Assembly (NCBI GenBank): GCA_964405845.1
Contig: CAYOPL010000013.1
Coordinates: 305-64,304 of the forward strand
Direction: 5' to 3'
Length of the DNA: 64,000 nucleotides
Source: an uncultured Dehalococcoidia bacterium
Lineage (GTDB): Bacteria > Chloroflexota > Dehalococcoidia > UBA6926
Shown: positions 1-64,000 of the stretch, piece after piece
Layout of the letters: every line of letters starts with the position of its first letter
How positions within the stretch are numbered: position 1 is the first letter of the stretch
Made by a program: the position numbers and the translations under genes
The notes under the pieces: model-generated
Database searches by the model: none
What the model was told of the DNA's origin: nothing
What the model saw: only the letters and a program-made list of their open reading frames with translations

Positions 1-912
1 ATTGGCGAAGAGACCGAAAAGCTCGCCGCCGCGCTTGGTCCCGGCGATGTCCTCTTCCTTGAAAACACGAGGTTCCACCCCGAAGAGGAGAAAAATGACC
101 CTGACAACGCCGCCGCCCTCGCCCGTCTCGCGGACATCTATGTGAATGACGCCTTTGGCTCCGCCCACCGCGCCCACGCCTCAACGGAGGGCGTCGCCCA
201 TCTCTTGCCCGCCGTCGCGGGATTCCTCCTTGATAAGGAGATACGGATGTTGGGCGGCATCCTCGAATCCCCCCGCCGTCCGCTGGCGACGCTCATGGGA
301 GGCGCAAAGGTCGGCGACAAGATGGCCGTCATGGAGCGACTCATCGAGAACTCGGACATGCTCATCGTCGGGGGCGGCATGGCCGCCGCGTTCCTCGAGG
401 CCCGCGGGATGCGAACCGGCAAGAGCCTGCTCGAAGACGACGGCCCTCAGATGGCCGGACGGATCGAAAGCGCCGCAAGAGCCCGCGGCATCCAACTACT
501 GATCCCGACCGACGTGATTGTGGCGACCGAACTCTCAGCCGATGCGGAGGCATCCGCCGTAAGCAGCGACGCCATCCCTGACGATGCGATGCTGCTGGAT
601 ATCGGCCCCGAAACGCGGGACATCTACACCCGCGCCCTGCGCCTCTGCCAGACCGTGCTCTGGAACGGCCCGATGGGCGTCTTTGAGTACGACCAATTCG
701 CCGGAGGAACCCAAGCCGTTGGGGAAAACCTTGCGCAATATGCGCGCGGGGGCACAACCGTTATTGTTGGCGGCGGCTCGACTGCCGAGGCCGTCGATGC
801 CCTGGGCTACGCAGACGCCATGACCCACGTCTCAACCGGCGGCGGCGCAGCCCTCGAATTCCTCGAAGGCCGAACCCTCCCCGGCATCGCCGCCCTCCAG
901 GACACTGACTGA
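1..912 (+). CDS. pgk: Phosphoglycerate kinase, C-terminal portion (5' end outside the window; reading frame is continuous from base 1)
   Basis: Translation from base 1 reads IGEETEKLAAALGPGDVLFLENTRFHPEEE...YVNDAFGSAHRAH...GGGMAAAFL...STGGGAALEFLEG, which carries the canonical PGK C-domain motifs. Stop at 910-912. Confidence 0.9.
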   Translation: MGEETEKLAAALGPGDVLFLENTRFHPEEEKNDPDNAAALARLADIYVNDAFGSAHRAHASTEGVAHLLPAVAGFLLDKEIRMLGGILESPRRPLATLMGGAKVGDKMAVMERLIENSDMLIVGGGMAAAFLEARGMRTGKSLLEDDGPQMAGRIESAARARGIQLLIPTDVIVATELSADAEASAVSSDAIPDDAMLLDIGPETRDIYTRALRLCQTVLWNGPMGVFEYDQFAGGTQAVGENLAQYARGGTTVIVGGGSTAEAVDALGYADAMTHVSTGGGAALEFLEGRTLPGIAALQDTD

Positions 913-923
913 ACCCCTTCGTC

Positions 924-1056
924 GTTCCCGCTTTCGCGGGAATCCAGTGCGGCGCGCAGCGCCGCCTCCCCCGTTCACCCTGAGCCTGTCGAAGGGTGAA
1001 CCCTCATCCATTCCGACCGCCTCTCAACATGTCATTCCGAGCGCAGCCGAGGAATC
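924..1056. repeat. Composite of three palindromic hairpin repeats: ttcccgc-tttc-gcgggaa at 924-944, gttcaccct-N11-agggtgaac at 973-1001, gtcattccgagcgcagccgaggaatc at 1031-1056. Related copies at 3425-3445 and 39985-40029.
   Basis: Perfect inverted repeats read directly in the sequence. The 975-996 segment (tcaccctgagcctgtcgaaggg) recurs at 3425-3445 (tcaccctgaccctgtgaaggg), and the cccgc-tttN-gcgggaat hairpin recurs at 40007-40026. Confidence 0.6.
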
Positions 1057-1085
1057 TAAAGCCTCATTGAATCCAGCAACTTGCC

Positions 1086-1091
1086 TATACT
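1086..1091 (+). promoter_or_regulatory. TATACT -10-like box upstream of the nuclease-cassette gene A (start 1137)
   Basis: The same ctatact motif recurs upstream of several other starts (3456, 5536, 7628, 20934 and 16283 on the minus strand). Confidence 0.3.
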
Positions 1092-1136
1092 GAACCATCC
1101 CCGCCTAACCTCCCCGCCTTTAACTGGGGCAGAACA

Positions 1137-2651
1137 ATGACTAACCAACCCCCTTACCAACTCTCCAAGACCAGATACATGGCCGGTCTTCAATGCCTCA
1201 AGCGGCTGTACCTGGAGGTTCATCATCGCGACCTTGCCGATCCCGTCGCTCCGAGCCAGCAAGCAATCTTTGATACCGGAAACCTGGTGGGGGAGTTGGC
1301 AAGGGACAGATTCCCTGGCGGCACTCTCATCGAAGAGCAGTACTACGAGCAGGACGGGGCAGACATTTCAACACGAGCGCTAATGTCGGATGCTTCCATT
1401 CCTGCCCTGTATGAGGCGGCGTTCTCGTTCGAGGGGATTAGGACAAGAGTAGACATCCTGACCAGAGCCGATGATGGGCAGGGATTCGATCTCATTGAAG
1501 TCAAATCGACGAGCCGCTTTAAGGAACGAGAGCACCTTCCGGATGTTGCGATTCAGTTGCACGTAGTGGAGGGGAACGGTGTGCCAATCCGCCGCGCGTA
1601 CCTGATGCATATCGACAATACCTACGTGTATGAGGGTGGGGAACACGACCTCACACGCCTCTTTGCCTTGGAGGATGTTACCGATACGGCGAGGGAATAC
1701 CTTGCTGATGTTGAGCCCGGCAAGCTGGCGGAGATGTGGGAGTCATTGGGTCAAGCCGCGACCCTTGACATAGAGACGGGCCGACATTGCACGTCCCCTT
1801 ACCGGTGCCTGTTCTATAGCCACTGCCATGCAGATGAGCCTGAACATCCGATTGCAGAACTCCCTCGACTATCGCAACGCGTAGAAGAACGACTCAAGAG
1901 GCTAGGGATTCGGGATATTGAGAGCATTCCGAGCGACGCGAGGGGCTTATCGAATGTACAGCGTCGGGTACGCGATAGCGTTATCACCGGCAAGCAATAT
2001 GTAGGCTCAGACCTCAGCGAGCGACTATCCGGAATTGAGTTTCCGGCGTCATTCCTGGACTTCGAGACGATTCTTACTGCTGTTCCTATATTCGTTGGGA
2101 CAAGGCCATACCAGCAGATTCCGTTCCAGTGGTCTCTCCATCTGCAGGAATCTGACGGCTCATTGTCGCACCGTGACTACCTGCACGATGGGGATGATGA
2201 CCCACGACAAGAGTTCGTCACCAGCCTACTCGAGGCCATCCCGGCCAGTGGCTCAATCGTCGTTTACTCCGGCTACGAAGAGCGAATTCTGCGACAGCTT
2301 GCCAGTGAGTTCCCTCAATACAAGGCTCAGTTGATTGCGCTTACCGCGCGGCTCGTCGATCTGCTGCAGATTGTGAGTGACTGCTATTACCACCCTAAGT
2401 TCCATGGGAGCTTCTCGATCAAATCGGTGACGCCCGTCCTCGCCCCTGAGCTTTCCTATGAGGAACTCGACATACCCGACGGCCTCGCCGCATCAGCCGC
2501 ATACCAACGCCTGCTCACCAATGATGTCCCGCCGTCGGAGGCCACAAAAGTCAGACAATCCCTGCTCACCTACTGCGCGCAGGACACCGAAGCAATGGTC
2601 CGTGTCTACCAGGCACTGCTAAGAGAGATTGCCAATACTGCCGATTCTTAG
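1137..2651 (+). CDS. Fused nuclease. N-terminal Cas4/RecB-like PD-(D/E)XK domain with a 4-Cys cluster, plus a C-terminal DEDD 3'-5' exonuclease-like (DUF2779-like) region.
   Basis: 504-aa ORF. The N-terminus SKTRYMAGLQCLKRLYL contains an early Cys. RVDILTR...GFDLIEVKST is a RecB-like motif II/III (D...EVK). CTSPYRCLFYSHC supplies three more Cys. The C-terminal LDFETI is Exo I-like D-x-E, and YCAQD is an Exo III-like Y-x3-D. Confidence 0.6.
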   Translation: MTNQPPYQLSKTRYMAGLQCLKRLYLEVHHRDLADPVAPSQQAIFDTGNLVGELARDRFPGGTLIEEQYYEQDGADISTRALMSDASIPALYEAAFSFEGIRTRVDILTRADDGQGFDLIEVKSTSRFKEREHLPDVAIQLHVVEGNGVPIRRAYLMHIDNTYVYEGGEHDLTRLFALEDVTDTAREYLADVEPGKLAEMWESLGQAATLDIETGRHCTSPYRCLFYSHCHADEPEHPIAELPRLSQRVEERLKRLGIRDIESIPSDARGLSNVQRRVRDSVITGKQYVGSDLSERLSGIEFPASFLDFETILTAVPIFVGTRPYQQIPFQWSLHLQESDGSLSHRDYLHDGDDDPRQEFVTSLLEAIPASGSIVVYSGYEERILRQLASEFPQYKAQLIALTARLVDLLQIVSDCYYHPKFHGSFSIKSVTPVLAPELSYEELDIPDGLAASAAYQRLLTNDVPPSEATKVRQSLLTYCAQDTEAMVRVYQALLREIANTADS

Positions 2652-2697
2652 CTGGCGATGGGCCTGAATCCGACCACCGAACACAAAAGGAGTCGCC

Positions 2698-3405
2698 ATG
2701 GGAATCCTTGGAATCAAAAACAGGACAGAAAACTGGAAGACGGCTCGAACATTCGCGCCGTTCTATGGTGCCAACAGTGTGCGTCTCGCACGCCGTCTGC
2801 TTGGCCCAGATGCAACTCTTGAGCCGGGTGATGTCCGGCTTGAATTGTTTTGGAAGGGCGTGCGCGACTTAATCGATGGTAGAAACAGAGGCCGGCCGAA
2901 GGCGGAGAAGAAGAAGTTCACTGACTATGAGGATGAGTTTGGTGCATCGTTTGAGAGACATTTTGGAGGCCTGCGCGCTGCGATCAAAAGATTTATTAAG
3001 GAACAACCCCGTGTATTAAATTCTCTCCGGGGGCGTAACTATACAACTAATGGCAACCTCGAAGATGGCACGAGCACCAAGACTAAGCTGGCGAGCAACC
3101 TAAACGGTATCGAAATCGATATCGTGCTTGAAACCCCGGAGCACCTCCTTATCGGCGAGGCGAAGGACGAATCAAATTTCGGCACGGACGGGAGTCAAGT
3201 TCTCGTTCACCAGCTAATGGGCCAGTACGTGCAAGCGACGGTTCTACTTGATGTTCTGAAGATCGAAAAACAGGTGATGCCCTTCATCGTCTGTGATGAT
3301 AAAGCCGCCGTCATGAGAAGCGGTCAGATACAGTTCATGCTACGGAAAGGCTGGCTGAAGGAAGACCGCATCCTCACGTGGGATGACATAGAGGCGTTGC
3401 GCTAG
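2698..3405 (+). CDS. Hypothetical protein with a PD-(D/E)XK-like motif (restriction-endonuclease-like fold). Lower GC than its surroundings.
   Basis: 235-aa ORF. The motif IEIDIVLETPEHLLIGEAKDE fits hhhD-x10-hGEAK. Codon usage is AT-richer than in the neighbouring genes. Confidence 0.55.
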   Translation: MGILGIKNRTENWKTARTFAPFYGANSVRLARRLLGPDATLEPGDVRLELFWKGVRDLIDGRNRGRPKAEKKKFTDYEDEFGASFERHFGGLRAAIKRFIKEQPRVLNSLRGRNYTTNGNLEDGTSTKTKLASNLNGIEIDIVLETPEHLLIGEAKDESNFGTDGSQVLVHQLMGQYVQATVLLDVLKIEKQVMPFIVCDDKAAVMRSGQIQFMLRKGWLKEDRILTWDDIEALR

Positions 3406-3424
3406 CGCCCACAGCCTCCCTCGC

Positions 3425-3445
3425 TCACCCTGACCCTGTGAAGGG
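3425..3445. repeat. Direct-repeat copy of the 975-996 element (tcaccctga[g/c]cctgt[c]gaaggg). Marks the right boundary of the nuclease cassette.
   Basis: About 20 of 22 nt are identical to 975-996, in the same orientation. Confidence 0.5.
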
Positions 3446-3473
3446 CCGCCCCCGCTATACTATCCACACTGAT

Positions 3474-4691
3474 ATGACCGACTTTGAACTGATCAAGAGC
3501 CTCGCCCGCAAGACCGACACCAAAATCGTCCTGCTTGTCATGGACGGACTGGGCGGCATCCCCCACCCGAAGACCCTCCGCACCGAGCTTGAGGCCGCGC
3601 AGACGGACAACCTGGATCGCCTCGCGCGCTCCTCGCAGACCGGCCTGTCCATCCCCGTTGCGCACGGCATTACGCCCGGCAGCGGCCCCGGCCACCTTGC
3701 CCTCTTCGGCTACGACCCGATCAAGTACCTCATCGGACGCGGCATCCTTGAAGCGCTTGGACTGGACATGGACGTCCGCGAGGGTGACATCGCCGCCCGA
3801 GGAAACTTCTGCACCATTGGCGAGGACGGCACGATAACCGACCGCCGCGCCGGCCGCATCTCAACCGACATCAACCGCGAGCTGACGGAGCGGCTGAATG
3901 ACATCACGCTTGACAAGGCGCAGGCCATCGCCGCCTCCGGCCGCGAGCATCGACTTGCCATAATATTCCGCCCAGAGGACGGCGGACCGCAGCTCAGCGA
4001 CGCCGTGACGGATAGTGACCCTCAAAGAGAGGGTTTAGCCCCCTTAAACGTCACTTCAAGCGCGGTTTTGGGCCAAAATACCGCCGACATTGTGAATTCC
4101 TTCCTCAAGGTTGCGATGTCCGTTATTGCTGATGCCCACCCCGCAAACGGCCTTGTTTTACGCGGATTTTCCACGACTCCCGATCTCCCCCAAATGTCGG
4201 ACATTTACGGCCTGGATCCTGCCGCGATCGCCTCATATCCAATGTACCGAGGCCTCGCCAAACTGGTCGGTATGAACGTCCTTCAGACTGGCGAAACTAT
4301 TGACCAACAGATTGAAACGGCGCGCGAAAATTGGGATACGCACGACTTCTTTTTCCTACATTACAAATACACCGACAGCGCAGGCGAAGACGGCGACTAC
4401 GATGCAAAAGTGGCCGCCATCGAGCGGCTGGATAGCGCCCTGCCCGCCCTGCTGGATCTCGATCCTGATGTTCTAATCGTGGCGGGAGACCATTCAACAC
4501 CAACCGCGATGGCCGCCCACAGCTGGCATCCGGTTCCCGTGATGATCCGGTCGCGGCACATCACCGCCGGCTTTGCAGAGGCGTTCACGGAGCGCGAATG
4601 CGCAAAAGGAATGCTGGGAACCATGGCGGCGACGGACATCATGCCGTTGGCGCTCGCCAATGCCGGTAAGCTGGACAAGTTCGGCGCGTAG
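3474..4691 (+). CDS. apgM: 2,3-bisphosphoglycerate-independent phosphoglycerate mutase, archaeal type (apgM family)
   Basis: MTDFELIKSLARKTDTKIVLLVMDGLGG...GHLALFGYDP...LHYKYTDSAGEDGD...VAGDHSTP matches the aPGM family. ATG at 3474 is preferred over GTG at 3438 because a TATACT box lies at 3456-3461. Confidence 0.8.
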   Translation: MTDFELIKSLARKTDTKIVLLVMDGLGGIPHPKTLRTELEAAQTDNLDRLARSSQTGLSIPVAHGITPGSGPGHLALFGYDPIKYLIGRGILEALGLDMDVREGDIAARGNFCTIGEDGTITDRRAGRISTDINRELTERLNDITLDKAQAIAASGREHRLAIIFRPEDGGPQLSDAVTDSDPQREGLAPLNVTSSAVLGQNTADIVNSFLKVAMSVIADAHPANGLVLRGFSTTPDLPQMSDIYGLDPAAIASYPMYRGLAKLVGMNVLQTGETIDQQIETARENWDTHDFFFLHYKYTDSAGEDGDYDAKVAAIERLDSALPALLDLDPDVLIVAGDHSTPTAMAAHSWHPVPVMIRSRHITAGFAEAFTERECAKGMLGTMAATDIMPLALANAGKLDKFGA

Positions 4692-4718
4692 CGCCATCCC
4701 AACAGAGAGGTAATACCC

Positions 4719-5489
4719 ATGCCATCCACCCGAACGCCGCTGATTGCCGGCAACTGGAAGATGAACACCACGCTCGCCGAGGCGCGAATCCTTGCCTACA
4801 ACGTTGTTCACATGGTCGGCGTTCCCAAGGGCGTTGACGTGGCCGTGTGCCCGCCGTTCGTCTCGCTGCCCATCGTTGCCGAGGCACTGCGCGGATCACC
4901 CGTCGCGCTCGGCGCGCAGAACCTGTATCCGGCAGAGTCAGGCGCGTACACGGGAGAGGTTGCGCCGAACATGCTGCAGGGCCTGTGCCGTTACGTGATT
5001 GTCGGCCACTCAGAGCGCCGCGCCTATTTCGCGGAGGCTGACGAGTTCGTGAATGCAAAGGTCCACACCGCCCTCAAATACGGCCTCACCCCGATCATGT
5101 GCGTCGGCGAAACGCTCCAGCAACGAGAGGCAGGCGAAACGGAAGACATCCTCAAGACGCAAACATCCGGCGGGCTAGCTGATGTGGATGACGTTTCAGC
5201 GGTTGTCGTTGCCTACGAACCCGTTTGGGCTATCGGCACGGGCGTGGCGGCAACACCGGACGACGCGCGTGAGGGAATCGCCGTCATCCGCAGCACAATC
5301 GCAGAGGCCCATGGGCAGGACACAGCCGACTCCGTCCGCATTCTTTACGGGGGCTCCATGAACCCGGAGAACGTTGCGTCGCTGCTTGAGCAGCCGGGCA
5401 TTGACGGAGGTTTGATTGGCGGCGCGTCACTCAACGCAGAGCAGTTCGTTGCACTGGTTCGAGCGGCGGAAGAACGCGAGCGCGAATAA
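4719..5489 (+). CDS. tpiA: Triosephosphate isomerase
   Basis: PLIAGNWKMNTTLAEA...IVGHSERR...AYEPVWAIGTG...GGASL are the canonical TIM motifs. Confidence 0.92.
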   Translation: MPSTRTPLIAGNWKMNTTLAEARILAYNVVHMVGVPKGVDVAVCPPFVSLPIVAEALRGSPVALGAQNLYPAESGAYTGEVAPNMLQGLCRYVIVGHSERRAYFAEADEFVNAKVHTALKYGLTPIMCVGETLQQREAGETEDILKTQTSGGLADVDDVSAVVVAYEPVWAIGTGVAATPDDAREGIAVIRSTIAEAHGQDTADSVRILYGGSMNPENVASLLEQPGIDGGLIGGASLNAEQFVALVRAAEERERE

Positions 5490-5648
5490 CCCCTGCTCCA
5501 TCCCAATTGCAATTCGAACAACCCATTCCGTTGTCTATACTGAATATAGGCAAAAGCGCATGGTCATAACGATATCCGAATCAGCCTGACTCGCTACCAC
5601 TGCCACATCGTTCTCTAAGGACAAAGAATTCAGGAGGAAAGCAGCAGC

Positions 5649-6650
5649 ATGTCCACAGGTTCCACCCTTCGCATCGGTCTCGTCGGCGCAGGCCGATTCT
5701 CTCAGCGGCGTGTCGTGCCGGAACTCGCAAAGGTTCCCGGTGTCGAGTTCGTTGCCGTCGCGAATAACAGCGCCGAGTCAACTGCCCGCGTCGCCGAGCA
5801 ATTCAACGTTGCTACACAAGCATCCTCCTGGCAGGACGTTGTTTCCTCGCCGGACGTTGACCTTGTCTTCAACGGGACCCAGGCCCCGCAGCATCGCGAC
5901 ATCTTGCTTGGCGCGCTGGAGAACGACAAACATCTTCTCACTATGAATCCCCTGGCCATGACCGGTGCGGAGGGGCGTGAGATCGTAGCGGCACTTGAGG
6001 CGCGGCCCCAGCTCAAGGCGCGGCAATATCCCGCATTCCCCGGCGGCCCGTACGACCGTGAAGACGCTCTTGTCCTACGACTGTTAGCTGCGGGGCGTAT
6101 CGGGCGTGTACTAAGCGCGGAGATGTACTGGCATACGCCCTTCCTCGCCTTTGGCAGTTACTTTGACATCCTCAATCGATGGTTGGGGGCGCATCAGCGT
6201 TTGTTGGTCGTTCGCAAACAGCACGAGGTGGACAACCGACGCGTTGGCTTCTCAGCCATCCTCGCGGACCTCGGGGATGACGTCGCCGTCCGCTACGTGC
6301 ATGACAATCTCGCGCCGAAGACCACGCAAAACGCTCACATCGCTCTCCACGGGGAAGAGGGCAGCATCATCATTGAGGGCTATCCTCCCGATCCGTTGTC
6401 GTCCGTGCGTATCGCGTCAGGTGATGGCGAAGCGGAGGTCGTGCCTGTTCCGGGCGATCTGCGACAAGCTTATGAGGACGAGCGGCGCGTCAATATCGAG
6501 GAGCAGTTCCTCGGATGGGTAATGGGTGGCGCGGAACCGACTCCACTCCTTCTGACCTTGCAGCAGGGCTTGCAGTCCATTGGTGCGGCGGAGGCGTTCG
6601 TGGCCTCAATGCGACAGGGCGGTGCCTGGGTGGAGTTGCCGCAAGACTAG
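5649..6650 (+). CDS. Gfo/Idh/MocA family NAD(P)-dependent oxidoreductase
   Basis: N-terminal Rossmann-type LRIGLVGAGRFSQRRVVPEL; 333 aa. Confidence 0.75.
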   Translation: MSTGSTLRIGLVGAGRFSQRRVVPELAKVPGVEFVAVANNSAESTARVAEQFNVATQASSWQDVVSSPDVDLVFNGTQAPQHRDILLGALENDKHLLTMNPLAMTGAEGREIVAALEARPQLKARQYPAFPGGPYDREDALVLRLLAAGRIGRVLSAEMYWHTPFLAFGSYFDILNRWLGAHQRLLVVRKQHEVDNRRVGFSAILADLGDDVAVRYVHDNLAPKTTQNAHIALHGEEGSIIIEGYPPDPLSSVRIASGDGEAEVVPVPGDLRQAYEDERRVNIEEQFLGWVMGGAEPTPLLLTLQQGLQSIGAAEAFVASMRQGGAWVELPQD

Positions 6651-6696
6651 GCTCCACACTAACGCGCGCTATTTCGAACAAGGCCAAATTGCACCC

Positions 6697-7614
6697 ATGG
6701 GCACACCGGTCATTGCGCTCGTCGGGGCAACGGCCGTTGGCAAGTCGGTCGTCGCAGTAGAACTCGCTAGACGCATTGAGGGCGAAATCATCAACGCGGA
6801 CAGCCGACAGGTCTATCGCGGCATGGCAATTGGCACGGGCATACCCTCTGATGAAGAACGCGGCGGTGTCCCACACCATCTCTATGGCATATCTGAACCG
6901 GATGACGACTTCTCTCTGGGACGGTTTCTCACAGCCGCCACGTGCGCCATAGAGGACATCCATGAGCGGGGAAAAACGCCAATCATTGTAGGTGGCACCG
7001 GCCAATACGTGTGGGCCTTGCTTGAGGGATGGAACGTTCCTGAGGTGGCGCCGAATCCTGAGCTGCGAGAAGAACTGATGGAGCGTGCTGAAGTCGAGGG
7101 GCGCGACGCCCTGCACGAGGAACTCCGCCGCCTTGACCCCGCCGCCGCAGAACTCATCCACCCCAACAACCTGATTCGTACTGTGCGCGCCCTTGAAGTT
7201 GTCAGGACAACGGGCCGCCCCTTCTCAGAGCAGCGCACCCAAACTGCCCCGCCCTGGGACATACGACTCTGCGGCATCAGCATGGAACGCGAGGCACTGG
7301 ACGCGCGTATCGAACAGCGCGTTGACCGCCAATTGGAGACCGGCTGGATCGACGAGGTCAAAAATCTCCTGGAGCAGGGCTACTCACCATCGCTGTCGTC
7401 ATTCCGCAGCATCGGCTACAGAGAGATAGCGGCGCACATTGAGGGTGGCATACCTTTTGATGAGATGCGGCAAGCCATCATTCACAAGACGCGCCGATTC
7501 GCCCGAACGCAATTCGCGTGGTTCCGCGCCGATGACGAGCGCATCACATGGATGGATGCGAGCCAGAGTACGGAGCAGTTAGCTGAACAGATACAAGCTA
7601 CGTTGGGACTCTGA
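6697..7614 (+). CDS. miaA: tRNA dimethylallyltransferase
   Basis: MGTPVIALVGATAVGKSVVAVELARRIEGEIINADSRQVYRGMAIGTG contains the P-loop and the DSRQVY motif. Start taken at the internal ATG at 6697. Confidence 0.85.
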   Translation: MGTPVIALVGATAVGKSVVAVELARRIEGEIINADSRQVYRGMAIGTGIPSDEERGGVPHHLYGISEPDDDFSLGRFLTAATCAIEDIHERGKTPIIVGGTGQYVWALLEGWNVPEVAPNPELREELMERAEVEGRDALHEELRRLDPAAAELIHPNNLIRTVRALEVVRTTGRPFSEQRTQTAPPWDIRLCGISMEREALDARIEQRVDRQLETGWIDEVKNLLEQGYSPSLSSFRSIGYREIAAHIEGGIPFDEMRQAIIHKTRRFARTQFAWFRADDERITWMDASQSTEQLAEQIQATLGL

Positions 7615-7639
7615 CAGCGGACGGCGGTATACTTTGGCT

Positions 7640-8515
7640 ATGAATTTCACGAAGATGCACGGCACGGGCAACGACTTCATCGTCGTTGAGGGCGGTCCTG
7701 CCGAGGCCGATTCCACGAATTGGCCGGAGGTGGCACGCGAGGCGTGCAGCCGCCGGTTCGGCGTGGGCGCAGACGGCATTCTTGTCATTCGCCCCTCAGA
7801 TGATGCCGCCTTGCAGATGCAGATCTTCAACCCGGATGGCTCCGAGGCAGAGATGTGCGGCAACGGCATCCGCTGCGTCACCAAGTACGCCATCGAGCGC
7901 GGTATCGTCGATAGCTCAGCGCTCCGCAACGAGGCCGGTCTTCCCATTGAGACGCTCGGGGGGCTTATGACCGTGTGGCCGCAGAACGGCAGCTCATCGG
8001 GCGCGATTGAGGCTGTGCGTGTTGGCATGGGCGCGCCGATACTTGAACCCAGCGAAATCCCTGTGGCCGTGAATGGCCCGGCGCCTGTGCAGGGTCACAC
8101 GCTTGAGGTAGGTGGCTACGCCCTGAGTCTTTCCTTTATTTCCATGGGAAATCCCCACGCCATCGCATTCATCGACACACCGGTCGCGGACTTCCCGCTT
8201 GAGACTATCGGGCCGATGGTTGAAAACCATCCCCTGTTCCCGGAGCGGGTCAACTTTGAAATCGTCAATATCCGGTCTCGCGAAGAGATAACCATGCGCG
8301 TGTGGGAACGAGGCGCAGGCCTCACCATGGCGTGCGGCACCGGCGCTTGCGCGGTTGTTGTCGCAGCACGCATTGCCGGGATGGTGGATGATTGCGTGTC
8401 AGTTGAGTTGCCGGGCGGGTCGCTCACCATCGAGTGGGACGGCAACCCGGACAGCCAGGTCTACATGACCGGCCCTGCCACAACGGTTTACGCCGGACAA
8501 CTGCTCACGAACTAG
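7640..8515 (+). CDS. dapF: Diaminopimelate epimerase
   Basis: MNFTKMHGTGNDFIVV...EAEMCGNGIRC...ACGTGACAVV carries both catalytic Cys motifs. A TATACT box at 7628-7633 sits 6 nt before the ATG at 7640. An alternative TTG start lies at 7634. Confidence 0.85.
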   Translation: MNFTKMHGTGNDFIVVEGGPAEADSTNWPEVAREACSRRFGVGADGILVIRPSDDAALQMQIFNPDGSEAEMCGNGIRCVTKYAIERGIVDSSALRNEAGLPIETLGGLMTVWPQNGSSSGAIEAVRVGMGAPILEPSEIPVAVNGPAPVQGHTLEVGGYALSLSFISMGNPHAIAFIDTPVADFPLETIGPMVENHPLFPERVNFEIVNIRSREEITMRVWERGAGLTMACGTGACAVVVAARIAGMVDDCVSVELPGGSLTIEWDGNPDSQVYMTGPATTVYAGQLLTN

Positions 8516-9788
8516 GCCGCTCAGCGGTTCCTGATTCAGCAGCAGTCTCCGATTCGATGTACGTTCGCGCGAGGCGCGCGGGCAGTTGCGGCCGCTTCAT
8601 TGTTAGGTACATATACAAGGAAATTACCGCCATCAGGCCAAGCGAGAAGAATGCCCACCGGTATCCGTCCGCGCCGTATTGATCAAACATGTACCCGGCG
8701 AAAATCGGCGCGAAGACCCCTCCCATTGCTGTAAACGTGAACTGCAGGCCCAAAAGCCGGCCATAGATCTGTCTGCCAAAGAGTTCTCCAAGCAGAGCCG
8801 ATCGAGGCGGGTTGCCAAGACCAAACCCGAACCCGAAGAACACGGCGAAAATGACGGCCGTAATCGGGTCCCGCGCAAAGAAGAATAGCACCGCGCCTAT
8901 GATCTGCATCGCGAACGAGATTGAGACGATTTTGCGTTTGTCATACATGTCAGCAAGAATGCCGCCGAGGATCCGCGCCGGGAAACTGGCAAGCGGCAGG
9001 AGCGTGATCAGTGCGGTGGCCCATTCATCACTGAATCCGAACTCGTTCCACACCTTGAACTGGTGAATGATGAACGAGCCAAAGAAAATGAACCCGAAAA
9101 TGTTCGCCACAACGTACTTCCAGTACGTCGATGTTCTGATCGCCTCCTTCACTGTGAACGTCGTATCGGCATAGCGGTCATCCTGATCCATCTCAGCGAA
9201 TCGCGCTGCCTCAGCCTCGCTCATGCCATCTGGATGCAGCCCGTACTTCTCAGGTGCGTCCCGCATCATCAGTCCGAGCGGCAGACCGACAATAAACGTC
9301 GTGATTCCCAGGTAGAAAAGCGCATCCCTCCATTCAAAGAGGGCGATCAAGCCAACGACGAGCGGAACAAGCAGGGCGCTAACACCCGCTCCGTAGGACA
9401 CGATAGCCATGGCCGTGCCACGCCGACGGATGAACCAGGCGTTGACGGCGGTGTTGACCGTAAGGAAAGAGCCGAACGCGAGACCAAACGCCATTACTGC
9501 GAACGCGGCGAAGAAATGCCACAACTCCTGCACCAAACTCAGCCCGATGAACCCGCAGCCGAGAATGAACATGCCGCCAAGCACGGATTTGCGTGGCCCA
9601 AAGCGGTCAACGACATATCCAACGATTGGGCCAAAAATGCCCTGCTCGGTCCGCTGAAAGGCGAATGCGATGGAGGCCACGGCGGCCGGCCACTTAAACT
9701 CGTCAATGATTTCATCGAAGAACGGCGCGAAGCCGTAGAAGAACACACCGGCTGTGTAGAACAAGACGCCGAAACTGGCAATCGCCAA
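8505..9788 (-). CDS. MFS transporter (paralog 1 of 4)
   Basis: 427 aa with about 12 predicted TM helices. The G-x3-D-R/K-x-G-R-R/K-like loop is read as VGYVVDRFGPRK. Confidence 0.8.
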   Translation of the reverse strand: MAIASFGVLFYTAGVFFYGFAPFFDEIIDEFKWPAAVASIAFAFQRTEQGIFGPIVGYVVDRFGPRKSVLGGMFILGCGFIGLSLVQELWHFFAAFAVMAFGLAFGSFLTVNTAVNAWFIRRRGTAMAIVSYGAGVSALLVPLVVGLIALFEWRDALFYLGITTFIVGLPLGLMMRDAPEKYGLHPDGMSEAEAARFAEMDQDDRYADTTFTVKEAIRTSTYWKYVVANIFGFIFFGSFIIHQFKVWNEFGFSDEWATALITLLPLASFPARILGGILADMYDKRKIVSISFAMQIIGAVLFFFARDPITAVIFAVFFGFGFGLGNPPRSALLGELFGRQIYGRLLGLQFTFTAMGGVFAPIFAGYMFDQYGADGYRWAFFSLGLMAVISLYMYLTMKRPQLPARLARTYIESETAAESGTAERPSS

Positions 9789-9946
9789 CCACCAGCCGTA
9801 GAAGATGCGGTTGGGGTGAATCAGAACCGATAATGCAGCGTTTACGGCGACCTCCCAACAAAAACCAAAGCCCGCGAACGGGCGGACTGAATAAGTATAG
9901 CCCCGCTACGCCACCGGGCGGCACAGTCCTGCCGAACGCAGTCAGA

Positions 9947-11245
9947 TTATGCAGATGCCGGAGGTGGTACGGTGGCCGGTCGTGGGCGCGTTACCGTGAG
10001 TGTCAGCGGTACAGATAGGCTCAGGATCGCGGCGACGATCACGAATCCGATCACGTAGCTGTCCGTCTGATCGTAGAGCCAGCCTATAGCAACCGGCGAC
10101 ATGATAGCCGGCAATGAGGCCAGCCCCTGCTGAATACCAGCTACCCGCCCAAATATCGACAGTCCCCAGTACTCTGCCTGCAGCGCCAGCCGCACCGATG
10201 ATTGTGAGCCGATGGCGCTTCCCAGGAGAAATCCGGCGAGTATCGTCAGCCACGGAACAGTTGACATGGGTATCAGTACAATCGCGATCCCCTGCACGGT
10301 GATTCCTATGGCAAGCACCACCCGCTTGTCCACGTAGTCGGCTATCGTCCCGGCAATAACGCGAATGGGAATGCTCGAGGATGTCTGCCACGCGAACATG
10401 AAGGCAATGAACTCTTTGGAGAATCCATTCTTCTGCAGGATGAGCGCCTCGTACGTGATGATGGACCAGGACGCGCCCAGCAGTGCGCTCGCTAGGACAT
10501 ACTGCCAATAGCCCCGGCTACGCAGTACGTCTCGCAGCGTGAAATTGGCCTCCGGCAAGATGTTCGCGCGAGATGACGGCGCAGTCTGGTCCTCGGGTGG
10601 ATCGCCGCCGTCGGGCACCATGCCGTAGTCCTGCGGCCTGTTGCGGATGAGGGGAATCAGGAGCATCCCGACAACCCAGAACCCCACACCCGCGCCGAAC
10701 AGGACGGATCGCCAACCAAACTCCGGGATGATCCACGCCCACACTCCTGCCAGCAGGCCGGACATGCCCGGCCCAACAATCATGATTCCGTTAGCACGAC
10801 CCCGAAATCGCCGAAACCACGCGTTGATCGCCGCGGCCGTCACGATGAATGACCCGGCGCTGAGGCCGAAGGCAAAGACGATGAAGACTCCGTAGTACTG
10901 CCAGATGTTGTTAACCTGGCTCATCAGCATGCAGCCGCCGCCGGAAACGAAGTAGCCGACTATCAGGATCTTACGAGCGCCATATCGATCAACGAGGTAA
11001 CCGGTCAAGGGAGCGGTGATGCCGGATTCCAGTCGCTGTAGAGAAGGACCGATGCCAGCCAGCGCCTGCGACCATCCAAAGTGCGTCACCATCGCAGCGA
11101 AGAAGTTGGAGAAGCCCCAGAAGCCGATGCCGTCCGTGTAGGCGGCAAGCCCCGTGCCCGACAGCGTCACCCACCAGCCATAGAAGACCTGCCGCGGATG
11201 CCGGGCGAACATCCACGCCGTCATAACGGTTTTCTGGGTCCTCAT
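9947..11245 (-). CDS. MFS transporter (paralog 2 of 4)
   Basis: 432 aa. LTGYLVDRYGARK motif. N-terminal FYGWWVTLSG is shared with paralog 3. Confidence 0.8.
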   Translation of the reverse strand: MRTQKTVMTAWMFARHPRQVFYGWWVTLSGTGLAAYTDGIGFWGFSNFFAAMVTHFGWSQALAGIGPSLQRLESGITAPLTGYLVDRYGARKILIVGYFVSGGGCMLMSQVNNIWQYYGVFIVFAFGLSAGSFIVTAAAINAWFRRFRGRANGIMIVGPGMSGLLAGVWAWIIPEFGWRSVLFGAGVGFWVVGMLLIPLIRNRPQDYGMVPDGGDPPEDQTAPSSRANILPEANFTLRDVLRSRGYWQYVLASALLGASWSIITYEALILQKNGFSKEFIAFMFAWQTSSSIPIRVIAGTIADYVDKRVVLAIGITVQGIAIVLIPMSTVPWLTILAGFLLGSAIGSQSSVRLALQAEYWGLSIFGRVAGIQQGLASLPAIMSPVAIGWLYDQTDSYVIGFVIVAAILSLSVPLTLTVTRPRPATVPPPASA

Positions 11246-12537
11246 GTCGTGGCAAGCCTCACTTCATCGGCGGCGCCACTCCTCGGACGCGTCATCATAA
11301 GCACCATGATCACGGCCAGAGCAAGAGGAACAACGACTGTCATAAACGCGATACGGTAATCGTACGTGTCCGCGAGCCAACCCACCACCACAGGCGAAAT
11401 CAAGCCGCCAATCGCCCCTGCCCCAACCTGCAGGCCCATCAGTGAGCCGAAGATTCCGCGGCCCCAGTAATCGCCCTGCAATGACAGCCGCGCCGCGTTG
11501 CTGCCACCCCACCCCGTGCCATAGATGACCTCAAAGATGATGGCCACCCAGATGTTGGCGACGAAGACGAACAGGATCCCTCCCGCCAGTTGAAAGCTCA
11601 GCATCGTCGCCACGACAAGCCGCTTGTCGAATCGATCTGCGAGCGCGCCGGAGAAGAATCGCATTGGGATGCTCGCAACAGTGAAAACAACCACCATCGC
11701 GCCCGCCGTCTCCATGGAGAAGCCGTAGCTGACAAGCGCGGGGATGTGGTGGACAACCATCGCCGTGATGGCCACCTGCTGCATGGAAAGCGCGCCGACA
11801 TAGAGCAAGTATGAACGACTCAACAGGATGGATCGCACCGTTCCCGGCGACGGCTCAGGCTCAGCCGCATCTCCTGCTTGCCCTGATTCCGAGTCGTTTG
11901 TCTCCGGCGGATCGCCGTCCATGCGCAGGCCGTAATGCTCCGGCCGCCTCCGCAGAACCATGGCGAGCGGGATGCACGTTATCCACGTTCCGATGCCCGT
12001 GAACAGGGCAGCGTCGCGCCAACCGTACTCCCCTATCAGCACGACGAGCAGCGCCGTCATGATGCCCCCGAAGCCCGGCCCCATGAAGGTCAGGCCCAGC
12101 GCCTTGCCACGGTTGCGCAGGAACCAGTTGCTGACGGCGGTCGCCACCATCACGTAGGATGTTGCGCCCATGCCGCTGCCGATGAGGATGAACGCGACGT
12201 AGTATTGCCACGCGTGCTCAACTTGGCTCAGGACGATGAATCCCGCCCCGCCGCTGAACATCGCCACCGCCGTGACGAGACGAGGCCCAAACCGGTCCGT
12301 GAGCGCACCGATAGTCGGACTCAAAATCGCCGTGAACACCGCCATCATGGCGGGCCCGCGTGAAACCTGCTCCCGCGTCCAGTTCAGATCCAGTCGGATA
12401 CTGTCAAAGAACGCGCTGAACCCAAAGAAACTGACGCCCGTCGTGTAGAACATCAGGTACATGCCGGACAGCGCCATCCACCAGCCATAGAAAAGGCGCG
12501 GGCGGCGGCGGCGTGGTGCTGAAACGTCAGCAGTCAT
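11242..12537 (-). CDS. MFS transporter (paralog 3 of 4)
   Basis: 431 aa. LFYGWWMALSG...GALTDRFGPR. 4-bp start/stop overlap with paralog 2. Confidence 0.8.
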   Translation of the reverse strand: MTADVSAPRRRRPRLFYGWWMALSGMYLMFYTTGVSFFGFSAFFDSIRLDLNWTREQVSRGPAMMAVFTAILSPTIGALTDRFGPRLVTAVAMFSGGAGFIVLSQVEHAWQYYVAFILIGSGMGATSYVMVATAVSNWFLRNRGKALGLTFMGPGFGGIMTALLVVLIGEYGWRDAALFTGIGTWITCIPLAMVLRRRPEHYGLRMDGDPPETNDSESGQAGDAAEPEPSPGTVRSILLSRSYLLYVGALSMQQVAITAMVVHHIPALVSYGFSMETAGAMVVVFTVASIPMRFFSGALADRFDKRLVVATMLSFQLAGGILFVFVANIWVAIIFEVIYGTGWGGSNAARLSLQGDYWGRGIFGSLMGLQVGAGAIGGLISPVVVGWLADTYDYRIAFMTVVVPLALAVIMVLMMTRPRSGAADEVRLATT

Positions 12538-13892
12538 ACCGCCACCTGCGCCTCACTCTCAGCCGAAGGGGTTACGTACTGCGGCCGTTTCATCAGCAAG
12601 ATGAGGACAGGGGCGATGGCAAGGGGGAGGATACTCCACACAAGGAACACCGCAGTGCCCAGGCCGAAAACGTCGACGACGAAGCCGGTGAGTGCATGCC
12701 AAATGGCGGCGACAAGGACAGATGCAGATGCCTGAATACCATAGAGCAGCCCGAAATGTCTCTTGCCAAAATAGTCCCATTGCAAGGCCAGGATGGCCGG
12801 AATTCTTGCATGGAAACCGGCAATCAAGAGCCCGACTGCTGCACTGTTGACCACTCTGCCAAGGTCAAGAACTGACGGAATCGTAATAGTCATCAGGATG
12901 ACGAGCACAGCGAGCACCACGAGCTTTCGATTGAAGCGATCGGAAAGAGCCCCCACAGCCACCAGTGCGGGTAAGGATAGCAGTGTGGCCAGAAAAGTCG
13001 CAGAGACGCCCACCACCACGTCCAACGAGAACAGGAAAGGCGTCGCGGCTGTGCCGGAGAGCGCGGCGGCGCCGATGTACAGGTAAATCGACCTCGCTGA
13101 AGAGATCGTTCCGAGTTTCAGAGACACGGCTTGTCGTCTGCGTTGGTTGTCAGGCTCTGCGTCGATGGAGGCTGCGGGAGAGTCCATCACCATGGCATCC
13201 GAACCCCATCCCTCTTCCCCCCAGGGCCGCCATCGCCGCATCCCCAAGGCAATGGCTAGTCCAAGAGCAACCAGCACCCCTCCAACTAACAGCACAATTG
13301 CCAAGTGAACTATGCCGAATCCATCAAACCTTGTAGACAGAGGCAACAATAAGAGACCGCCGAAAACAACTGGCCAAAATGTTGCGGCAGAAACGCCTGC
13401 AAGCGCGATGGCAAAAGCCAAACCCACGTGGCGGACAAACAGATTGGCTACTGTCGTCAAGAGAGCAATTTGGGCGACCGCTACCATGACACCGCCAACC
13501 ACGATTGCAGCACCATAGGACTGCCAATTCGGACCGATAATGGCCAGCACGACATAAGCCATACCACCAATTAGCAGCGCGGTCGCGACTACCCCAATTG
13601 GCCCTCGTCGATCAACCATATGGCCGATAAGTGGGCGTAGCGGCAACAGGACCAACAGCAGGATAGGCGCACCAATACTTAGCAAGTATCTGGGCGCGTC
13701 GCCCCTCGGCGGCTCAAACAGGAACTCCGCGAGGTTACTATCGGCAATCGTCATCAGCGCCAATATCCCCGCCCCCGCCAGCACAATCCACCACCCACGG
13801 TGGATATTGCGCGGCAGCAGAGGCGCAGAAGGCAGCGGCGCTCCATCGTTCTCAGCGACAGGTTCCTCGCCCCGTTCGTTTTCTCTATCCAT
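12534..13892 (-). CDS. MFS-type membrane transporter (paralog 4 of 4). Start uncertain: alternative at 13931.
   Basis: Polytopic hydrophobic protein. GHMVDRRGPIG loop. 4-bp overlap with paralog 3. Confidence 0.65.
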   Translation of the reverse strand: MDRENERGEEPVAENDGAPLPSAPLLPRNIHRGWWIVLAGAGILALMTIADSNLAEFLFEPPRGDAPRYLLSIGAPILLLVLLPLRPLIGHMVDRRGPIGVVATALLIGGMAYVVLAIIGPNWQSYGAAIVVGGVMVAVAQIALLTTVANLFVRHVGLAFAIALAGVSAATFWPVVFGGLLLLPLSTRFDGFGIVHLAIVLLVGGVLVALGLAIALGMRRWRPWGEEGWGSDAMVMDSPAASIDAEPDNQRRRQAVSLKLGTISSARSIYLYIGAAALSGTAATPFLFSLDVVVGVSATFLATLLSLPALVAVGALSDRFNRKLVVLAVLVILMTITIPSVLDLGRVVNSAAVGLLIAGFHARIPAILALQWDYFGKRHFGLLYGIQASASVLVAAIWHALTGFVVDVFGLGTAVFLVWSILPLAIAPVLILLMKRPQYVTPSAESEAQVAV

Positions 13893-13951
13893 GCGCCACT
13901 GTAGGCGTGGGCGTGAGCCAAACACAAACATAAATGACAGTCGCCTCAGAT

Positions 13952-13960
13952 TGCTACAAT
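13952..13960 (+). promoter_or_regulatory. Extended -10-like element TGcTACAAT upstream of dapL
   Basis: tgctacaat read in the 13893-14014 intergenic region, 55 nt before the ATG at 14015. Confidence 0.3.
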
Positions 13961-14014
13961 AGGTTTCAGCGCGCAGTCCACTAGTGAGTCAGATAGCGGA
14001 GGAGAGCCAGCCGA

Positions 14015-15196
14015 ATGCCACTACCAGAGCAAGCGCGGCGCGTCGCGCAGTTGCCCCCGTACCTCTTTGTGGAGGTCACGCGCAAGATCAACGAGAAGCG
14101 CGCCCGCGGCGAGGACGTGATCTCCCTCGCCATCGGTGATCCTGATCTTCCCTCCCCTCCGCACATCATCAGCGCGCTTGTCACATCGCTGGAGGACGTT
14201 GCCAATCACCGCTACCCGGAATCCGACGGCCTGCCGGCGTTTCGCCGTTCTGTAGCCGACTGGTACAAGAAGCGCTTCGGCGTGGAGTTCGACCCGGATA
14301 CGGAAGTGCTCCCCACTATCGGTTCGAAAGAGGGCATCGCCCACATCGCGTGGTGCTATCTGGACCAGGGTGACATTGCGCTGGTTCCTGATCCCGGCTA
14401 CCCCGTCTACAGCGTCGGCACGATGTTGGCCGGCGGCGAGTCATATTACATGCCGCTGCATCGTGAGACCGGCTTCCTGCCGGATCTGGACGCCATCCCG
14501 GAGGATGTTGCCCGAAAGGCCAAGCTGCTCTGGATCAACTATCCCAACAATCCCACAGCGGCTGTCGCAGAGCTCGATTTCTATGAGCGCGTCGTAGAGT
14601 TCGCAAAGAAGTACGACATCGTCGTCTGTCACGACGGCCCCTACACAGAAGTTGCGTTCGACGGCTATAAGCCCGTGAGCTTCATGCAGGTGGACGGTGC
14701 GAAGGATGTGGGCATCGAGTTCCACTCCCTGTCCAAGTCGTACAACATGACTGGCTGGCGCATCGGCATGACCGTTGGAAACGCCGAGGTCACAAACGCG
14801 CTGATGCGGATTAAGTCGAATGTGGATTCAGGCGTGTTCCAGGCCGTGCAATTGGCGGGCATCGCCGCGCTGGAGGGTCCGCAGGACACCATCGACCACC
14901 ACAACGCTGTCTACCAGGCAAGGCGTGACAAGCTCATCCCTGCCCTGCGCAAGATGGGGCTTGAGGTCGATCCCCCCAAGGCAAGCCTGTACGTCTGGGC
15001 CAAGCTGCCGGACGGGGCGCTATCCGGTGAGTTTGCATCCCGCCTCATCGAGGAGGCGAATGTCGTAGTGACGCCGGGCCGCGGCTACGGAGAGGCGGGT
15101 GAGGGGTATATCCGCTGCTCGCTGACCGTTGGGGACGATGCCCTTGACCGCGCGCTGGAGCGGTTGAGCAACGTCAACGTCTCTAATCTCCTCTAG
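14015..15196 (+). CDS. dapL: LL-diaminopimelate aminotransferase-like PLP-dependent aminotransferase (class I/II)
   Basis: The N-terminus [36 protein letters not shown] resembles the DapL family. An [13 protein letters not shown]-lysine motif is present. dapF lies nearby. Confidence 0.7.
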
Positions 15197-15210
15197 GCGG
15201 ACAAATTCGA

Positions 15211-15558
15211 ATGGCGCAGACTAACAAAACACAACGCGAGAAGAACACCGTCAGCGCATTTCACGCTGATGAGGAACGGGTGATGCTCGCCCTGGCATGG
15301 GCGGAGCACTCCATGACGTTGTCGGAGTTGTCGGCCAGCCTTGAGACCTCAGCGGCAGATTTGCGGGAGGCAATGCGTTCGCTCTATCGACATCATTTCC
15401 TGCTGATTTCGCGGGGTATTAGGCAAATTGAGGATACCTCCTGCTTTCACAGCCCGCCCGCGCGTATGTCCGCCGCTACCTGCTCCCTGAGACACCACGC
15501 AAGCTGCCGATCGAGGCACTCAAAATCACGACCAGGCGGCGCTAAAGGTCCGCGTTGA
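15211..15558 (+). CDS. Possible small hypothetical protein with a helix-turn-helix-like N-terminus. Weak call.
   Basis: The ORF fills a 345-bp intergenic gap. The N-terminal 70 aa look protein-like. The C-terminus is Arg/Ser-rich and overlaps the ccdA stop. Confidence 0.25.
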   Translation: MAQTNKTQREKNTVSAFHADEERVMLALAWAEHSMTLSELSASLETSAADLREAMRSLYRHHFLLISRGIRQIEDTSCFHSPPARMSAATCSLRHHASCRSRHSKSRPGGAKGPR

Positions 15559-16261
15559 ACGCGAACCAGTTGACCCACCAGTAGTAGGTGATATACGCGC
15601 CCGCGCCGATGAGCATGATCGGGCTCAGCCACTCCACAATCGGCATCGCCTGGCGAATCACCACGCGGATAAGGTCCTTGAAGACCGCAGCTCCCAGCGT
15701 CAGGCCAATCAAGCCTACGCCCATCCCCGCGCCGTAGATCAGGAACATGATGAATGCCGCATAGCCACCGATGACCTGGCCCTGCGCGAGAATGGCCAGA
15801 AAAATCGGGAACGTGCAGCTCAATGTGGCAAGCGCATACGCCAGCCCGAACAGGAAAACGGATGTCAGCCCCCGGCTCCCGGTGCCCCAATTGACTCCAA
15901 TGGTCGGAATGAGCGCGATGGAGCGCTTGTTCACCAGCATGAACGCGATCATGTACCCGCCCAATAGAATGAGTGCACCGCCGACGAAAATCGCGATATA
16001 GGGAATGATGTCGCGCAGGATAGTTCCCACCGCGCTCCACACGACGCCAAACGTGCCGAACAAGAACAGGAACGCGAGCGCCGCCGTGCCTCCGACAAGC
16101 ATCGCCTGACCAAGGCGGAGCGCAATGGGTCGCTCCTCGTAGCCTTCCTCGCGGGAACCGATGTAGTAGCCGATGTATGCGGGCAGCATCGCAACGCCGC
16201 ATGGGCTTGCCAGCGCGACAAAACCGGCGCTGAATGCAAAGGCAAAGGGAAGATTGAACAT
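15542..16261 (-). CDS. ccdA: Cytochrome c-type biogenesis protein CcdA (DsbD-like thiol-disulfide transporter)
   Basis: ASPCGVAMLPAYIGYY and a second Cys in LSCTFPIFL. 6 TM helices. Confidence 0.8.
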   Translation of the reverse strand: MFNLPFAFAFSAGFVALASPCGVAMLPAYIGYYIGSREEGYEERPIALRLGQAMLVGGTAALAFLFLFGTFGVVWSAVGTILRDIIPYIAIFVGGALILLGGYMIAFMLVNKRSIALIPTIGVNWGTGSRGLTSVFLFGLAYALATLSCTFPIFLAILAQGQVIGGYAAFIMFLIYGAGMGVGLIGLTLGAAVFKDLIRVVIRQAMPIVEWLSPIMLIGAGAYITYYWWVNWFAFNADL

Positions 16262-16282
16262 TATCCGGCCCTCATACTAAAA

Positions 16283-16288
16283 AGTATA
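16283..16288 (-). promoter_or_regulatory. TATACT -10-like box (minus strand) 22 nt upstream of the ccdA start
   Basis: The minus-strand sequence reads cccgTATACTttttagtatgagggccggataATG. Confidence 0.3.
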
Positions 16289-16351
16289 CGGGCGCGGCGT
16301 TATCGTTGTCGGCTTGCGCCGACAGTGCTCATTGGGATTGACGCCGCTTTC

Positions 16352-16759
16352 CTAGACGTTTACGGCTTCCTGGTCAATAACGGAGCAGGACATCAGGCGC
16401 TCTGTGGTCTCCATGAGCATGGCGTCGCCAAGAGCCAGGATGTCCCTGACGCGCTGATCTGTTACCGAGTAAAAGACGTTGCGGCCACGCCGATCCGCGT
16501 CAACGAAACCGCACCAGCGGAGGCAGGAAAGGTGGCTGGAAACGCGGCCTTGCGGCGCGCCCAGCATCTCCACCAGCTCCGAAACACTGCGCTCTGACTC
16601 CAATAGGATGTGAAGAATTCGCAGTCGCGTTGGGTCTCCAAGCCCGCGGAAGAATCGAGCTGCCGCCTCTGCGCCGGAGGGCGCGCTGACCATTGGGCCC
16701 GTTGGCGTAAGTGTCAGTACGTGCATTGCGCTCATTGCGTGAGTCCGTCCAATCCCCAT
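16352..16759 (-). CDS. ArsR/SmtB family metalloregulator-like transcriptional regulator
   Basis: The wHTH segment LGDPTRLRILHILLESERSVSELVEMLGAPQGRVSSHLSCLRWCGFV. Lies directly upstream of ccdA on the same strand. Confidence 0.8.
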   Translation of the reverse strand: MGIGRTHAMSAMHVLTLTPTGPMVSAPSGAEAAARFFRGLGDPTRLRILHILLESERSVSELVEMLGAPQGRVSSHLSCLRWCGFVDADRRGRNVFYSVTDQRVRDILALGDAMLMETTERLMSCSVIDQEAVNV

Positions 16760-16864
16760 TCTTCCGCTCGTCCTACCCTGTCCATTCCACGGGGCGCGCA
16801 GGTGCGCTCCTCACATGTCATGGACTCCTTAACTATATCGTATGTCGCAGGGGGAGTCCGTCCG

Positions 16865-16870
16865 TACAAT
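16865..16870 (+). promoter_or_regulatory. TACAAT -10-like box 9 nt upstream of the ATG at 16880 (leaderless-type arrangement)
   Basis: Read directly: cgTACAATtgagagcacATG. Confidence 0.3.
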
Positions 16871-16879
16871 TGAGAGCAC

Positions 16880-18046
16880 ATGCACGCGCCCATTTTCTCT
16901 CAGACTTTCGATCGACGCTTGTTGACCACATTGCAACACGCGGCCCTTCTCGCTGCGGTCATTGTTGCCGTGCTGGCAGCGGCCTGCGTTAGCGAGCCAA
17001 CTCCAACTCCTACGCCTCAACCCACTGCCACAAGCTCACCGACCGCGACACCCCTTCCAACCCCAATCCCCAGCCCAACGGCCGCTCACACGCCTCGCCC
17101 AATCAGCCTGCCCGCAGATGAAGCACCCCACACGGATCCCGTGGAGTGGTGGTATTACAGCGGCATCATGGAGGACGAAAACGACAACGACTATGGATTC
17201 CATTTCGTCATATTCCAAGTGACGAACCCGGAGACCGGCGATGCGGGCTACATGTCCCACACATCCGTGTTTGATGTCACAGCAGAACACCGGGAACAGT
17301 CAGTGCGCTTCGGCGTGGGCGCGCAGGCTCAGCCGGCGACGGGATTTGAATTCTCTGTAGGAGATTGGACACTCAGCGGGGACGACGGAACGCACTCATT
17401 CGCCGCGACAACAGACACCTTTGGATTCGACCTCACCGTGGAGACCACCAAGCCTGCCGTTCTTCATAACGAAACCGGTTACCTGGAGGCGCTTAACGGC
17501 TGGACCTACTACTACAGCTGGACCAACATGGACCTCACTGGAACGCTCACCGTCGATGGGCAGGAGCTGGACGTTACCGGTGAAGCGTGGATGGATCACC
17601 AATGGGGCGACTTTGTCGTCAGCGGATACCCGAGCGGCTGGCAGTGGTTCGCCGTCTCCATGGACAACAACTATGAGTTGATGGTGGCCGAAGCCCGGGA
17701 ATCCGATGGTCAAGTCATTATTTACGGCACTTTAGTTGACCCATCCGGCGCGACAACGCACATCGACGGCGAGGACGTCACAATCGAAGTTCTTGGCATG
17801 TGGGCAAGTCCTCACACAGGCGGTGAATATCCTGCGGGATGGCGCATCACGATCCCGGCGCAGGAACTCTCCATGACGCTCACACCTCTGCTGGATGACC
17901 AGGAATTCACACTTGCCTTCCCACCGAACACCATTTACTGGGAGGGCCTGACGGAAACGGACATCACATTTGGCGGGGACCCCGTAAATGGTTCTGCTTA
18001 CGTGGAACTTGTAGGGTACGCCCCGCCACCAACGCCAACTCCGTAA
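16880..18046 (+). CDS. Secreted lipoprotein of the CrtC/AttH lipocalin-like family, with a PT-rich linker
   Basis: Lipobox LAAAC, then a TPTPTPQPTA linker. WWYYSG...HQWGDF motifs are typical of hydroxyneurosporene-synthase-like/AttH domains. Confidence 0.6.
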   Translation: MHAPIFSQTFDRRLLTTLQHAALLAAVIVAVLAAACVSEPTPTPTPQPTATSSPTATPLPTPIPSPTAAHTPRPISLPADEAPHTDPVEWWYYSGIMEDENDNDYGFHFVIFQVTNPETGDAGYMSHTSVFDVTAEHREQSVRFGVGAQAQPATGFEFSVGDWTLSGDDGTHSFAATTDTFGFDLTVETTKPAVLHNETGYLEALNGWTYYYSWTNMDLTGTLTVDGQELDVTGEAWMDHQWGDFVVSGYPSGWQWFAVSMDNNYELMVAEARESDGQVIIYGTLVDPSGATTHIDGEDVTIEVLGMWASPHTGGEYPAGWRITIPAQELSMTLTPLLDDQEFTLAFPPNTIYWEGLTETDITFGGDPVNGSAYVELVGYAPPPTPTP

Positions 18047-18063
18047 ATCGCCGCCAGACGCTC

Positions 18064-18798
18064 CTAGAATCGGAGCTGGTCGTCGTCCTCGTCATCCATC
18101 CCGTACGTGCGGAATGTTGCGCCCCAACGGTCTGAATGCTTGTACGTCAGGTCTTCGAATAGACCGGAGAACTGCGGCGTGTCGATTGGATCGGTCGTCA
18201 TGATGTAGGCGTCCTCGCCGTTGTCTGAGTAATAGCGCTTGCGGCGCCCAACAATCTTGAAGCCGTACTTCTTGTAGAGATTCTGGGCGACTTCATTGGA
18301 CACCCGAACCTCCAGCGTCACAGCGCGGCAATTGAGCAGTTTGCTCGCCTCCACCGCGCCGATGATGAGCAGTTCGCCGATCCCCTGCCCTCGATGCGAC
18401 TTACGCACGCCCACGCTCGTCACATGACCTTCATCAATGACTGCCCAAAGACCGAGGTAGCCGGCAATCAACTCTTCGGTTGGGGGTGGCGCGTCCGTGC
18501 CGACCCCGAGGAGCCGCTTGACAGCGTTCGTGATGCCTCCGCCGCGTCTCCGCCCGTTTCCTCCCGGTCTATCCGTGGGTGGAAGATCATTGTTGCGGGC
18601 ATAATCGTTATAGGGCGTGTCATGGGCAACCGCAACCAGATAATGTGCATACTTCCGTTCACGGAGATCGCGGCGGAACGGCGGCGCGTATCTGTTCTCC
18701 GGAAACGCGTCACGGTCGATCTGGACGGCCTGAGTGATATCGCCCTCATGCATGGGGCGCAGCAGCCATGGCATTGCGTCGAACGAGTTGTTGTCCAC
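18064..18798 (-). CDS. GNAT family N-acetyltransferase (RimI-like) with an internal Gly/Arg-rich insertion
   Basis: The acetyl-CoA-binding motif is read as VRKSHRGQGIGELLI...NLYKKYGF. Confidence 0.75.
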   Translation of the reverse strand: MDNNSFDAMPWLLRPMHEGDITQAVQIDRDAFPENRYAPPFRRDLRERKYAHYLVAVAHDTPYNDYARNNDLPPTDRPGGNGRRRGGGITNAVKRLLGVGTDAPPPTEELIAGYLGLWAVIDEGHVTSVGVRKSHRGQGIGELLIIGAVEASKLLNCRAVTLEVRVSNEVAQNLYKKYGFKIVGRRKRYYSDNGEDAYIMTTDPIDTPQFSGLFEDLTYKHSDRWGATFRTYGMDDEDDDQLRF

Positions 18799-18895
18799 TA
18801 TTGACCTCTCGTCGTCTGCAAAGAGGATAAAGTGAAATAGTCACCAGCGGACAGCTAACCCGACGAGGAACCCAAACGTTATCTGGATGTAGTGA

Positions 18896-19510
18896 ATGAA
18901 TCAGGAGCCAGGACGCATTCACTCCGGGGCGGAAACATCACTGACTGATGATGACATCGCAGCCATTGTTCAGCAGGCGCAGAACGGGGAGGCAGCCGCG
19001 TTTGGGCAACTCTATGAAATCTATTCCGACAGGGTCTTTCGATACGTCGCTTATCGCGTAGACAGTGACGCGGACGCGGAAGACATCACGGAGGATGTGT
19101 TCATTCGCATGTTAGAGGCAATCGGATCATTCAAATGGAGAAACGTGCCGTTCTCGGCATGGCTCATGCGCATCGCGCACAACCGCGTCATTGACCACTA
19201 CCGTCGCAGCCGCCTCCGCACGGCAACACCGCTTGATGATGCGCCGCCTCTGCCCTCTCGCGATCGAGACCCACAGGATAGGGTGGACACATTCTCAGAC
19301 CTCCAGGATTTGCGGGTGGCGATGGCCGGTCTCACAGACCTGCAGCGGCAGGTCATATCCCTGAGGTTTGGCTCGGATCTGTCCATCGCCGAGACAGCCC
19401 ACGTGATTAATCGCAATGAAGGCGCGGTGAAGGCGCTGCAGCACAGCGCGATCCGAGCACTGCGTCGGCTCATGCTGCCGAGAAACGCGGAAGGTGGTGC
19501 AACGCTATGA
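18896..19510 (+). CDS. ECF-type RNA polymerase sigma-70 factor
   Basis: Region 2 is read as FGQLYEIYSDRVFRYVAYRV...EDITEDVFIRMLE, and the region-4 HTH as LQRQVISLRFGSDLSIAETAHVINRNEGAVKALQHSAIRALR. Confidence 0.85.
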   Translation: MNQEPGRIHSGAETSLTDDDIAAIVQQAQNGEAAAFGQLYEIYSDRVFRYVAYRVDSDADAEDITEDVFIRMLEAIGSFKWRNVPFSAWLMRIAHNRVIDHYRRSRLRTATPLDDAPPLPSRDRDPQDRVDTFSDLQDLRVAMAGLTDLQRQVISLRFGSDLSIAETAHVINRNEGAVKALQHSAIRALRRLMLPRNAEGGATL

Positions 19511-20886
19511 CCACACTGCCGCCCGACGACTCTGCCCTTTCAGAAGTTATAGATGAGTGCCTGGAGGCGCTCCGACGCGGCGAGTCCATTGATGACTGCC
19601 TGAGCCGTCATCCGGACATCGCGGATGAACTGCGTCCTCTCCTGATCGCCGCCGTGGCGATGGCCAACGTTGCTCCAACCCGTGATGAGTCTGCGCGGCG
19701 CATAGCGCACACGCGCTTCGAGGGCGCGGTTCGGCATCACCTCGCCACGAATCCGCGTGCAACATCCGGCCGATTCTCAATTCGCGACTGGTGGAACATC
19801 CGCGCCTCCCGATGGACACGCGTTTGGGCCGTTGGATTCGCCACCATGGCGATGTTTGTAGTGCTTAGCACGGGGGCAGCGTATGCCTCCAACGATGCTC
19901 TGCCTGACAGCCCGCTCTACCCCGTGAAGCGCGCCACGGAGCACGCGCGTCTCGCAATCACGTTCTCTGACGATAGCCGGGCTATCTACCATCTTGAACT
20001 CATAGAACGGCGCACGCTGGAACTGGCCGCCGTTGCCGAATCCGGTGATCAGACGCGGGCGGAAGAACTCAGCCGTGACGTGCTCAAGAACATCGAATTC
20101 GCGCGCGTGGAGGCCGGGTACACGGGGGCCGATGTTGCACAACAAGAGGAAGCTCTGGACACTGCAGCCCAGAGTCAATTGACAGGCGAGGCAATTGAAC
20201 CATCGATAACCCTTGCTCCTGACGATAGTACCGCGAGTTCCGATGCGGTCAGCGAGATTGTGCAGGTTCGTGTGGATCCGCGTCTTCGCGCGTACATCGA
20301 AGCCGAGCGGGAATCCGCTGCCCGCGCGTACGCCGCGCTCCAGATTGCGCACCAGGTCGCTCCGCCGCATATGCGGCCGCATGTCCTGAACGCGCTGACT
20401 CTCGCGGAGCAACGCTATAGAACAACCCGGTACCCCGGCGAACCGGCGCCCATCTCCCGCACCCTCTTTGCTCAGGGGATTGCCCGCATCACTGACCAAG
20501 GCATGACGATCAGCGGCAGACTTCCCTTTGAAATTTCCCACAACGCTCTTGGCAACCGCCCACCGCGAGACGGGGACATCGTGACGGTCGGCGGATACGT
20601 TCGTGACGACGGCGTGCTTCTTGTACTTCGTCTCTATGTGTTCGAAGCGGAAGGAATTGCCGAGGATCAAATCTGGCTGCAATCTGAAGCGATTGGCCGG
20701 AACGAAGGTGTCCTCTTTATCCCCGGGTTCAACGTCTCAGTGGACGACTGGTCACAGGTGGGGAACCCGGCAGCTAATCAAGGCAGTTGGGTCTATGTAG
20801 AAGGAACGGTGAGGGACTACGGTGAAGTTGATGGGGAGGATATTCATCTGCTTGGAGCAGGGCCGATTCTCTTCCCCCAACCATAG
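19507..20886 (+). CDS. Putative membrane anti-sigma factor (DUF5667-like), translationally coupled to the ECF sigma
   Basis: ATGA overlap with the sigma gene. One TM helix (FATMAMFVVLSTGAAYA). The following SPLYPVKRATEHARLA segment is typical of DUF5667 anti-sigma proteins. Confidence 0.55.
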   Translation: MTTLPPDDSALSEVIDECLEALRRGESIDDCLSRHPDIADELRPLLIAAVAMANVAPTRDESARRIAHTRFEGAVRHHLATNPRATSGRFSIRDWWNIRASRWTRVWAVGFATMAMFVVLSTGAAYASNDALPDSPLYPVKRATEHARLAITFSDDSRAIYHLELIERRTLELAAVAESGDQTRAEELSRDVLKNIEFARVEAGYTGADVAQQEEALDTAAQSQLTGEAIEPSITLAPDDSTASSDAVSEIVQVRVDPRLRAYIEAERESAARAYAALQIAHQVAPPHMRPHVLNALTLAEQRYRTTRYPGEPAPISRTLFAQGIARITDQGMTISGRLPFEISHNALGNRPPRDGDIVTVGGYVRDDGVLLVLRLYVFEAEGIAEDQIWLQSEAIGRNEGVLFIPGFNVSVDDWSQVGNPAANQGSWVYVEGTVRDYGEVDGEDIHLLGAGPILFPQP

Positions 20887-20933
20887 GGGCAGCCCGGGTC
20901 ACTGAAGGCGGGCAAACCTAACGTAACTCGCGC

Positions 20934-20939
20934 TATACT
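20934..20939 (+). promoter_or_regulatory. TATACT -10-like box 8 nt upstream of the ATG at 20948
   Basis: Read directly: gcgcTATACTtggatgttATG. Confidence 0.3.
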
Positions 20940-20947
20940 TGGATGTT

Positions 20948-22765
20948 ATGAACCGTCCCGCCCAAAAGTCGGGCGTTTGGTATAACGTTCGGATCTTTCT
21001 GCGACTGCAGACCTTTCTTCTGCCGTATTGGCGTCGGGCGACGCTGACGTACGTCCTGCTGTTTATCTCCAGCGCCAGTGCCCTGGTGATTCCGTGGCTC
21101 TTTGGACGAGCAGTAGATCGACTTGTCGAGCAAGCAGCCATAGGCACCATACTCGCCGTCGCCGGGTGGATCCTTGTTGCGGCCATCATTCGCGGAGCCA
21201 CGTCCTACGGCCAAAGCTACTTCAGCCAGGCTGTCTCACAACTCGTTGCCTACGACTTGCGCAACGCGATGTACGACCGATTCCAGCGGCAGAGTTTCTC
21301 ATTCTTCGACACGTCACGGACAGCTGAACTGATGTCGCGGGCGACGGCGGACGTAGAGTCCGTACGCATGCTAATCAGTTTCGCGCTGGTTCGAATCGTG
21401 CAAGTCGCGGTAATGCTCCTGATGGTGACCGTTGTGCTGCTCCAATCAAACTGGCAGTTGGCATTGGTGACCTTGGCCGTCCTGCCGTTTATTGCCTACC
21501 GCACAACGCGAACAAGCCGCCGCCTCCGCCCTGTCTGGCTCTCCGTGCAGCAGGAAATGGCGGCTTTGAGCACCGTCCTCCAGGAAAGCCTTTCCGGAAT
21601 GCGCGTTGTCAAGGCGTTCGGACGTGAAAAAGAGGAGACGGAGCGATTCAACAAGCAGGCGCACGTACTTTATGAGCGCAACATCACGGCCAACGACGAG
21701 CAGGCCCTCAACACCTCTTTAATGACGTTCTCCGTCTACTTTGCCGCGGGCATCCAGCTGCTCTACGGCGGCTACATGGTCATGCAGGGCGACCTCACGC
21801 CCGGACAGCTCACCGCTTTCCTCTTCTATCTGCTGACAATCACGGTTTATATCCGCATGATCGGCTGGCTCGGCAACCAGCTTTCCCGCGCCGTCGCGTC
21901 CGGTGAACGCATCTTTGAAATCCTGGACGCCCGTCCGGAGGTGCGCGAGAAGCCTGACGCTAGGGACAACGCCGTCGTTGCCGGCCGGATCGCATTCAAC
22001 AACGTATCGTTCGGCTACGGCGGGCGGGATGACGTGCTGCAGGACGTGACGTTTGTGGCGGAGCCAGGACAGGTCATCGCCGTGGTTGGGGCGACGGGCA
22101 GCGGCAAGACAACCCTCGTCAGCCTTATTCCGAGGTTCTATGACCCGACACGTGGCGCAGTCGTCATTGACGGCGAGGACGTGCGGAACATGACGCTGGA
22201 TCATCTGCGCGGTTCAATCGGCCTCGTACAGCAGGACGTCTTCCTGTTCTCAGCGACGATCCGTGACAACATCGCCTATGGAGTGCCTGATGCCCCGGAG
22301 GAGGAGATCATCGCCGCGGCCAGCGCCGCCCGCCTTGACAGCTTCATCCGCAGCTTGCCCGACCAATACGACACGTGGGTGGGAGAGCGTGGCATCAATC
22401 TCTCCGGGGGGCAGCGACAGCGGCTCGCCATCGCCCGAACCCTGCTGCTCGACCCGCGCATCCTCATCCTGGATGACTCCCTCTCCAGCGTGGATGCGGA
22501 AACGGAGAGATCAATCCAGCAGGCGCTCGATCGCGTGATGGAGAACCGCACGACAATCGTCGTCGCCCAGCGGTTGGCCAGCGTTCTGCGAGCCGACCAG
22601 ATACTCGTGTTGGATGAGGGCCGTATTGTGCAGCAAGGGACCCACGCAGAGCTTATTGCGTACCCGGGTCCGTACCGCCAGATCTACGAACTGCAACTGC
22701 GCCACCAGGAAGAGGCGTTTGAGACCGCTCCGGATGGGATGACCGTCGGGGGGACGCGGCCATGA
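20948..22765 (+). CDS. ABC exporter, fused permease-ATPase (type I exporter, MsbA/MdlB-like), subunit 1
   Basis: 6 TM helices, then Walker A GATGSGKTT, signature LSGGQRQRLAIAR, Walker B ILILDD. Confidence 0.85.
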   Translation: MNRPAQKSGVWYNVRIFLRLQTFLLPYWRRATLTYVLLFISSASALVIPWLFGRAVDRLVEQAAIGTILAVAGWILVAAIIRGATSYGQSYFSQAVSQLVAYDLRNAMYDRFQRQSFSFFDTSRTAELMSRATADVESVRMLISFALVRIVQVAVMLLMVTVVLLQSNWQLALVTLAVLPFIAYRTTRTSRRLRPVWLSVQQEMAALSTVLQESLSGMRVVKAFGREKEETERFNKQAHVLYERNITANDEQALNTSLMTFSVYFAAGIQLLYGGYMVMQGDLTPGQLTAFLFYLLTITVYIRMIGWLGNQLSRAVASGERIFEILDARPEVREKPDARDNAVVAGRIAFNNVSFGYGGRDDVLQDVTFVAEPGQVIAVVGATGSGKTTLVSLIPRFYDPTRGAVVIDGEDVRNMTLDHLRGSIGLVQQDVFLFSATIRDNIAYGVPDAPEEEIIAAASAARLDSFIRSLPDQYDTWVGERGINLSGGQRQRLAIARTLLLDPRILILDDSLSSVDAETERSIQQALDRVMENRTTIVVAQRLASVLRADQILVLDEGRIVQQGTHAELIAYPGPYRQIYELQLRHQEEAFETAPDGMTVGGTRP

Positions 22766-24642
22766 TGGGCGGCGGTGGCGGAGGAGGCTACGGCAACTAT
22801 GACGGTTGGGACGAGGAGACTCTTGGAGCAGTCTATGACCGGCGCATCCTCGTCCGGCTGATTCCCTACATCGCCCAATTCAAGGTGTGGGCAACCATTG
22901 CCGTCATCGGTATGTTGGCCGCGACATTCAGCAGCGTCGCCATGCCCCTGTTTATCGGCCTCACCGTCGATACTGCCATCGCCACCGGCAACACAGCACG
23001 CCTGGCGTGGATGGCGGGCCTGTTCTTCGGACTCGTCGTAATCAACGCCATCGGTCTCTGGCTCCAATCGCGCTACATGGCCAAGGTCGCGCACGCGATG
23101 CTCGTCAACATCCGCACCCAACTCTTTGGCCACCTCCAGAAGCAATCGCTGAGCTTCTACGACAAGCAGCAGGTGGGACGCCTCATGTCCCGCGTCGTGA
23201 GTGACGTTGAGCAGATTCAGCAGGTCATGACGGGCGGGATCATCGGAACGCTCAGCGACGTACTGACCCTGGTCGGCATCGTCGTCATCATGTTCGTCAT
23301 GGATTGGTCGCTTGCCTCTGTTACGCTCAGCGTCGTCCCTGCCCTGATTGTCATTTCAATCTTCTGGCAGAGGCGGGCGCGAGTGGCATTCCTCCGCGTG
23401 CGCCGCGCTATCTCCGTAGTGAACGGAAGCCTGCAGGAGAACGTTTCCGGCGTGCGCGTCGTCCAGAGCATGAACCGCGAGGACGAGAACATGCGCCGCT
23501 TTGACCAGATCAACTACGACCACCTTGACGCCAACCTGCGCGCCTCCCGCCTGACCGCCGGTATGTTCCCGGCGGTGGAGATCATGGTCGGTATCTCGAT
23601 GGCCGTGGTAATCATCTACGGCGGATGGCAGGTTCTGCAGGGCGCTTTGACGGTTGGCTTCCTGGTGGCGTTCACGTTGTGGGTACAGCGGTTCTTCGAT
23701 CCCATCCGCAATATCACCATGCAGTACACGGAACTCCAACGCGCTATGGCGTCCGGCCAGCGCATCTTTGAGTTGCTGGACACACAGCCGCAGGTCGCGG
23801 ACAAGGAAGGCGCGCAGCCCATACCGCCTATCAAAGGGCGCGTCACATTCGAGAACGTTTCATTCTCGTATGAAGACGACATCCCAGTGCTGCGGAACGT
23901 CTCGCTTGATGCGGAACCGGGCGAGACCATCGCGCTTGTTGGTGAGACGGGCGCGGGTAAGACGACGTTCGTCAGTCTTATCGCCCGCTTCTACGACGTG
24001 ACAAGCGGGCGCATCACCATCGATGGCCATGACGTGCGGGACGTGCAGCACCAGAGCCTTGCCCATCAGATGGGCATCGTCCCCCAGGAACCGTTCCTGT
24101 TCTCCGACACCATCGAGGCGAATATACGCTTCGGGAAACCTGACGCGACGCGCGCGGAAGTGGAGGCGGCGGCACGGGGGGCCGGACTGCACGAAATTAT
24201 CATGCACATGGATAACGGCTACGACACGGAGCTGCAGGAGCGCGGCGCGAACCTCAGCGTGGGCCATCGGCAGCTCGTCAGCTTCGCCCGCGCCATTCTC
24301 GCCGACCCCCGCATTCTGATCCTCGATGAGGCGACGGCCAACATCGACACGCGTACGGAGGCGCGTATCCAGGACGCGCTGCGACGGCTCCTGCCGGGCC
24401 GCACGTCATTCGTCATTGCCCACAGACTCTCCACCATCCGTGAGGCATCGCGAATCGTTGTGATGGACAACGGCTCAATCGTCGAGATCGGCACGCACAA
24501 TCAACTGCTGGCGAATGGCGGCATATACGCGCGCCTCAACGCCATCTCCTACGGCGCGGATCAATCGATGAACGGCCACGCCGCCCCAGCCACTGCTCTC
24601 CCAGCCCCCGCAGGCGGCGCAGAAGATGCAGCAGAACGGTGA
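22762..24642 (+). CDS. ABC exporter, fused permease-ATPase, subunit 2, with a Gly-rich N-terminus
   Basis: GETGAGKTT, LSVGHRQLVSFARA, ILILDEAT. 4-bp overlap with subunit 1 suggests a heterodimeric exporter. Confidence 0.85.
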   Translation: MMGGGGGGGYGNYDGWDEETLGAVYDRRILVRLIPYIAQFKVWATIAVIGMLAATFSSVAMPLFIGLTVDTAIATGNTARLAWMAGLFFGLVVINAIGLWLQSRYMAKVAHAMLVNIRTQLFGHLQKQSLSFYDKQQVGRLMSRVVSDVEQIQQVMTGGIIGTLSDVLTLVGIVVIMFVMDWSLASVTLSVVPALIVISIFWQRRARVAFLRVRRAISVVNGSLQENVSGVRVVQSMNREDENMRRFDQINYDHLDANLRASRLTAGMFPAVEIMVGISMAVVIIYGGWQVLQGALTVGFLVAFTLWVQRFFDPIRNITMQYTELQRAMASGQRIFELLDTQPQVADKEGAQPIPPIKGRVTFENVSFSYEDDIPVLRNVSLDAEPGETIALVGETGAGKTTFVSLIARFYDVTSGRITIDGHDVRDVQHQSLAHQMGIVPQEPFLFSDTIEANIRFGKPDATRAEVEAAARGAGLHEIIMHMDNGYDTELQERGANLSVGHRQLVSFARAILADPRILILDEATANIDTRTEARIQDALRRLLPGRTSFVIAHRLSTIREASRIVVMDNGSIVEIGTHNQLLANGGIYARLNAISYGADQSMNGHAAPATALPAPAGGAEDAAER

Positions 24643-24706
24643 GCCAACACGCGCAAGACACTTATACTGTCAGCAGCGCAATCTGAGTGGGAGAATCGAT
24701 TTGGGA

Positions 24707-25090
24707 ATGACCAGAGTCGACATGACAGTGGCGCAGGTCGACGGATCACGCCCTGTTAGTCTGCATGCGATGGTGGACACCGGCGCCACCTTTTGTATGG
24801 CGCCGCGTTCAACGCTTGAGGGGATTGGGCTTGCGCCAACGGATACGATGCGCTTCAGGATTGCGACTAGGGAGTTTATCGAACGCGCCATTTGCGATGC
24901 TCAGGTCACAATTGAAGGGCGCGTCGGACTGGCGCCCATTATCTTTGGCGAGGAGAACGAGCCGGTTCTGATTGGCGTAATCGCGCTCGAGAGGCTCTCA
25001 TTGGCCGTTGATCCAACTCGCGAGATACTTGTTCCTGCCGACGCGATACTCTACAAGGCAACTCCGCCCACCAGCAGTCAGCTTGAGTAG
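24707..25090 (+). CDS. Single-domain retropepsin-like (clan AA) aspartic protease
   Basis: About 127 aa. The catalytic-type motif AMVDTGATFCMAP (D-T-G-A). Size and motif fit bacterial retroviral-type aspartyl protease domains. Confidence 0.55.
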   Translation: MTRVDMTVAQVDGSRPVSLHAMVDTGATFCMAPRSTLEGIGLAPTDTMRFRIATREFIERAICDAQVTIEGRVGLAPIIFGEENEPVLIGVIALERLSLAVDPTREILVPADAILYKATPPTSSQLE

Positions 25091-25094
25091 CCTG

Positions 25095-25658
25095 CTAACC
25101 CTTCAAGTACTCTGCCAGCCGTTCCAGCGCCGCTTTCCAGTAAGCCCGCCGAGCCTCCACGTCATCCGTACTGACCAGCTTTGACTGCATCACCGTGATG
25201 CGACTCTTGCTGTCACCATTCGCGTAGTAGCTGATATCGAGGCTTGTTTCAGTGCCGTCACCGTCCGTCCATGTCGCGCGGGTTGTTTTCTCGGGCGTGT
25301 CCTTGCGAACCGTGATCGGCGCCTCCGGCAGCCACTGCCCGCGGTGTGAGAGATCGGCGAACGCGCCATAGAGTTCCGCCAGCGGCAAGGGGAGTGTCTT
25401 GCTCACACTGACCTGGTAGCCGCGCGTAGTCTGATACCGCTCCCGCATCCCGCGCGCCCGCTCATAGTCGACGGTCACATGCTGGCTCCACCACGGAGAG
25501 ACGGCATGCTCCTCCCGGAGCATCGCGGCGATCTCCTTGTGCGTCAGGTCCCGCGCCCCCGCCGCATCCAGGATGGAGTTCCATTCCTCCGGCGTCTTGC
25601 CGGTGGCCCTAACCACAGCCTCCGGCGATGCTTCAGAACGACTCTTGCGTGTTGTCAT
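25095..25658 (-). CDS. Hypothetical protein (DUF4287-like N-terminal region plus C-terminal domain)
   Basis: 187-aa ORF. ATGKTPEEWNSILDAAGARDLTHKEIAAMLREEHAVSPWWSQ resembles DUF4287 family proteins. Confidence 0.5.
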   Translation of the reverse strand: MTTRKSRSEASPEAVVRATGKTPEEWNSILDAAGARDLTHKEIAAMLREEHAVSPWWSQHVTVDYERARGMRERYQTTRGYQVSVSKTLPLPLAELYGAFADLSHRGQWLPEAPITVRKDTPEKTTRATWTDGDGTETSLDISYYANGDSKSRITVMQSKLVSTDDVEARRAYWKAALERLAEYLKG

Positions 25659-25742
25659 CCAATAGGCCTCCGCTATCTGCTAACCATTTACAGTTTAACG
25701 GCTACTGATATCGAGATAGAGGCGATTGCGACAACTTTCACA

Positions 25743-26438
25743 TTGACGCCCACGAAAGGCAATCGTACTCTTGAAATTGATCCGACCGACTGGTCAGTCG
25801 GTTTTGTATGGAGGACGAACATCTCAACGGTTTCAGACGGCGGCAAGGCTGCCACTCGCGAGCGCATTCTCGAAGCTGCCGCACAGGTCTTTGCCGACTC
25901 CGGTTACCACGGCGCAAGCGTCGATGACATCGCCACCGCCTCCGGCGGCTCCAAGGGCGGAATCTATTTCCATTTCCCCGGCAAGCGCGAGATCTTCTTC
26001 GCACTCGTCAATCGATTCGCCGATCGGCTGCTGTCCGATGCGCATCAATCAATCGAAAGCCAAACCAGCGGTGTTGAGCAGGCCGGCGCGGTTATTGAAG
26101 CGACGCTTCAGACCTTTGCGAACCATGCCCGGCTCGCCAAGGTGCTGATGGCCGTCGGCCTTGGCCCATCCTTTGATGAGCCGCTGCTGACTCTCCATGA
26201 CCGGTTCGCGGGCTTGATTCGTGAGCGACTAGACGCCGCCGTCGCTGATGGCTCAATCCCGCCGCTTGATACAACCCTCGCCTCCTACGCGTGGATGGGG
26301 GCCCTCAATGAAATCATCCTTCGATGGCTCTACACAGGAGAGCCATCCCCGCTCACATCCGCAGCGCCGCAGTTGAAGTCAATCCTGCTTTCAAGCGTGG
26401 GCGTGAGCAAGGCATCCACTGGCACGGAGGCTGACTGA
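25743..26438 (+). CDS. TetR/AcrR family transcriptional regulator. Start uncertain: no in-frame ATG or GTG near the conserved HTH; TTG at 25743 is proposed.
   Basis: TRERILEAAAQVFADSGYHGASVDDIATASGGSKGGIYFHFPGKREIF is a canonical TetR N-terminal HTH. Confidence 0.7.
   Translation: MTPTKGNRTLEIDPTDWSVGFVWRTNISTVSDGGKAATRERILEAAAQVFADSGYHGASVDDIATASGGSKGGIYFHFPGKREIFFALVNRFADRLLSDAHQSIESQTSGVEQAGAVIEATLQTFANHARLAKVLMAVGLGPSFDEPLLTLHDRFAGLIRERLDAAVADGSIPPLDTTLASYAWMGALNEIILRWLYTGEPSPLTSAAPQLKSILLSSVGVSKASTGTEAD
25786..25803. promoter_or_regulatory. Candidate TetR operator: 8-bp inverted repeat ACCGACTG-gt-CAGTCGGT
   Basis: Perfect palindromic arms read directly. The site lies about 35 nt upstream of the TetR HTH-coding region. 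Confidence 0.45.
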
Positions 26439-26440
26439 CC

Positions 26441-27916
26441 ATGGCAGAGGCGTATCGAGACCTCAGTGAGTTCATCAAATTCCTTGAGGGACGGGGTGAA
26501 CTCAAGCGCATCATTGCGCCCGTCACATGGGATTTGGAAATCACAGAGATTACCCAACGCGTCCTGCGTGAGGGCGGCCCTGCCCTCCTCTTTGAAAACG
26601 TCGAGGGTTACGCGGACACGCCGGTGCTTATCAACATGTATGGCACTGAACAGCGCGCGGCGTGGGCGCTGGGCGTGGAGAAACTGGACGAGTTGCCCGC
26701 GCAGATCGAGAAGATGATGGCGATGGCGCAAGGCGGCCCGCCCGAAGGATTGATGGGCAAGCTGCGTATGCTGGGCGACCTGGTCAAGCTTGGACGCATC
26801 GGGCCGCGCACTGTGGAGCGTGAGGACGCGCCCGCGCAGGAAGTCATCATGCAGGGCGATGACGTCGATCTCCTCTCCCTGCCCATTCTCAAGACGTGGC
26901 CGCAGGACGCAGGTCGATACATTACGTTGCCCCTCGTCATCACGAAAGGCCCTGACACCGGCACCCACAACCTCGGCATGTACCGCATGCAGGTCTATGA
27001 CAAGAACACCACGGGAATGCACTGGCAGACCCACAAGGTCGGCACGCAGCATGAACGCGCGTCGGCAGAGCGCGGTGCGGGACGCATGGAGGTCGCGGTA
27101 GCGCTGGGCGGCGATCCGGCTCTCATTTGGGCCGGGTCCGCCCCGTTGCCCGCGGATGTCAGCGAGTACGTGCTTGCGGGTTTCCTGCGCGGCCAACCCG
27201 TTCCCGTCGCTAAAGGCATCACCGTCGATCTGGATGTGCCGGCGCAGGCCGAATACATCATTGAGGGCTACGTCGATCCATCAGAACGGCGTCTGGAGGG
27301 CCCGTTCGGAGATCACACCGGCTACTACTCCATCCAGGACTCGTATCCCGTCTTTCACGTCACCGCCATCACCCATCGCCGCAAGCCCATATACCCAACC
27401 ATTGTCGTGGGCCGCCCACCCCAAGAGGACTATTGGATGGGGGTTGCCACGGAACGGCTCTTCCTGCCCTTAATGCGATTGATGCTGCCTGAAATCGTGG
27501 ATGTTCACATGCCCGCGGAGGGTGTCTTCCACAACCTCGTCCTCGTCTCCATCAAGAAGGAGTACCCCGGCCACGTGCAGAAGACTGTGAGCGGCATGTG
27601 GGGTCTCGGCCTCATGTCTCTCGCCCGCGCAATCGCCGTCTTTGACGACGACGTGGATATCCATGACCCCTCAGAGGTGGTGTGGCGGCTGTCCAACAAC
27701 GTCGATCCACGACGGGACATCTTCTTCGCCGACGGGCCGATTGACGATCTTGATGTTGCGTCTCCAACTGCGCGCGTCGGCAGCAAGATTGGAATTGACG
27801 CCACGCGCAAGTCCGGTGAGGGCGAGATGGGTGAGCGGCAGTGGATGCCGGACATCACCATGGACCCGGAGATGGTTGAGCAGGTGACGCGGCGCTGGAA
27901 GGAATACGGAATCTGA
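26441..27916 (+). CDS. UbiD family decarboxylase (prFMN-dependent)
   Basis: 491 aa. The UbiD family N-terminus YRDLSEFIKFLEGRGELKRI is conserved, and the family is conserved over the whole length. Confidence 0.85.
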   Translation: MAEAYRDLSEFIKFLEGRGELKRIIAPVTWDLEITEITQRVLREGGPALLFENVEGYADTPVLINMYGTEQRAAWALGVEKLDELPAQIEKMMAMAQGGPPEGLMGKLRMLGDLVKLGRIGPRTVEREDAPAQEVIMQGDDVDLLSLPILKTWPQDAGRYITLPLVITKGPDTGTHNLGMYRMQVYDKNTTGMHWQTHKVGTQHERASAERGAGRMEVAVALGGDPALIWAGSAPLPADVSEYVLAGFLRGQPVPVAKGITVDLDVPAQAEYIIEGYVDPSERRLEGPFGDHTGYYSIQDSYPVFHVTAITHRRKPIYPTIVVGRPPQEDYWMGVATERLFLPLMRLMLPEIVDVHMPAEGVFHNLVLVSIKKEYPGHVQKTVSGMWGLGLMSLARAIAVFDDDVDIHDPSEVVWRLSNNVDPRRDIFFADGPIDDLDVASPTARVGSKIGIDATRKSGEGEMGERQWMPDITMDPEMVEQVTRRWKEYGI

Positions 27917-28812
27917 TGGATTCCGTCGGACGCCCCCCGCTCCCACGCCCCTGGTCCTTTATGGGCCGTCTTGGCATCATGCTCGATTCCATCCGGTTCG
28001 AGCACTCCATCTTCGCCCTGCCGTTTGCTTACCTCGGCATGATTCTCGCCGCTGGCGGCTGGCCGACGCTCTCACAATTCATCTGGATCACCGTGGCAAT
28101 GGTTGCCGCGCGCACCGTTGCCATGAGCGCAAACCGCCTCATTGACCGCGAGATGGACGCGGAGAATCCCCGCACGGCCATGCGCGCCCTGCCCTCCAAG
28201 CTCCTCCGCCCTTCCGACATGCTCGGCATGCTGCTGGTCAGCCTTGTAATCTTCTTCTTTGCCGCATACATGCTGAACACGCTTGCGCTCATACTCGCGC
28301 CCGTCGCGGCCATCATCGTCATTACGTATTCCTACGCCAAGCGGTTCACGTGGACGGGGCACTATTGGCTTGGTTTCGCTGACGGCATCGCGCCCGCGGG
28401 CGGCTGGATCGGTGTCGCCGGGGAACTGCCGCTGGAGGCTGTCATTCTCGCCATGGCCGTCACAACGTGGGTGGCCGGATTCGATCTCATCTACCAGTGC
28501 ATGGATTACGACTTCGACATTCCACGCAAGATTCACACAATCCCCGTCAAATGGGGCATTGCCGCAGCGTTGCGGTGGGCGCGCGTAACCCACTTCCTGA
28601 CAATCGCGTTCCTGGTCGCGCTTGGAGTGATGATGAGCCTTGCGTGGCCGTACTACATCGGCGTTGCCATCGCCGCCGCTCTGCTCGCATGGGAGCATTC
28701 GCTCGTCAAGGCGGACGATTTCTCCCGCGTCACCATCGCGTTCTTCAATATCAACGGCGTCATCGCAATCATCGTCTTTATCTTTACCGCAGTCGCCGTC
28801 CTGATGGGGTAG
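27916..28812 (+). CDS. UbiA family aromatic prenyltransferase
   Basis: Polytopic. NRLIDREMDAENPRT (Asp-rich motif I) and a second Asp-rich motif near YQCMDYDFD. Confidence 0.85.
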   Translation: MDSVGRPPLPRPWSFMGRLGIMLDSIRFEHSIFALPFAYLGMILAAGGWPTLSQFIWITVAMVAARTVAMSANRLIDREMDAENPRTAMRALPSKLLRPSDMLGMLLVSLVIFFFAAYMLNTLALILAPVAAIIVITYSYAKRFTWTGHYWLGFADGIAPAGGWIGVAGELPLEAVILAMAVTTWVAGFDLIYQCMDYDFDIPRKIHTIPVKWGIAAALRWARVTHFLTIAFLVALGVMMSLAWPYYIGVAIAAALLAWEHSLVKADDFSRVTIAFFNINGVIAIIVFIFTAVAVLMG

Positions 28813-28815
28813 CGC

Positions 28816-29493
28816 ATGATGCAGACGCAGCGAGAGTCGAATCAAGCCCCCGTGATCGTCGGTATCTCCGGCGGCAGCGGGGCGGCCATCGCCAAACGCA
28901 TCATCGACTCTCTGCTGGAGGCTGACACACCTGTGGTCTGCACCATCACGTCCGGAGGACGACAGGTGTGGGCGCAGGAGATGGATGAGCCGTTCTCATG
29001 GGCTCTCGACGAGTGGTCGGCCAGTGACTGCTTCTCTTTCTACACCTCCAAACAGCTTGGCGCGCCGATAGCCAGCGGCGGAATCCCGACGCGAGGAATG
29101 ATTGTTGCCGCGTGCAGCATGGCGACAGTGGCGGCCATTTCTGTTGGCCTCGGTGACAATCTCCTTCGCCGAGCGGCGGACGTCACCATCAAGGAACGTC
29201 GCCCCCTGGTGCTCATCCCTCGTGAATCGCCCTTGTCCGCCATCCATCTGGACAACATGAAGCGACTGGCGGAACTGGGCACTACGATTCTCATGCCCGC
29301 CCCCGCCTTCTATCTGAAACCGCGCACAGTCGATGAAATCATCGATTATTTCGCGGCACGGGCGCTCAACGCCATTGATTCCACAACATTCCCGCTGCCC
29401 GCCTCTCTGCAATATGAGGGAATGGGCGGCAATGAGGCGCTCAATCAATTTGCGGACAAAGAAGCTGAAGACATGGATTTTGAGGAGGAGTAG
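28816..29493 (+). CDS. ubiX: UbiX-type flavin prenyltransferase (prFMN synthase)
   Basis: VIVGISGGSGAAIAKRIIDSLL...PLVLIPRESPLSAIHLDNM is typical of UbiX/Pad1. Confidence 0.85.
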   Translation: MMQTQRESNQAPVIVGISGGSGAAIAKRIIDSLLEADTPVVCTITSGGRQVWAQEMDEPFSWALDEWSASDCFSFYTSKQLGAPIASGGIPTRGMIVAACSMATVAAISVGLGDNLLRRAADVTIKERRPLVLIPRESPLSAIHLDNMKRLAELGTTILMPAPAFYLKPRTVDEIIDYFAARALNAIDSTTFPLPASLQYEGMGGNEALNQFADKEAEDMDFEEE

Positions 29494-29495
29494 TC

Positions 29496-30497
29496 GTGAA
29501 ACTACGTCGTTTAGGTTGGGTTTTTGCCGTTCTTGCGGTGGCGGCCATCACCGTTCTTGGGATGGCGTGCGATGCCTTTGCGGAAGACACGCCAACCCCC
29601 GTGCCCCCCACACCCACGCCTGAAGTTGACGACACGCCGATTCGCGTCGGGCTGCTGCCCATCATTGATAGCGTGCCGTTCTACCTTGCGGAGGAAGAGG
29701 GCCTCTTTGAGGCCGCAGGGCTAAACGTTACCTTTGAAACATTTACCAGTGCCCTGGAACGCAACGTGGCGCTCGAAACCGGCGCCATCGACGGCCAACT
29801 CGCAGACCTGATCGCCACGGGATTGATCAACGGTGAGAGCCACAAGGTTTCGATCGTCAAGACGACATATCGCGCCACTGGCGACGTGGCAATGATCGCC
29901 CTGGTGGCCGGGGCGGACAGCGGTATCGAGTCGCCTGCAGATCTGGAGGGCAGGAGCGTTGGCATCTCCACCAACTCCCTGATCGAATATCATCTTGATC
30001 TGTACCTGGACGACGCAGGACTTGCCCGCGATTCCGTTGAGAAGACGGAGGTCGCTGCGATCCCGGTCCGCATGGAGCTGCTGTCGCAGGGACAGTTGGA
30101 CGCTGCAGTGCTGCCAGAGCCGCTCATCACGCTTGCCGTGAACGCGGGAGGAACAGTCATCCTTGATGATCGCCAGAGTCGTCTCGGCATGAGCGTGCTT
30201 GAGTTCAACGTTGATTACCTCGTGAACCACGAAGAAAACGTGAAGAAATTCCTCGCAGTCCATGAGGAGGCGGTGCAGCGAATCAACGCGAATCCGGATC
30301 AGTACGCGTACCTCCTACCGGAGAAGGCCCGCCTTCCGGAATTCCTTGTTGGGATCTTCAACGTTCCGCCATTCCCCAGCAATGATGTTCCGACTGCTGC
30401 TGAGACACAGCAGGCCTCAGATTGGCTCCTTGAAAAGGGGTTGATAGACCAGGGCAAGGGCTACCGCGAGTGGGTTGACCAGAGGTTCATTTCTTAA
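29496..30497 (+). CDS. ABC transporter substrate-binding lipoprotein, NMT1/THI5-like (NitT/TauT family)
   Basis: Signal peptide with lipobox LGMAC, PT linker, then the SsuA/ThiY-like fold IRVGLLPIIDSVPFYLAEEEGLFE. Starts 3 nt after the ubiX stop. Confidence 0.7.
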   Translation: MKLRRLGWVFAVLAVAAITVLGMACDAFAEDTPTPVPPTPTPEVDDTPIRVGLLPIIDSVPFYLAEEEGLFEAAGLNVTFETFTSALERNVALETGAIDGQLADLIATGLINGESHKVSIVKTTYRATGDVAMIALVAGADSGIESPADLEGRSVGISTNSLIEYHLDLYLDDAGLARDSVEKTEVAAIPVRMELLSQGQLDAAVLPEPLITLAVNAGGTVILDDRQSRLGMSVLEFNVDYLVNHEENVKKFLAVHEEAVQRINANPDQYAYLLPEKARLPEFLVGIFNVPPFPSNDVPTAAETQQASDWLLEKGLIDQGKGYREWVDQRFIS

Positions 30498-30529
30498 AGA
30501 CCTTCCCGCAAACGAACCGGCCGGCCGAG

Positions 30530-31303
30530 ATGTCTGAACAGAAGCCGATCGTAGCCCTCGGGGACGTGACGTTCGCGTACCCCGGGGGCACAGCGGTTCT
30601 TCGAGAGTTCTCCTGGGAGATGTCCGCCGGTGAATCGTGGGCAATCATCGGCCCGTCCGGGTGCGGCAAGACCACCCTGCTCTACATCCTTGCCGGCTTG
30701 CGCCTCCCTGATCAAGGCGATGTAATCGTCGCCGGAGAGCCCATCAGCGGCCCCCGCCGTGACATCGGCCTCATACTCCAGGATCACGGACTCTTGCCCT
30801 GGGAGACCGCCCTCAATAACGTCGGTATGGGCCTGCGCCTGCGAGGCGCCCCCGGGCGTGAATGGCGCTCAGAAGCGCAGTCATGGCTTGACCGTCTGCG
30901 GTTGGGTGAGTTTGCAAGGCGCTTTCCCAGCCAACTGTCCGGTGGGCAGAAGCAGCGCGTCGCCATCGCACGCACACTCGCAGTATCACCAACACTTTTG
31001 CTCATGGATGAACCGTTTAGCGCGCTTGACGCCCTGACCCGTGAGTCGCTGCAGCTCCTGGCCCTTGATCTTGGGATTGCGCGTGGCCGCAGCGCCGTTC
31101 TTATCACCCATGACATCAACGAGGCCGTCATGCTCGGCAACAAAATCCTGATTATGGGCGCGGGGCCGGATGCCCCGACAACAATTATCGAAAACCCGGG
31201 TGCAGGACGAGAGGGTTTCATCGGCTCTGACGACTTCAGGGAACTTGCCGCCAACGTGAGATCCAGGCTCAACACCAGCCCGGAAGCAGCCGCCGACAGA
31301 TGA
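30530..31303 (+). CDS. ABC transporter ATP-binding protein (NitT/TauT family)
   Basis: GPSGCGKTT, LSGGQKQRVAIAR, LLMDEPFSALD. Confidence 0.85.
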   Translation: MSEQKPIVALGDVTFAYPGGTAVLREFSWEMSAGESWAIIGPSGCGKTTLLYILAGLRLPDQGDVIVAGEPISGPRRDIGLILQDHGLLPWETALNNVGMGLRLRGAPGREWRSEAQSWLDRLRLGEFARRFPSQLSGGQKQRVAIARTLAVSPTLLLMDEPFSALDALTRESLQLLALDLGIARGRSAVLITHDINEAVMLGNKILIMGAGPDAPTTIIENPGAGREGFIGSDDFRELAANVRSRLNTSPEAAADR

Positions 31304-32082
31304 AAGAATCGGTGCTTGGCCGGGTGTGGCATCGCGCAGCATCACTCAGTGGCGGCGTCATCGCCGTACTGGCAGCGCTATTTGTGTGGCAGATTGTGTC
31401 ATGGATTGTAAACTCCAACATCCTGCCCGGCCCCGTGCCCGTCAGTCTGACGTTTATTGATCAACTCGATGAAGGCCTGCTGGGGCATGCGACGGTCAGC
31501 GCTTATCGCGTCGTGCTTGCCATCGCAATTTCGATTGCGATCGCGGCACCCCTAGGCCTCATACTCGGCACGAACGCCAGGCTCTATACGCTGTCCGCGC
31601 CCATCATCTATCTCAGCTACCCAATCCCCAAAATCGTCGCGCTCCCGGTGATTCTGCTCTTGCTCGGACTGGGCGACGCGAGCAAAGTGACGATGATCGC
31701 GCTCATCCTGTTCTTCCAGATTCTGATTCTCGTGCGCGACGAGGTCCGCACTGTGCGCCCGGAACTGGTCCTCTCGGTGCGTTCGCTCGGCGCGAATCGT
31801 CTCCAGCTCTTGCGCTTTGTCTTCATGCCTGCTTCGCTGCCCGGGCTCTTCACTGCCCTTCGTGTCAGCACTGGCGTTTCCATTGCCGTTCTGTTCTTCG
31901 TTGAGAGCTTCGGCACGCGGCAGGGACTTGGATACTACATCCTTGTTGAATCATGGGGGCGGCTGGCCTACGAGGAAATGTACGCAGGTGTGATAGCGAT
32001 GGCCCTGCTTGGATTGGGCGTCTACTACGCAGTTGACGGTATTGAACGCCGTCTGACCCGTTGGAATCGGGACGATCGATAG
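31300..32082 (+). CDS. ABC transporter permease (NitT/TauT family)
   Basis: 6 TM helices. 4-bp overlap with the ATPase gene. Confidence 0.8.
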   Translation: MKESVLGRVWHRAASLSGGVIAVLAALFVWQIVSWIVNSNILPGPVPVSLTFIDQLDEGLLGHATVSAYRVVLAIAISIAIAAPLGLILGTNARLYTLSAPIIYLSYPIPKIVALPVILLLLGLGDASKVTMIALILFFQILILVRDEVRTVRPELVLSVRSLGANRLQLLRFVFMPASLPGLFTALRVSTGVSIAVLFFVESFGTRQGLGYYILVESWGRLAYEEMYAGVIAMALLGLGVYYAVDGIERRLTRWNRDDR

Positions 32083-32096
32083 CTTATAGCAGCGTG

Positions 32097-33086
32097 CTAG
32101 GCGGCATCCGGATCAATGTTGAGCCAGCTGGGGTTCGAGTCATTGGCAGGATTGTTGGTGAGGCGAACCGCCTCCGCCCCTTCGCTGAGGCTCCACAAGT
32201 AAATCTCATTGTTGCCGTCACGATCGCTCACAAAGGCGATGGTCTGGCCGTCCAGCACAGTGGACCATGACGGCTGCATGCTGTTGTAGGGAGCATCCGG
32301 TGTCCGGTCCGCGCTTCTACGCCCTTGGGACGAAACATACCAGAGGTGAATGGCGCTGCTGGGATTCGTCAGAGCAGAGGCATTGGATTGCAGGATGACA
32401 TCCCGGCCATTTGGGGCATAGTCCGGGTAATCCTCAATAGCGGTCGTCGCCCTGAATTCTCCTGTCGGCCTCAGGAAGGTCTCTTGCGGGACAACACGAA
32501 GGAACTGTCCCCCGCTATCGAGGATGTGAACATCAATACTTTCAGACGAAAGGCTGGCAGACACTGCTATCTCTTCGCCGTCCGCATTCATTCGGGGATT
32601 CCAGTAGGAATAGGCCGTGTCCTGCCCAAGCAAGTTCATGCCTGTATCATCGTCAGCCATTCCTTGTTCACCCATCCAATAGAGCTGAGGGCGACCGGAC
32701 GCGAGGCCCATAGTCCAAAGCGTGACAAGCAGCCGATCTCCTTCCGGATACCAGGTTATTGACTCGATTGTTCCGCCTGCCCGGCCATTCGTGAGGTTGA
32801 TTTCATTGCCCTCTTCAGTGTCCACCATGATAACGTCAGTCAAATTTCCCGAACGCCTTACAAACGCCACCTTGGTTCCATCAGGGTTGACGGCAGGATA
32901 AACGTCATCAGAGGGATGATCAGTGACCTGTGTCTCCATGGTGCCGTCGTGTTGAATTGAGTAAATGTCCCAATTCCCATTCCGGTCAGACTGGAAATAG
33001 ATTGTATAACTGGGTTCTCCGTCGCAACCGACCAAGGCGATGCTGCCCACAATGAACGCCGCCACGATAGCCAACCACCGTCTCAT
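32097..33086 (-). CDS. TolB-like beta-propeller (PD40 repeat) lipoprotein
   Basis: Lipobox LVGCDG. Repeated units YFQSDRNGNWDIY, AFVSDRDGNNEIY and AVNPDGTKVAF are PD40-like. Start taken at ATG 33086. Confidence 0.6.
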   Translation of the reverse strand: MRRWLAIVAAFIVGSIALVGCDGEPSYTIYFQSDRNGNWDIYSIQHDGTMETQVTDHPSDDVYPAVNPDGTKVAFVRRSGNLTDVIMVDTEEGNEINLTNGRAGGTIESITWYPEGDRLLVTLWTMGLASGRPQLYWMGEQGMADDDTGMNLLGQDTAYSYWNPRMNADGEEIAVSASLSSESIDVHILDSGGQFLRVVPQETFLRPTGEFRATTAIEDYPDYAPNGRDVILQSNASALTNPSSAIHLWYVSSQGRRSADRTPDAPYNSMQPSWSTVLDGQTIAFVSDRDGNNEIYLWSLSEGAEAVRLTNNPANDSNPSWLNIDPDAA

Positions 33087-33233
33087 GGATTGAAGCGCCT
33101 CCCCGCACTGGCTAATGATATAGGCACTTTCCCTCAGCGATAAACTTAGCACCAAATGACCCCGGCTGTAGAGCCGGGGTCATTTTCAGTTGCAGTGATG
33201 GACGCTCGATTGGAACCGACACGTCCCCGAGAG

Positions 33234-34169
33234 TTAGCGTCCTCGCAACCGCGGATCCAGCACGTCCCGCAGAGCGTCTCCAAACACATTGAATCCGAAC
33301 ACCGCCATGCTGAGAGCAAGGCCGGGGAACACAATGATATGCGGAGCAAGCTCGGCAAAGTCGAGCGCGCTGGCGTTGAGCATGCCACCCCAGGACGGGT
33401 GCGGTTCAGGCACTCCCAGACCGAGGAAGCTCAGCGATGCCTCTGTTGTGATTGCAGAGCCCAAGCGGCCGGTCACAACGATGATCCACGGCGCCATCGA
33501 GTTAGGCATGATGTATCGGAAAATGAGCCGGAGGTGGCTGGCTCCGATGGTCCGCCCGGCCAGTACATAATCCGTCTTCGTTACGGATAGTGCCTGACCG
33601 CGCACAACGCGAATCATAGCGGGCAACGCCGGAATTGAAATCGCGATGATCGTGACCTCAATGCTGAAGGTCTGAAGGATGGCGACAATGGCCATCGCAA
33701 GAATCAGGCCCGGGAACGCCTGCAGAACGTCAACGAGGCGCTGACCCAGCAGATCAACCCAGCCGCCGAAGTACGCGCTCGTGATTCCAAGGATGCCGGC
33801 AATGGTTCCCGCTCCCATCGCTACTGCGAAGCCGACATACAGGGAGATCTGGGCTCCGTACACAATCCTCGTAAACAGATCACGCCCGTATCGGTCTCCA
33901 CCCAGCCAGTGTTCAGCGCTCGGCCCAACCAACTGCGCCGATATCTGCGAGGCGTAGCGGTAATCAATAAATCCGTCATAGTTTGAGGCGTTGGCCGTCA
34001 GAAACTGCCAGATCGGGGCAGTCGCCGCCATAAGGATCAGGAGGGCCACCAACCCCAATCCCACTAATCCGAGCGGTCGCCTCCGCCACAGCAGCCAGTT
34101 GCGCTGCAGGATGTTTCGCCGTCGCCGTTGACCGATAATCTCTGCGACCGCTTCAGTCTGTGCCGCCAT
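33234..34169 (-). CDS. Peptide/nickel-type ABC permease, DppC/OppC-like
   Basis: An EAA-like loop is present (ALSVTKTDYVLAGRTIGASHLRLIFRYIMPN). Confidence 0.8.
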   Translation of the reverse strand: MAAQTEAVAEIIGQRRRRNILQRNWLLWRRRPLGLVGLGLVALLILMAATAPIWQFLTANASNYDGFIDYRYASQISAQLVGPSAEHWLGGDRYGRDLFTRIVYGAQISLYVGFAVAMGAGTIAGILGITSAYFGGWVDLLGQRLVDVLQAFPGLILAMAIVAILQTFSIEVTIIAISIPALPAMIRVVRGQALSVTKTDYVLAGRTIGASHLRLIFRYIMPNSMAPWIIVVTGRLGSAITTEASLSFLGLGVPEPHPSWGGMLNASALDFAELAPHIIVFPGLALSMAVFGFNVFGDALRDVLDPRLRGR

Positions 34170-34251
34170 CTCTCTGCTCCCTCTGAGTGCCGTCTACTCG
34201 TTTTTCAGCCTGAACGTGGCTGGCTCTCTTCTCACACGCCTGCCAGACGGT

Positions 34252-35211
34252 TTAGTACCGAATCCTTGGGTCAAGCCAACCGTACAGTAGGTCCACGCCC
34301 AGATTCGCAGCAACAACGGCAAAGCCGGTAAGCGTCACAACGAGCTGAACGACTGGGAAATCTCGCTGGTTGATGGAGTCCACCATCATGCGGCCAATGC
34401 CCGGAAGACCGAAGACCTGTTCCGTGACGACGAGGCCGGTCACGGTAATCGGCAGGAAGATGCCGATTAGGGTGAGCACCGGAATCAGGGCGTTCCGCAT
34501 GGCGTGGCGCACGATAATCACGCGCTCCTTGAGACCCTTGGCGCGCGCCGTGCGGATATAGTCCTCCCGCATGACCTCGAGCATTGTCGCTCGCATCATG
34601 CGTAGCGGAACACCCATCAGGAATCCAAGCCCGATAATCAGCGCGGGCCAAATCAACTGCGCCAAGTTGGCAATCGGGTCTTCCCAGATGGGGATATATC
34701 CCTGCCGGGGAATCCAGTCAAACATCCGCACAAAGATGAGAATCAGCATCATTCCGCTCCAGAACGTCGGGACGGAGATGCCGAGGATCGCGATGCCGCG
34801 AATGAGGTAATCGAAGAATGTGTCCTGCTTGAGGGCTGCGACGACCCCGCCGGCAATCCCCAGGATGCTCCCGATGATGAGACCCATCAAACCGACCTGG
34901 AGACTAAGGGGAGCCTTCCGTGCAATCAGCCGGTCCATGTCGGCGTTGTAGAAGAAGGACTTGCCAAAGTCGAGCGTGAACAGCCCATAGATCCAGCCCA
35001 GGTACTGTTCATAGAGCGGTTTGTTTAAGCCTAGCTCTGTGCGAATTCGCTCAAGCGCCTCGGGGTCAATGCCTCCGCCGCCTTCGCCGCCGCCAAGCAT
35101 CATGATGGCCACGTCTCCCGGCGCGATGCGCATGATCAGAAAGACCACGATTGTCACGCCAAGGATTGTCGGCACCGCCAACAAAATACGGCGTATTACA
35201 TATGCCCACAT
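34252..35211 (-). CDS. Peptide/nickel-type ABC permease, DppB/OppB-like
   Basis: MWAYVIRRILLAVPTILGVTIVVFLIMRIAPGD is a canonical DppB N-terminus. Confidence 0.8.
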   Translation of the reverse strand: MWAYVIRRILLAVPTILGVTIVVFLIMRIAPGDVAIMMLGGGEGGGGIDPEALERIRTELGLNKPLYEQYLGWIYGLFTLDFGKSFFYNADMDRLIARKAPLSLQVGLMGLIIGSILGIAGGVVAALKQDTFFDYLIRGIAILGISVPTFWSGMMLILIFVRMFDWIPRQGYIPIWEDPIANLAQLIWPALIIGLGFLMGVPLRMMRATMLEVMREDYIRTARAKGLKERVIIVRHAMRNALIPVLTLIGIFLPITVTGLVVTEQVFGLPGIGRMMVDSINQRDFPVVQLVVTLTGFAVVAANLGVDLLYGWLDPRIRY

Positions 35212-35439
35212 CTGCTTTCGCCCCTCCCCGTAGGCTACAAGCCAGCCTGCGTCACTAGTAAACGTGCCATCGCTTGCGCCACGGCTCGTTGCCTGTGTTT
35301 CGCACCATGCTATGGATGCCCCCTACCCATGTCAAGCATTTCACCGCCCGCCCTGGGGGATTTGCGGCACGTCGTCCCAAAGTAAGTTACCTTCGGGACG
35401 ACCTTTATTTGGCTCGGATGCTTGCAACATCCCCATGGT

Positions 35440-36399
35440 CTAGTAGCGGATGCGCGGATCGAGCCACCCGTAAAGCATGTCCACACCGAGATTCGCCATG
35501 ACGACGGCAAAGCCGGCTAGCGTCACAACGAGTTGAACAACCGGGTAATCCCGCTGGCTAATCGCATCCACCATCATGCGGCCGACACCAGGCAGACCAA
35601 AGACCTGCTCTGTCACTACGAGTCCCGTCACTGTGATCGGCAAGAATATGCCAATCAGCGTCAGCACAGGGATGAGAGCGTTGCGCATCGCGTGACGGAC
35701 GATGATGACCCTTTCCTTAAGGCCCTTGGACCTCGCGGTACGCACATAGTCTTCACGCATAACCTCCAGCATGGTGGCCCGCATCATGCGGAGCGGCACC
35801 CCCATGAGGAAGCCGAGGCCGATTATCAACGCAGGCCACACCAGCTGCGCCAGGTTGGCGATTGGGTCTTCCCAGAGGGGGATGTAGCCCTGCCGCGGAA
35901 TCCAGTCAAACATCCGCACAAAGATCAGGATGAGCATCATCCCGCTCCAGAATGTCGGAACGGAGATGCCGAGGATTGCAGTGCCGCGAATGATGTAGTC
36001 AGTAAGCGTGTCCTGCTTGAGAGCCGCGATAACGCCACCCACAATGCCCAGAAAGCTGCCGAATGCTAGCCCCATCAGCCCAACTTGCAGGCTCAACGGA
36101 CCCTTTCGAGCAAGCAGCGTTGACATCTCCGCGTTGTAGAAGAACGACCGGCCGAAGTCCAGTGTCAGGATGCCAAAGAGCCAATCAAAGTACTGTACGT
36201 AGAGTGGCCTGTTCAGTCCGAGTTCCTCACGAACACGGTCGAGGGCGGCCTGATCGAAAGAACAGTCACCACCTGGCCCGCAGATTATCATCAGCGCCAG
36301 GTCGCCCGGCGCGACCCGCATGATCAGAAAGACAACGACTGTAACGCCCAACAGTGTCGGTATTGCCAGCAACAGCCGGCGCACAATGTATGCCCACAT
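35440..36399 (-). CDS. Peptide/nickel-type ABC permease, DppB/OppB-like paralog
   Basis: MWAYIVRRLLLAIPTLLGVTVVVFLIMRVAPGD. The C-terminal half is nearly identical in protein sequence to the 34252-35211 gene but differs at many synonymous sites. Confidence 0.8.
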   Translation of the reverse strand: MWAYIVRRLLLAIPTLLGVTVVVFLIMRVAPGDLALMIICGPGGDCSFDQAALDRVREELGLNRPLYVQYFDWLFGILTLDFGRSFFYNAEMSTLLARKGPLSLQVGLMGLAFGSFLGIVGGVIAALKQDTLTDYIIRGTAILGISVPTFWSGMMLILIFVRMFDWIPRQGYIPLWEDPIANLAQLVWPALIIGLGFLMGVPLRMMRATMLEVMREDYVRTARSKGLKERVIIVRHAMRNALIPVLTLIGIFLPITVTGLVVTEQVFGLPGVGRMMVDAISQRDYPVVQLVVTLAGFAVVMANLGVDMLYGWLDPRIRY

Positions 36400-36621
36400 C
36401 GGTTTCGCCCTCCCCGTGCGATTTACTCTCAGTGCTCGCCTATCACGGAGCAGCGTCGTCCTTCACCGCGCCGGATATTCAGGCTAGTCTAACCATCGGA
36501 TTACAAGGGTCAAGACGAACGTTGTGAAATAGGCCGTTTTGTACGAATCGACGCAGTAAAATAGCATCCGAAGCTGTCAAGTGGCGGGGCTATTTGAGGC
36601 AGAAATTGGCGATGTTTCGAT

Positions 36622-36656
36622 CAAAACGAGAGAGCGGGCGGCTCGTGAGCCGCCCG
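36622..36656 (-). terminator. Intrinsic-terminator-like hairpin gagcgggcggctc-gtg-gagccgcccgctc with flanking T/A runs, downstream of the hydrolase gene
   Basis: 13-bp perfect stem, followed on the plus strand by attttct and preceded by caaaacgag, so it could act bidirectionally. Confidence 0.5.
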
Positions 36657-36678
36657 CTCATTTTCTGGTTGCGTTTCG

Positions 36679-37518
36679 CTAGTTCGTCGGTCTGTTCTCG
36701 TTTAGGAAGGTCAGGAGCGTTCGGTTGTATTCCTCGTGACGCTCGAACGGCGTGCCATGCCGCGTGGGAAACACCTCAACTCCGGCTTGCGTGCCTGTCA
36801 TCGCAGCCGCAAGGTCATGCGCGGCCTCCGGCCCGGTGTATTGGTCCCCTGCCCCAACGACAATCAACGTGGGCGACGTGATGTTCGCCACGTCGACGCC
36901 AGACGGGCCGCCCATGCCCGCCATCACACGAAGGTACTTTTCATGATCATTGGCCGTTGTGATTGCGTGGTGGTCTTGCACAATCTGTGGACGCGCCTCA
37001 CGGAACTCCGGCGTATAGACCTGCTCCAGCCAGCCCTGCCAAACAAACTCCATTCCGCCGCTGCGAATACCGGCGATTCGTTCGTCACGCATCTTCTGCG
37101 CCGCCGCAGCTTCCTCCTCGTTCGCGGGAGGAGGCGGATCGAGCCTGCCACCGTTGGATATCACAGCGCCCCACACACGGTTCGGATGCGTCGCGGCAAA
37201 GTTCCTCACGATGCCGCCGCCCATCGAGTAGCCGATAAGGGCCGTCCGCTCGATGCCCAAACCGTCCAGCAGCGCGGCAAGATCATCGATGAATGTCTTC
37301 TGGCTTAATGAATCGTCCTCAGGAGTCTCAGTGTCCCCGTGTCCGCGCACGTCATAAGTGAGAACTTTAAAAAACTCTGCCAGCGCCGGAACCTGCAGCC
37401 ACCATGCGTTGTGGTTGTCTCCGGAGCCGTGGATAAGCGTCACCCACGGCGCGCCCTCTACTCCGGAGGTCTCATAGCACTGTTCAATACCGTTCGCCGT
37501 GATCATCTGCGCCGCCAT
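36679..37518 (-). CDS. Alpha/beta hydrolase fold protein
   Basis: HGSGDNHNAWW...GYSMGGGI (the GxSxG nucleophile elbow). Start at ATG 37518, preceded by a G-rich SD. Confidence 0.8.
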   Translation of the reverse strand: MAAQMITANGIEQCYETSGVEGAPWVTLIHGSGDNHNAWWLQVPALAEFFKVLTYDVRGHGDTETPEDDSLSQKTFIDDLAALLDGLGIERTALIGYSMGGGIVRNFAATHPNRVWGAVISNGGRLDPPPPANEEEAAAAQKMRDERIAGIRSGGMEFVWQGWLEQVYTPEFREARPQIVQDHHAITTANDHEKYLRVMAGMGGPSGVDVANITSPTLIVVGAGDQYTGPEAAHDLAAAMTGTQAGVEVFPTRHGTPFERHEEYNRTLLTFLNENRPTN

Positions 37519-37641
37519 ACTGCCCCCCAACTCTTTTCTTCTTTCGGATGCCGCTCCCGGGCCACGCTCGGATTGTAGCGCGAGCGGCGCGTGACATGCC
37601 GCACTACAATGATGGGCGAGCACAGACAATGGTGGGCCTGA

Positions 37642-38130
37642 ATGACTGGGGGTGGCGGCATGACAATCGAATTCAACGTGGAGGTTCATTTCGAAGCGCC
37701 CCCGCAGAGAGTTTTTGAGGCCCTGACGAACGTCAATTCATTCAGCGAATGGATGCCGAATCTCAAGGAAATCAAGGTCCTGTCAGAGGGCGATGTTGGT
37801 GTTGGAACGGTCTTCGAGGAGACCCGCCGCATGTTCTTCCGCGACGCCACAGAGCGTTTTCGCGTGACGATGTACGAGCCGCCGGAGATGTTTGAGCTAA
37901 CCGTCGACGGATCGGAAGGAACCAGCGGCAGCGGTCAGTACACGTTCTTCTACCACCTGGAGGAGGACGAGGACAACGGCGGCACAAGCATGTCCATGCA
38001 CGGCGACATCACCGGGCTGAACAGGTTCATGGAGTTCCTGGGACGCCTGACCGTCGGTTTCATGGCGCGCGGCATCCGCAAGGACTACCGCGCCCTCGCC
38101 AAGCACCTGGCCGCGCAGGCCGCCGAATGA
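37642..38130 (+). CDS. SRPBCC (polyketide cyclase/dehydrase / CoxG-like) family protein
   Basis: IEFNVEVHFEAPPQRVFEALTNVNSFSEWMP is typical of SRPBCC ligand-binding domains. Confidence 0.65.
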   Translation: MTGGGGMTIEFNVEVHFEAPPQRVFEALTNVNSFSEWMPNLKEIKVLSEGDVGVGTVFEETRRMFFRDATERFRVTMYEPPEMFELTVDGSEGTSGSGQYTFFYHLEEDEDNGGTSMSMHGDITGLNRFMEFLGRLTVGFMARGIRKDYRALAKHLAAQAAE

Positions 38131-38882
38131 CTCACCATCTCGGCAGCGAGGGGCGTAACCGCCTCTACGGCGACCTGGCCAAGTATTGGCCGCTGATGAG
38201 CCCGCCGGAGGAGTACGCGGATGAGTCCCCTCATTGGCGCAACCAGATCCTGACACGCTTTGATAAGCGCCCCGTACGCGCTTTGGAACTCGGCACCGGC
38301 GGCGGGCATTTTCTGTCTCACCTGACAGACATTGTTGATGCGACGGCGGTCGATCTATCAGAGTCGATGCTGGAGAACGCGCGGCAATTGAACCCTGACG
38401 TTGAGCATATCGTCGGAGATATGCGGTCAATCCGCCTCGAACGCACCTTTGATGTTGTCCTGATCCACGACGCCATCGCTTACATCACGTCGGAGGATGA
38501 TCTCGCCGCGACGTTCGCCACGGCCCGCGCTCACCTGGAGCCGGGCGGCCTGTTCATGACCATGCCCGATCATTACATCGACCGACCCGTCTGGCCGTAC
38601 ATCAACCACCGGACGCATACCCAAGGCGATCGTGAGCTCACCTATATCGAATACTCATCGCCGGACGTGAACAACCCGTCCCTGCTGCAATCGTCGTTCC
38701 TGTTCGTCATCACGGAGAACGGCGAGCGCCGCATGGAACTCGACCACCACACCACGGGACTGTTCCCCGTTGACACGTGGCGGCGTCTAATCGAGGAAGC
38801 CGGTTTCAGCGTGGAACGCCTAAACTACCCCGTCGCAGACGGCCCCATCAGCCAATACCTCTGGGTAGCAACAGCCGTCTAG
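38127..38882 (+). CDS. Class I SAM-dependent methyltransferase
   Basis: Motif I ALELGTGGGHFL and motif II-like DVVLIHDAIAY. Confidence 0.8.
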   Translation: MTHHLGSEGRNRLYGDLAKYWPLMSPPEEYADESPHWRNQILTRFDKRPVRALELGTGGGHFLSHLTDIVDATAVDLSESMLENARQLNPDVEHIVGDMRSIRLERTFDVVLIHDAIAYITSEDDLAATFATARAHLEPGGLFMTMPDHYIDRPVWPYINHRTHTQGDRELTYIEYSSPDVNNPSLLQSSFLFVITENGERRMELDHHTTGLFPVDTWRRLIEEAGFSVERLNYPVADGPISQYLWVATAV

Positions 38883-39919
38883 GGAAACAGCGCGAACTCT
38901 TCCAGTCCCTCGGTCTCCGGCGCGCCAAACATCAGGTTCATGTTCTGGATCGCCTGTCCCGCCGCTCCCTTAACAAGGTTGTCCAGCGCCGTCACGATGA
39001 TAATCCGCCCTGTCCGCTGATCAATCACGGGATAGACCTGCGTCATGTTGCTGCCGGACGTCTGCTTGGTCTGCGGCGGCGTCTTTGTGACCCGTACGAA
39101 CGGCTCACTCGCGTAGTAGTCCTCATACAGGTCGCGCAGACGCTGCGCCCCTTCAGGGCTCGCAGGCAACCGACCGTCCACAGGTGTCACGTAGATCGTG
39201 CTCAGGATGCCGCGCGTCATCGGAATCAAGTGCGGCGTGAATGTCACCGCCCACTTCTGTGACGGGTCGATCTCATGCAGCTCCTGCGTGATCTCCGGCA
39301 GGTGGCGATGGCCCGACAACCCGTAGGCGGACACGTTCTCGTTCACCTCGGAAAAATGAACCGTCTGGCTAAGCGAGCGACCCGCGCCGGACACGCCCGA
39401 CTTCGAGTCGACAATCACGCTCGGCTCAATCAGCTTTTCTTTAACAAGGGGGGCAAGTCCGAGCAGCGCTCCCGTCGGATAGCACCCGGGGTTGGCAATC
39501 AGCCGCGCCTCCTTGATCTGCTCCCGATGAAGCTCCGGCAGGCCGTAGACCGCCTCTTCAAGGAAGGACGGCGCGGGGTGCGGTTGGTACCACGCCTCGT
39601 ACTCCTCCACGTTGTGGAGCCGGAAATCCGCGGCAATGTCCACCACGCGGGCATTCTTGCCGAGCATGGCCACACACGCCTCCGCCGACGCCTTGTGCGG
39701 CAGCGCGGAGAATGCAACGTCAACATCGTCAAGCTCATCCTGCTCAACGATGGGCAGTCCCATCTTGTCCAAGTGCGGCAGGTACTCGTCCAGTTGCTCA
39801 CCGGCGGCGGATCGCCCCGTGACGGCGGTCAACTCAACCTCGGAGTGGCTGCGCAGAATCCGCGCGAGCTCCATCCCCGCATACCCCGTCACATTGATGA
39901 TCCCCGCCTTGATGCTCAT
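38879..39919 (-). CDS. argC: N-acetyl-gamma-glutamyl-phosphate reductase
   Basis: MSIKAGIINVTGYAGMELARIL...IANPGCYPT (active-site Cys)...GAAGQAIQNMNLMFG. Start at ATG 39919. Confidence 0.88.
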   Translation of the reverse strand: MSIKAGIINVTGYAGMELARILRSHSEVELTAVTGRSAAGEQLDEYLPHLDKMGLPIVEQDELDDVDVAFSALPHKASAEACVAMLGKNARVVDIAADFRLHNVEEYEAWYQPHPAPSFLEEAVYGLPELHREQIKEARLIANPGCYPTGALLGLAPLVKEKLIEPSVIVDSKSGVSGAGRSLSQTVHFSEVNENVSAYGLSGHRHLPEITQELHEIDPSQKWAVTFTPHLIPMTRGILSTIYVTPVDGRLPASPEGAQRLRDLYEDYYASEPFVRVTKTPPQTKQTSGSNMTQVYPVIDQRTGRIIIVTALDNLVKGAAGQAIQNMNLMFGAPETEGLEEFALFP

Positions 39920-39984
39920 GATACGTATCCCTTGCCCTAGTGTGCTGCTATCTGGCGATATAGGTGAACAACCATTGTAGCAAG

Positions 39985-40029
39985 GAGTGAAGGGAGTGGA
40001 TTCCGGATTCCCGCTTTTGCGGGAATGAC
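39985..40029. repeat. Copy of the palindromic repeat family: gtgaaggg followed by the hairpin attcccgc-tttt-gcgggaat
   Basis: 8-bp perfect stem at 40007-40026. Shares cccgc-tttN-gcgggaat with 925-942 and gtgaaggg with 3437-3445. Confidence 0.55.
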
Positions 40030-40035
40030 GGAGGC

Positions 40036-40722
40036 CTACCCTTTCACCGTGCTGCTCGGACAGAGTTCCGAGAGCACGCATTCCGCACAGTTGGGACGGC
40101 GGGCATGGCACACGCGCCGGCCATGCTCAATCAGGTCTACGTGGAACTGGTAGACCTGTGAATCATCGAGATACGACTCCAGCTGATAGTGGGCCTTGTC
40201 CGCGTTCATCTTCTTCGGGATCAGGCCGAGCCGACCGGACACGCGATGCACGTGCGTATCCACGGGTAGCGCGGGACGGCCGAGGCTGAACAGGAGCACG
40301 CACGCCGCCGTCTTTTCCCCCACCCCCGGCAAGCTCAGCAGCCACTTGCGAGCCTCATCGAACGGCATGTCTGCCAGAAAATCGATGCTGAACTCCCCGC
40401 GCTGCCGATAAATCTCGTTCAAGATGGCCTGAACGCGGGGAGCCTTGATCTTTGACAGCCCGCCGTGCTTGATGGTCTCCTGCACGGCCTCTGTCGGTGC
40501 ATCGACGACCTCCTGCCACGTCGGAAACGTGGCACGCAGGTCAGCGAATGTGCGGTCGGTATTCAGGTCGGACGTGTGCTGCGAAAGCACGGTGTAGATC
40601 AACTCGCCCATCGGCTCTGCGCGCTTGAACCACGGGCGCTCGCCGTTTTGCTCAAGCAGCAGCCGGGACACCTCCTGCGCGCGTTGGGCGCGGACACTCG
40701 GGCGGCGGCGTTTCGTGGTCAT
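40036..40722 (-). CDS. nth: Endonuclease III (DNA glycosylase/AP lyase)
   Basis: HhH-GPD motif LPGVGEKTAACVLLF and a 4Fe-4S cluster loop C-x6-C-x2-C-x5-C read as CHARRPNCAECVLSELC. Confidence 0.9.
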   Translation of the reverse strand: MTTKRRRPSVRAQRAQEVSRLLLEQNGERPWFKRAEPMGELIYTVLSQHTSDLNTDRTFADLRATFPTWQEVVDAPTEAVQETIKHGGLSKIKAPRVQAILNEIYRQRGEFSIDFLADMPFDEARKWLLSLPGVGEKTAACVLLFSLGRPALPVDTHVHRVSGRLGLIPKKMNADKAHYQLESYLDDSQVYQFHVDLIEHGRRVCHARRPNCAECVLSELCPSSTVKG

Positions 40723-40826
40723 CGCGTGCTAGACTCTCTCCATGAGTTTCCCGTTCATTCTAGGCATGGACACCGTTTATTCGCCCTCAACCTGCCTTTC
40801 GCAGTCGCTCAACTCGGTCACTGCCC

Positions 40827-42185
40827 ATGCGTGACGAGATGACGCAGGCCCTCAGCGGCCACAACGCCGACTACATTGAGCTGCGACTGGAAGAACTGGA
40901 CACGAATCATATCTCCATGCGCGGGCATGAGATCGATGACATCGGCGGTTCGTCGAGCAGGGGCGGCGCGGCGCGGGCATACGTGAACGGCGCATGGGGT
41001 TTCGTGACGTTCACCCAATCAGATAACCTCCGCGAACGGGTTGCAACGGCCGTCCGCCAAGCCCATCTTGCCTCCGGCGAGGGCGGCGAGCTTGTGCGCG
41101 GCGAGCCGGTTATCGCAGAGCCGCCGCCTGTCCTGGACAACGACCCGTTCCTTGTTCCACTCGACAAGAAGGTTGGCCTCCTTCAGGAATACGTTGAGGC
41201 GATGTGGGCCGTGCCCAACATCCAGAGCACGTCGATCGGCTCCGGCGACCGCCGCCGCGTGACCCATTTCGCCAACTCCGAAGGCTCATACATCCGGCAG
41301 GAGCGCGTGGACGTCACGTTCCGCGCCCGCGCCATGGCCCGCAGGGACAACGATGTCCAGCAATACGGCGTCAGCGTCGGCAGCCTCGGCGACTACGCCA
41401 TCCTTGAGGGCCGCCACGACGAGATGCGCGAGATCGCGGAAAAGGCCGTCGCTTTGCTCGACGCGCCACAGGTTGAGGGACGCGAGTACACCGTCATCTG
41501 TGACCCCATCCTCGGCGGTGTGTTCGCCCACGAAGCCTTCGGACACTTGTCAGAGTCGGACTTTGTCTATGAGAACGACCGTATGAAGGAAATCATGGTG
41601 CTTGGCCGACGTTTCGGCGGCCAACATCTGAACATCGTCGATGGCGCGTCTGTCCCCGGCCTGCGTGGCTCCTATGACTACGATGATGAGGGCATCGCAG
41701 CGCGCAAGTCGGACCTCATCCGCGAGGGTGTGCTGGTAGGACGGCTCCACTCGCGTGAGACGGCGGGCAAGATGGGCGAGGGCGTCACGGGCAACGCCCG
41801 CGCCATGGACTACCGGTTCGCCCCCATTGTCCGTATGACCAACACATTCATCGAACCGGGCACGGCCACGGCGGAGGAGCTGATCTCTGAGGTCAAGGAC
41901 GGCGTGTATTGCAAGAACTGGTACGGCGGCATGACGTCCATGGAGATGTTCACGTTCTCCGCCGGCGAGGCGTACCGCATCCGCAACGGCCGCATAGAAG
42001 AACTCCTGCGCCCCGTCGTGCTGTCCGGCAACGTCTTCACCACGCTTGAGAACCTTGATGCCGTTGCCAATGACCTCGACATGAACGAGGGCGGCGGGTG
42101 CGGCAAGGGTGGTCAATCCCCCCTGCCTGTCTCCAACGGCAGCCCGCACATCCGTATTCAGAACTGCCTCGTCGGGGGCGCATAG
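40827..42185 (+). CDS. tldD: TldD family metalloprotease
   Basis: 452 aa, TldD/PmbA fold. HEAFGH zinc-binding motif. Confidence 0.85.
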   Translation: MRDEMTQALSGHNADYIELRLEELDTNHISMRGHEIDDIGGSSSRGGAARAYVNGAWGFVTFTQSDNLRERVATAVRQAHLASGEGGELVRGEPVIAEPPPVLDNDPFLVPLDKKVGLLQEYVEAMWAVPNIQSTSIGSGDRRRVTHFANSEGSYIRQERVDVTFRARAMARRDNDVQQYGVSVGSLGDYAILEGRHDEMREIAEKAVALLDAPQVEGREYTVICDPILGGVFAHEAFGHLSESDFVYENDRMKEIMVLGRRFGGQHLNIVDGASVPGLRGSYDYDDEGIAARKSDLIREGVLVGRLHSRETAGKMGEGVTGNARAMDYRFAPIVRMTNTFIEPGTATAEELISEVKDGVYCKNWYGGMTSMEMFTFSAGEAYRIRNGRIEELLRPVVLSGNVFTTLENLDAVANDLDMNEGGGCGKGGQSPLPVSNGSPHIRIQNCLVGGA

Positions 42186-42188
42186 GAC

Positions 42189-43541
42189 ATGACTCAACAG
42201 CCAACCGACGCGGACCTCGCGCTGCTTGAGCGGACTCTCGCCTACGCGCGGGGCAAGACGACCGCCGCCGAGGTTTTTGTCGGCGAGGGCGAATCTACGC
42301 CTGTCAGTTTCGAGGCAGAGAAACTCAAGGAAATCTCAACCCGCCAGACGTGGGGGCTTGGGATCCGCGTCTTCGTGGACGGGCGCATGGGCGTCTCATC
42401 CACGAACGACCCTGACAAGACCGAGGAGCTAGTTGACCGCGCTATTGAACTTGCCCGCTATGGCCCCGAATCGAACCTGACCCTTCCTGACCCGTCGCCG
42501 GGCACTCCTTCCATCGAAACGTATGACCCCGCCATAGAAGAGGTCACAACCGAAGCGATGGTAGACGCCGGGCGGCGCTTGCTGGATGAGGCCAAGCCGC
42601 TGGAGCCGGAGGCGCTCTACGGCGCGAACCTTACCCACAGCACAAGCAGCTTCGCGTTCCTTAATTCCAACGGCGTCAGTTTCGGCCACCGCAAGAGCGG
42701 CTTTGGGCTGTTCGTTTCCGGAACACTGATCCGCGGCACAGATATGTTCTTTATCGGTGAGGGAGACCGCGGCTGCAGCCCGGATTGGGACATGCAGCGG
42801 CACATTGACGGAATGCGGCAGCAGATCGAGTGGGGCAAGGAGATCGCGCCTACCCCAGCCGGACACATGCCGGTTCTCTTTATGCCGCGCGCCGTCTCGT
42901 CCGTCTTGCTCGGCCCGTTCCTCTCCGGCATCAACGGCAAGACGGTTCTGCAAGGCTCGTCGCCGTTGGGAGGCCGCATCGGCGAGCAGGTCTTTGATAA
43001 GCGACTATCCATCGTGGATGACCCCACTGTCCCCCTCAAACCACCGTCCCGCTCCTACGACGACGAGGGCGTGCCGAGCCGCCGACAATTCCTCGTCGAA
43101 GACGGCGTGCTCCGGACAATCCTGTACGAGCTTCAATCGGCATCCAAAGCGGGTGTTGAGCCGACAGGCAGCGCCTCGCGCGGGCTCGGCGCGATGCCCG
43201 GCGCGGGCACAACCTACCTCACTATCAAACCCGGCGACGCTTCGTTCGACGACATGCTCCGCACGATGGGTGACGGCGTGATTGTCGAACGCCTCATCGG
43301 CATGGGACAGGGCAACGTCCTGGGCGGCGACACAGGAGGCAACATCCTGCTCGGCTATCGCGTCCAGGGCGGAGAGGTCATTGGCCGCGTCAAGGACACC
43401 ATGCTTCACTGCAACATCTACGACATCCTCAAGGACATCATGGCCATCGGCGCTGAGACGAAGGAGTTGGGCGGATCACTGTCCACACCCGCGATCCTCT
43501 GCGACGGCGTCTCTATCGCTCCCAAGACGGACTCGGACTAA
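42189..43541 (+). CDS. pmbA: TldE/PmbA family protein (partner of TldD)
   Basis: 450 aa, TldD/PmbA superfamily, without the HExxxH motif. Immediately follows tldD. Confidence 0.8.
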   Translation: MTQQPTDADLALLERTLAYARGKTTAAEVFVGEGESTPVSFEAEKLKEISTRQTWGLGIRVFVDGRMGVSSTNDPDKTEELVDRAIELARYGPESNLTLPDPSPGTPSIETYDPAIEEVTTEAMVDAGRRLLDEAKPLEPEALYGANLTHSTSSFAFLNSNGVSFGHRKSGFGLFVSGTLIRGTDMFFIGEGDRGCSPDWDMQRHIDGMRQQIEWGKEIAPTPAGHMPVLFMPRAVSSVLLGPFLSGINGKTVLQGSSPLGGRIGEQVFDKRLSIVDDPTVPLKPPSRSYDDEGVPSRRQFLVEDGVLRTILYELQSASKAGVEPTGSASRGLGAMPGAGTTYLTIKPGDASFDDMLRTMGDGVIVERLIGMGQGNVLGGDTGGNILLGYRVQGGEVIGRVKDTMLHCNIYDILKDIMAIGAETKELGGSLSTPAILCDGVSIAPKTDSD

Positions 43542-43561
43542 CAGCGCGGGGAACGGAATTC

Positions 43562-44623
43562 ATGCAGTCGGACGGTGTTGATAGCGTCATCAGCGCAATA
43601 CGACAGGACCCCGGCAATGTAACGGCCGCCGCCCTCGCTGAGCTATCCGACCCCGATCGAGACGAATTGGACCTCGTCATCGGTACGTTGCGTGACATTG
43701 ATTTCGAATACCGGCGCTCCATCATTGGCCAGCTGGTGGAACTCGCAGAGGAAAACGTCGACTACAGCTTTGACCGCATCTTCAAGGCCCTCATGGAGGA
43801 CGAAGACGAAGAGGTCAGGGAAGCTGCAATCCTCGGGTTGTGGGAAAGCGAGGATCGCTCGCTGATTGAGCCGCTCTTCGAGCGGCTCCTGTTTGACAAC
43901 GAAGAGCGTGTGCGGGCCGTCGCCGCCCAATCGCTTGGCCGCTTTGCCGTCCTCGCGGAACTCGGTAACCTTCTCGAACGGGATACCACCCGTGTCCGTG
44001 AGGGCCTGCTTGATGTGATCCGCAATGAGCAGGAGCCGTCGTTCGAGGTGCGCCGCCGCGTCATTGAGGCCGTCTCAGCCTTTACCTCCGAAGAGGTGCG
44101 CCAACTCATCTTGGAGACCTATGACAGCGCCAGTGAAACCCTCCGCGCCTCCGCCCTCTACGCCATGGGACAGAACGCGGATACGTCCTGGCTGACGTAC
44201 ATTCGCGAGGAAATGGAAAGCGAGTCTGATGAGGTCCGCTTTGAGGCCGCAGGCGCAGCCGGGCGAATCGGCGACGAGCGCCTGATCCCCGCCCTCGCCC
44301 GTATGGGCATGGAAGACAATACGGAGATCCAGGGCGCCGTCGTGACCGCTCTGAGCGCCATCGGCGGTCCCACCGCTCAGCGAGTTCTGCGCCGCTTCCT
44401 CCAGCACTCCGATGAGAACTTTAGGGAACTCGCGCTGGACGCGCTGGAAAGCATGCAGAGTTTCGACACCAACGCAGAAATCTTGAGAAAATCCGCAGGC
44501 GGCGCGGCGGATGCCGTCTCCCCGCTCTACGACGACTCGGAGGATGACGTCTTCGAGAATTTCGATGATGACCTCGGCATCAATGAGGAGCTTGACGACG
44601 ACGAGTTTGAGGACGAGTGGTAG
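43562..44623 (+). CDS. HEAT-repeat (PBS-lyase-like) protein with an acidic C-terminal tail
   Basis: Repeated E/D-x-VR-x-AA-x-xLG units and a DEDD-rich C-terminus. Confidence 0.55.
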   Translation: MQSDGVDSVISAIRQDPGNVTAAALAELSDPDRDELDLVIGTLRDIDFEYRRSIIGQLVELAEENVDYSFDRIFKALMEDEDEEVREAAILGLWESEDRSLIEPLFERLLFDNEERVRAVAAQSLGRFAVLAELGNLLERDTTRVREGLLDVIRNEQEPSFEVRRRVIEAVSAFTSEEVRQLILETYDSASETLRASALYAMGQNADTSWLTYIREEMESESDEVRFEAAGAAGRIGDERLIPALARMGMEDNTEIQGAVVTALSAIGGPTAQRVLRRFLQHSDENFRELALDALESMQSFDTNAEILRKSAGGAADAVSPLYDDSEDDVFENFDDDLGINEELDDDEFEDEW

Positions 44624-45111
44624 CAAACATGACTGCGGAGCATTCAGAGGACAAGGGCGGCATCCAATACGATGTCTCTGCGGGCGGCGTGGTCGTCCGA
44701 TGTACACCCGACGCGCAACTTGAGGTTGTCATCTGCCGCCGCGCCGCCACCGGCCTCTGGGCGCTGCCAAAGGGTACGCCCGAACAGGGTGAGACACGGG
44801 AAGAAACGGCCTTACGTGAAGTGCGTGAGGAGACCGGGCTGAGCGTCGCCATCATCGGAGACCTCGGCAGCGTTCGCTACACCTTCATGGCAGAGGGAGT
44901 GCTGCACGATAAACGGGTCTACCATTACCTGATGGAGCCAACCGGCGGTAGCGTTGACGATCACGACGGCGAGTTTGACAGCGTGGAGTGGCTGCCCCTT
45001 GAACCCGCCACGCTGGTCAGGATGACGTACGATACGGATGTGGAAATCCTTAACAGGGCCATTCTTGCGATGGCTAACAACCCGGACGCAGACGATGCCC
45101 GCAAGGACTAA
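44617..45111 (+). CDS. NUDIX hydrolase
   Basis: Nudix box GTPEQGETREETALREVREETGL (G-x5-E-x7-REVxEExG). Confidence 0.78.
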   Translation: MVANMTAEHSEDKGGIQYDVSAGGVVVRCTPDAQLEVVICRRAATGLWALPKGTPEQGETREETALREVREETGLSVAIIGDLGSVRYTFMAEGVLHDKRVYHYLMEPTGGSVDDHDGEFDSVEWLPLEPATLVRMTYDTDVEILNRAILAMANNPDADDARKD

Positions 45112-45661
45112 GCCGCTCATCGTCATCGGAGAGCGCGTCGGCCTGAGAGACAAGGCCGAGATGGACGCGTGGAACGATTACCTCTGGCGCTCGGACGACG
45201 AGCTCGCCGAGCTGGACGCCACTTACCCCCTCCAGATGACCTATGAGCAGTACGCCCCCATCCACAAGGACGATCTCAACTACATCTCCAAACGCAGTCA
45301 CCGTTTTGCCATCGTCGAACTCTCAGAGGGCAAGCACATCGGCAACTGCATGTATTACGACCTTGACCGGCGCGCCAAGGAGGCCGAACTCGGCATCATG
45401 ATAGGCGACCGCGCCTACTGGAACGGCGGATACGGCACAGACGCCGTCAAACTCCTTACAAGCTGGATGTTCAACCAGTTGGAGCTAAACCGCGTCTACC
45501 TCAAGACGCTGGACTGGAACGTCCGCGCCCAGCGCGCGTTCGGCAAAGCGGGTTTCATCCAAACCGGCTTCCGCGAACAGGGCCGCTACCGCTTCATGCT
45601 CATGGACATCAAGCGCGATGTTTGGGAGCAGATGCAGCCGGACACAACCGAAACAGCCTAA
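45095..45661 (+). CDS. GNAT family N-acetyltransferase (RimJ/RimL-like)
   Basis: IGDRAYWNGGYGTDAVKLL...NVRAQRAFGKAGF. Confidence 0.7.
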   Translation: MPARTKPLIVIGERVGLRDKAEMDAWNDYLWRSDDELAELDATYPLQMTYEQYAPIHKDDLNYISKRSHRFAIVELSEGKHIGNCMYYDLDRRAKEAELGIMIGDRAYWNGGYGTDAVKLLTSWMFNQLELNRVYLKTLDWNVRAQRAFGKAGFIQTGFREQGRYRFMLMDIKRDVWEQMQPDTTETA

Positions 45662-46041
45662 TCCAACACCGCCGTCGCTTCCACCTCTATCAAATAGTCC
45701 GGGTGGGCCAGGCCGCTGATGAACAGCAGCGTGCTCGCTGGCGGATCGTTCGGAATGTGACGCTGCCGTGCCGCTCGATATCCTTCGATGTCCTCGCGCC
45801 GTGTCAGGAATGTCGTAACCTTGACGACGTTTGCCCACGTCGCGCCGACCGACCCGAGCGCGACCTCAAGATTGCTGAACACCTGCTCCGCCTGCTCCTC
45901 AATACTGCCGACACCGACGATTTCTCCGGCTGCATTCTGGGATGTCTGACCGGCAATGTGGATAAAATTGCCAACCTTCACTACTTGCGTGTACGCCGCC
46001 GGCTTGCTCAGCCCGTCCGGTTGTATTCGCTCGATCGCCAT
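45658..46041 (-). CDS. ridA: RidA/YjgF family reactive-intermediate deaminase
   Basis: 127 aa. PAAYTQVVKVGNFIHIAGQ...TTFL...PASTLLFISGLAHPDYLIEVEA are the canonical RidA motifs. Confidence 0.85.
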   Translation of the reverse strand: MAIERIQPDGLSKPAAYTQVVKVGNFIHIAGQTSQNAAGEIVGVGSIEEQAEQVFSNLEVALGSVGATWANVVKVTTFLTRREDIEGYRAARQRHIPNDPPASTLLFISGLAHPDYLIEVEATAVLD

Positions 46042-46063
46042 GATTCTGCCCCCTATCCCTTGT

Positions 46064-47212
46064 TCAATTCTGATTCATCCTGAGCGCAGCAGCGAGTGAT
46101 TCCCCAAACTCGCGCGCTTGCCATTCTCGCACGACGGATGCCCCCTCCCCTGTCTCATCATCCAGCAGCGACGGATCACGCGCCAAGCGTTCCAGGCTCT
46201 GCATCGGCCAGAGAAGAGCGGGGTCGAGACCCAAAGCCTCGCCCTCTCCACTCCGCCATGCCTTGAGGTCGCGCAGCCGGTCAGTCTGCTCTCGGGTGGG
46301 CCGCCCTTCCAGGCCGTTGGGGCTTGAATTGCCGTTTCGCGGTCGCGTGACAGGCGGCGACGCAAGGCCGCGTTCACGCGCCCGTTGCAGCCGTTTGCCA
46401 TACCGTCGCAGTGGGTTCGCCGGTATGCCCTCAATCTCGGTCAAATCATCGCTCCCCGCCGCTGCAATGGTGGTCAGAACCGCATCGCTCAGAATCTTGA
46501 ACGGCGGCATGTCGCGCCGCACGCCTTCGTTGTGACGAAATACGTACAGCTCGCGGAGCACAGCCAGTTCCTGCGGTCCCAATGCCCGGCTGCCCTTGGC
46601 GTTCAAGAATGCAATCTCCGGTGGATCAGGCGGGCGATACCGAACGCTCTCCAGTCGCCGAAACTCTTCCTTAACCCATTCAACACGCCCCAGCTCCTCG
46701 AGCCGCCGCCCCAGTTCGTCACGCAGGCCCTGTAGGTGCAGAACGTCGTCAACGGCATATTGGAGCGCCTCATCGGGCAGCGGCCGCACGGTCCAATCCG
46801 CCCGTTGAAGATTCTTGGATTTCACAATCGCCACGCCAAGCGCATCCTTCAGGACCGAGTCCAGCCCAACACGTCGCATCCCGCAGAACTGTGCCGCAAT
46901 GCTCGTGTCAAACACGTTAGCAACCCGGAACGACCATTCTTTGTCCAGTACGCGGACATCATTGGAAGCGGCGTGGATGACCTTTTCAACGTCCGGATTC
47001 GTCATCAGCTTTCCCAGTGGCGCGACATCATCCTGCGTCAACCCGAGCGGGTCGATGACCCATGCTCTGCCACCTACCGCTACCTGCACAAGGCAGACCC
47101 GATCAGGAAAGCGATGGAAACTGTTGGATTCGGTATCAATGACGATGCACTGTTCGCGGGACAGCCGCTCAACCAGCCCGGCAAGGCCGTCGGCGTCATC
47201 GATGATTTCCAC
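46064..47212 (-). CDS. rnd: Ribonuclease D (DEDDy 3'-5' exonuclease plus HRDC domain)
   Basis: IVIDTESNSF (Exo I), HAASNDVRVL (Exo II), YAVDDVLHL (Exo III). Confidence 0.8.
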   Translation of the reverse strand: MEIIDDADGLAGLVERLSREQCIVIDTESNSFHRFPDRVCLVQVAVGGRAWVIDPLGLTQDDVAPLGKLMTNPDVEKVIHAASNDVRVLDKEWSFRVANVFDTSIAAQFCGMRRVGLDSVLKDALGVAIVKSKNLQRADWTVRPLPDEALQYAVDDVLHLQGLRDELGRRLEELGRVEWVKEEFRRLESVRYRPPDPPEIAFLNAKGSRALGPQELAVLRELYVFRHNEGVRRDMPPFKILSDAVLTTIAAAGSDDLTEIEGIPANPLRRYGKRLQRARERGLASPPVTRPRNGNSSPNGLEGRPTREQTDRLRDLKAWRSGEGEALGLDPALLWPMQSLERLARDPSLLDDETGEGASVVREWQAREFGESLAAALRMNQN

Positions 47213-47235
47213 CCGTGCGGGGCGGTTGCTCCAGG

Positions 47236-49461
47236 TCAGTTCAGTTTCTCCAATCCGGCAAGTCCGGCCAGGAGGCGCTTGACGCCCTGACCTTTGAAAG
47301 CGACTGTTACCTCAAAATCGTCGCGTGTCGGCGTCTCTAAACACGCCACAACAACGCCCTGTCCAAACCGCGCGTGGCCCACGTGGTCTCCGGGCCTGAA
47401 TGGCGCAGGCGCCTTTGGCACGTCCAACTCCGGCTCCGGCATCGGCTCCCGCGGCCCAAAGAATCCGGAGAGCGACGGCATCCGCCGCTTAACCAGGTTG
47501 TCCGGCAGACTCTGGAGAAAACGCGACGCCTTGCGCGGCCCGTATTGCCCCCGCATGTTGCGCCGTAGCGCATACGTCATATAGAGCCGCTCCATCGCTC
47601 GCGTCATACCCACGTAGCACAGGCGGCGCTCCTCCTCCATCTCTGCCGGATCACCCGACTCAACGGATCGGATATGCGGCAACAGCTCTTCTTCACAACC
47701 CACGATGAACGCGACGGGAAACTCCAGCCCCTTGGCCTGGTGCAGTGTAATGAGGGTTACAGCGTCCTGCCGCTCCGAGCCTTCCTCACGGATCGCAGCA
47801 TCAAGGTCCGTCGACAGCGCCACCTGGTCAAGGAATGCCGCGAAAGCCTCTTCCGGGGGCAGCGCCTGGTATTGGGCTGCGACGTTTCGCAGCTCCTCGA
47901 CGTTGTCGAGCCGATCCTCCGCGTTCTCGTCCTCCTCAAGAAAGTCCCTATAGCTTGTCTTGCTCAACACCTGGTCGAAAAACTCGAGAACGTCCTCGCC
48001 CTGCAATGCCTCAATCAGTTCCGTCATCATCTGGACGAAAGCCCTCACGGGACCAATCGACTGTGCTGGCAGGCTCGGCCTTCTCGGTTCCTGCTCGTCC
48101 GCCGCAACCTGCATTGCCGCGTACAGCGGGATGTTGTTGGCCTCCGCCCATTGCTGCAATAGGTCCAGCGACCGCCGGCCGATGCCGCGCGTCGGAGTGT
48201 TCACGATACGAAGCAGGCTGATGTCGTCGAACGGATTACGCAAAACGCGCAGGTAAGCGACAACATCCCTGATCTCACGCCGCTCCCAGAAACGCAGCCC
48301 ACCGATGATGCGGTACCGGATTCCTGCTCGGTTGAACGCATCCTCAAACGCACGAGACTGCGCGTTCGTGCGGTACATAATCGCGCAATCGCCGTACCTC
48401 ACCTTGTCCTCTGCAACGAGCCGTTCAATCTCCTCCGCGACGTACAGCGCCTCGTATTCCTCATCTTCCGTGGGCTCAATAGTTACCGGTCGTCCGCTGC
48501 CCTTCTCTGCCGTCAGCTCGATCTCTTTCCGGCCCTCATTAACCTTCACGAGCGCGTGGGCTGCCTCAACAATCGTGGACGTGGAGCGGTAATTCCGGCC
48601 GAGCGGGATTGTTTGGGTTTCCGGGAAATCACGCTCGAAACGCAAGATGTTCTCGATGTCCGCATGTCTCCACGCATAGATGGACTGATCAGGGTCACCA
48701 ACGACGCATAAGCTCTGGTGCTTTCCGGCCACAAGGGCCGTCAGTTCATACTGCGCTCGATTCGTGTCCTGCCATTCATCAACCATCACATGGTCATAGC
48801 GGTTCTGAAGCTTGTCTCTCACTTCGGGATTCGACCGTAGCAATAGCACCGGCTTCATCAGCAGATCATCAAAGTCAACCGCATGCGCGGCTTGCAGATA
48901 CTGCTCATACCGGTCATAGCACGAGGCTACGATTCTCTCATAACGGTTTCCGGCCTGCGCTGTGTAGTCGCCAACAGTCTGCATCCTGTTCTTGGCGCCG
49001 CTAACAGCATCCAATAGAGAGGCGGGGCGATAGGTGCGGGGATCAAGGCCTTCAGCTTCAGCGACACGTCGCATCAGGTTGGTTTGATCATCCTGGTCGT
49101 AGATGACGAAGTCGTTGGGAACATGAATCTCGTCGCCGTATTCGCGCAGAATACGCGCTCCAAACGCATGAAACGTCCCCATCGTCAACTGATTGGCACG
49201 GTCTCCGATAAGTCCCTCAACGCGGGAGCGCATCTCACGCGCCGCCCTGTTCGTAAAGGTGACCGCCAAAATGCGACGCGGATTCACGCCGAGTGTCCGC
49301 ACAAGGTACGCAATGCGGTGCGTAATAACCCGCGTCTTGCCGGATCCCGGCCCGGCAATGATCAAAACGGGGCCGTCGACAGCCTCAACTGCTCGGCGTT
49401 GATCCTCATTCAGGTTGTGGAGAATATCACGCGCTGCTGCGGTAGTCATAGGAGAAACCAA
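47236..49461 (-). CDS. pcrA: ATP-dependent DNA helicase, UvrD/PcrA family
   Basis: LNEDQRRAVEAVDGPVLIIAGPGSGKTRVITHRIAYL (motif I) plus the other SF1 motifs. Carries a C-terminal extension domain. Confidence 0.88.
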   Translation of the reverse strand: MVSPMTTAAARDILHNLNEDQRRAVEAVDGPVLIIAGPGSGKTRVITHRIAYLVRTLGVNPRRILAVTFTNRAAREMRSRVEGLIGDRANQLTMGTFHAFGARILREYGDEIHVPNDFVIYDQDDQTNLMRRVAEAEGLDPRTYRPASLLDAVSGAKNRMQTVGDYTAQAGNRYERIVASCYDRYEQYLQAAHAVDFDDLLMKPVLLLRSNPEVRDKLQNRYDHVMVDEWQDTNRAQYELTALVAGKHQSLCVVGDPDQSIYAWRHADIENILRFERDFPETQTIPLGRNYRSTSTIVEAAHALVKVNEGRKEIELTAEKGSGRPVTIEPTEDEEYEALYVAEEIERLVAEDKVRYGDCAIMYRTNAQSRAFEDAFNRAGIRYRIIGGLRFWERREIRDVVAYLRVLRNPFDDISLLRIVNTPTRGIGRRSLDLLQQWAEANNIPLYAAMQVAADEQEPRRPSLPAQSIGPVRAFVQMMTELIEALQGEDVLEFFDQVLSKTSYRDFLEEDENAEDRLDNVEELRNVAAQYQALPPEEAFAAFLDQVALSTDLDAAIREEGSERQDAVTLITLHQAKGLEFPVAFIVGCEEELLPHIRSVESGDPAEMEEERRLCYVGMTRAMERLYMTYALRRNMRGQYGPRKASRFLQSLPDNLVKRRMPSLSGFFGPREPMPEPELDVPKAPAPFRPGDHVGHARFGQGVVVACLETPTRDDFEVTVAFKGQGVKRLLAGLAGLEKLN

Positions 49462-49512
49462 TCTCCGTCAATCATACCAGTGACTCGTCTTTTTCAAAGC
49501 GCAAAATAGTTT

Positions 49513-49536
49513 AGGGGCGGCTCGTAAGCCGCCCCT
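49513..49536 (-). terminator. Hairpin aggggcggctc-gta-agccgcccct. Near-identical stem to the 36622-36656 hairpin; candidate terminator for the TPP-enzyme gene.
   Basis: 10-bp perfect stem. Shares the GGGCGGCTCGTRAGCCGCCC core with the other site. Confidence 0.45.
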
Positions 49537-49563
49537 GACATCTGCCTCATGGTGCGAGTCGAA

Positions 49564-51225
49564 CTAGGACTGCTTGGCCAGAGCCAGCGCCCGCTCCATC
49601 ATGTCCGGCGGGGGAGAGAACATCTGGAACGGGTTCGGCATCACGCCCAGCGGCACCTCGATTAGTGCCGGCGCCTCCGCCTTGAGCGCCTCCTCTACCT
49701 GTGTCGTCAGCTGCTCCGGCGTCTCCGCTCGCCTGCCCTGCGCGCCGAACGACTCCGCGAACTTCACGAAGTCCGGGTTATGCAGGTCGGATGCGATGAT
49801 GCGGTGATTGAAGGCGGTGTCCTGTGTGCGGCGCACGTTGCCGTACGCGCTGTCATTGAACACCACTGTCACCAGGTTGATGCCGTAGTTGACAGCCGTC
49901 GAAAGCTCCTGCGCGCCGTACAGGAAACCGCCGTCGCCAGAAATCGCGACAACCGGTCGATCCGGATTCCCAACCTTCACGCCGAGCGCCGTGTTAAAGC
50001 CGTAACCGAGTGTGCCCTGGTACCCCGCCCCAATGTAACTGCGCGGGGAATACACCGGGAAACCCTGGTTGGAGAAGTAGCCAACCTGTGTGACTTCCGT
50101 GACGAAGATGCCTTCCTCCGGCAACGCCTTGCGAATCGCGCCTGCGAACTCGGAAACGGGCGACATGGCCGCCAGCTTCTCCTGAACAGTGGCTCGAACG
50201 GCGGCCATCTCCTCGTCACGTGAATCACGCGACTTGTTGTGGCGCGGCACCCGCCGACCGAGGTCGGCGAGCGCGGCTCTCGCATCCGCCACGATGCCGA
50301 TGTCCGGTGCGACGTTCCTGTCCAGCTCGGAATCATCAATATCGACATGTATAACAGTCTGATCCTCATCCGTCGGATAAGGATTGGGGCCGGGCATCAC
50401 GAATCGCGTTCCAACCGCGAGAATCACATCTGCATTAGGTAGCAAGTCATATGCGGCGATGGACGGCAACGCGAGCGGGTGACGATCTGAGAGCGCTCCG
50501 CGCCCGTTCTGGGAAACAACCACCGGCGCGCCAAGCATCTCCGCCAGTTCCTGCAATTCCGCAGTTGCCTCGCTGGTGATGATGCCGCCACCCACAAAGA
50601 TCAGCGGCCTCTTCGAGTTGCCAAGGGCTTGCGCGGCCTTTTCGAGCAGGTCCGGGTCACCTTCACTCTGTCGTGGCATCCCGGGCTCATAGAACTCAAC
50701 CTCCGCCTCGGCCATCAGGACATCGACGGGAATCTCAATCTCTACCGGGCGGGGCCTGCCGGACTTGAGTTGATAAAAGGCTTCATCGACCAGTCCGGGC
50801 ACTTCCGCCGCATCCATAGCGCGACCTGCCCACTTAGTGACGGCGTCAATGGTCTCAAGCTGGTTCTTGATCTCATGCAGCGCGCCCCTGCCCTTACCGA
50901 GATGATGCGTGGGAATCTGTCCGGCAATGCAGAGCACCTGGGAGTTGGTGGCATACGCAGTCGACAGACCCGCCGCCGCGTTCAACAGCCCCGGCCCCGG
51001 CACGACAATGCACACGCCAATCTTGCCGGTTGAGCGCGCGTAGCCGTCCGCCATGTATGACGTGCCCTGCTCATGCCGGGTGTGAATCACACGGATGGAA
51101 TCCTTTTCGTCATACAGCGCGTCGAACGCCCAGTCGAGCTGCACGCCGGGCAGTCCGAAGACCACCTCCACGCCCTCACGCTTCAGGGCCTGTACGAGGG
51201 CCTGTCCTCCCGTTAGACGCGGCAT
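49564..51225 (-). CDS. Thiamine-pyrophosphate-dependent enzyme of the acetolactate-synthase large-subunit family
   Basis: N-terminal TPP Pyr domain (GVEVVFGLPG) and C-terminal TPP-binding GDGGF...N motif. Start at ATG 51225 with a GGAGGT SD. Confidence 0.75.
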   Translation of the reverse strand: MPRLTGGQALVQALKREGVEVVFGLPGVQLDWAFDALYDEKDSIRVIHTRHEQGTSYMADGYARSTGKIGVCIVVPGPGLLNAAAGLSTAYATNSQVLCIAGQIPTHHLGKGRGALHEIKNQLETIDAVTKWAGRAMDAAEVPGLVDEAFYQLKSGRPRPVEIEIPVDVLMAEAEVEFYEPGMPRQSEGDPDLLEKAAQALGNSKRPLIFVGGGIITSEATAELQELAEMLGAPVVVSQNGRGALSDRHPLALPSIAAYDLLPNADVILAVGTRFVMPGPNPYPTDEDQTVIHVDIDDSELDRNVAPDIGIVADARAALADLGRRVPRHNKSRDSRDEEMAAVRATVQEKLAAMSPVSEFAGAIRKALPEEGIFVTEVTQVGYFSNQGFPVYSPRSYIGAGYQGTLGYGFNTALGVKVGNPDRPVVAISGDGGFLYGAQELSTAVNYGINLVTVVFNDSAYGNVRRTQDTAFNHRIIASDLHNPDFVKFAESFGAQGRRAETPEQLTTQVEEALKAEAPALIEVPLGVMPNPFQMFSPPPDMMERALALAKQS

Positions 51226-51313
51226 GATCCACCTACCTCCCCTGCGCCTTGTCGACGCCTGCATTAGTTATGTCTGCCATTATGACGCACTTGGCGAGAT
51301 GCCGCGCATCCTT

Positions 51314-52345
51314 TTAAGGAACGAGCAGCGGATGCTCCTCGGTAACAATCCACGTCTCCGCCGCCAGCGCGTCTCGCAGGGGCTTTGGCAGCGAAAAGAT
51401 GTGACGGTGCGTAATCCCGTCGTAGTAACCGAGGCTAACGTCGATTCGATCCGCGATGAGTGCATCAACCTGCTCCGGCGCAAGTCCGGCAGGGTCTTCA
51501 CTGCCCTTCGACGCCAGAACAAAGCTCCAGGCACCTCCAAAGTCCATGATCACCGGGCTGTATCCGGTGACGACCGGGAAGACGGAGTCCAATGTGTGAT
51601 AGAGCGCCGTGAATCCGCGGACGAGATCAGTCAATGCCTCCGGTTCGTGGCTGTTCGAATCCGTCGCAGGCCCTGCCGTCATGCCCGCGATGGCCGGGCC
51701 GGACTGCACAACGAGCGCCCCGCTCTCCGTTAGTCGATCGCTCGCCATGCGATAGAACTCTTGCGTATAGAGGCGGAAGGCAGGCCCGGCTTCCATCGGG
51801 TCCACGAGGTCGAGAATCATCACGTCAAACGGCTCAGCGGTGTTCTCTAGGTACGCAAGCGCGTCCTCATGACGCACCTCAACCCGTGGATCGTCAAAAG
51901 CGCCCTGGTGCCACGTGGGAAGATGCTCCTTGCAGAGGCTTACAACTTCCTCATCAAGGTCAACCATCACGACGCTCTCAACGGAGCGATGCCGCAGCGC
52001 TTCCCTTAATGTCGCCCCCTCGCCGCCACCGCCAATGAACACCCGGCGCGGCGTGGGATGATGGAGCATTACCGGATGAACGAGCGCCTCGTGATAGACG
52101 TACTCATCCGACTGGCTGGATTGCGTCTTGCCATCCAGGCGCAGGACACGCCCAAACGGCTCCGTGTCAAAGATCTCGACTTTCTGGTACTTCGTCTGGC
52201 CTGAGTAGACGACACTGCTGATGCGGGTTAGTTGGTGGAGAGATGGCGTGACGGCTTCTGTCGTCCATTCTCTGCTGGAATAAGGAAGCGCGTCCTGGCT
52301 GCTGGGGTCGTTGCCCGCAGCCGGTTGATCAGGCGCCCGGGACAC
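51314..52345 (-). CDS. speE: Polyamine aminopropyltransferase (spermidine synthase) with an N-terminal extension
   Basis: VFIGGGGEGATLRE...MILDLVDP are SpeE motifs. Confidence 0.8.
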   Translation of the reverse strand: MSRAPDQPAAGNDPSSQDALPYSSREWTTEAVTPSLHQLTRISSVVYSGQTKYQKVEIFDTEPFGRVLRLDGKTQSSQSDEYVYHEALVHPVMLHHPTPRRVFIGGGGEGATLREALRHRSVESVVMVDLDEEVVSLCKEHLPTWHQGAFDDPRVEVRHEDALAYLENTAEPFDVMILDLVDPMEAGPAFRLYTQEFYRMASDRLTESGALVVQSGPAIAGMTAGPATDSNSHEPEALTDLVRGFTALYHTLDSVFPVVTGYSPVIMDFGGAWSFVLASKGSEDPAGLAPEQVDALIADRIDVSLGYYDGITHRHIFSLPKPLRDALAAETWIVTEEHPLLVP

Positions 52346-52778
52346 CGGCTAAGTCGTGCTCCGAGCGGGCCACGGTACTCACGGGCGGCTCTATCTGCCC
52401 GCGCTGCAATGTGACAACCGACCGATCCTGCGACCCGAAAGCATCGGCGATGTGCTGGGTCGCCTCTTCAAGGCGTGAGGTATCACCGCACGTGAAGATA
52501 TCAACGGCAGCGTAGCCGTGCTCCGGCCACGTATGAATACAGATGTGAGATTCGGCAATGATGACGACGCCGGTAACACCCTGGGGGCTGAACTGGTGAA
52601 ATGCGTGTCCGATAATCGTCGCGCCAATACGTCTCGCTGTGTCTATGAGCGTGGATTCAACGTTCTGCAGATCATCAAGCGCATTGGCATCACAATCGCG
52701 GAGTTCCACCAGCACATGCGTCCCTAGAGCATTCAATCTCACCTTCCCCCACATCAAGATTTTTGGCGCAAGCGCCAT
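52329..52778 (-). CDS. speH: S-adenosylmethionine decarboxylase proenzyme (small bacterial/archaeal SpeH type)
   Basis: GVVIIAESHICIHTWPEHGYAAVDIFTCG contains the self-processing E-S motif. Confidence 0.8.
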   Translation of the reverse strand: MALAPKILMWGKVRLNALGTHVLVELRDCDANALDDLQNVESTLIDTARRIGATIIGHAFHQFSPQGVTGVVIIAESHICIHTWPEHGYAAVDIFTCGDTSRLEEATQHIADAFGSQDRSVVTLQRGQIEPPVSTVARSEHDLAGVPGA

Positions 52779-52982
52779 TATACGGGCGGCGTTCGCGCCG
52801 AATCAATAGGATATCCACGCGCCTCGCGGCGAGTTCCCTCTAACAAGACGGCGGCGCGCTGCTGGTGCAGCGCGCCGCATCTCTTTGGCACTTTCCCCTA
52901 CCCTTGGGAAGCGCCGTTCCCCCATCCATCCTTTTTGCGCGAGGAGATGGCTATGGGAGAAGGAGGAGTGAAATCACTTTAC

Positions 52983-52996
52983 CGAACGTGCGTTCG
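52983..52996. promoter_or_regulatory. Palindrome CGAACG-tg-CGTTCG in the divergent speH / acyl-CoA dehydrogenase intergenic region
   Basis: Perfect 6-bp inverted repeat with a 2-bp spacer, read directly. Confidence 0.35.
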
Positions 52997-53133
52997 CTTG
53001 TCAACCCCTTTTTGGATGATTTGTTCGAAATCTCTCCAAATGGGTATTGCCCACAAGACATGGTCGGGGCATAGTAGCGGCGCGGACGGCGACTGACGCT
53101 CTGTGAACAGACGAGGAGAAGGGACGCGACGCC

Positions 53134-54324
53134 ATGGATTTCAGTTACTCCGAACAGGACGAGGCCCTGCGTAAAGAGGTGCGCGAGTTCGTGGAGGCCA
53201 ACTGGCACTCGCCCTACGAATCCCACATCAATTCCGTCTATTCCTACGACGTCGACACGCCGGAAGATGAGGTTCTCTTCCAGGAATTCACCCGCAAGCT
53301 CGCCGACAAGGGCTGGTACACCATGCACTGGCCCCGTGAGTACGGCGGGCAGGCCGTCCCCTTCACTACTCAGATCGCCTACCGCGAGGAGATGGCCTAT
53401 CGCGGCGCACCCATCGCGCAGCCCGGCTTTGAAGCGCCCATGCTCATGTTCCACGGCCAGCCCTGGCAGAGGGACTTCTTCCTGCCAAAGATTGCCAGCG
53501 GCGAGCTCATCTCATGGTCGCAGGGCTTCAGCGAGCCAAACGCGGGCGCGGACCTTGCAAACCTCCAGACTCGCGCCGTGCGCGACGGCGACGACTGGGT
53601 CGTGACCGGCCAGAAAATCTGGAACAGCCAAGGACATCATCCGTGGGTCGATTGGGGTCACTACCTTGTACGGACGGACCCGGACGCGCCGAAACACCGT
53701 GGCATCTCCTATCTCATCATTGATATGAACACTCCGGGCGTCGTCAAGCGGCCGCTGATGGACGCGCTTGGCCGCCGTCGCTGGAGCGAGATCTTCCTGG
53801 ACAATGTCCGCGTCCCCTCCCGTAACGTCATCGGCGAGGAGAATCGCGGCTGGTACGCTGCCATGACGACGCTTTCCTTTGAACGCTCGCAGATTGAAGC
53901 TCCGGCGCGGCGGCTGCGCGATCTTGAACGGTTCATCGACTACGCTCGTGAGGCTCGCATCAACGGTGGCCGGCTGATCGACCCCAAGCAGACGCGGCAT
54001 CTTCTTGCGGACGCCCGCATCCTCATTGAAACGGGCCGAATGCTCGCCCTTCAGGTGGCATCCATCCAGAGCAAGGGCGAGGTCCCGATGATGGAGGCGG
54101 CGTTCTCCAAGCTGTTCCATGACGAGATGACGCCCCGGGTGTATGAAACGATCGCGCGGATTTTAGGATCAGACTCGGCCATGACGGTCGGCGAGCCGCG
54201 AGCGCCTTTGGGCGGCTACCCCGCCGTCAACTCCTACCTGAGTTGGATGAACCGATTCGCCGGAGGCGGCCGTGAAATCCAGTTGAACATCATCGCCCAG
54301 CGCGGCCTCGGCCTTCCCCGCTAG
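53134..54324 (+). CDS. Acyl-CoA dehydrogenase (paralog 1)
   Basis: 396 aa. WSQGFSEPNAGADL...DDWVVTGQKIW ACAD motifs. C-terminal ...GGGREIQLNIIAQRGLGLPR. Confidence 0.85.
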   Translation: MDFSYSEQDEALRKEVREFVEANWHSPYESHINSVYSYDVDTPEDEVLFQEFTRKLADKGWYTMHWPREYGGQAVPFTTQIAYREEMAYRGAPIAQPGFEAPMLMFHGQPWQRDFFLPKIASGELISWSQGFSEPNAGADLANLQTRAVRDGDDWVVTGQKIWNSQGHHPWVDWGHYLVRTDPDAPKHRGISYLIIDMNTPGVVKRPLMDALGRRRWSEIFLDNVRVPSRNVIGEENRGWYAAMTTLSFERSQIEAPARRLRDLERFIDYAREARINGGRLIDPKQTRHLLADARILIETGRMLALQVASIQSKGEVPMMEAAFSKLFHDEMTPRVYETIARILGSDSAMTVGEPRAPLGGYPAVNSYLSWMNRFAGGGREIQLNIIAQRGLGLPR

Positions 54325-54384
54325 TCAGCACTTGCCCGCAACACATAGACGGGCGCATAGTAGCGGCGATTGGGGGGAGTGGCT

Positions 54385-56796
54385 ATGGCTACGGATACTG
54401 CGCCGTTGAGTGGACTTCGCGTGCTGGAAATCGCGGGAGAACTCATTGAGCCTGTCGGACGGCATCTCGTTGATCTCGGCGCAGACGTAACACTTATCGA
54501 GCCGCCGGGCGGCAGCCCGTCACGCCACATCGCTCCACAACCAACTCGCCCAACGACCGAACCCCGCAGCCTCTATTTCCTGCGGTTCAACCTCGGCAAA
54601 CGCAGCGTTGTTCTCGACCTCGAAACGGACGAGGGATTAAGCGTCCTGCGAGATTCACTGTTGCCGAACACGGACATCCTCATGACATCGTTCAACCAGC
54701 AGGAACTGGAGTCGCGCGGCATCGACTTCGCATCCCTTACGGCCATCAACCCTAACCTCATCCTGACCACCGTCACGCCGTACGGGCGCACGGGAATCCA
54801 CGCCGGGTTCGCGGGCAACGACTTCACCGCCGGGGCGGCGGGCGGCATGACGTTTATGGAGGGGGAGCGCGACGGCCTCCCGGCCGCGCAGCCCCACTAC
54901 CAGGGAGTGCAGATGACGGCGCTCCATGCGGCGTATGGAACACTTCTGGCGTGGTGGCACGTGCGGAACGGCGGACGCGGGCAGGAGGTGGATGTCTCCC
55001 TGCAGGATGTCGTGGCGCATGAGTACTTCAACCTGGTCTATTACGCTTCGTATGGCGAGATTGTTCAGCGCGTCGGCGGATTGAGCGGCGGACGCCCCAC
55101 CAACTACTTCCCCTGCTCCGACGGCTGGATTCTGATGTCCCTCATCCTGCCGCACCAGTGGAAGGCGTTTGCGGATTGGACTGAGGACCCGCTAATCATG
55201 GACGAGATGTTCCTTGACGCTGCGGTTCGCGCGGACGCTGTGGAGTTTCTCGATGAGCGCATGTCCGAGTTCACGCGGTCGATGACCGTGCAGGAATTCC
55301 TGGAAGGCTCCATCCCGCGGCGCATACCCGCCGGACCAGTCAACGACATTGTCGGATTCATCAACCATCCGCACACTATCGCCCGCAATGTCATGACAGA
55401 GGTGGATGACCCTATTATCGGCACGTATGCCACACAGGGCGCGCCGTTCAGGCTGAGCCGCACCCCATGGGAGATCAAGGGGCCTGCCCCAACCATCGGC
55501 CAGCACAACAATGATTTGGCGGCCATTTCAGCTCGCCCGCATGAGAACGGCCGGGTACAACCAGCAGACTCCACCGCCGCTGAACGTGCGCTGCCGCTTG
55601 AGGGTATTCGCATCGTCGATTTGACGAAATCGTGGGCGGGGCCGTACGGCGCTCGATACCTGGCTGATTTCGGCGCGGAGGTCATCCGAATCGAGTCCAC
55701 CAAGTTCCCTGAGGGTCGCGTGATCACCCAGAACGACCATGACGCATGGCTCCGCTCCAACACGATGTACGCGGAAATCAACCGCAACAAGTACTCAATC
55801 GCGCTTGACCTCCACTCTGAAGAGGGCAAGAACATCTTCAAGCGGTTGGTCGCCGAGAGCGACATCGTGCTGGAGAATTTCCATTACGCCACCCTGCCCC
55901 GCTGGGGGATGGCGTACGACGACCTCAGGAAGGTCAACCCACGCATCATCGTCCTCAGCGCCCCCGGCTACGGCTATGAGGGACCAATCCGCGACTACTT
56001 TGCCTATGGCGGATGCATCGGCGCGTTCGCAGGCATCTCAACGCTGTGGGGGCATGCCGACTCTGCGGTGAACGAGCGTCCCAAGCAGGCCTACACGGAC
56101 TTCGTGACGGCGGGCCATCTCGCCCTGTCCGTCATGGCGGCGCTGCACGAGCGCGAGGATTCCGGCGAGGGACAGCACGTCGAACTCACGCAGATCGACT
56201 CCGCCGTGGCGATGATGGGCACGGCCATCCTTGAACACACCATTAATGAAGAGACACCGCAGCCCATCGGCAACCGCAGCCCGCACGCCGCGCCGCAGGG
56301 GGTGTATGCGTGCATCGGCGTCGACAAATGGGGCGCCATTTCCATCGAATCTGACGAGGAATGGCAGGCGCTCGCCGGTCTCATGGGCAGCGCGCTGCCT
56401 GCCGATCTCCGCGAAAGATGCACGACTGCGGATGCACGCCGTGCCCTGCACGGTGAAATCGACGACGCCATCGGCGAGTGGGCGTCCACGCGCACACCCG
56501 GCCAAGTCATGCAGGCCTGTCAGAAAGTCGGCGTCAAGGCGGCCATCGTCGCGTCCGGCGAGGACCTGTACCACGATCCGCACCTGCGCTCGCGGGGCTA
56601 CGTCGTTGAAATCGACCATCCCTGGCCGGGCAAGCTCCAACACCCGGGCATGACCGTGCGGCTCACGGAGACACCGGGGCAGGTGCGCCTGCCCGCACCA
56701 CTCACCGGCCAACACACGGCAGAAATCGTGGAGCGCGTGCTTGGTATCAAGAATGACGAGGCAGAGGAACTAACAAAGGCCGGCGTGCTGGTCTAG
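54385..56796 (+). CDS. Tandem fusion of two family III (CaiB/BaiF) CoA-transferase domains
   Basis: Two LxGxRVL/IxDL N-terminal motifs: LSGLRVLEIAG near residue 15 and LEGIRIVDLTKSWAGP about residue 410. ATG at 54385 is preferred, with TTG at 54370 as an alternative, because a GGGGGGAG SD lies 7 nt upstream. Confidence 0.8.
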   Translation: MATDTAPLSGLRVLEIAGELIEPVGRHLVDLGADVTLIEPPGGSPSRHIAPQPTRPTTEPRSLYFLRFNLGKRSVVLDLETDEGLSVLRDSLLPNTDILMTSFNQQELESRGIDFASLTAINPNLILTTVTPYGRTGIHAGFAGNDFTAGAAGGMTFMEGERDGLPAAQPHYQGVQMTALHAAYGTLLAWWHVRNGGRGQEVDVSLQDVVAHEYFNLVYYASYGEIVQRVGGLSGGRPTNYFPCSDGWILMSLILPHQWKAFADWTEDPLIMDEMFLDAAVRADAVEFLDERMSEFTRSMTVQEFLEGSIPRRIPAGPVNDIVGFINHPHTIARNVMTEVDDPIIGTYATQGAPFRLSRTPWEIKGPAPTIGQHNNDLAAISARPHENGRVQPADSTAAERALPLEGIRIVDLTKSWAGPYGARYLADFGAEVIRIESTKFPEGRVITQNDHDAWLRSNTMYAEINRNKYSIALDLHSEEGKNIFKRLVAESDIVLENFHYATLPRWGMAYDDLRKVNPRIIVLSAPGYGYEGPIRDYFAYGGCIGAFAGISTLWGHADSAVNERPKQAYTDFVTAGHLALSVMAALHEREDSGEGQHVELTQIDSAVAMMGTAILEHTINEETPQPIGNRSPHAAPQGVYACIGVDKWGAISIESDEEWQALAGLMGSALPADLRERCTTADARRALHGEIDDAIGEWASTRTPGQVMQACQKVGVKAAIVASGEDLYHDPHLRSRGYVVEIDHPWPGKLQHPGMTVRLTETPGQVRLPAPLTGQHTAEIVERVLGIKNDEAEELTKAGVLV

Positions 56797-56813
56797 GAAA
56801 ACTTGGGGGAACC

Positions 56814-58004
56814 ATGGACTTCAGATTCACTGCCGAAGATCAGCAGTTGCGAGACGAGGTAAAGAACTTCGTCGAGAGCGAGTGGGACGCGCAAGGCATC
56901 GACTCGTTCAGCAACTCCGTCTATTCCTATGACGTCCATCACGTCGAAGACGACCGGCGCATCCACGAGTACACGAAGAAACTGGCAGACCGTGGCTGGT
57001 ACACCATGCACTGGCCGGAGGAGTTCGGCGGAGCGGGCGCTCCTCTGAGCAGGCAGTTGGCCTACCGCGAGGAGGCCGCCTATCGCGGCTCCCCCGTCAC
57101 CACGCCCACCTTCTTCGCCCACACCCTCATGTACTACGGGCAGGACTGGCAGAAGGAAGAAATACTCGGCAAGATCGCCAGGGGCGAGTTGATTAACTTC
57201 TCACAGGGGTTCAGCGAGCCGAACGCCGGCGCGGATCTCGGCAGCCTCCAGACCCGCGCCGTGCAGGACGGCGACGATTGGGTCATCACCGGCCAGAAAA
57301 TCTGGAACACCGGCGGCCACATGGCGGATATCGGCCACTATCTTGTCCGCACGGACCCGGACGCCCCCAAACACCGCGGCATCTCCTATTTCATCGTTGA
57401 TATGCACGACCCCGGAATCACCCTCAGGCCGCTATTTGACGCGCTCGGCCGCCAGCGATGGGTCGAGGTGTTCCTGGACGGCGCGCGTGTGCCCTCACGC
57501 AACCTGGTCGGTGAACTCAACCGCGGCTGGTACGCCGCCATGACGAACATGTCCTTCGAGCGTTCCAACGTTGAGGCGCCGTCATACCGCCTCCGCGACC
57601 TGGAGAATTTCCTGGACTTTGCCCGCGAAGCTCGCTTTTCGGACGGCACTACCATCCTTGACGATCCCATCGCCCGGCACGTGCTGGCGGATGCGCGCGT
57701 GCTCATCGAGATCGGGCGGATGATCTCCTATCAGGTGGCATGGATCCAGAGCAAGGGCGAGGTCCCCGCTATGGAGTCGGCCTTCTCCAAGCTGTTCCAC
57801 GATGAGATGACGCCGAACGTGTTCGGTGCCCTGAACCGGCTGCTGAGGGAGTCGGGCATCTTCAACGTTGGCGACCCGCGCGCCCCGATGAACGGCTACC
57901 CGCAGGTGAACTCCTACCTGAGCTGGATGAACCGCTTCGCCGGCGGCGGCCGTGAGATTGAGTTGAATATCATTGCGCAACGTGGCCTGGGCCTACCCCG
58001 GTAG
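56814..58004 (+). CDS. Acyl-CoA dehydrogenase (paralog 2, about 65% identical to paralog 1)
   Basis: Same length and motifs. Identical C-terminal tail ...GGGREIELNIIAQRGLGLPR. Confidence 0.85.
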   Translation: MDFRFTAEDQQLRDEVKNFVESEWDAQGIDSFSNSVYSYDVHHVEDDRRIHEYTKKLADRGWYTMHWPEEFGGAGAPLSRQLAYREEAAYRGSPVTTPTFFAHTLMYYGQDWQKEEILGKIARGELINFSQGFSEPNAGADLGSLQTRAVQDGDDWVITGQKIWNTGGHMADIGHYLVRTDPDAPKHRGISYFIVDMHDPGITLRPLFDALGRQRWVEVFLDGARVPSRNLVGELNRGWYAAMTNMSFERSNVEAPSYRLRDLENFLDFAREARFSDGTTILDDPIARHVLADARVLIEIGRMISYQVAWIQSKGEVPAMESAFSKLFHDEMTPNVFGALNRLLRESGIFNVGDPRAPMNGYPQVNSYLSWMNRFAGGGREIELNIIAQRGLGLPR

Positions 58005-58067
58005 GAGGTATACGTCCTCCATACTTTCCTACCTGAATCTCTCACCAACCCCCACTCAAACTCCAAA

Positions 58068-60590
58068 ATGGCCCGCACCCCTTACATCACGTGTAGTTCA
58101 TGCAGAGTCAGCATGCACAACGACGCGTATGGGTATCACAAGCACAACCCACGGCGAAAGCCAATACCGCGAGACACAACCGAGTGTTTAGCATGTCGTG
58201 GCACAGGCCTGGTACAAGGGGCTGGTTCTCAGGCTAACACCCTTGGATGGCTATTGGAGCATGGTCGAAGAATAAGTTGTGTGCGTTGTTTCGGGCAGGG
58301 ACGAGTGGGCACGGCCCATTCGCCGCGCTCTTCTCCGCGTGGTGGCGTGTCGATTCTTAAGCCTCAGGCTCAGGCAAACCCACCGGGCTTAACGCCGTCC
58401 GAACGCGAACGGCTGATGGAGGCCGTGGAGCAAGTAGTTACGGACGCCGAAAAAGAGGCGGAGGAGCAAAGGCGTCAGGCAGAAGAAAGACAGGCGGCGC
58501 GCGAACAAGGACAAACAGGGGAGCAGAAACGCACACCCAGATCACCATCAGCTGAATGGCTTCCTCAAGGCTTTCAAACAAACGCACAATGCGCACACGT
58601 GTCAAGCCGAGGATTACGTTGCTGGCGCAGAGCACAAATCGACTCGGAAATGTGCGCGGAACATACCGTGACCAAAACCGAGAAAGAGGCGCAAGAGCAG
58701 GAACATAGAGCAGAAGAGGAACGTACAGCACGCGAACAAAAGCAAGCAGAGGAGCGGTTATGGAATGAAGTAACCAGGCGTGCTGAATCCAGCTCACAGT
58801 CAGGATCTGAAGCAGACCAAGCAAAACCCCAAGAACGATTATGGGCCGAACTGCGTTATCAGGCAGAAGAGCGCTTGTGGGACGAAGCAGTCAGAGATGC
58901 CAGACGTAAGGGACGAGTCGGGCGCCTCTTTCGCCGAATCTTCCTCGCTCTACTGCTGATTCTTATCAGCGCCACGGCCATCTTGTTCCTTACTCAGACC
59001 CCGGTGGAAGACATAGTCGATTCGGTAAGGGGTTTCTGGGGCGACTCAGGCATTACCATTCCCGACGGTGAGTCAGAACAGCCCGACACCAACGGCACGG
59101 ATTCTGTTGCCCCTCCGGTAGTTCCCTCACCCACGGCAACGGCAACCCTAACTCGGACGCCCACGCCCACTGTTGCTCCAACGCCGACACCTGTCGCGGT
59201 ATCCCCATGGGCGGGTTTCATTATCACGTCGGAGACTCTTGGCAAGGACATTACAGACAGGCTTTCGGAAGAAGAGATGGCTTGTCTACGGTCTTCTAAT
59301 TCCGATGGATACTATGAGTATTTCCAGTCCGAGCCTATTGGTGTGCGGGTGAGTATGAATCCGCCCGTCCGCGATGTCACCGACTTGCCAGCACTGGCTG
59401 AATGCCTATCACAGGAAAGCGCGCAGCATCTCAATCTTGCAATCGCCATATTCCATGATCCGAGTCTGGCCCCACCCACTCCGACCGCCATACCAACTCC
59501 TGCTCCAACTCCCGGGCCCACCTCCGCGCCTACAGCAACAGCGACGCCACGGCCGACGGCAACGCCAAGCCCTCATCTCCTCCACCTCAATGAGAAGAAA
59601 TATGTGTTGGAACTGATCAACAATGCGCGCAGAGCAAACGGGCTTACACCGGTAGAACTCGGAGAAAATATCGCCGCGCAGTTACATGTCGAAAGCGCTC
59701 TCAGGAATTGCGTTTCATCACATTGGGGCTTGGATGGCCTAAAGCCCGGCATGCGCTACAGCCTCGCGGGTGGATATCAGTCGAATGGGGAGGTTGCGTC
59801 CGGATTGGATTATTGCTACAGAGCAAGAGACCGGGTAACACCGATAGGAAGCGTGCGCCAAAGAATCCTGCAGGCTCATCAGGGATTGATGGGCAGCCCA
59901 GGACATCGAGCCAGTATCCTGAGAGAGACTCACCGTAAGGTGAATATCGGGCTGGCATGGGATCGCTACAACCTCTACGTGGTCCAACACTTTGAAGGCG
60001 GCCACGTGGAGTATGAGGAGTTGCCAGAGATTTCAGACGGGATTCTTCAGGTGAAGGGGAGCTTGACTTCAGGTTTTCGTTTTGCAGGCGATAATCCGCT
60101 TGGACTTCAAATCTACTATGACCCGCCCCCCCATAACCTCACACGCGGCCAGGTTTCAAGAACGTACTGCTACGACAGTGGCCGCCAAGTCGCTGCTCTG
60201 CGTCCACCTCTATCAGGGGGATACTACTATCCAACAGACTCATTCACGCAGAACCTGAAATTCTGCCCAAGCCCTTATGATGTTCCCTCCGCGACTCAAC
60301 CTGCGCGTTCAGGAGAAGAAGCTCACCGTATTTGGGCAACCGTCAAGGCCGAAAGTGAAAGACTGGGGTCAGTTCCTGTAACCGTGCCGTGGATTACTGC
60401 CAGCAGACTACAAACGCAGGGCAGGAATTTTGAGGCCCGGGCGTCAATACAAGATGTGTTGCGGCAGCGCGGATCAGGCGTTTATTCCATCATTGTTTGG
60501 GGTGATTTAGCTGGCCATGATGAATCAGTCGTCATCTCCCAATATTCAATTTTCCACCAAATCGACCCACCTACAACATATGACCCTTAA
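58068..60590 (+). CDS. Multidomain type II membrane protein: N-terminal DnaJ-type CxxCxGxG zinc finger, repetitive coiled coil, TM helix, PT-rich linkers, CAP/SCP (PR-1-like) domain and a C-terminal Cys-containing domain. Lies in a low-GC island.
   Basis: CLACRGTG and CVRCFGQG, plus CxxC at residues 9-12. AEERLW repeated three times. TM helix IFLALLLILISATAILFL. CAP motifs HQGLMGSPGHRASIL and VGLAWDRYNLYVVQHFEG. GC is about 10 points below the flanking genes. Confidence 0.6.
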   Translation: MARTPYITCSSCRVSMHNDAYGYHKHNPRRKPIPRDTTECLACRGTGLVQGAGSQANTLGWLLEHGRRISCVRCFGQGRVGTAHSPRSSPRGGVSILKPQAQANPPGLTPSERERLMEAVEQVVTDAEKEAEEQRRQAEERQAAREQGQTGEQKRTPRSPSAEWLPQGFQTNAQCAHVSSRGLRCWRRAQIDSEMCAEHTVTKTEKEAQEQEHRAEEERTAREQKQAEERLWNEVTRRAESSSQSGSEADQAKPQERLWAELRYQAEERLWDEAVRDARRKGRVGRLFRRIFLALLLILISATAILFLTQTPVEDIVDSVRGFWGDSGITIPDGESEQPDTNGTDSVAPPVVPSPTATATLTRTPTPTVAPTPTPVAVSPWAGFIITSETLGKDITDRLSEEEMACLRSSNSDGYYEYFQSEPIGVRVSMNPPVRDVTDLPALAECLSQESAQHLNLAIAIFHDPSLAPPTPTAIPTPAPTPGPTSAPTATATPRPTATPSPHLLHLNEKKYVLELINNARRANGLTPVELGENIAAQLHVESALRNCVSSHWGLDGLKPGMRYSLAGGYQSNGEVASGLDYCYRARDRVTPIGSVRQRILQAHQGLMGSPGHRASILRETHRKVNIGLAWDRYNLYVVQHFEGGHVEYEELPEISDGILQVKGSLTSGFRFAGDNPLGLQIYYDPPPHNLTRGQVSRTYCYDSGRQVAALRPPLSGGYYYPTDSFTQNLKFCPSPYDVPSATQPARSGEEAHRIWATVKAESERLGSVPVTVPWITASRLQTQGRNFEARASIQDVLRQRGSGVYSIIVWGDLAGHDESVVISQYSIFHQIDPPTTYDP

Positions 60591-60724
60591 GCAGTATCCT
60601 CGCTTGCACTAAAGCTAATCACCTCTTTTCCACACAACGCGGCAATCAGCGGGAACCAGCGCTTGTACGTTGTCCAGAACTTCTGTTAGTGCAAACACGA
60701 GAATGTTCGCGATGCTAGCACGGC

Positions 60725-60756
60725 GTGACAATCTATCTTGCTTGTGTCACTGTGTC
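60725..60756. promoter_or_regulatory. Conserved upstream motif GTGACAATCT..TTG..CTTGTG.CACTGTGTC (copy A), 28 nt upstream of the MaoC-N gene
   Basis: Shares about 26 of 33 positions with 61906-61938. Contains the inverted half-sites GTGACA...TGTCAC. Confidence 0.45.
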
Positions 60757-60783
60757 CGCAATATCGGGGGTTGGGGGTGAACC

Positions 60784-61317
60784 ATGACATCTGAGCCTGA
60801 AACCTATATCACGCCGGAGGTGGAGGCGTATATCGGGACGGAGAGTCCGCCGCTTGTCTCGCCGCCGGTGTCGGAGAGCGAGATACGCCGGTTCGCGATG
60901 GCAGCCTATTGGCCGGAGGTGCCGCCTCGTCGTTTCTGGGACGCCGACTACGCCAAGACCACCCGCTTCGGCGGCATTGTCGCGCCGGATGAGTTCAACC
61001 CGTTCGGCTGGATGGTCGGACGCGCCCACATCGGCCCGCAGCCCACGCACATCGACGAAGCGCAGGGCGAGCTTGAAGAGGCGCGCAACCTGCGACCGCC
61101 CGGCGCGCCGGAAAGATATCTCTACGCCGGCTCCTCGTCCGAGTACCACGCGCCGATCCGCCCCGGCGATGTCATCACGTCCATCCTGAAATTTACGGAG
61201 GTCTACGAACGGCGCGGCGGGCTGGGCCTCATGCTCTTCTACGCCGTCGAGGAGCGGATGACTAACCAGAACGGCGAGCTGGTCCGCGTATTCAAGACCA
61301 ACAACATCCTGTATTAG
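60784..61317 (+). CDS. MaoC-like dehydratase N-terminal (FAS1-like hotdog) domain protein, a split-hydratase subunit
   Basis: 177 aa. Hotdog-fold N-domain pattern, adjacent to a MaoC C-type hotdog gene. Confidence 0.6.
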   Translation: MTSEPETYITPEVEAYIGTESPPLVSPPVSESEIRRFAMAAYWPEVPPRRFWDADYAKTTRFGGIVAPDEFNPFGWMVGRAHIGPQPTHIDEAQGELEEARNLRPPGAPERYLYAGSSSEYHAPIRPGDVITSILKFTEVYERRGGLGLMLFYAVEERMTNQNGELVRVFKTNNILY

Positions 61318-61445
61318 GGAGTAAGCGCGGCGGTACACGGTGGAGGCGCAATGGGTTCTTTAGATTCCTCGGCTGCGCTCGGAGTGACAGATACGATGAG
61401 TTCCGGCTGTCACCGGAATGAGGGCATGAGGTTGGAGGCGAAACA

Positions 61446-61871
61446 ATGACTGTTTACTGGCAAGACGTTGAGGATGGATCGGAGATTCCGGAGTTCGCCC
61501 GCACCACAACGTTGATGAACTGGAATCGCTGGGCATCAGTGAACGATGAGTTCGTGCCCATGCACATGGACGATGACGAGGCGCGCGCCAACGGACAGCA
61601 GGCCGCGTTCGGCGAGGGTCCTCTGCGCTATTCGTACCTGCACAGCGCACTGCGCGAGTGGATCGGCGATGATGGCGACATCGTGTTCGTCAACGCCCAG
61701 TACCGCGGCATCAACTACAAGGGCGACACCCTGACCGTCTCGGGTCGCGTTACCGGCAAGCGTGAGGAAAACGGCCGCCATCTCGTAGACGTGGACCTCG
61801 CCATCAACAACCAGCGCGGCGAGACCGTCACGCCCGGCAACGCCACCGTCGCCCTGCCAAGCAGAGAATAG
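61446..61871 (+). CDS. MaoC-like (R)-specific enoyl-CoA hydratase domain protein
   Basis: 141 aa. Hotdog hydratase-type sequence NDEFVPMHMDDDEARANGQQAAFGEGPLRYSYLHSAL. Confidence 0.7.
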   Translation: MTVYWQDVEDGSEIPEFARTTTLMNWNRWASVNDEFVPMHMDDDEARANGQQAAFGEGPLRYSYLHSALREWIGDDGDIVFVNAQYRGINYKGDTLTVSGRVTGKREENGRHLVDVDLAINNQRGETVTPGNATVALPSRE

Positions 61872-61905
61872 ACACCACACACCTGCTCACGCGGCACAGG
61901 CCCGC

Positions 61906-61938
61906 GTGACAATCTTGCCCCGCTTGTGCCACTGTGTC
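61906..61938. promoter_or_regulatory. Conserved upstream motif (copy B) preceding the thiolase-like gene
   Basis: gtgacaatcttgccccgcttgtgccactgtgtc read directly. Preceded by the hairpin cacgcgg-cacaggc-ccgcgtg at 61888-61908. Confidence 0.45.
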
Positions 61939-61978
61939 GGCAGCGGGTGAGAGCGCCCGCATGGGGGAGGAATTGTCT

Positions 61979-63151
61979 ATGACTACCGCAAGTGACCTTT
62001 CGCGCGTAGCGGCAATCATCGGCGTCGATGAGTCCGATGAGATGGGCCACGTGCCGCACAAGTCGTCTATGCAGCACCACGCGGAGGCGGCGGACAACGC
62101 CCTTCGCGACGCCGGGCTCACGCTGGACGACGTCGATGCGTTGTTCTGCGCCGGCGTCGGTACGGTCTCCGTCGCCGAATACCTCGGCATCGTGCCCAAG
62201 TACACGGACACAACCTCCATCGGCGGCTCCTCGTTCCTCGCGCACGTCGAGCATGCTATGGCGGCCATCAACGCCGGCCTCATCGATGTCGCTCTGATCA
62301 CCCACGGCGAGGCGGGGCGTTCATCCCGCGCTCGAGCGGGCCGCGATCCAACGGCGGCAGGCTCCCAGTTTGAGGCGCCCTACGGCATGATCGGCGCGCC
62401 GGTGGCGTACGCCATGGCATGCAGCCGCTACATGCACATGTACGGCGCGGAGCGCGTGCGGCAGGGCATGGCGGACGTGTCCATCGCCACGCGCAAGTGG
62501 GCGCTCCAGAATCCCAAGTCGTTCGTCAATCACCCCACGTGGATCGGTCCAGCCGATGTCGGCTATGAGGACTACCATGAATCGCGCTGGATCGCGTGGC
62601 CGTTTCATATCATGGACTGCTGCCTGGTGACGGACGGCGGCGGCGCATGCGTCGTCGTCTCGGCGGACGTTGCCCGAAACGCCAAGAAGAAGCCTGCGTG
62701 GATCCTCGGCTCCGCGGAAGGCCACGACCACCAGATCATCAGCCAGATGCCTGACCTCACCCGCACCATCGCCCATGAGACCGGGCCGCGCGCGCTTGAG
62801 ATGGCGGGCGTCACACACGATGACATCGACCTCGCGATGATCTACGACTCTTTCACCTACACGGTGCTGACAACGCTGGAGAGCCTGGGATTCTGCGGGC
62901 CGGGTGAAGCGCCTGATTTCGTGGCTAACCTGCGGACAGGCCCCGGCGGCGACTTTCCCATGAACACGAGCGGCGGCGGTCTATCCTACGCCCACACTGG
63001 CATGTACGGCATGTTCCTGCTCATCGAGGCTACGCGGCAGCTGCGTGGCGAGAGCGGGGATCGGCAGGTTGAGGATTGCAACCTGTCGCTCGTGCACGGT
63101 ACCGGCGGCGAGCTCTCCTCCACTGCAACGCTGGTCCTCAGCAATTCATAG
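61979..63151 (+). CDS. Thiolase-like protein of the SCP-x/Ltp (nonspecific lipid-transfer protein) type. Start uncertain: in-frame ATGs at 61934, 61961 and 61979.
   Basis: Thiolase fold with an N-terminal Cys region (LFCAGVGTV) and C-terminal ...SGGGLSYAHTGMYG...VHGTGGELSS. 61979 is chosen for its GGGAGG SD and to avoid the upstream motif. Confidence 0.7.
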   Translation: MTTASDLSRVAAIIGVDESDEMGHVPHKSSMQHHAEAADNALRDAGLTLDDVDALFCAGVGTVSVAEYLGIVPKYTDTTSIGGSSFLAHVEHAMAAINAGLIDVALITHGEAGRSSRARAGRDPTAAGSQFEAPYGMIGAPVAYAMACSRYMHMYGAERVRQGMADVSIATRKWALQNPKSFVNHPTWIGPADVGYEDYHESRWIAWPFHIMDCCLVTDGGGACVVVSADVARNAKKKPAWILGSAEGHDHQIISQMPDLTRTIAHETGPRALEMAGVTHDDIDLAMIYDSFTYTVLTTLESLGFCGPGEAPDFVANLRTGPGGDFPMNTSGGGLSYAHTGMYGMFLLIEATRQLRGESGDRQVEDCNLSLVHGTGGELSSTATLVLSNS

Positions 63152-63162
63152 GAGAACACACA

Positions 63163-63591
63163 ATGACAACTCAACCACCGGCCGGCCCGCCAAGGATCCT
63201 GCCAACTCCGACCCAGGAAAACGACTTCTATTGGGAGAAGTGCAAGGAGCATGAGTTGTGGCTTCGGAGCTGCAACACTTGCGACGAAACGTACTTCTAT
63301 CCGCGCGATCTGTGCCCGACGTGCCACTCACGCGATACGACGTGGGTACAGGCGAGCGGGCGAGGCGAGGTTCATGCCTACGCCGTCGTCCATCGTCCTC
63401 CCGCGCCTGCATTCGCAGAAGAAGTTCCCTTCATCACAGCGCTTATCAAGCTGGAGGAGGGCCCAATCCTGCCGACACGCATCGTCGGCGTGGAGCCCGT
63501 GCCTGACGCCGTCAGCATCGGCATGACCGGCCAGATTGAATTCGAAGACGCCAGCGAGACCATCAGCCTGCCAGTGTTCAGACCGGGGTAG
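63163..63591 (+). CDS. DUF35-type OB-fold/zinc-ribbon protein (thiolase partner)
   Basis: Zn-ribbon CNTCDETYFYPRDLCPTCHS followed by an OB-fold region. Gene order thiolase-DUF35 is typical. Confidence 0.7.
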   Translation: MTTQPPAGPPRILPTPTQENDFYWEKCKEHELWLRSCNTCDETYFYPRDLCPTCHSRDTTWVQASGRGEVHAYAVVHRPPAPAFAEEVPFITALIKLEEGPILPTRIVGVEPVPDAVSIGMTGQIEFEDASETISLPVFRPG

Positions 63592-64000
63592 GCGGCGGGC
63601 AGCCAGACTTGTTTTGCTTTTTGAAGCCCTCCTGACTGTTCCAGATTTCGGTTTGGCGGGTCTTGGGGGGATGCATCGCTGTCGGTTCCTGTCTGTTCGA
63701 TAGATCGGTTTGGCGCATTCGGGAGATCGCGTTCCGGGGGGCGAATCACCATTCTGGTCCGTCCGAGCCGGTCTCCGGAGCCTGTGCGCGCAGGGGACGC
63801 CTGCCGCTGAGCGGAGCTGCCGCGCCGACAGGTGTCCGCTCGGGGTGGGCGCGGGCCGAGGTTGTGGCATCGGCCATGAGCCCTCCCCCGCCGAGCTCGT
63901 TAGAGGCAGCGAGGGTTCGTCCCTCGCCCGCGTCACGCTCTTCGGCATGAGGGGCGGTTTCCGTCCTCGTACAGCTGCGCTGCCACCTCGCAGCCGTACG

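What the first reader, a model, noticed from the sequence alone, without database searches (positions are those of the whole stretch)
913..3473. Lower-GC two-gene nuclease cassette inserted inside a conserved glycolytic operon and bracketed by imperfect direct repeats
pgk, apgM and tpiA are normally contiguous. Here a 2.5-kb segment sits between pgk and apgM. It carries a 504-aa fused nuclease and a 235-aa PD-(D/E)XK-like protein. Gene B in particular is visibly AT-richer than its neighbours. The insert is bounded on the left by a cluster of three palindromic hairpins (924-1056) and on the right by a 21-nt element (3425-3445) that is a near-direct repeat of 975-996 (tcaccctgagcctgtcgaaggg vs tcaccctgaccctgtgaaggg). 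Repeat-bracketed insertion of two predicted nucleases into a housekeeping operon is the signature of a horizontally acquired defence or restriction-like module. I do not recognise it as a named system.
Basis: partly seen in the sequence, partly recalled or inferred. Interest (0 to 1): 0.72.

Follow-up and report, generated by a model that had tools for sequence, protein, structure and literature searches.

The report
Relocated two-nuclease gene pair in hotspot
Two predicted DNA-cutting genes really do interrupt a glycolysis operon in this sponge-type Dehalococcoidia genome, but they are a lineage-wide, uncharacterised gene pair that sits elsewhere in relatives and has landed in a repeat-rich spot where related genomes carry other accessory genes, so the flanking repeats are not its own insertion scars.

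Summary
A 2.35-2.4 kb segment with two co-oriented genes separates pgk from apgM. It has lower GC than its flanks and lies between two copies of a 33-nt repeat. In 10 of 17 relatives pgk and apgM are 15-125 nt apart.

The interpretation needs correcting in three ways.
- The flanking repeat is a dispersed REP-like palindrome. It occurs in 0-3 or more copies at this same junction in relatives that have no insert, so it is not a cassette-specific duplication or att site.
- The pair is not foreign. Relatives carry the same pair, with the same low GC, between glmS and bacA or between bacA and glmU.
- The pgk|apgM junction is a variable hotspot. Other relatives carry a methyltransferase-Mrr fusion, an AbiJ-like gene or other cargo there.

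Gene A is a DUF2779 protein: a Cas4-like Fe-S nuclease fused to a DEDDy exonuclease. Gene B belongs to a small, hypervariable PD-(D/E)XK family that is absent from Pfam. A close A homologue is instead followed by a PDDEXK_4 nuclease.

Best reading: a relocated accessory nuclease module with an exchangeable partner. It is probably restriction-like defence, and DNA repair is not excluded. No experimental characterisation of the DUF2779 family was found.

The parts
1..912 (+). 3' part of pgk (phosphoglycerate kinase). The gene runs off the left end of the window. Its stop codon is at 910-912.
   Evidence: PF00162 E=2.7e-87. It is 89-95% identical to pgk of relatives.
924..943 (.). REP-like hairpin HP1 (GTTCCCGC-TTTC-GCGGGAAT), a member of a dispersed family.
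   Evidence: Predicted stem. A second copy lies at window 40008-40025. There are 36 copies in 355 kb of relatives' loci.
949..965 (.). GC-rich hairpin HP2 (GCGGCGC-GCA-GCGCCGC). It travels together with HP1 in relatives.
   Evidence: Predicted stem. Window 915-972 matches L001 8241-8298, L009 4557-4611 and several places in L024.
964..1001 (.). Left copy of the direct repeat, a full REP_A palindrome (GTTCACCCT...AGGGTGAAC). It is native to the pgk|apgM junction.
   Evidence: repeat. One search shows the same unit at insert-free junctions. Searches show that window 968-1038 is homologous to the L014, L016 and L019 junctions.
1031..1066 (.). REP-like element HP3 (GTCATTCCGAGCGCAGCCGAGGAATCTAAAGCCTCA). 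The left boundary of the inserted segment lies at or just after it (1030-1067).
   Evidence: Another copy lies at 61358-61388 on the minus strand. It is present after REP_A at the L016 and L019 pgk junctions, and also upstream of A at the glmS locus in L002 and L003. Independent contigs break here.
1067..1136 (+). Leader of gene A. It contains the conserved CCAGCAAC-TT-GCCTATACT box, with a -10-like TATACT at 1086-1091.
   Evidence: Conserved upstream of A in L001, L002, L003, L086 and L087. Its promoter role is inferred by eye. The sigma-70 consensus scan found no promoter-like site.
1137..2651 (+). Gene A, 504 aa, a DUF2779 protein. The N-terminal part is a Cas4/RecB-like PD-(D/E)XK nuclease with four invariant Cys. 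The C-terminal part is an RNase H-fold DEDDy 3'-5' exonuclease.
   Evidence: PF11074 at 141.7 bits against a cut-off of 23.3, and weak RNase_H_2. Weak Cas4 hits. Invariant C20, D106, E121, C218/C224/C230, D308, E310, D408, Y479 and D483, and nearly invariant K123, in 41 homologues. Model pLDDT 82.5 with weak fold hits to Cas4, 3'hExo and RNase H. The domain reading agrees with PMC13621843 and PMC3985635.
2652..2697 (+). A-B spacer with an AGGAG ribosome-binding site upstream of B. It is conserved at the DNA level together with the first 66 nt of B.
   Evidence: Sequence. blastn homology of window 1030-2764 with L002 and L003 ends 66 nt into B.
2698..3405 (+). Gene B, 235 aa, a stand-alone PD-(D/E)XK (restriction-endonuclease fold) protein of a small family with no Pfam model. 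Residues 1-22 are conserved, residues 23-133 form a hypervariable helical region, and residues 134-183 hold the catalytic core E139/D141...E154-x-K156.
3406..3420 (+). Tail of the cassette (CGCCCACAGCCTCCC). The right boundary of the inserted segment is near 3420.
   Evidence: The same motif follows the B stop codon in L086 and L087 at the other locus.
3414..3445 (.). Right copy of the direct repeat, a decayed REP_A half-unit (TCACCCTGACCCTGT-GAAGGG). It is native to the junction.
   Evidence: The same position and context (REP_A followed by CCCCGCTATACTGTCCACACTGAT-ATG) occur in L010, L015, L011 and L008.
3446..3473 (+). Conserved apgM leader (CCGCCCCCGCTATACTATCCACACTGAT) with a -10-like TATACT at 3456-3461.
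   Evidence: Conserved in nearly all relatives, with or without an insert. Its promoter role is inferred.
3474..4691 (+). apgM (cofactor-independent phosphoglycerate mutase, archaeal type). The true start is ATG 3474.
   Evidence: PF01676 and PF10143. 80-95% identical over residues 1-405 in relatives.
4719..5489 (+). tpiA (triosephosphate isomerase), which continues the operon.
   Evidence: PF00121 E=4.8e-89. Syntenic in all relatives.

Best explanation
The segment from about 1067 to about 3420 is a two-gene nuclease module.

What the genes are:
- Gene A is a DUF2779 protein. It fuses a Cas4-like PD-(D/E)XK nuclease that has a four-cysteine Fe-S site to a DEDDy 3'-5' exonuclease.
- Gene B is a small restriction-endonuclease-fold protein with an intact D...ExK site and a hypervariable helical domain.

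Where it comes from: the pair is a long-standing but positionally unstable accessory module of sponge and marine Dehalococcoidia. In relatives it lies between glmS and bacA or between bacA and glmU. In this genome it has been moved, or re-acquired from a close relative, into a cluster of REP-like palindromes between pgk and apgM. In sister genomes that cluster holds other accessory cargo. The flanking 'direct repeat' is two copies of a resident REP unit. REP-to-REP or short-homology recombination is the likely route of entry, because the segment carries no integrase or transposase.

Likely mechanism (inferred): B recognises and cuts target DNA through its variable domain. Because no methyltransferase accompanies it, it probably acts on modified, foreign or structurally aberrant DNA. 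A then degrades the broken ends in both polarities: 5'-3' by the Cas4-like domain and 3'-5' by the DEDDy domain.

Shown: the gene content, the catalytic motifs and folds, the insertion, the hotspot, the pairing, and the partner exchange. Inferred: nuclease activity, A-B cooperation, a defence role, and the recombination route.
For: Insertion and hotspot:
- 10 of 17 relatives have a pgk-apgM gap of 15-125 nt. Five have 2.8-3.9 kb inserts of unrelated content.
- Those inserts carry an N6_N4 methyltransferase-Mrr_cat fusion that matches PADLOC MTase_II, plus LPD29, DUF5677 and unknown genes. L006 carries an AbiJ_NTD4/PDC-S32 protein and a methyltransferase remnant. L021 carries a 100-aa ORF, and L007 carries another ORF.

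The repeats are resident REPs.

Same pair elsewhere:
- glmS|A|B|bacA in L001-L005 and L086, and bacA|A|B|glmU in L087, with the same low GC.
- DNA homology of window 1030-2764 with L002 and L003.

Functional coupling of A and B: A lies directly upstream of B in at least 20 metagenomic and genomic loci, down to 45-55% (A) and 34-45% (B) identity. The order is reversed in L117 and L127.

Accessory-like, arms-race-like behaviour of B:
- A is 87/84/78% identical but B only 46-47% in L001-L003. L086 and L087 pair an 83-84% A with a 74-77% B.
- The variable region is residues 23-133.
- The family comprises 391 clusters at 50% identity, which indicates deep divergence within a small family.

Partner exchange:
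- In L141 an 83%-identical A is followed by a PDDEXK_4 nuclease instead of B.
- PDDEXK_4 also neighbours DUF2779 on an Aliarcobacter plasmid.

On plasmids DUF2779 sits with AAA ATPase, WYL, PLD and helicase genes, and next to transposases, HNH and HipA.

Catalytic residues are invariant in both proteins. The B fold is that of a restriction endonuclease.

There is no integrase, transposase or tRNA.
Against: - Neither protein matches any PADLOC model convincingly. B matches nothing in PHROGs, plasmids or viral contigs.
- Every close A homologue whose context I examined keeps the gene in a conserved housekeeping neighbourhood. That looks more like a core gene than a sporadic defence system.
- A DUF2779 gene is quasi-essential in the minimal Mycoplasma JCVI-syn3.0 (PMC13621843), which points to nucleic-acid housekeeping.
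- WYL neighbours are also typical of DNA-damage regulons (my own knowledge, not tested here).
- B occurs without A in 8 loci, and A occurs without B in most of its more than 5,000 clusters.
- Direction and mechanism of the move are not shown. The glmS-bacA locus of this genome is not in the window.
- The left junction rests on one assembly.
Confidence: 0.55

Rival explanations
1. Housekeeping DNA repair or end-processing pair. A and B would be core genome-maintenance enzymes of this lineage, for example a break-resection or mismatch/structure-specific nuclease set in a lineage that may lack RecBCD or AddAB (not tested here). On this view the location between pgk and apgM is a neutral rearrangement.
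For: - The pair was found in every close A-homologue context examined, mostly at one syntenic site.
- Catalytic residues are strictly conserved.
- DUF2779 is quasi-essential in JCVI-syn3.0, and its DEDD domain resembles the repair exonuclease MrfB (PMC13621843).
- There are no PADLOC hits.
Against: - B diverges far faster than A and is exchanged between alleles.
- B is replaced by an unrelated PDDEXK_4 nuclease in L141.
- B is decayed in L129, L130 and L140.
- The B family is tiny and restricted.
- The pair keeps a deviant low GC.
- The pair changes position (and the window).
- The window's insertion site holds RM-like and Abi-like cargo in relatives.
Core repair genes rarely show these features.
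Confidence: 0.27
2. One reading: a recently and horizontally acquired foreign defence cassette, whose insertion created or used the flanking direct repeats as a target-site duplication or att site.
For: The repeat is statistically real. GC is lower than in the flanks. Relatives have contiguous pgk-apgM.
Against: - The repeat unit pre-exists at this junction without an insert, in tandem in L008, L011 and L014, and is dispersed in the genomes.
- The left copy and the spacer after it are homologous to the L014, L016 and L019 junctions.
- The same pair with the same GC is resident in relatives at another locus.
- A's identity to relatives (76-87%) tracks housekeeping identity (84-95%) loosely.
- There is no integrase, transposase, terminal inverted repeat or tRNA.
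Confidence: 0.08
3. Selfish nuclease cassette. The pair, or B alone, would promote its own spread by cutting REP-rich intergenic sites, homing-endonuclease-like, and being copied in by repair. This would explain its movement without a recombinase.
For: - The pair occupies at least three different intergenic positions, always next to REP-like elements.
- It has no mobility gene.
- B has a restriction-endonuclease fold.
- B also occurs alone in unrelated metabolic contexts.
Against: - No conserved target sequence is split by the insert beyond generic REP units.
- The pair is single-copy in every locus seen.
- Synteny at glmS/bacA is conserved over 75-87% A identity.
- Other unrelated cargo uses the same hotspot.
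Confidence: 0.07
4. Assembly or binning artefact that joins an accessory contig to the glycolytic operon through shared repeats.
For: The left junction runs through four multi-copy hairpins. Two independent short-read contigs stop exactly at 1030-1032.
Against: The B-to-apgM junction is reproduced base-for-base in two independent runs, reaching window 4546. apgM is preceded by pgk in all relatives where both genes are visible. The pgk-side REP cluster is homologous to relatives' pgk junctions.
Confidence: 0.03

Closest known systems
DUF2779 / PF11074 family (for example MMSYN1_0389 of JCVI-syn3.0, NCBIfam UU173 family, RNase H-like family F.17)
   Same: Gene A scores 141.7 bits against PF11074. 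It has the two-domain architecture described for the family, Cas4-like PD-(D/E)XK plus a DEDD(y) exonuclease (PMC13621843 and PMC3985635).
   Different: Gene A keeps all four Fe-S cysteines, whereas MMSYN1_0389 has only two. It scores far below the UU173 subfamily cut-off, 31 bits against 225. Here it is coupled to a dedicated PD-(D/E)XK partner, which has not been reported for the Mycoplasma proteins. I found no experimental characterisation of the family.
Cas4 and AddB/RecB-type Fe-S PD-(D/E)XK nucleases
   Same: The D...ExK motif, a Q-motif and the C...CX6CX5C cysteine pattern are invariant. There are weak HMM and fold hits to Cas4.
   Different: No cas1, cas2 or CRISPR array is adjacent. 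The HMM hits are not significant (E 0.004-0.05). The protein is fused to an exonuclease domain. It is at most a 'solo Cas4-like' domain.
Methylase-independent (type IV-like) restriction endonucleases and stand-alone REase-fold defence effectors (Mrr, McrC, MspJI, Shedu SduA, Hachiman HamA, Can2)
   Same: B has the REase core fold and an intact catalytic D...ExK. There is no cognate methyltransferase in the module. A variable accessory domain could confer specificity.
REP/BIME-type intergenic palindromes as recombination and insertion hot spots
   Same: The elements are short palindromes, intergenic, multi-copy and dispersed. Their copy number varies at the same junction between relatives. Different cargo is inserted at different points of the cluster.
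   Different: These are sequence families of Dehalococcoidia, with no Rfam match. No RAYT transposase was looked for. Copies even occur in frame inside pgk in some relatives.
Defence or variable-gene hotspots between conserved core genes
   Same: One conserved junction (pgk|apgM) holds alternative cargo in sister genomes: an RM-type methyltransferase-Mrr fusion, an AbiJ-like/PDC-S32 protein, small ORFs, or A+B.
   Different: The islet is very small, one to four genes. It lies inside an operon of central metabolism, and no integrase or tRNA borders it.
AAA ATPase - DUF2779 - WYL and PDDEXK_4 - DUF2779 - WYL gene clusters on proteobacterial and campylobacterial plasmids
   Same: A DUF2779 nuclease is combined with a second nuclease or an ATPase in an accessory context. 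The PDDEXK_4 partner also occurs next to a close A homologue in L141.
   Different: The window's module has no WYL regulator and no ATPase. B is unrelated to PDDEXK_4 in profile comparison. These plasmid clusters are themselves uncharacterised.

Membership tests
DUF2779 (PF11074) | Match to the Pfam model above the gathering score | tested here: met
   141.7 bits against a cut-off of 23.3, covering residues 306-427 and profile positions 2-126 of 126. All close homologues carry PF11074.
DUF2779 (PF11074) | N-terminal Cas4-like PD-(D/E)XK catalytic triad conserved through the family (Asp, Glu, Lys per PMC13621843) | tested here: met
   D106 and E121 are invariant and K123 is nearly invariant in 41 homologues.
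DUF2779 (PF11074) | C-terminal DEDD(y/h) exonuclease motifs | tested here: met
   D308-x-E310, D408 and Y479-x3-D483 are invariant. Weak RNase_H_2 hit, E=2e-4. Weak fold hits to 3'hExo and RNase H.
CRISPR-associated Cas4 | Significant match to Cas4 profiles | tested here: inconclusive
   PADLOC Cas4 E=0.004 and 0.049. PHROG 'CRISPR/Cas system associated' E=0.0036. Foldseek hit to Cas4 4r5q, E=0.02.
CRISPR-associated Cas4 | Location in a cas operon next to cas1/cas2 or a CRISPR array | tested here: not met
   The neighbours are pgk, gene B and apgM. No tandem or direct repeat array lies in 850-3550.
Restriction-modification system (types I-III) | Endonuclease accompanied by a cognate DNA methyltransferase | tested here: not met
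   No methyltransferase domain in A or B and no further ORF in 913-3473. No homologue of the relatives' methyltransferase anywhere in the window.
Type IV (modification-dependent) restriction enzyme | REase-fold nuclease with an intact catalytic site and without a methyltransferase | tested here: met
Type IV (modification-dependent) restriction enzyme | Cleavage dependent on modified DNA, or a recognisable modified-base reader domain (SRA, YTH, Mrr-N and similar) | not testable with these tools
   The variable helical region 23-133 has no profile match. A biochemical assay is needed.
Known anti-phage defence systems (PADLOC-DB v2) | Significant match of the components to the system's models | tested here: not met
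   A gives only weak Cas4 hits. B gives none.
Mobile element (transposon, integrative island or integron cassette) | Own recombinase, terminal inverted repeats or attC, or a tRNA or att target | tested here: not met
   Only two ORFs, both nucleases. No inverted repeat pairs at the boundaries. No tRNA in 1-12000. The flanking repeat is a resident REP.
REP-like intergenic repeat families (the flanking repeat and hairpins) | Short palindromic units, multi-copy and dispersed, with copy number varying between relatives at the same site | tested here: met
   There are 49, 36 and 29 copies of the three units in 355 kb of relatives' loci, and 0-3 or more copies at the insert-free junction.
REP-like intergenic repeat families (the flanking repeat and hairpins) | Association with a RAYT (TnpA_REP) transposase in the genome | not tested
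   Only 64 kb of this genome is available, and I ran no search for RAYT.
PDDEXK_4 (PF14281), the alternative partner of DUF2779 | Gene B matches the family profile | tested here: not met
   No Pfam hit. hhalign of the B profile against PDDEXK_4 members gives probability 0.2%.

The most novel reading that the evidence does not exclude
DUF2779 nucleases together with an interchangeable, fast-evolving PD-(D/E)XK partner form a previously unrecognised, methyltransferase-independent anti-mobile-element defence family. The partner is either the B family, which has no Pfam model, or PDDEXK_4. On this reading the partner's hypervariable domain selects the target and the dual-polarity DUF2779 exonuclease destroys it. 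The plasmid-borne AAA-DUF2779-WYL clusters would be regulated variants of the same theme.
Probability: 0.3. Interest if true: 0.7.

Novelty: new variant of a known kind. Interest (0 to 1): 0.5.

Why it matters
DUF2779 is a very large bacterial family: more than 5,400 clusters at 90% identity were found with this query alone. I found no experimental characterisation of it, and one member is quasi-essential in the minimal cell JCVI-syn3.0.

This locus adds three things:
- A conserved partnership with a second nuclease.
- Evidence that this partner is hypervariable and is exchanged between unrelated PD-(D/E)XK families.
- A genomic setting that behaves like a miniature defence hotspot inside a central-metabolism operon of sponge symbionts.

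Together these give a concrete, testable hypothesis for what DUF2779 proteins do. The case is also a caution that direct repeats around an insert can be resident REP elements rather than insertion scars.

Tried and rejected
- Target-site duplication or att reading of the repeat. Rejected after reading the insert-free junctions of 12 relatives and counting REP copies.
- Recent foreign origin inferred from GC. Rejected because the pair has the same low GC at its other locus in relatives.
- B as a modular adaptor (conserved N-terminus plus swapped effector). The loci with only the first ~56 aa of B (L128-L130) turned out to be remnants next to an unrelated ORF.
- B as a member of DUF6997, NERD or PDDEXK_4. 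The hits are only sporadic and sub-threshold, and hhalign was negative.
- Sequence search of A and of the B profile against PDB. Nothing meaningful.
- Foldseek of the full-length A model against PDB. Only weak per-domain hits.
- B against viral structures, viral contigs and plasmids. Nothing.
- Rfam on 1-8000. No family.
- Sigma-70 and terminator scan. No promoter-like site, and terminator-like sites at chance level.
- Search for the glmS-bacA donor locus in the window. Absent.
- The afdb50 fold library was unavailable.
- A fuzzy-regex REP count timed out. I replaced it with blastn-short.
- Literature. DUF2779/PF11074 appears in 7 papers, none of which characterises the family's function experimentally (one lists a transposon mutant). 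DUF6997 appears in none. No paper links Cas4-like, DEDD, WYL and defence.

Full report
1. WHAT IS IN THE SEQUENCE

The window opens inside pgk, whose stop codon is at 910-912. It continues with a 224-nt non-coding stretch, gene A (1137-2651, 504 aa), a 46-nt spacer, gene B (2698-3405, 235 aa), a 68-nt non-coding stretch, apgM and tpiA. The true apgM start is ATG 3474, as in all relatives (MTDFELIK/MADFELIK), not the upstream GTG that the ORF list gives.

GC falls from 0.64-0.67 in pgk to 0.50-0.57 across the two genes and rises again in apgM. Per gene, GC and GC3 are:
- pgk 0.660 and 0.782
- A 0.554 and 0.622
- B 0.516 and 0.589
- apgM 0.606 and 0.727
- tpiA 0.626 and 0.724

Among 54 non-overlapping ORFs of at least 150 aa in the window (median GC3 0.708), B ranks third-lowest and A ninth-lowest. 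The dip is real but moderate.

The left non-coding stretch holds four hairpins, not three, at 924-943, 949-965, 973-1001 and 1031-1056.

The direct repeat is real and longer than reported. It spans 964-996 and 3414-3445, with 29 matches in 33 columns and one gap. None of 1000 shuffles reaches its score.

Two independent assemblies, from SRR16090826 and SRR16090827, reproduce window 1032-4546 and 1030-3631 without a mismatch. The B-to-apgM junction is therefore not a binning artefact. Both contigs break at the 1031-1056 hairpin, so the pgk-side junction rests on the window's contig alone.

2. IT IS AN INSERTION, IN A HOTSPOT

A scan of GTDB species representatives with ApgM returned 19 Dehalococcoidia/Chloroflexota MAGs with 80-95% identical ApgM. 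Their record names suggest that many derive from marine sponge metagenomes, but no habitat metadata was checked.

In the 17 MAGs where both pgk and apgM are visible, the gap between them is as follows:
- 15-125 nt in ten
- 308 nt of pure repeats in L014
- 446 nt with a 100-aa ORF in L021
- 2.8-3.9 kb in five (L006, L009, L016, L019, L024)

None of the large inserts is homologous to A or B.
- L009, L016, L019 and L024 carry a ~550-aa N6_N4 DNA methyltransferase fused to an Mrr-type restriction-endonuclease domain (PF01555 with PF04471; PADLOC MTase_II E=8e-68). Upstream of it each has a different gene: LPD29, DUF5677, or unknown.
- L006, the closest relative, carries an AbiJ_NTD4/PDC-S32 protein, two small ORFs and a truncated remnant of that methyltransferase.
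- L007 has yet another ORF in front of apgM.
- In L011 and L014 the methyltransferase lies upstream of pgk instead.

The pgk|apgM junction is therefore a variable site. It collects accessory genes, several of which are of restriction or abortive-infection type.

3. THE FLANKING REPEATS ARE RESIDENT REP-LIKE ELEMENTS

Insert-free junctions read as follows: pgk stop, then 0 to 3 or more copies of GTTCACCCTGAGCCTGTCGAAGGG, then CCCCGCTATACTGTCCACACTGAT-ATG(apgM). Copy numbers are:
- none in L013 and L017
- one in L010 and L015
- one inverted in L012
- two in tandem in L008
- three in L011
- several in L014

The same unit and the other two hairpin types are scattered through relatives' loci. There are 49, 36 and 29 copies in 355 kb. 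They also occur elsewhere in the window, at 40008 and 61363.

Window 968-1038 is homologous to the L014 junction, and window 800-1066 is homologous to the L016 and L019 junctions. The left repeat copy, the spacer and the 1031-1066 element are therefore native to the site. On the right, CGCCCACAGCCTCCC directly after the B stop codon is shared with L086 and L087 at the other locus. The remainder (REP half-unit plus apgM leader) is native.

The inserted segment is thus about 1067-3420, or at most 1030-3424. An L008-like ancestor with two tandem REP units would give the observed 'bracketing' if the insertion fell between them. The repeat says nothing specific about how this cassette arrived.

In L009 the homologous REP cluster lies to the right of the insert, whereas in the window it lies to the left. 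Different cargo has therefore entered at different points of the cluster.

The segment has no integrase, transposase or boundary inverted repeat, and there is no tRNA nearby. I infer that recombination through short REP homology, or replacement of the whole junction by recombination with DNA from a relative, is the likely route.

4. THE PAIR IS RESIDENT IN THE LINEAGE, AT ANOTHER PLACE

The closest homologues of A (87, 85, 84, 83, 82 and 78% identity) all lie in a conserved neighbourhood. The arrangements are glmS|A|B|bacA|glmU (L001-L005, L086, L140, L142) or glmS|bacA|A|B|glmU (L087, L141).

One of these genomes, isolate S16_98, is also in the ApgM set. Its pgk|apgM junction holds only the 100-aa ORF (L021), while its A+B pair lies at glmS|bacA (L003).

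DNA homology between the window and L002/L003 runs from 1030 through A to 66 nt into B.

At that locus the pair has the same deviant composition as in the window. A is 0.56-0.57 and B is 0.48-0.50, against 0.64-0.66 for glmS and bacA. Low GC is therefore a stable trait of the pair and not a mark of recent foreign origin.

The glmS-bacA region of this genome is not in the window. Relocation and re-acquisition from a relative cannot be told apart.

5. WHAT THE PROTEINS ARE

Gene A:
- It is a DUF2779 protein (PF11074, 141.7 bits) with weak RNase_H_2, Cas4 and TM0106/UU173 hits.
- In 41 homologues, C20, D106, E121, Q140 and C218/C224/C230 are invariant and K123 is nearly invariant (the ExK lysine). 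These form a Cas4/AddB-type PD-(D/E)XK site with a four-cysteine cluster.
- D308-x-E310, D408 and Y479-x3-D483 (DEDDy) are also invariant.
- The AlphaFold model has pLDDT 82.5. It is low only at residues 1-35 and 195-230, where the cysteines lie. It gives weak fold hits to Cas4, 3'hExo and RNase H.
- This agrees with the two published in-silico descriptions of the family (PMC3985635 and PMC13621843).
- Neither those two papers nor the other five that mention DUF2779 characterise the family's function experimentally.

Gene B:
- It has no Pfam, NCBIfam, PADLOC or PHROG family.
- Its model is confident (pLDDT 91.4, pTM 0.90).
- E139, D141, E154, K156, H171, Q172 and an N-terminal NRTENWK motif are invariant in 46 sequences.
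- An exhaustive profile search finds only 391 clusters at 50% identity among 1.84 billion representatives. All are stand-alone proteins of about 210-330 aa or shorter fragments.
- None is found on plasmids or viral contigs.

6. COUPLING, HYPERVARIABILITY AND PARTNER EXCHANGE

Coupling. In loci retrieved with the B profile, A lies immediately upstream of B in at least 20 loci. This holds down to about 45-55% (A) and 34-45% (B) identity to the window's proteins. Two loci have the order B then A. Eight have B without A, and three have only a remnant of A.

Hypervariability. B evolves quite differently from A.
- L001, L002 and L003 combine an A of 87, 84 and 78% identity with a B of only 46-47%.
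- L086 and L087 combine an A of 84 and 83% with a B of 77 and 74%.
- Against L001-L003, B residues 1-22 are 91-100% identical, residues 23-133 are 23-28%, the catalytic core 134-183 is 64-72%, and the C-terminus is 37-40%.
- B alleles have therefore been shuffled relative to A, with a hypervariable helical region.

Partner exchange. In L141 an A that is 83% identical is followed at the same position by a 334-aa PDDEXK_4 protein (PF14281, E=2e-7). That protein is unrelated to B in profile comparison. The same Pfam family neighbours DUF2779 on an Aliarcobacter plasmid.

Decay. B is split in L140 and reduced to about 56 codons in L129 and L130.

Plasmid contexts. DUF2779 is present in 33 of 72,556 plasmid records. 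There it recurs as AAA ATPase-DUF2779-WYL (Rhodoferax, Diaphorobacter, Sphingobium). It also occurs with helicase, HATPase and PLD genes (Planktothrix), or beside HNH, HipA, transposase and integrase genes.

7. HOW IT MOST LIKELY WORKS

Shown: two proteins with intact nuclease sites, co-oriented and 46 nt apart, conserved as neighbours, with a variable domain in the smaller one and no methyltransferase.

Inferred: B is the target-selecting endonuclease. A resects the resulting ends in both polarities, with the Cas4-like domain acting 5'-3' and the DEDDy domain 3'-5'.

I favour a restriction-like defence role, at roughly 0.4 on its own. The reasons are:
- the fast, mosaic evolution of B
- the partner exchange
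- gene decay in some lineages
- the persistent deviant GC
- the positional instability
- the company the pair keeps in this hotspot and that DUF2779 keeps on plasmids

The main rival is a housekeeping DNA-repair or end-processing role. The following favour it:
- the pair was found in every close A-homologue context examined, mostly at one syntenic site
- DUF2779 is quasi-essential in JCVI-syn3.0
- B resembles NucS and the DEDD domain resembles MrfB
- there is no PADLOC match

WYL neighbours fit either reading.

8. NOVELTY AND VERDICT

The finding is real. The 'repeat-bracketed foreign cassette' story is replaced by 'lineage-resident nuclease pair relocated into a REP-rich variable hotspot'.

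What is new:
- a family of restriction-endonuclease-fold proteins that has no Pfam model
- its coupling to DUF2779
- its exchange with PDDEXK_4
- the miniature hotspot inside the pgk-apgM-tpiA operon

The function remains untested. I rate the novelty as a new variant of a known kind and the interest as 0.5.

Noticed in passing
L009 3518-4789 (also pgk of L014, L019 and L024): pgk is 20-32 aa longer in these relatives because a REP-like palindrome sits in frame inside the coding sequence (for example ...TPTSLRHSRESGNPVRRAAPPPSDTTN...). tblastn alignment lengths are 276-288 against 256, with identity dropping to about 80%.
   Followed up: partly
L141 3210-4214: A close homologue of gene A (83% identity) is followed by a 334-aa PDDEXK_4 (PF14281) nuclease instead of gene B, at the same position (bacA|A|X|glmU). 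The same Pfam family neighbours DUF2779 on Aliarcobacter plasmid NZ_CP104379.
   Followed up: yes
L011 3422-6242 and L014 4709-6298: The methyltransferase-Mrr fusion lies between pgk and apgM in L009, L016, L019 and L024. In L011 and L014 it lies upstream of pgk, and in L011 it has an AbiJ-like gene and a small ORF beside it. The variable region therefore straddles pgk.
   Followed up: partly
window 1031-1091; L002 5902-5975; L003; L087; L019 about 5200-5260: The HP3 element is followed by CCACCAAC, a few bases, and GCCTATACT/GCCTATAAT (a -10-like box). This arrangement lies in front of gene A at three different loci and in front of an unrelated 157-aa ORF in L019. HP3 may be part of a portable promoter-bearing element.
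   Followed up: partly
L140 6521-7200; L129 1629-1793; L130 388-555; L111-L113 4792-4953: There are signs of decay of the pair in some lineages. B is split into 73-aa and 118-aa ORFs in L140. Only the first ~56 codons of B remain after A in L129 and L130. Only the last 54 codons of A remain before B in L111-L113.
   Followed up: partly
window 58068-60590 (+) and 15447-16202 (-): These are the two ORFs with the lowest GC3 in the window. One is an 840-aa protein with a weak CAP-domain hit (GC3 0.52). The other is a 251-aa ORF with no Pfam match (GC3 0.47), which may not be a real gene.
   Followed up: partly
L007 1-837: In this relative (ApgM 91% identical) the DNA in front of apgM carries a minus-strand ORF (lipoprotein-like by eye; not scanned), followed by an HP3 copy. 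pgk does not lie within 837 nt. This is another distinct cargo at the same junction.
   Followed up: no
L089 6001-6669; L090; L108; L109; L114; L118; L119: Gene B homologues occur alone, without a DUF2779 neighbour, among metabolic genes. In L089 the B homologue lies between a GMC oxidoreductase and a P450 in a 3.1-Mb genome.
   Followed up: no

What the first reader, a model, noticed from the sequence alone, without database searches (positions are those of the whole stretch)
1137..2651. Gene A combines a Cas4/RecB-like PD-(D/E)XK nuclease with a 4-Cys cluster and a C-terminal DEDD-exonuclease-like region
Read directly from the translation. An N-terminal Cys lies in SKTRYMAGLQCLKRLYL. RVDILTR...GFDLIEVKST is a RecB-type motif II/III. 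CTSPYRCLFYSHC supplies three more Cys, giving the C-x(n)-C-x5-C-x5-C Fe-S arrangement seen in Cas4/AddB. The C-terminal half has LDFETI (Exo I-like D-x-E) and YCAQD (Exo III-like Y-x3-D), so a DnaQ-fold exonuclease is plausible. The region resembles what databases call DUF2779. A single polypeptide joining an endo/5'-exonuclease fold to a 3'-5' exonuclease fold would be capable of bidirectional DNA end-processing.
Basis: partly seen in the sequence, partly recalled or inferred. Interest (0 to 1): 0.6.

Follow-up and report, generated by a model that had tools for sequence, protein, structure and literature searches.

The report
Two-nuclease DUF2779 gene, inserted cassette
Gene A is a typical member of the large, uncharacterised DUF2779 family, which joins an iron-sulfur Cas4-like nuclease to a proofreading-type 3'-5' exonuclease; this design is already published, and what is new is that the gene arrived here with a second small nuclease gene as an insertion into a glycolysis operon.

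Summary
The key residues are 96-100% conserved across 139 diverse relatives: C20/C218/C224/C230, D106/E121/K123, D308/E310, Y479/D483.

The N-terminal half is a Cas4/AddB-like PD-(D/E)XK nuclease with a four-Cys "iron staple". The C-terminal half is the Pfam domain DUF2779 (E=1.9e-41), a DEDDy/PolB-exo-like fold.

Three details need correcting:
- The catalytic Asp is D106.
- The Cys triad spacing is C-x5-C-x5-C, not the canonical CX2CX5C.
- The Exo II acid is probably E381.

The architecture is not new. It was described computationally in 2014 (NAR) and 2026 (mSphere). I found no biochemical study.

New here:
- Gene A plus the downstream 235-aa gene B (a predicted PD-(D/E)XK nuclease with no Pfam family) form a 2.3-kb insertion into a conserved pgk-apgM-tpiA operon.
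- The A-B pair recurs in about 40% of Dehalococcoidia loci.

The most likely function is metal-dependent processing of DNA ends from both strands. Whether the biological role is repair or defence is unresolved.

The parts
1137..2651 (+). Gene A: 504-aa DUF2779-family protein (two-nuclease fusion), stop codon included
   Evidence: ORF; Pfam DUF2779 E=1.9e-41; more than 5,458 homologs; 9,670 cluster representatives
1137..1841 (+). N-terminal Cas4/AddB-like PD-(D/E)XK nuclease domain (about residues 1-235)
   Evidence: Foldseek top hit is Cas4 4r5q; 27/92 relatives hit Pfam Cas_Cas4; PADLOC Cas4 E=0.004; strand and helix core at residues 90-180 modelled at pLDDT 76-91
1194..1196 (+). Codon for C20, the N-terminal ligand of the putative Fe-S 'iron staple'
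   Evidence: 96% conserved; invariant in A1 and A2
1452..1505 (+). Catalytic core D106 (RVDIL) ... E121-V-K123 (IEVK)
   Evidence: 99%, 96% and 98% conserved. D118 inside this span is only 41% conserved.
1788..1826 (+). Cys triad C218-x5-C224-x5-C230
   Evidence: 99-100% conserved; this spacing in 125/140 family members; low pLDDT in the model, as expected without the cluster
1842..2036 (+). Linker (about residues 236-300) with the conserved LPR...L..GI..I.DIP motif, possibly helix-hairpin-helix-like
   Evidence: Conserved L242, P243, L253, G257, I258, P265; helices at 247-255 and 273-284 modelled at pLDDT about 83-91. The HhH reading is inference only; there is no Pfam hit.
2037..2648 (+). 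C-terminal DEDDy (PolB-exo/DnaQ-like) 3'-5' exonuclease domain. Exo I is D308-x-E310, Exo II is probably S378-x-Y-E381, Exo III is Y479-x3-D483. D408 and K429 are also conserved.
   Evidence: Pfam DUF2779 and RNase_H_2; pLDDT mostly 86-97; Foldseek hits to 3'hExo, ExoI, ERI2 and PolB; conservation
2698..3405 (+). Gene B: 235-aa partner protein with an N-terminal helical domain (invariant NRTENWKT motif) and a C-terminal PD-(D/E)XK-like core (E139, D141, E154-x-K156, H171-Q172)
   Evidence: About 381 homologs with no Pfam family; invariant residues; model pLDDT 91; Foldseek hits only to PD-(D/E)XK enzymes, best E=0.017; weak NERD/DUF6997 hits; adjacent to gene A homologs in 35/82 loci
1073..3440 (.). 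Window-specific segment holding exactly gene A and gene B. It is absent from the otherwise collinear closest relative (L096), so it is an inserted cassette.
   Evidence: blastn collinearity of window 1-946, 1030-1072 and 3441-9000 with L096; 28 bp in L096 stand in place of this segment; pgk abuts apgM in 16 further loci
964..989 (+). Left copy of a 26-nt direct repeat, part of a possible hairpin
   Evidence: 23/26 identical to 3414-3439; only two matches in 64 kb, with 0 expected
3414..3439 (+). Right copy of the 26-nt direct repeat, just upstream of apgM
   Evidence: L096 has one diverged copy at this position (compared by eye)
142..912 (+). 3' part of pgk (phosphoglycerate kinase), the upstream flank of the insertion
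   Evidence: ORF translation; 89% identical to the L096 ortholog
3438..4691 (+). apgM (cofactor-independent phosphoglycerate mutase), the downstream flank. The true start is probably the ATG at 3474.
   Evidence: Pfam Metalloenzyme and PhosphMutase; orthologs align from MTDFELIK

Best explanation
Gene A encodes a single polypeptide with two independent, divalent-metal-dependent nuclease active sites that act on DNA ends.

- N-terminal domain: a Cas4/AddB/Dna2-type PD-(D/E)XK nuclease. The catalytic residues are D106, E121 and K123, with Q140 and perhaps E93 assisting. The fold is 'stapled' by a metal cluster, most likely [4Fe-4S], held by C20 plus C218/C224/C230. By analogy with assayed Cas4 enzymes, it should cut single-stranded DNA 5'->3' or clip 5' flaps.
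- Linker: a conserved linker of about 65 residues joins the two domains.
- C-terminal domain: a DEDDy exonuclease of the PolB-exo/DnaQ type. Its residues are D308 and E310 (Exo I), probably E381 (Exo II), and Y479 and D483 (Exo III). It should remove nucleotides 3'->5'.

Together the two sites could trim or destroy both strands at a DNA end without a separate partner nuclease.

In this genome the gene arrived with gene B, a second predicted PD-(D/E)XK nuclease, as a 2.3-kb cassette inserted between pgk and apgM.

Shown: motifs, conservation, fold similarity, family membership, the insertion, and the A-B linkage.

Inferred: metal and cluster binding, polarity, DNA as the substrate, and cooperation with gene B.

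The biological role is most likely DNA-end processing in repair or damage tolerance for chromosomal copies, with the same enzyme recruited as an effector in defence islands elsewhere.
For: - Motifs are present and 96-100% conserved in 139 diverse relatives.
- Pfam DUF2779 E=1.9e-41. 27/92 relatives hit Cas_Cas4 and 31/92 hit RNase_H_2.
- AlphaFold model: mean pLDDT 78.9, with the exonuclease domain at 86-97. Foldseek hits are Cas4 4r5q (E=4.6e-4), Dna2, ACE1, MGME1 and AddAB/AdnAB for one half, and 3'hExo, ExoI, ERI2 and PolB 5mdn (probability 0.99) for the other.
- Published HHpred analysis of a Mycoplasma member reaches the same two-nuclease conclusion, and the gene is quasi-essential there (PMC13621843). 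Majorek et al. place DUF2779 in the 3'-5' exonuclease clade together with DUF83 (PMC3985635).
- Repair link: dinB sits directly upstream and co-oriented in 7/80 Dehalococcoidia loci, 4 with ATGA overlap. Mfd is nearby in 5.
- Cassette: the collinear relative L096 lacks window 1073-3440. Gene B is adjacent in 35/82 loci, while the flanking genes differ.
Against: - No member of the family has been assayed, and no solved structure is detectable by sequence or profile.
- The Cys-bearing segments are modelled at pLDDT below 50.
- The Cys spacing differs from the canonical CX2CX5C (PMC3439918), so zinc or a different cluster is possible.
- This protein's own Cas4 and RNase_H_2 hits fall below the curated thresholds.
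- Foldseek E-values are weak: only one is at or below 0.001.
- The Exo II residue assignment is not statistically supported (hhalign probability 0.4%).
- Context evidence points two ways, towards repair and towards defence.
- The A-B link is not obligatory: 2 of 4 sampled gene B homologs stand alone.
Confidence: 0.6

Rival explanations
1. The A-B cassette is a mobile anti-phage or anti-plasmid defence module. Gene A would be the effector that degrades invading linear DNA from both ends, and gene B would nick or sense the target.
For: - The cassette is an insertion without housekeeping linkage, and it sits at a different locus (glmS-uppP) in gene A's closest relatives.
- On plasmids, DUF2779 genes sit among defence-type genes: an IetA-like AAA ATPase, WYL, PDC-M27A/B, a PLD nuclease and a DEAD helicase in Rhodoferax; ORC/Cdc6-like, a ResIII helicase, an MzaB-like GHKL ATPase and PLD in Planktothrix; PDC-S26 and WYL in Aliarcobacter; WYL, TM0106 and PD-(D/E)XK in Sphingobium.
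Against: - Neither gene A nor gene B matches any PADLOC system model apart from a weak Cas4 hit.
- There is no methyltransferase, sensor ATPase or other self/non-self component in the cassette.
- Neighbours in 80 Dehalococcoidia loci are metabolic genes or dinB/mfd.
- The gene is widespread and apparently inherited vertically in the class (532 genomic relatives).
- It is quasi-essential in a phage-free minimal Mycoplasma (PMC13621843).
- It is nearly absent from phages (6 partial hits).
Confidence: 0.25
2. Only one of the two domains is catalytically relevant. The other serves as a DNA-binding or structural module, so there is no bidirectional processing.
For: - Fe-S clusters in Cas4-family enzymes can be purely structural (PMC12501428).
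- The Mycoplasma member has lost two of the four Cys (PMC13621843).
- The Exo II acid is Glu rather than Asp.
Against: Every predicted catalytic residue of both sites is 96-100% conserved over 139 diverse sequences. That level of conservation is not expected for a degenerate domain.
Confidence: 0.1
3. The enzyme acts mainly on RNA or on nucleic-acid turnover for nucleotide salvage, rather than on DNA ends in repair or defence.
For: - Many DEDD enzymes are RNases, and Foldseek hits include 3'hExo and ERI2.
- A Mycoplasma bovis DUF2779 transposon mutant was recovered in a cell-culture survival screen alongside nanoRNase and phosphodiesterase mutants (PMC7373297).
Against: - Assayed Cas4/AddB/Dna2-type Fe-S nucleases are DNases (PMC3466216, PMC12501428).
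- The exonuclease domain resembles polymerase-type proofreading domains (PMC3985635).
- Neighbours are DNA enzymes: dinB, helicases, PLD and PD-(D/E)XK nucleases.
Confidence: 0.05
4. It is a CRISPR-associated Cas4 that trims prespacers during adaptation, with the DEDD domain playing the role that DEDDh plays in Cas2-DEDDh fusions.
For: Cas4 and DEDDh exonucleases are both known prespacer trimmers (PMC10284694, listed). Gene A carries relatives of both.
Against: - There is no CRISPR-like array in the window.
- No cas1 or cas2 appears among the recurrent neighbours in 80 loci.
- The family is distinct from Cas_Cas4 by Pfam.
Confidence: 0.02

Closest known systems
DUF2779 family (Pfam PF11074; family F.17 of Majorek et al. 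2014; MMSYN1_0389 of JCVI-syn3.0; Mbov_0804)
   Same: Gene A is a full member. It has the same two-domain architecture over its whole length, the same D...ExK and DEDDy residues, and a Tyr in Exo III (PMC3985635; PMC13621843).
   Different: Gene A keeps all four Cys, whereas MMSYN1_0389 has only two (PMC13621843). It is about 500 aa, whereas the Mycoplasma domain boundaries (about 380 and about 460) imply a longer protein. It travels with gene B, a partner not reported before.
Cas4 / AddB / Dna2 'iron-staple' RecB-like nucleases (Pfam Cas_Cas4 PF01930; PDB 4r5q, 4ic1)
   Same: A PD-(D/E)XK core with Asp ... Glu-x-Lys, one N-terminal and three C-terminal Cys spanning the nuclease core, and the best structural match of the model.
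   Different: The triad spacing is C-x5-C-x5-C rather than CX2CX5C (PMC3439918). The Tyr of the QxxxY motif is not kept (position 144 is mostly Leu). There is no cas context. The domain is fused to an exonuclease rather than to a helicase or Cas1. This protein's own hits to the family models are below threshold.
DEDDy 3'-5' exonucleases of the PolB-exo / RNase_H_2 (PF13482) group, and DEDDh enzymes such as MrfB, ExoI and 3'hExo
   Same: Exo I D-x-E on the first strand, Exo III Y-x3-D on the last helix, the RNase H-like strand order in the model, and Foldseek matches.
   Different: Exo II appears to carry Glu (S-x-Y/F-E381) rather than Asp. There are extra invariant residues, D408 and K429. The domain is not attached to a polymerase. 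The RNase_H_2 score is 21.6 bits, just under the cut-off of 22.
TM0106 family / COG2251 RecB-like putative nucleases (NCBIfam TIGR03491; RNase_H_2 plus a RecB-like domain)
   Same: The same idea of a RecB-like nuclease joined to an RNase H-like exonuclease (PMC3985635, family F.13). There is weak similarity at E=2.1e-7. A TM0106 gene lies near a DUF2779 gene on a Sphingobium plasmid.
   Different: The score of 30.3 bits is far below the 97.45 cut-off, so this is a sister family and not the same one.
[not shown]

Membership tests
DUF2779 (Pfam PF11074) | Match to the family HMM above the curated gathering score | tested here: met
   141.7 bits against a cut-off of 23.3, E=1.9e-41, residues 306-427, covering model positions 2-126 of 126
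DUF2779 (Pfam PF11074) | Full-length two-domain architecture shared with family members | tested here: met
   Nearly all of the best 150 representatives align over query residues 8-496. All 92 aligned relatives hit DUF2779.
Cas4/AddB-type RecB-like nuclease | PD-(D/E)XK catalytic motif Asp ... Glu-x-Lys | tested here: met
   D106, E121 and K123 are 99%, 96% and 98% conserved
Cas4/AddB-type RecB-like nuclease | Four Cys 'iron staple': one N-terminal and three C-terminal Cys spanning the nuclease core | tested here: met
   C20, C218, C224 and C230 are 96-100% conserved
Cas4/AddB-type RecB-like nuclease | Canonical CX2CX5C spacing of the C-terminal triad | tested here: not met
   C-x5-C-x5-C in 125/140 family members, against CX2CX5C in Dna2/AddB (PMC3439918)
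Cas4/AddB-type RecB-like nuclease | Match of this protein to Pfam Cas_Cas4 (PF01930) above threshold | tested here: not met
   No Pfam Cas_Cas4 hit at E<=1 for this protein and PADLOC Cas4 E=0.004. However, 27/92 relatives hit Cas_Cas4 at E<0.01, best 7.9e-9.
Cas4/AddB-type RecB-like nuclease | Structural similarity to a solved Cas4 | tested here: met
   Foldseek hit to 4r5q: E=4.6e-4, probability 1.00, 170 columns. The match covers only the N-terminal domain and the rmsd is high (8.6 A).
CRISPR-associated Cas4 (adaptation module) | Genomic association with cas1/cas2 and a CRISPR array | tested here: not met
   No array in the window and no cas genes among the recurrent neighbours of 80 loci
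Cas4/AddB-type RecB-like nuclease | Bound Fe-S cluster and metal-dependent DNase activity | not testable with these tools
   This needs purified protein: UV-visible absorbance at about 410-420 nm, iron content, and nuclease assays
DEDD(y) 3'-5' exonuclease (RNase H-like clan) | Exo I D-x-E and Exo III (Y/H)-x3-4-D motifs | tested here: met
   D308 and E310 are 100% conserved; Y479 and D483 are 99% conserved
DEDD(y) 3'-5' exonuclease (RNase H-like clan) | Exo II acidic residue (N-x2-3-F/Y-D) | tested here: inconclusive
   S378-x-Y-E381 follows strand 373-376 at the start of helix 380-391, and E381 is 98% conserved. The hhalign alignment to E. coli Pol II Exo II is not significant (probability 0.4%). 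D408 (99%) is an alternative candidate.
DEDD(y) 3'-5' exonuclease (RNase H-like clan) | Match to an RNase H-like exonuclease HMM (PF13482 RNase_H_2) above threshold | tested here: inconclusive
   21.6 bits against a cut-off of 22 for this protein. 31/92 relatives hit at E<0.01, best 8.3e-11.
DEDD(y) 3'-5' exonuclease (RNase H-like clan) | DnaQ-like fold | tested here: met
   Model pLDDT 86-97 in this domain. Foldseek hits to 3'hExo, ExoI, ERI2, RNase HI and PolB 5mdn (probability 0.99, rmsd 4.6 A over 225 columns), though all E-values are at or above 0.01.
Known anti-phage defence systems (PADLOC-DB v2) | Match of gene A or gene B to a system component model | tested here: not met
   Only a weak Cas4 hit for gene A and nothing for gene B
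PD-(D/E)XK nuclease superfamily (gene B) | Asp ... Glu-x-Lys core on a restriction-endonuclease-like fold | tested here: met
   D141, E154 and K156 are invariant in 51 sequences. The model has pLDDT 91. All interpretable Foldseek hits are PD-(D/E)XK enzymes, but the best E-value is only 0.017. 8/51 members give weak NERD hits.

The most novel reading that the evidence does not exclude
Gene A and gene B together form an undescribed, self-contained two-nuclease module that moves between chromosomal sites without its own recombinase. In this reading gene B, a Chloroflexota-restricted PD-(D/E)XK protein with a novel N-terminal NRTENWKT domain, makes the entry cut or recognises the substrate. The DUF2779 enzyme then degrades both strands from that cut. 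This would be either a minimal defence system or a portable break-processing kit that substitutes for RecBCD/AddAB in this lineage.
Probability: 0.25. Interest if true: 0.55.

Novelty: new member of a known kind. Interest (0 to 1): 0.3.

Why it matters
DUF2779 is a very large family: 9,670 clusters at 50% identity. It is present across bacterial phyla and quasi-essential in the minimal cell JCVI-syn3.0, yet I found no biochemical study of it. A canonical four-Cys member with a clear partner gene and contrasting contexts (dinB operons against defence islands) gives concrete mutants and partners to test.

The architecture itself is already in the literature, so this window adds context and corrected target residues. 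It does not add a new kind of system.

Tried and rejected
- **PDB sequence and profile searches.** They found nothing meaningful.
- **hhalign of the exonuclease-domain profile against E. coli Pol II and DnaQ.** Not significant (probability 0.4%). The Exo II assignment therefore rests on motif position and conservation only.
- **Promoter and terminator scan of 700-5600.** No promoter-like sites, and only within-gene terminator-like hairpins at or below the shuffle expectation.
- **tRNA and Rfam scans.** Empty, so there is no tRNA-type integration site.
- **The 26-nt direct repeat as a target-site duplication.** Rejected as a simple explanation. The insertion point lies 83 bp to the right of copy 1, and the relative L096 has a single diverged copy only at the copy-2 position.
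- **CRISPR association.** Rejected.
- **Phage origin.** Rejected: only six partial hits, in Helicobacter phage records.
- **Defence genes elsewhere in the window.** Only a housekeeping-type PcrA/UvrD helicase, which hits GajB models generically.
- **D118 as a catalytic residue.** Rejected at 41% conservation.
Full report
**1. The observation**

The ORF is real and sits exactly where stated: 1137-2651, + strand, ATG start, 504 aa.

The guess that databases would call this DUF2779 is correct. Pfam PF11074 scores 141.7 bits against a cut-off of 23.3 (E=1.9e-41) over residues 306-427. A near-threshold RNase_H_2 hit covers residues 358-494. NCBIfam gives only sub-threshold similarity to the UU173 and TM0106 RecB-like families. 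PADLOC gives only weak Cas4 hits over residues 84-166.

The 1137 start is better supported than the 490-aa public call that starts at M15 (P0001). L9, S10, K11 and R13 are at least 90% conserved. In a relative, the start upstream of the LSKSRF motif overlaps the preceding gene's stop codon as ATGA.

**2. More than chance**

One word-indexed search returned 5,458 significant homologs. An exhaustive HMMER search of cluster representatives returned 9,670 at E<=1e-3 and 2,839 at E<=1e-30, almost all aligning over query residues 8-496. The two-domain architecture is therefore the family norm.

Conservation in 139 representatives that are 35-54% identical to the query:

| Residue(s) | Conservation |
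|---|---|
| C20 | 96% |
| C218, C224 | 100% |
| C230 | 99% |
| D106 | 99% |
| E121 | 96% |
| K123 | 98% |
| Q140 | 99% |
| D308, E310 | 100% |
| E381 | 98% |
| D408, K429, Y479, D483 | 99% |

The motif II aspartate is D106.

**3. Folds**

An AlphaFold2 model built from 40 homologs has mean pLDDT 78.9 and pTM 0.75. The exonuclease domain is modelled at pLDDT 86-97 and the PD-(D/E)XK sheet at 76-91. Only the Cys-bearing segments (1-49 and 211-228) fall below 50, as expected for a cluster-binding region modelled without its cluster.

Independent sequence support comes from 92 diverse relatives: 27 hit Pfam Cas_Cas4 (best E=7.9e-9) and 31 hit RNase_H_2 (best E=8.3e-11). Two plasmid orthologs cover PADLOC Cas4 models end to end. 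No solved structure of the family is detectable by sequence or profile.

**4. Corrections of detail**

- The canonical iron-staple signature of Dna2/AddB is C-x(n)-CX2CX5C (PMC3439918), and Cas4 shares the one-plus-three arrangement (PMC3466216). Gene A and 125 of 140 family members have C-x5-C-x5-C instead. The topology is the same, but the spacing is family-specific.
- The Tyr of the RecB QxxxY motif is not kept. Position 144 is mostly Leu.
- In the exonuclease domain, the Exo II acid is most likely E381. It lies in S378-x-Y-E381, directly after strand 373-376 and at the start of helix 380-391, and it mirrors N-x2-F/Y-D. An hhalign comparison with E. coli Pol II placed it opposite NVVQFD but was not significant (probability 0.4%). 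D408 and K429 are equally conserved and have no assigned role.

**5. What is already known**

- Majorek et al. 2014 placed DUF2779 (their family F.17) in the 3'-5' exonuclease clade of the RNase H-like superfamily. They noted that it co-occurs with DUF83, a PD-(D/E)XK (Cas4) domain (PMC3985635).
- A 2026 mSphere paper analysed the DUF2779 protein MMSYN1_0389 of JCVI-syn3.0 by HHpred. [quoted passage not shown] The gene is quasi-essential, and the authors argue for a role beyond immunity (PMC13621843).
- A Mycoplasma bovis transposon mutant in a DUF2779 gene was recovered in a screen for survival in cell culture (PMC7373297).
- Searches for DUF2779, PF11074 and MMSYN1_0389 found no biochemical study.

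**6. Context in this window**

The organism is a Dehalococcoidia bacterium (Chloroflexota), judged from 80 genomic loci with 50-82% identical relatives.

The local gene order is pgk (to 912), gene A, gene B (2698-3405, a 46-bp gap after gene A), apgM, tpiA, an oxidoreductase, miaA and dapF.

The glycolytic neighbours are not conserved around gene A homologs, but gene B is. It lies immediately downstream and co-oriented in about 30 of 80 genomic loci (35 of 82 loci with any gene B match) at 35-50% identity.

The closest relative of the flanking genes (L096; 79-92% amino-acid identity) is collinear with window 1-946, 1030-1072 and 3441-9000, but it has 28 bp where the window has 1073-3440. Sixteen further loci have pgk next to apgM, mostly within about 20-30 bp. 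A+B is therefore a 2.3-kb insertion into a conserved pgk-apgM-tpiA operon.

In gene A's own closest relatives (84-87% identity), the same A-B pair sits between glmS and uppP.

The cassette contains no recombinase. A 26-nt direct repeat (964-989 and 3414-3439; 23/26 identical, unique in the window) brackets it, but it is not a simple target duplication.

**7. Gene B**

The family is small, with about 381 clusters. It has no Pfam domain, and the few named members are Dehalococcoidia or Chloroflexi hypothetical proteins.

Invariant residues include an N-terminal NRTENWKT motif plus E139, D141, G153-E154-x-K156 and H171-Q172. The AlphaFold model is confident (pLDDT 91.2, pTM 0.90).

All interpretable Foldseek hits for the C-terminal part, which span about 65-110 residues, are PD-(D/E)XK enzymes: Nt.BspD6I, McrC, HincII, Hjc, XisH and AF1548. 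Can2 also appears but aligns poorly over a much longer stretch. The best E-value is only 0.017. Eight of 51 members give weak NERD hits.

Two of four sampled gene B homologs are adjacent to a DUF2779 gene and two stand alone. The linkage is therefore frequent but not obligatory.

**8. Context elsewhere**

Two themes appear.

*Repair.* A Y-family polymerase gene (dinB; Pfam IMS and IMS_C) lies directly upstream and co-oriented in 7 of 80 Dehalococcoidia loci, four of them with an ATGA stop/start overlap. mfd lies upstream and divergent in five.

*Defence.* On plasmids the family is rare (33 of 72,556 records). Of the eight contexts examined, five hold defence-type neighbours (a sixth, Hydrogenimonas, has only an HNH endonuclease, an integrase and an AAA ATPase several kilobases away):
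- Rhodoferax: IetA-like AAA ATPase, DUF2779, WYL, PDC-M27A, PDC-M27B (PLD), DEAD helicase.
- Planktothrix: ORC/Cdc6-like, ResIII helicase, MzaB-like GHKL ATPase, DUF2779, PLD.
- Aliarcobacter: PDC-S26 PD-(D/E)XK, DUF2779, WYL/WCX.
- Sphingobium: WYL, DUF2779, and nearby TM0106 and PD-(D/E)XK nucleases.
- Selenomonas: NERD, AAA ATPase and WYL nearby.

The window itself has no CRISPR array, tRNA, Rfam hit or recognisable defence system.

**9. Mechanism and verdict**

The best-supported reading is a single polypeptide with two active metal-dependent nuclease sites acting on DNA ends. One is a Cas4/AddB-like Fe-S-stapled 5' nuclease and the other is a DEDDy 3'-5' exonuclease. In this genome it arrived with a second small PD-(D/E)XK nuclease.

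Motifs, conservation, fold similarity, the insertion and the A-B linkage are shown. Cluster binding, polarity, substrate and A-B cooperation are inferred.

As a finding, this is a correct reading of a typical member of a known, computationally described but experimentally untouched family. Interest is modest. The added value is the corrected catalytic residues and the A-B cassette.

Noticed in passing
window 2698-3405 (+): Gene B is a 235-aa protein with no Pfam family. It has a confident model (pLDDT 91) and a PD-(D/E)XK-like core (D141, E154-x-K156, H171-Q172) behind a novel N-terminal domain with an invariant NRTENWKT motif. The family is small (about 381 clusters), apparently restricted to Chloroflexota, and often sits next to DUF2779 genes.
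   Followed up: yes
window 1073-3440, compared with L096 4940-4967: Gene A plus gene B form a 2.3-kb insertion into a conserved pgk-apgM-tpiA-oxidoreductase-miaA-dapF block. The closest relative has 28 bp at that position. The cassette contains no recombinase gene.
   Followed up: yes
window 964-989 and 3414-3439: A 26-nt direct repeat (23/26 identical, unique in the 64 kb) brackets the cassette. Copy 1 can form a 9-bp hairpin (GTTCACCCT...AGGGTGAAC). It is not a simple target-site duplication, and its meaning is unresolved.
   Followed up: partly
L096 4581-4883 (+): In the closest relative, the pgk-apgM spacer holds a different small ORF (up to 100 aa, no Pfam hit) where the window has 947-1029. 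This suggests the spacer is a hotspot for small insertions.
   Followed up: partly
L056, L058, L063, L064, L065, L070, L075 (just upstream of the gene A homolog, e.g. L064 4904-6004): A dinB (Y-family DNA polymerase IV) gene lies directly upstream of and co-oriented with the DUF2779 gene. In four loci the stop and start codons overlap as ATGA, an operon-like link to DNA damage tolerance.
   Followed up: partly
[not shown]
   Followed up: partly
L086 (Rhodoferax plasmid), L089 (Planktothrix plasmid), L087 (Aliarcobacter plasmid), L177 (Sphingobium plasmid): Plasmid-borne DUF2779 genes sit beside WYL regulators, PLD nucleases, DEAD/ResIII helicases, IetA-like or MzaB-like ATPases, and PADLOC candidate systems PDC-M27 and PDC-S26.
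   Followed up: partly
L011 and L012 (two contigs of one MAG, Langseth_MAG_00123): The same metagenome-assembled genome carries two gene A homologs, both 64% identical to the query and each followed by a gene B homolog. This could be a duplicated cassette or strain heterogeneity in the bin.
   Followed up: no
window 58068-60590 (+): An 840-aa ORF has no Pfam or PADLOC match at E<=1e-5. It lies in the lowest-GC, A-rich stretch of the window (GC 0.557 and AT skew 0.17 for 58-60 kb).
   Followed up: no
window 47236-49461 (-) and 46064-47212 (-): A PcrA/UvrD-type helicase with a tudor domain hits GajB models generically. Its downstream neighbour gives a partial hit to the C-terminus of BrxHI. No complete defence system is evident.
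   Followed up: no
window 9947-13931 (-): Three consecutive genes of similar size on the minus strand (432, 431 and 465 aa). The first and third hit Pfam MFS_1; the middle one was not scanned. A fourth MFS gene lies at 8505-9788. This looks like a local paralog expansion.
   Followed up: no

What the first reader, a model, noticed from the sequence alone, without database searches (positions are those of the whole stretch)
26441..32082. TetR-controlled UbiD-UbiA-UbiX operon translationally coupled to an NMT1/THI5-type ABC importer
UbiD (prFMN-dependent decarboxylase), a UbiA-family aromatic prenyltransferase and UbiX (prFMN synthase) are contiguous. The start and stop codons overlap at 27916, and the gaps at 28812 and 29493 are 3 nt. 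They are followed without a gap by a substrate-binding protein (SBP), an ATPase and a permease of the NitT/TauT family, and are preceded by a TetR regulator. A constitutive quinone pathway would not normally carry its own repressor and dedicated importer. The arrangement instead suggests inducible uptake, prenylation and decarboxylation of an aromatic acid. Candidates include MqnL/MqnP-like late steps of futalosine-type menaquinone synthesis, or salvage or detoxification of a hydroxy-aromatic acid.
Basis: inference. Interest (0 to 1): 0.55.

Follow-up and report, generated by a model that had tools for sequence, protein, structure and literature searches.

The report
Menaquinone late-step operon with dedicated importer
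A Dehalococcoidia operon joins the last enzymes of menaquinone (vitamin K2) synthesis to an ABC importer, and because relatives of this importer in several phyla sit beside, or are fused to, menaquinone prenyltransferases, it is a strong candidate for the long-sought uptake system for menaquinone ring precursors.

Summary
Seven same-strand genes run from 25821 to 32082 with overlaps or gaps of at most 3 nt, except one 32-nt gap: tetR, ubiD/mqnL, ubiA/mqnP-like, ubiX/mqnM, a lipoprotein substrate-binding protein (SBP), an ATPase and a permease.

UbiD passes the curated menaquinone-decarboxylase model TIGR03701. A promoter and an 18-bp palindrome upstream of tetR are conserved in 15 related loci.

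The main new result is comparative. The SBP-ATPase-permease unit follows mqnL-mqnP(-mqnM) in all Dehalococcoidia loci with enough flank and in other lineages (SBP 32-39% identical). In Anaerolineae, Spirochaetes and many metagenome contigs it instead sits beside MenA, often with UbiE/MenG and a TetR. In Desulfobacterota and Spirochaetota the permease is fused to the MqnP-type prenyltransferase; all 120 best database clusters carry both domains.

The common denominator is the naphthoate prenyltransferase of either menaquinone pathway. The likeliest substrate is therefore the dihydroxynaphthoate head group: 1,4-dihydroxy-6-naphthoate here, DHNA in MenA-linked systems.

The substrate, the regulation, and whether the genome lacks mqnA-E are inferred or untested. 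I found no prior description in the searchable literature.

The parts
25743..25748 (+). -35-like box TTGACG of the operon promoter
   Evidence: TTGAC is invariant in 15 related Dehalococcoidia loci although the flanks diverge (A3). The TTG is in the tetR frame in the window but out of frame in L028 and others, so it is conserved as DNA and not as a start codon.
25766..25771 (+). -10-like box TACTCT (TAGAGT in most relatives), 17 nt after the -35 box
   Evidence: Position and TAnnnT pattern are conserved in alignment A3. It was not flagged by the strict consensus scan.
25785..25802 (.). 18-bp palindrome ACCGACTG-GT-CAGTCGGT, candidate TetR operator over the expected transcription start and 5' UTR
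   Evidence: The CGACCGACTGGTC-GTCGGT core is invariant or nearly so in all 15 aligned loci. It is unique in the 64-kb window, with 0.03 matches expected by chance.
25810..25814 (+). Shine-Dalgarno GGAGG of tetR
   Evidence: Four of the five bases are invariant and the fifth is kept in 14 of 15 loci (GGGGG in L016) in A3. It lies 6 nt before the conserved ATC.
25821..26438 (+). tetR (TetR_N plus TetR_C_24). The start is probably the non-canonical ATC at 25821.
   Evidence: Pfam TetR_N 57.7 bits and TetR_C_24 27.4 bits. There is no in-frame ATG/GTG/TTG between the operator and the helix-turn-helix. ATC is conserved, ATT in L015. Orthologues are 74-95% identical in close relatives and 50-61% in L023, L025 and L027.
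26441..27916 (+). ubiD-family decarboxylase, MqnL type (prFMN-dependent)
   Evidence: TIGR03701 mena_SCO4490 equivalog 610.8 bits against a cutoff of 495.9. Pfam UbiD_N, UbiD and UbiD_C.
27916..28812 (+). UbiA-family polyprenyltransferase, MqnP-like
   Evidence: Pfam UbiA 178 bits. The best NCBIfam hit is MqnP_DT at 329 bits (below the 430 cutoff). It passes TIGR01475 ubiA_other (299.7 > 180.8). Proteobacterial UbiA (TIGR01474) scores only 108 bits against a cutoff of 275.
28816..29493 (+). ubiX/mqnM flavin prenyltransferase (prFMN synthase)
   Evidence: TIGR00421 ubiX_pad 157.6 bits > 108.9. Pfam Flavoprotein.
29496..30497 (+). Lipoprotein substrate-binding protein of the NMT1/SsuA fold (NitT/TauT family). 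Proposed ligand: the naphthoate head group.
   Evidence: Pfam NMT1 and NMT1_2. SsuA_fam scores 114 bits, below the 163.5 cutoff. It has a signal peptide, a GMAC lipobox-like motif and a Pro/Thr linker. AF2 model pLDDT 89.4. The nearest solved structures are TauA and SsuA at about 20% identity; PqqT is also matched.
30530..31303 (+). ABC transporter ATPase (TauB/SsuB-like)
   Evidence: Pfam ABC_tran. The best NCBIfam hit is the taurine ATPase at 202 bits, below the 357 cutoff.
31300..32082 (+). ABC transporter permease (TauC/SsuC/SaoP-like). In other lineages the same permease is fused to MqnP.
   Evidence: Pfam BPD_transp_1. Fusion ORFs have the permease at residues 8-249 and MqnP at 258-548. 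All 120 best clusters carry PF00528 plus PF01040.

Best explanation
This is a seven-gene, TetR-autoregulated operon (tetR-mqnL-mqnP-mqnM-SBP-ATPase-permease) of a Dehalococcoidia bacterium. It couples an ABC importer to the last membrane steps of futalosine-type menaquinone synthesis.

Proposed mechanism:
1. TetR binds the conserved palindrome just downstream of a sigma-70-like promoter. An aromatic ligand, probably the imported compound or a derivative, releases it.
2. The lipoprotein SBP captures the extracellular naphthoate head group, most likely 1,4-dihydroxy-6-naphthoate. The TauC-like permease and the ATPase import it.
3. MqnP attaches the polyprenyl tail at the membrane.
4. MqnL removes the carboxyl group using prFMN made by MqnM/UbiX, giving demethylmenaquinone. 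A MenG/UbiE methyltransferase encoded elsewhere finishes the quinone.

Shown here: gene content, tight coupling, conservation, the conserved promoter and operator, and the cross-phylum linkage and fusion of this importer family with MqnP-type or MenA-type prenyltransferases.

Inferred: the ligand, the induction, and whether the system serves obligate salvage or recapture and supplementation.
For: Gene identities come (UbiD above the TIGR03701 cutoff, UbiX above TIGR00421, UbiA closest to the MqnP models). The promoter and operator are conserved in 15 loci and the palindrome is unique in the window.

Linkage to MqnP-type genes:
- tetR-ubiD-ubiA-ubiX-SBP-ATPase-permease is conserved in Dehalococcoidia down to about 50% SBP identity.
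- UbiD-UbiA-UbiX-SBP-ATPase-permease recurs at 37-39% SBP identity in L044, which also has UbiE/MenG, and in L050. L037 from Syntrophorhabdaceae has UbiD-UbiA-SBP.

Linkage to MenA-type genes:
- Importers at 30-38% SBP identity lie next to MenA-type genes in Anaerolineae, where TIGR00751 scores 134, 237 and 145 bits against a cutoff of 102, and in Spirochaetes.
- Eleven metagenome loci carry SBP-ATPase-permease with UbiE and MenA directly downstream, in either order. UbiE and MenA pass their curated cutoffs. A TetR lies directly upstream in four of these loci.

Fusion:
- Permease::MqnP fusion ORFs occur in L072, L081, L082, L093 and L096. All 120 best database clusters carry both domains.
- Their operons read SBP-ATPase-fusion followed by UbiX, UbiD and sometimes UbiE.

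Counts and precedents:
- After dereplication at 60% identity, 18 of 29 informative SBP clusters are linked to a UbiA-family gene within 4.5 kb. In the window's own clade only one locus with enough flank lacks one.
- PqqT, a PQQ-binding SBP, belongs to the same fold family and is a precedent for quinone-cofactor salvage.
- The literature states that menaquinone-precursor importers are unknown (PMC4746308; PMC10746273).
Against: - No ligand was tested, and nothing in the SBP sequence proves a naphthoate.
- Residues conserved in quinone-linked SBPs are equally conserved in the 11 clusters with no UbiA gene nearby. Almost nothing separates MqnP-linked from MenA-linked SBPs, although their presumed ligands are different isomers.
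- UbiA does not reach the curated MqnP cutoffs.
- I could not determine whether the genome lacks mqnA/E/C/D, so salvage is not demonstrated.
- The fusion is common in Desulfobacterota, which need menaquinone. If they make it de novo, a pure salvage role would be odd.
- The late futalosine steps are themselves largely genomic predictions (PMC4746308).
- The NJ tree has no support values.
Confidence: 0.6

Rival explanations
1. The importer is functionally coupled to the prenyltransferase, but the substrate is another aromatic acid, such as 4-hydroxybenzoate or an unknown hydroxy-aromatic. The UbiA-UbiD-UbiX trio would then make a different prenylated phenol or quinone, not menaquinone.
For: UbiA, UbiD and UbiX are also the first enzymes acting on 4-hydroxybenzoate in ubiquinone synthesis (established knowledge). 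UbiA scores nearly as well on models named 4-hydroxybenzoate octaprenyltransferase (PRK12888, 301 bits) as on MqnP_DT (329 bits), and both are below cutoff. Database names for the fusion proteins are '4-hydroxybenzoate polyprenyltransferase'. New UbiA/UbiD/UbiX-based quinone pathways are still being found (PMC11874023, listed).
Against: UbiD passes the menaquinone-specific equivalog TIGR03701 here and in L044 and L050. Proteobacterial UbiA (TIGR01474) scores only 108 bits against a cutoff of 275. Sister importers are linked to MenA, which is specific for 1,4-dihydroxy-2-naphthoate, together with MenG/UbiE. Linked operons carry a single methyltransferase and no hydroxylases.
Confidence: 0.15
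2. The transporter imports something unrelated to the quinone ring: taurine or another sulfonate, the thiamine pyrimidine (ThiY-like), or riboflavin/FMN for UbiX (RibXY-like). Its position would reflect synteny or a cofactor need rather than substrate supply.
For: The closest curated and structural relatives are SsuA, TauA, Thi5 and ThiY. Sponge-associated bacteria are known to use taurine (general knowledge). UbiX consumes FMN. Eleven of 29 informative SBP clusters have no UbiA gene nearby.
Against: All sulfonate and taurine equivalog cutoffs are missed by a wide margin: SsuA_fam 114 against 163.5, taurine SBP 40 against 304. The window has no TPP or FMN riboswitch. The linkage follows the prenyltransferase, not UbiX, because MenA+UbiE operons lack UbiX and UbiD. 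The permease is fused to UbiA itself. Linkage recurs in at least three phyla in upstream, downstream, divergent and fused arrangements, which synteny alone does not explain.
Confidence: 0.08
3. The cluster is a catabolic or detoxification unit. It would take up a phenolic or aromatic acid and decarboxylate it non-oxidatively with UbiD/UbiX (VdcCD- or phenolic-acid-decarboxylase-like), under a TetR that senses the toxic acid.
For: UbiD/UbiX pairs with their own regulators and transporters do serve aromatic acid decarboxylation in many bacteria (established knowledge). TetR-family regulators are typical of xenobiotic responses.
Against: The VdcC model scores 268 bits against a cutoff of 650, and the phenylphosphate carboxylase models are far below cutoff. 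A membrane polyprenyltransferase lies between ubiD and ubiX and is the gene most consistently linked or fused to the importer. MenG/UbiE methyltransferases and polyprenyl-diphosphate synthases accompany the importer elsewhere.
Confidence: 0.04

Closest known systems
Late futalosine-pathway module MqnL/MqnP/MqnM (Streptomyces coelicolor SCO4490-SCO4492; named by Ravcheev and Thiele 2016, PMC4746308)
   Same: It has the same three families, contiguous and in the same order (UbiD-UbiA-UbiX). UbiD passes the SCO4490-based equivalog TIGR03701.
   Different: Here the trio is embedded in one operon with a TetR repressor and a complete SBP-dependent ABC importer. The paper that named these genes states that precursor transporters remain to be annotated. 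UbiA is below the curated MqnP cutoffs.
TauABC / SsuABC sulfonate importers (NitT/TauT family ABC transporters)
   Same: Same three-component architecture. The SBP has the same fold (TM-score 0.7-0.8 to TauA 6SSY and SsuA 2X26). The permease and ATPase find TauC/SsuC and TauB as best hits.
   Different: SBP identity is only about 20% and all curated sulfonate and taurine cutoffs are missed. The genomic partners are quinone prenyltransferases, not sulfonate monooxygenases or dioxygenases. The permease can be fused to UbiA.
menA+menG-only genotype proposed to salvage 1,4-dihydroxy-2-naphthoate (Ravcheev and Thiele 2016), and DHNA cross-feeding in lactic acid bacteria, Listeria and group B streptococci
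   Same: It follows the same logic: only the late, membrane steps are present and are fed by an exogenous soluble ring precursor. Sister operons here encode exactly SBP-ATPase-permease plus UbiE and MenA.
   Different: No importer has been assigned in those systems. The window uses the futalosine-type late enzymes (MqnP/L/M) rather than MenA. Whether its genome lacks the early genes is untested.
PqqT, the PQQ-binding SBP of a PQQ uptake ABC system (PDB 9B1U, 9B1V, 9OOZ)
   Same: Same SBP fold family (profile E about 1e-9; Foldseek E about 1e-14 to 1e-15). Its ligand is an aromatic, carboxylated quinone cofactor taken up for salvage.
   Different: Only 18-20% identity. The ligand and genomic context are different, and it is not an orthologue.
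ThiXYZ/ThiY (HMP/FAMP salvage) and RibXY (riboflavin) importers with NMT1-type SBPs
   Same: They are NMT1/THI5-like SBPs used to salvage a cofactor precursor.
   Different: Those systems are typically riboswitch-controlled (established knowledge). The window has no Rfam hit at all. ThiY is a weak match (E=2e-6). The context here is quinone genes plus a TetR.

Membership tests
Futalosine-pathway late module (MqnL/MqnP/MqnM) | UbiD-family decarboxylase of the SCO4490 clade | tested here: met
   TIGR03701 equivalog 610.8 bits against a cutoff of 495.9.
Futalosine-pathway late module (MqnL/MqnP/MqnM) | UbiA-family prenyltransferase of the MqnP clade | tested here: inconclusive
   The best hits are MqnP_DT (329 bits, cutoff 430) and MqnP_SCO4491 (269 bits, cutoff 420). 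It passes only the subfamily model TIGR01475. True UbiA (TIGR01474) scores 108 bits against 275. No reference phylogeny was made.
Futalosine-pathway late module (MqnL/MqnP/MqnM) | UbiX-type flavin prenyltransferase adjacent | tested here: met
   TIGR00421 157.6 bits > 108.9. It starts 3 nt after ubiA.
Futalosine-pathway late module (MqnL/MqnP/MqnM) | Co-occurrence with mqnA, mqnE or mqnB, mqnC and mqnD in the same genome | not testable with these tools
   None of these genes is in the 64-kb window or in the flanks of related loci. No tool here scans a whole named genome.
Futalosine-pathway late module (MqnL/MqnP/MqnM) | Prenylation and decarboxylation of 1,4-dihydroxy-6-naphthoate | not testable with these tools
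   This is a biochemical property.
NitT/TauT-family SBP-dependent ABC importer | NMT1/SsuA-fold SBP with an export signal, a TauC/SsuC-like permease and a TauB-like ATPase in one operon | tested here: met
   Pfam NMT1, BPD_transp_1 and ABC_tran. Signal peptide and lipobox-like motif. AF2 and Foldseek match TauA and SsuA.
Sulfonate/taurine importers (SsuABC, TauABC) | SBP reaching the curated SsuA or TauA thresholds | tested here: not met
   SsuA_fam 114 bits < 163.5. Taurine SBP 40 bits < 304. PRK11553 23 bits < 299.
ThiXYZ / RibXY cofactor-precursor importers | TPP or FMN riboswitch upstream, and SBP orthologous to ThiY or RibY | tested here: not met
   No Rfam family reaches its gathering score anywhere in the window. 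ThiY 3IX1 scores E=2e-6 against the profile. RibY was not compared because no sequence was available.
TetR-family autoregulated operon | TetR_N helix-turn-helix protein plus a palindromic operator at its own promoter | tested here: met
   TetR_N 57.7 bits. An 18-bp palindrome lies between the -10 box and the Shine-Dalgarno sequence and is conserved in 15 loci. It is unique in the window. Binding itself was not tested.
Proposed naphthoate (menaquinone head-group) importer family | Conserved genomic linkage or fusion with a naphthoate prenyltransferase (MqnP or MenA) | tested here: met
   Eighteen of 29 informative clusters at 60% identity are linked.
Proposed naphthoate (menaquinone head-group) importer family | Binding and transport of DHNA or 1,4-dihydroxy-6-naphthoate | not testable with these tools
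   This needs ligand-binding and transport assays.

The most novel reading that the evidence does not exclude
This SBP-ATPase-permease unit represents the first identified uptake system for the soluble naphthoate head group of menaquinone: DHNA in MenA-linked systems and 1,4-dihydroxy-6-naphthoate in MqnP-linked ones. It is widespread in Chloroflexota, Desulfobacterota and Spirochaetota. In many lineages the permease is physically fused to the prenyltransferase, so the imported ring would be handed directly to the membrane enzyme. That would give quinone cross-feeding in sponges, sediments and digesters a molecular basis.
Probability: 0.5. Interest if true: 0.8.

Novelty: new variant of a known kind. 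Interest (0 to 1): 0.7.

Why it matters
Exchange of menaquinone precursors such as DHNA between microbes is well documented physiologically. No importer has been assigned, however, and papers in 2016 and 2023 list this explicitly as a gap.

This locus and its relatives give a concrete, testable candidate: a soluble SBP for binding assays, a three-gene transporter for complementation, and a TetR/operator pair that could serve as a biosensor.

The candidate would also improve metabolic reconstruction. Genomes with 'incomplete' quinone pathways could be read as salvagers. It would explain the many 'UbiA-like polyprenyltransferase' proteins of about 545 residues, which are in fact permease fusions. 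It would also bear on the still unproven late steps of the futalosine pathway.

Tried and rejected
- **Riboswitch control (ThiY/RibY-like).** The Rfam gathering scan of the whole window gave no hit, so this was rejected.
- **Internal promoters or terminators splitting the operon.** The consensus scan gave only chance-level hits, none at a junction.
- **TetR start.** ATG 25479 overlaps the opposite-strand DUF4287 gene and lies 130 residues before the helix-turn-helix. TTG 25743 is out of frame in relatives. ATG 25808 is out of frame and not conserved. All three were rejected in favour of ATC 25821.
- **Genome scan with the 30-sequence SBP alignment.** It failed because no conserved stretch was available. 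A closer set was used instead.
- **Specificity-determining positions.** Comparisons of linked against unlinked SBPs, and of MqnP-linked against MenA-linked SBPs, showed almost no discriminating column. No ligand inference was possible from sequence.
- **Crude hydropathy count** to test the topology of the fusion was inconclusive.
- **Neighbourhood census of importers with no UbiA gene nearby.** It showed no common theme and no TetR.
- **Search for early pathway genes** (MqnA/D, MenB-F) near linked importers. None appeared among the recurrent families or in five inspected contexts. Absence from whole genomes could not be tested.
- **Methyltransferase at 38127-38882 as the missing MenG.** It has no NCBIfam hit and no UbiE Pfam domain, so this was rejected.
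- **Literature searches** for a known DHNA or dihydroxy-6-naphthoate importer, or for a permease-UbiA fusion, found nothing.

Full report
**1. What is in the window.**

| Gene | Coordinates | Evidence |
|---|---|---|
| UbiD | 26441-27916 | Pfam UbiD_N/UbiD/UbiD_C |
| UbiA | 27916-28812 | Pfam UbiA |
| UbiX | 28816-29493 | Pfam Flavoprotein; TIGR00421 157.6 > 108.9 |
| SBP | 29496-30497 | NMT1-type |
| ATPase | 30530-31303 | ABC_tran |
| Permease | 31300-32082 | BPD_transp_1 |

A TetR gene ends at 26438, 2 nt before ubiD, on the same strand.

The junctions read directly from the sequence are:
- tetR/ubiD: TGAccATG.
- ubiD/ubiA: TGATG, a one-base overlap.
- ubiA/ubiX: TAGcgcATG.
- ubiX/SBP: TAGtcGTG, a 2-nt gap with a GGAGG 6 nt upstream.
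- SBP/ATPase: a 32-nt gap.
- ATPase/permease: an ATGA overlap.

The next gene (32097-33155, a PD40 beta-propeller protein) is convergent.

The consensus scan gives only chance-level promoter-like and terminator-like hits, none at a junction. GC content is about 0.60 throughout, so nothing suggests a recent insertion. There is no Rfam hit in the window.

The SBP has a signal sequence, a GMAC lipobox-like motif and a Pro/Thr-rich linker. It is therefore an extracytoplasmic lipoprotein and not a PBP-fold enzyme such as Thi5 or MqnA/MqnD.

**2. Which UbiD, UbiA and UbiX.**

UbiD scores 610.8 bits on TIGR03701, the 'menaquinone biosynthesis decarboxylase' equivalog built on SCO4490 (cutoff 495.9). 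It is far below the cutoffs for true UbiD (433 against 788), VdcC (268 against 650) and phenylphosphate carboxylase.

UbiA scores best on MqnP_DT (329 bits). It misses the strict 'exception' cutoffs but passes TIGR01475. Proteobacterial UbiA scores only 108 bits against 275.

The trio is therefore the MqnL/MqnP/MqnM late module of the futalosine pathway, as named by Ravcheev and Thiele (PMC4746308). Membership is certain for MqnL, certain for a UbiX-type enzyme, and probable for MqnP.

No other menaquinone gene is in the 64 kb. The methyltransferase at 38127-38882 is not UbiE/MenG.

**3. Regulation.**

I aligned the region upstream of tetR from 15 related loci (A3). Four short elements stay fixed while the rest drifts:
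- TTGAC (window 25743-25748).
- A TAnnnT box 17 nt downstream (25766-25771).
- The 18-bp palindrome ACCGACTG-GT-CAGTCGGT (25785-25802).
- GGAGG (25810-25814).

The palindrome is unique in the window, with 0.03 matches expected by chance. Its position between the -10 box and the ribosome-binding site is typical of a TetR operator (established knowledge). Binding was not tested.

After the Shine-Dalgarno sequence, the only conserved in-frame codon at the right distance is ATC (25821; ATT in one relative). The window has no ATG, GTG or TTG before the helix-turn-helix. The upstream in-frame TTG is the -35 box and is out of frame in relatives. The ATG at 25808 is out of frame and not conserved.

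I therefore place the tetR start at ATC 25821. This is an inference.

**4. Is the transporter really tied to the quinone genes?**

This is the crux of the finding, and I tested it from the transporter's side.

*Source organism.* A protein search with the SBP found only unnamed or generically named relatives, mostly Chloroflexota. The closest chromosome is OZ242203.1, a Dehalococcoidia MAG, with proteins 94-98% identical across the block. Several relatives carry isolate names that look like sponge or coral sample labels.

*MqnP-type linkage.* A scan of one genome per species with an SBP alignment returned 41 loci. tblastn of the window's proteins shows the full tetR-ubiD-ubiA-ubiX-SBP-ATPase-permease block in the close Dehalococcoidia loci, and most of it down to about 50% SBP identity: tetR drops out in some loci and ubiX was not detected in L027. 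UbiD-UbiA-SBP occurs in a Syntrophorhabdaceae MAG at 32% identity. Two metagenome contigs at 37-39% SBP identity have UbiD-UbiA-UbiX-SBP-ATPase-permease. One of them is followed directly by a UbiE/MenG methyltransferase.

*MenA-type linkage.* HMM searches of all fetched loci showed that the more distant importers are also next to a UbiA-family gene. NCBIfam identifies that gene as MenA, the 1,4-dihydroxy-2-naphthoate polyprenyltransferase of the classical pathway. It is above the TIGR00751 cutoff in three Anaerolineae loci. In four Spirochaete loci it is the best family but below cutoff. One Spirochaete locus also carries two polyprenyl-diphosphate synthase genes and ApbE.

*Metagenome scan.* A scan with a mid-distance SBP alignment added 80 loci. 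They show three further patterns:
- Eleven loci have SBP-ATPase-permease followed directly by UbiE and MenA, in either order. Both enzymes pass curated cutoffs in the loci tested. Four have a TetR directly upstream on the same strand.
- One locus has UbiD-MqnP-SBP-ATPase-permease.
- Five loci have a single ORF of about 550 residues that carries the TauC-like permease (residues about 8-249) fused to an MqnP-type UbiA (about 258-548).

*The fusion is widespread.* Searching the protein database with one fusion ORF returned 120 of 120 best clusters (52-98% identity, about 545 residues) with both PF00528 and PF01040. They come from Desulfobacterales, Desulfatiglans, Desulfatirhabdium, Syntrophorhabdaceae and Spirochaetota. 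They are named only 'UbiA-like polyprenyltransferase', '4-hydroxybenzoate polyprenyltransferase' or 'SsuC'. Four inspected contexts all read SBP-ATPase-fusion followed by UbiD, with UbiX in three of them and UbiE in one.

**5. How general is the linkage?**

An NJ tree of 127 SBPs places the window's protein in a large clade. In that clade every locus with enough flank has a MqnP-type, fused or MenA-type gene within 4.5 kb, except one (L127). Two other large clades have none. The tree has no support values.

After single-linkage dereplication at 60% identity, 29 clusters are informative. Eighteen are linked (9 MenA, 7 MqnP, 2 true fusions; L025 was flagged as a fusion only because of a stop-to-stop ORF artefact). 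Eleven are not linked.

The unlinked importers have no recurrent neighbour and no TetR. Among the 29 linked loci surveyed, seven flank ORFs carry a TetR domain, from seven different loci, and no early pathway gene recurs.

The linkage appears upstream, downstream, divergent, convergent and as a fusion, in at least three phyla. Inherited synteny is therefore not a sufficient explanation.

**6. Mechanistic reading.**

The one partner common to all linked arrangements is the enzyme that prenylates the naphthoate ring: MqnP with MqnL and MqnM in the futalosine version, or MenA in the classical version. MenA decarboxylates during prenylation (established knowledge), so it needs no UbiD/UbiX.

This argues against a flavin, sulfonate or pyrimidine substrate. 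It points to the prenyl acceptor itself: 1,4-dihydroxy-6-naphthoate for the window and DHNA for MenA-linked systems. The frequent co-operonic MenG/UbiE completes a 'ring in, menaquinone out' module.

A permease-prenyltransferase fusion is what one would expect if the imported ring is handed directly to the membrane enzyme.

The TetR genes found in both versions fit ligand-induced expression. Ligand identity, induction and channelling are all inferences.

**7. Structure.**

An AF2 model of the SBP is confident (pLDDT 89.4). The nearest solved structures are TauA, SsuA, Thi5 and ThiY at 13-21% identity with TM-scores of 0.6-0.8. PqqT, which binds the carboxylated quinone cofactor PQQ, is also matched.

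The family keeps a set of aromatic and charged residues: F71, F83, E88, D104, Y165, R192, E208, W310 and Y323. These are equally conserved in unlinked clades, and only position 62 (F or L) separates MqnP-linked from MenA-linked proteins.

So the sequence gives no independent support for the ligand. The family as a whole may share one ligand class.

**8. What remains open.**

I could not scan any whole genome for mqnA/E/C/D or menG. 'Obligate salvage' therefore cannot be separated from 'recapture or supplementation'.

The abundance of the fusion in menaquinone-dependent sulfate reducers is a caution against a pure auxotrophy story.

The late futalosine steps are themselves mainly genomic predictions (PMC4746308).

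**9. Comparison with the known, and novelty.**

The UbiD-UbiA-UbiX trio is known, and the transporter belongs to the known NitT/TauT kind.

What appears new is the dedicated, conserved and sometimes fused coupling of this importer family to menaquinone prenyltransferases, together with the implied substrate. Ravcheev and Thiele wrote that precursor importers 'remain to be annotated'. A 2023 study of DHNA use still calls the uptake routes 'yet to be identified'.

Seven literature searches found no description of such an importer or of the permease-UbiA fusion. Subscription-only literature is not covered by these searches.

I rate it a new variant of a known kind, with interest 0.7.

Noticed in passing
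window 25808-25823 (tetR start region): tetR has no canonical start codon available. A conserved GGAGG followed after 6 nt by a conserved in-frame ATC (ATT in one relative) suggests a non-canonical ATC start. Gene callers on related contigs instead chose upstream starts that run through the promoter and operator.
   Followed up: partly
window 20939-22765 and 22762-24642: This is a pair of half-transporter ABC exporters (MsbA/CydDC-like, below all curated cutoffs). It is syntenic upstream of the operon in all close relatives. In L021 and L031 (60-64% identical) it lies directly in front of mqnL on the same strand with no tetR between. It may belong to the same functional unit, or this may only be lineage synteny.
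   Followed up: partly
L049 1224-2438 (protein P0061); proteins P0077, P0078, P0086: Some SBP homologues carry extra C-terminal domains: a cytochrome c domain (P0061, which branches next to a MenA-linked SBP) or a fasciclin domain. A haem domain on the binding protein would fit a redox-active ligand.
   Followed up: no
L047 4847-13660: This Spirochaete-type locus combines heptaprenyl-diphosphate synthase component I, a MenA-like gene and the importer. An ApbE gene on the opposite strand, a 695-residue Pyr_redox_2 protein and a polyprenyl synthase follow. The gene content is reminiscent of the flavin/DMK-based extracellular electron transfer locus of Listeria (the comparison is from general knowledge).
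   Followed up: no
L132 12953-14773; L133 12268-14082; L134 12386-14215: The UbiD proteins that accompany the permease::MqnP fusion are about 605 residues long. That is about 115 residues longer than the window's 491-residue MqnL. The extra segment was not examined.
   Followed up: no
window 33234-36399 (minus strand): Two tandem 319-residue Opp/Dpp-type permease paralogues (34252-35211 and 35440-36399) lie next to an OppC-like permease (33234-34169). No SBP or ATPase was seen in the part examined.
   Followed up: no
window 8505-13931 (minus strand): Four consecutive MFS transporter genes lie in tandem.
   Followed up: no
window 16880-18046: This gene encodes a CrtC-like two-lipocalin-domain protein of the carotenoid 1,2-hydratase family. 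It is followed by an ECF sigma factor and a DUF5667 protein that is probably its anti-sigma partner (18896-20886).
   Followed up: no
window 53134-58004: An 808-residue protein with two CoA-transferase family III stretches (54370-56796) is flanked by two acyl-CoA dehydrogenase genes.
   Followed up: no
window 37642-38882: An SRPBCC/polyketide-cyclase-like protein and a class I methyltransferase overlap by 4 nt and are conserved in relatives. The methyltransferase is not UbiE/MenG.
   Followed up: partly
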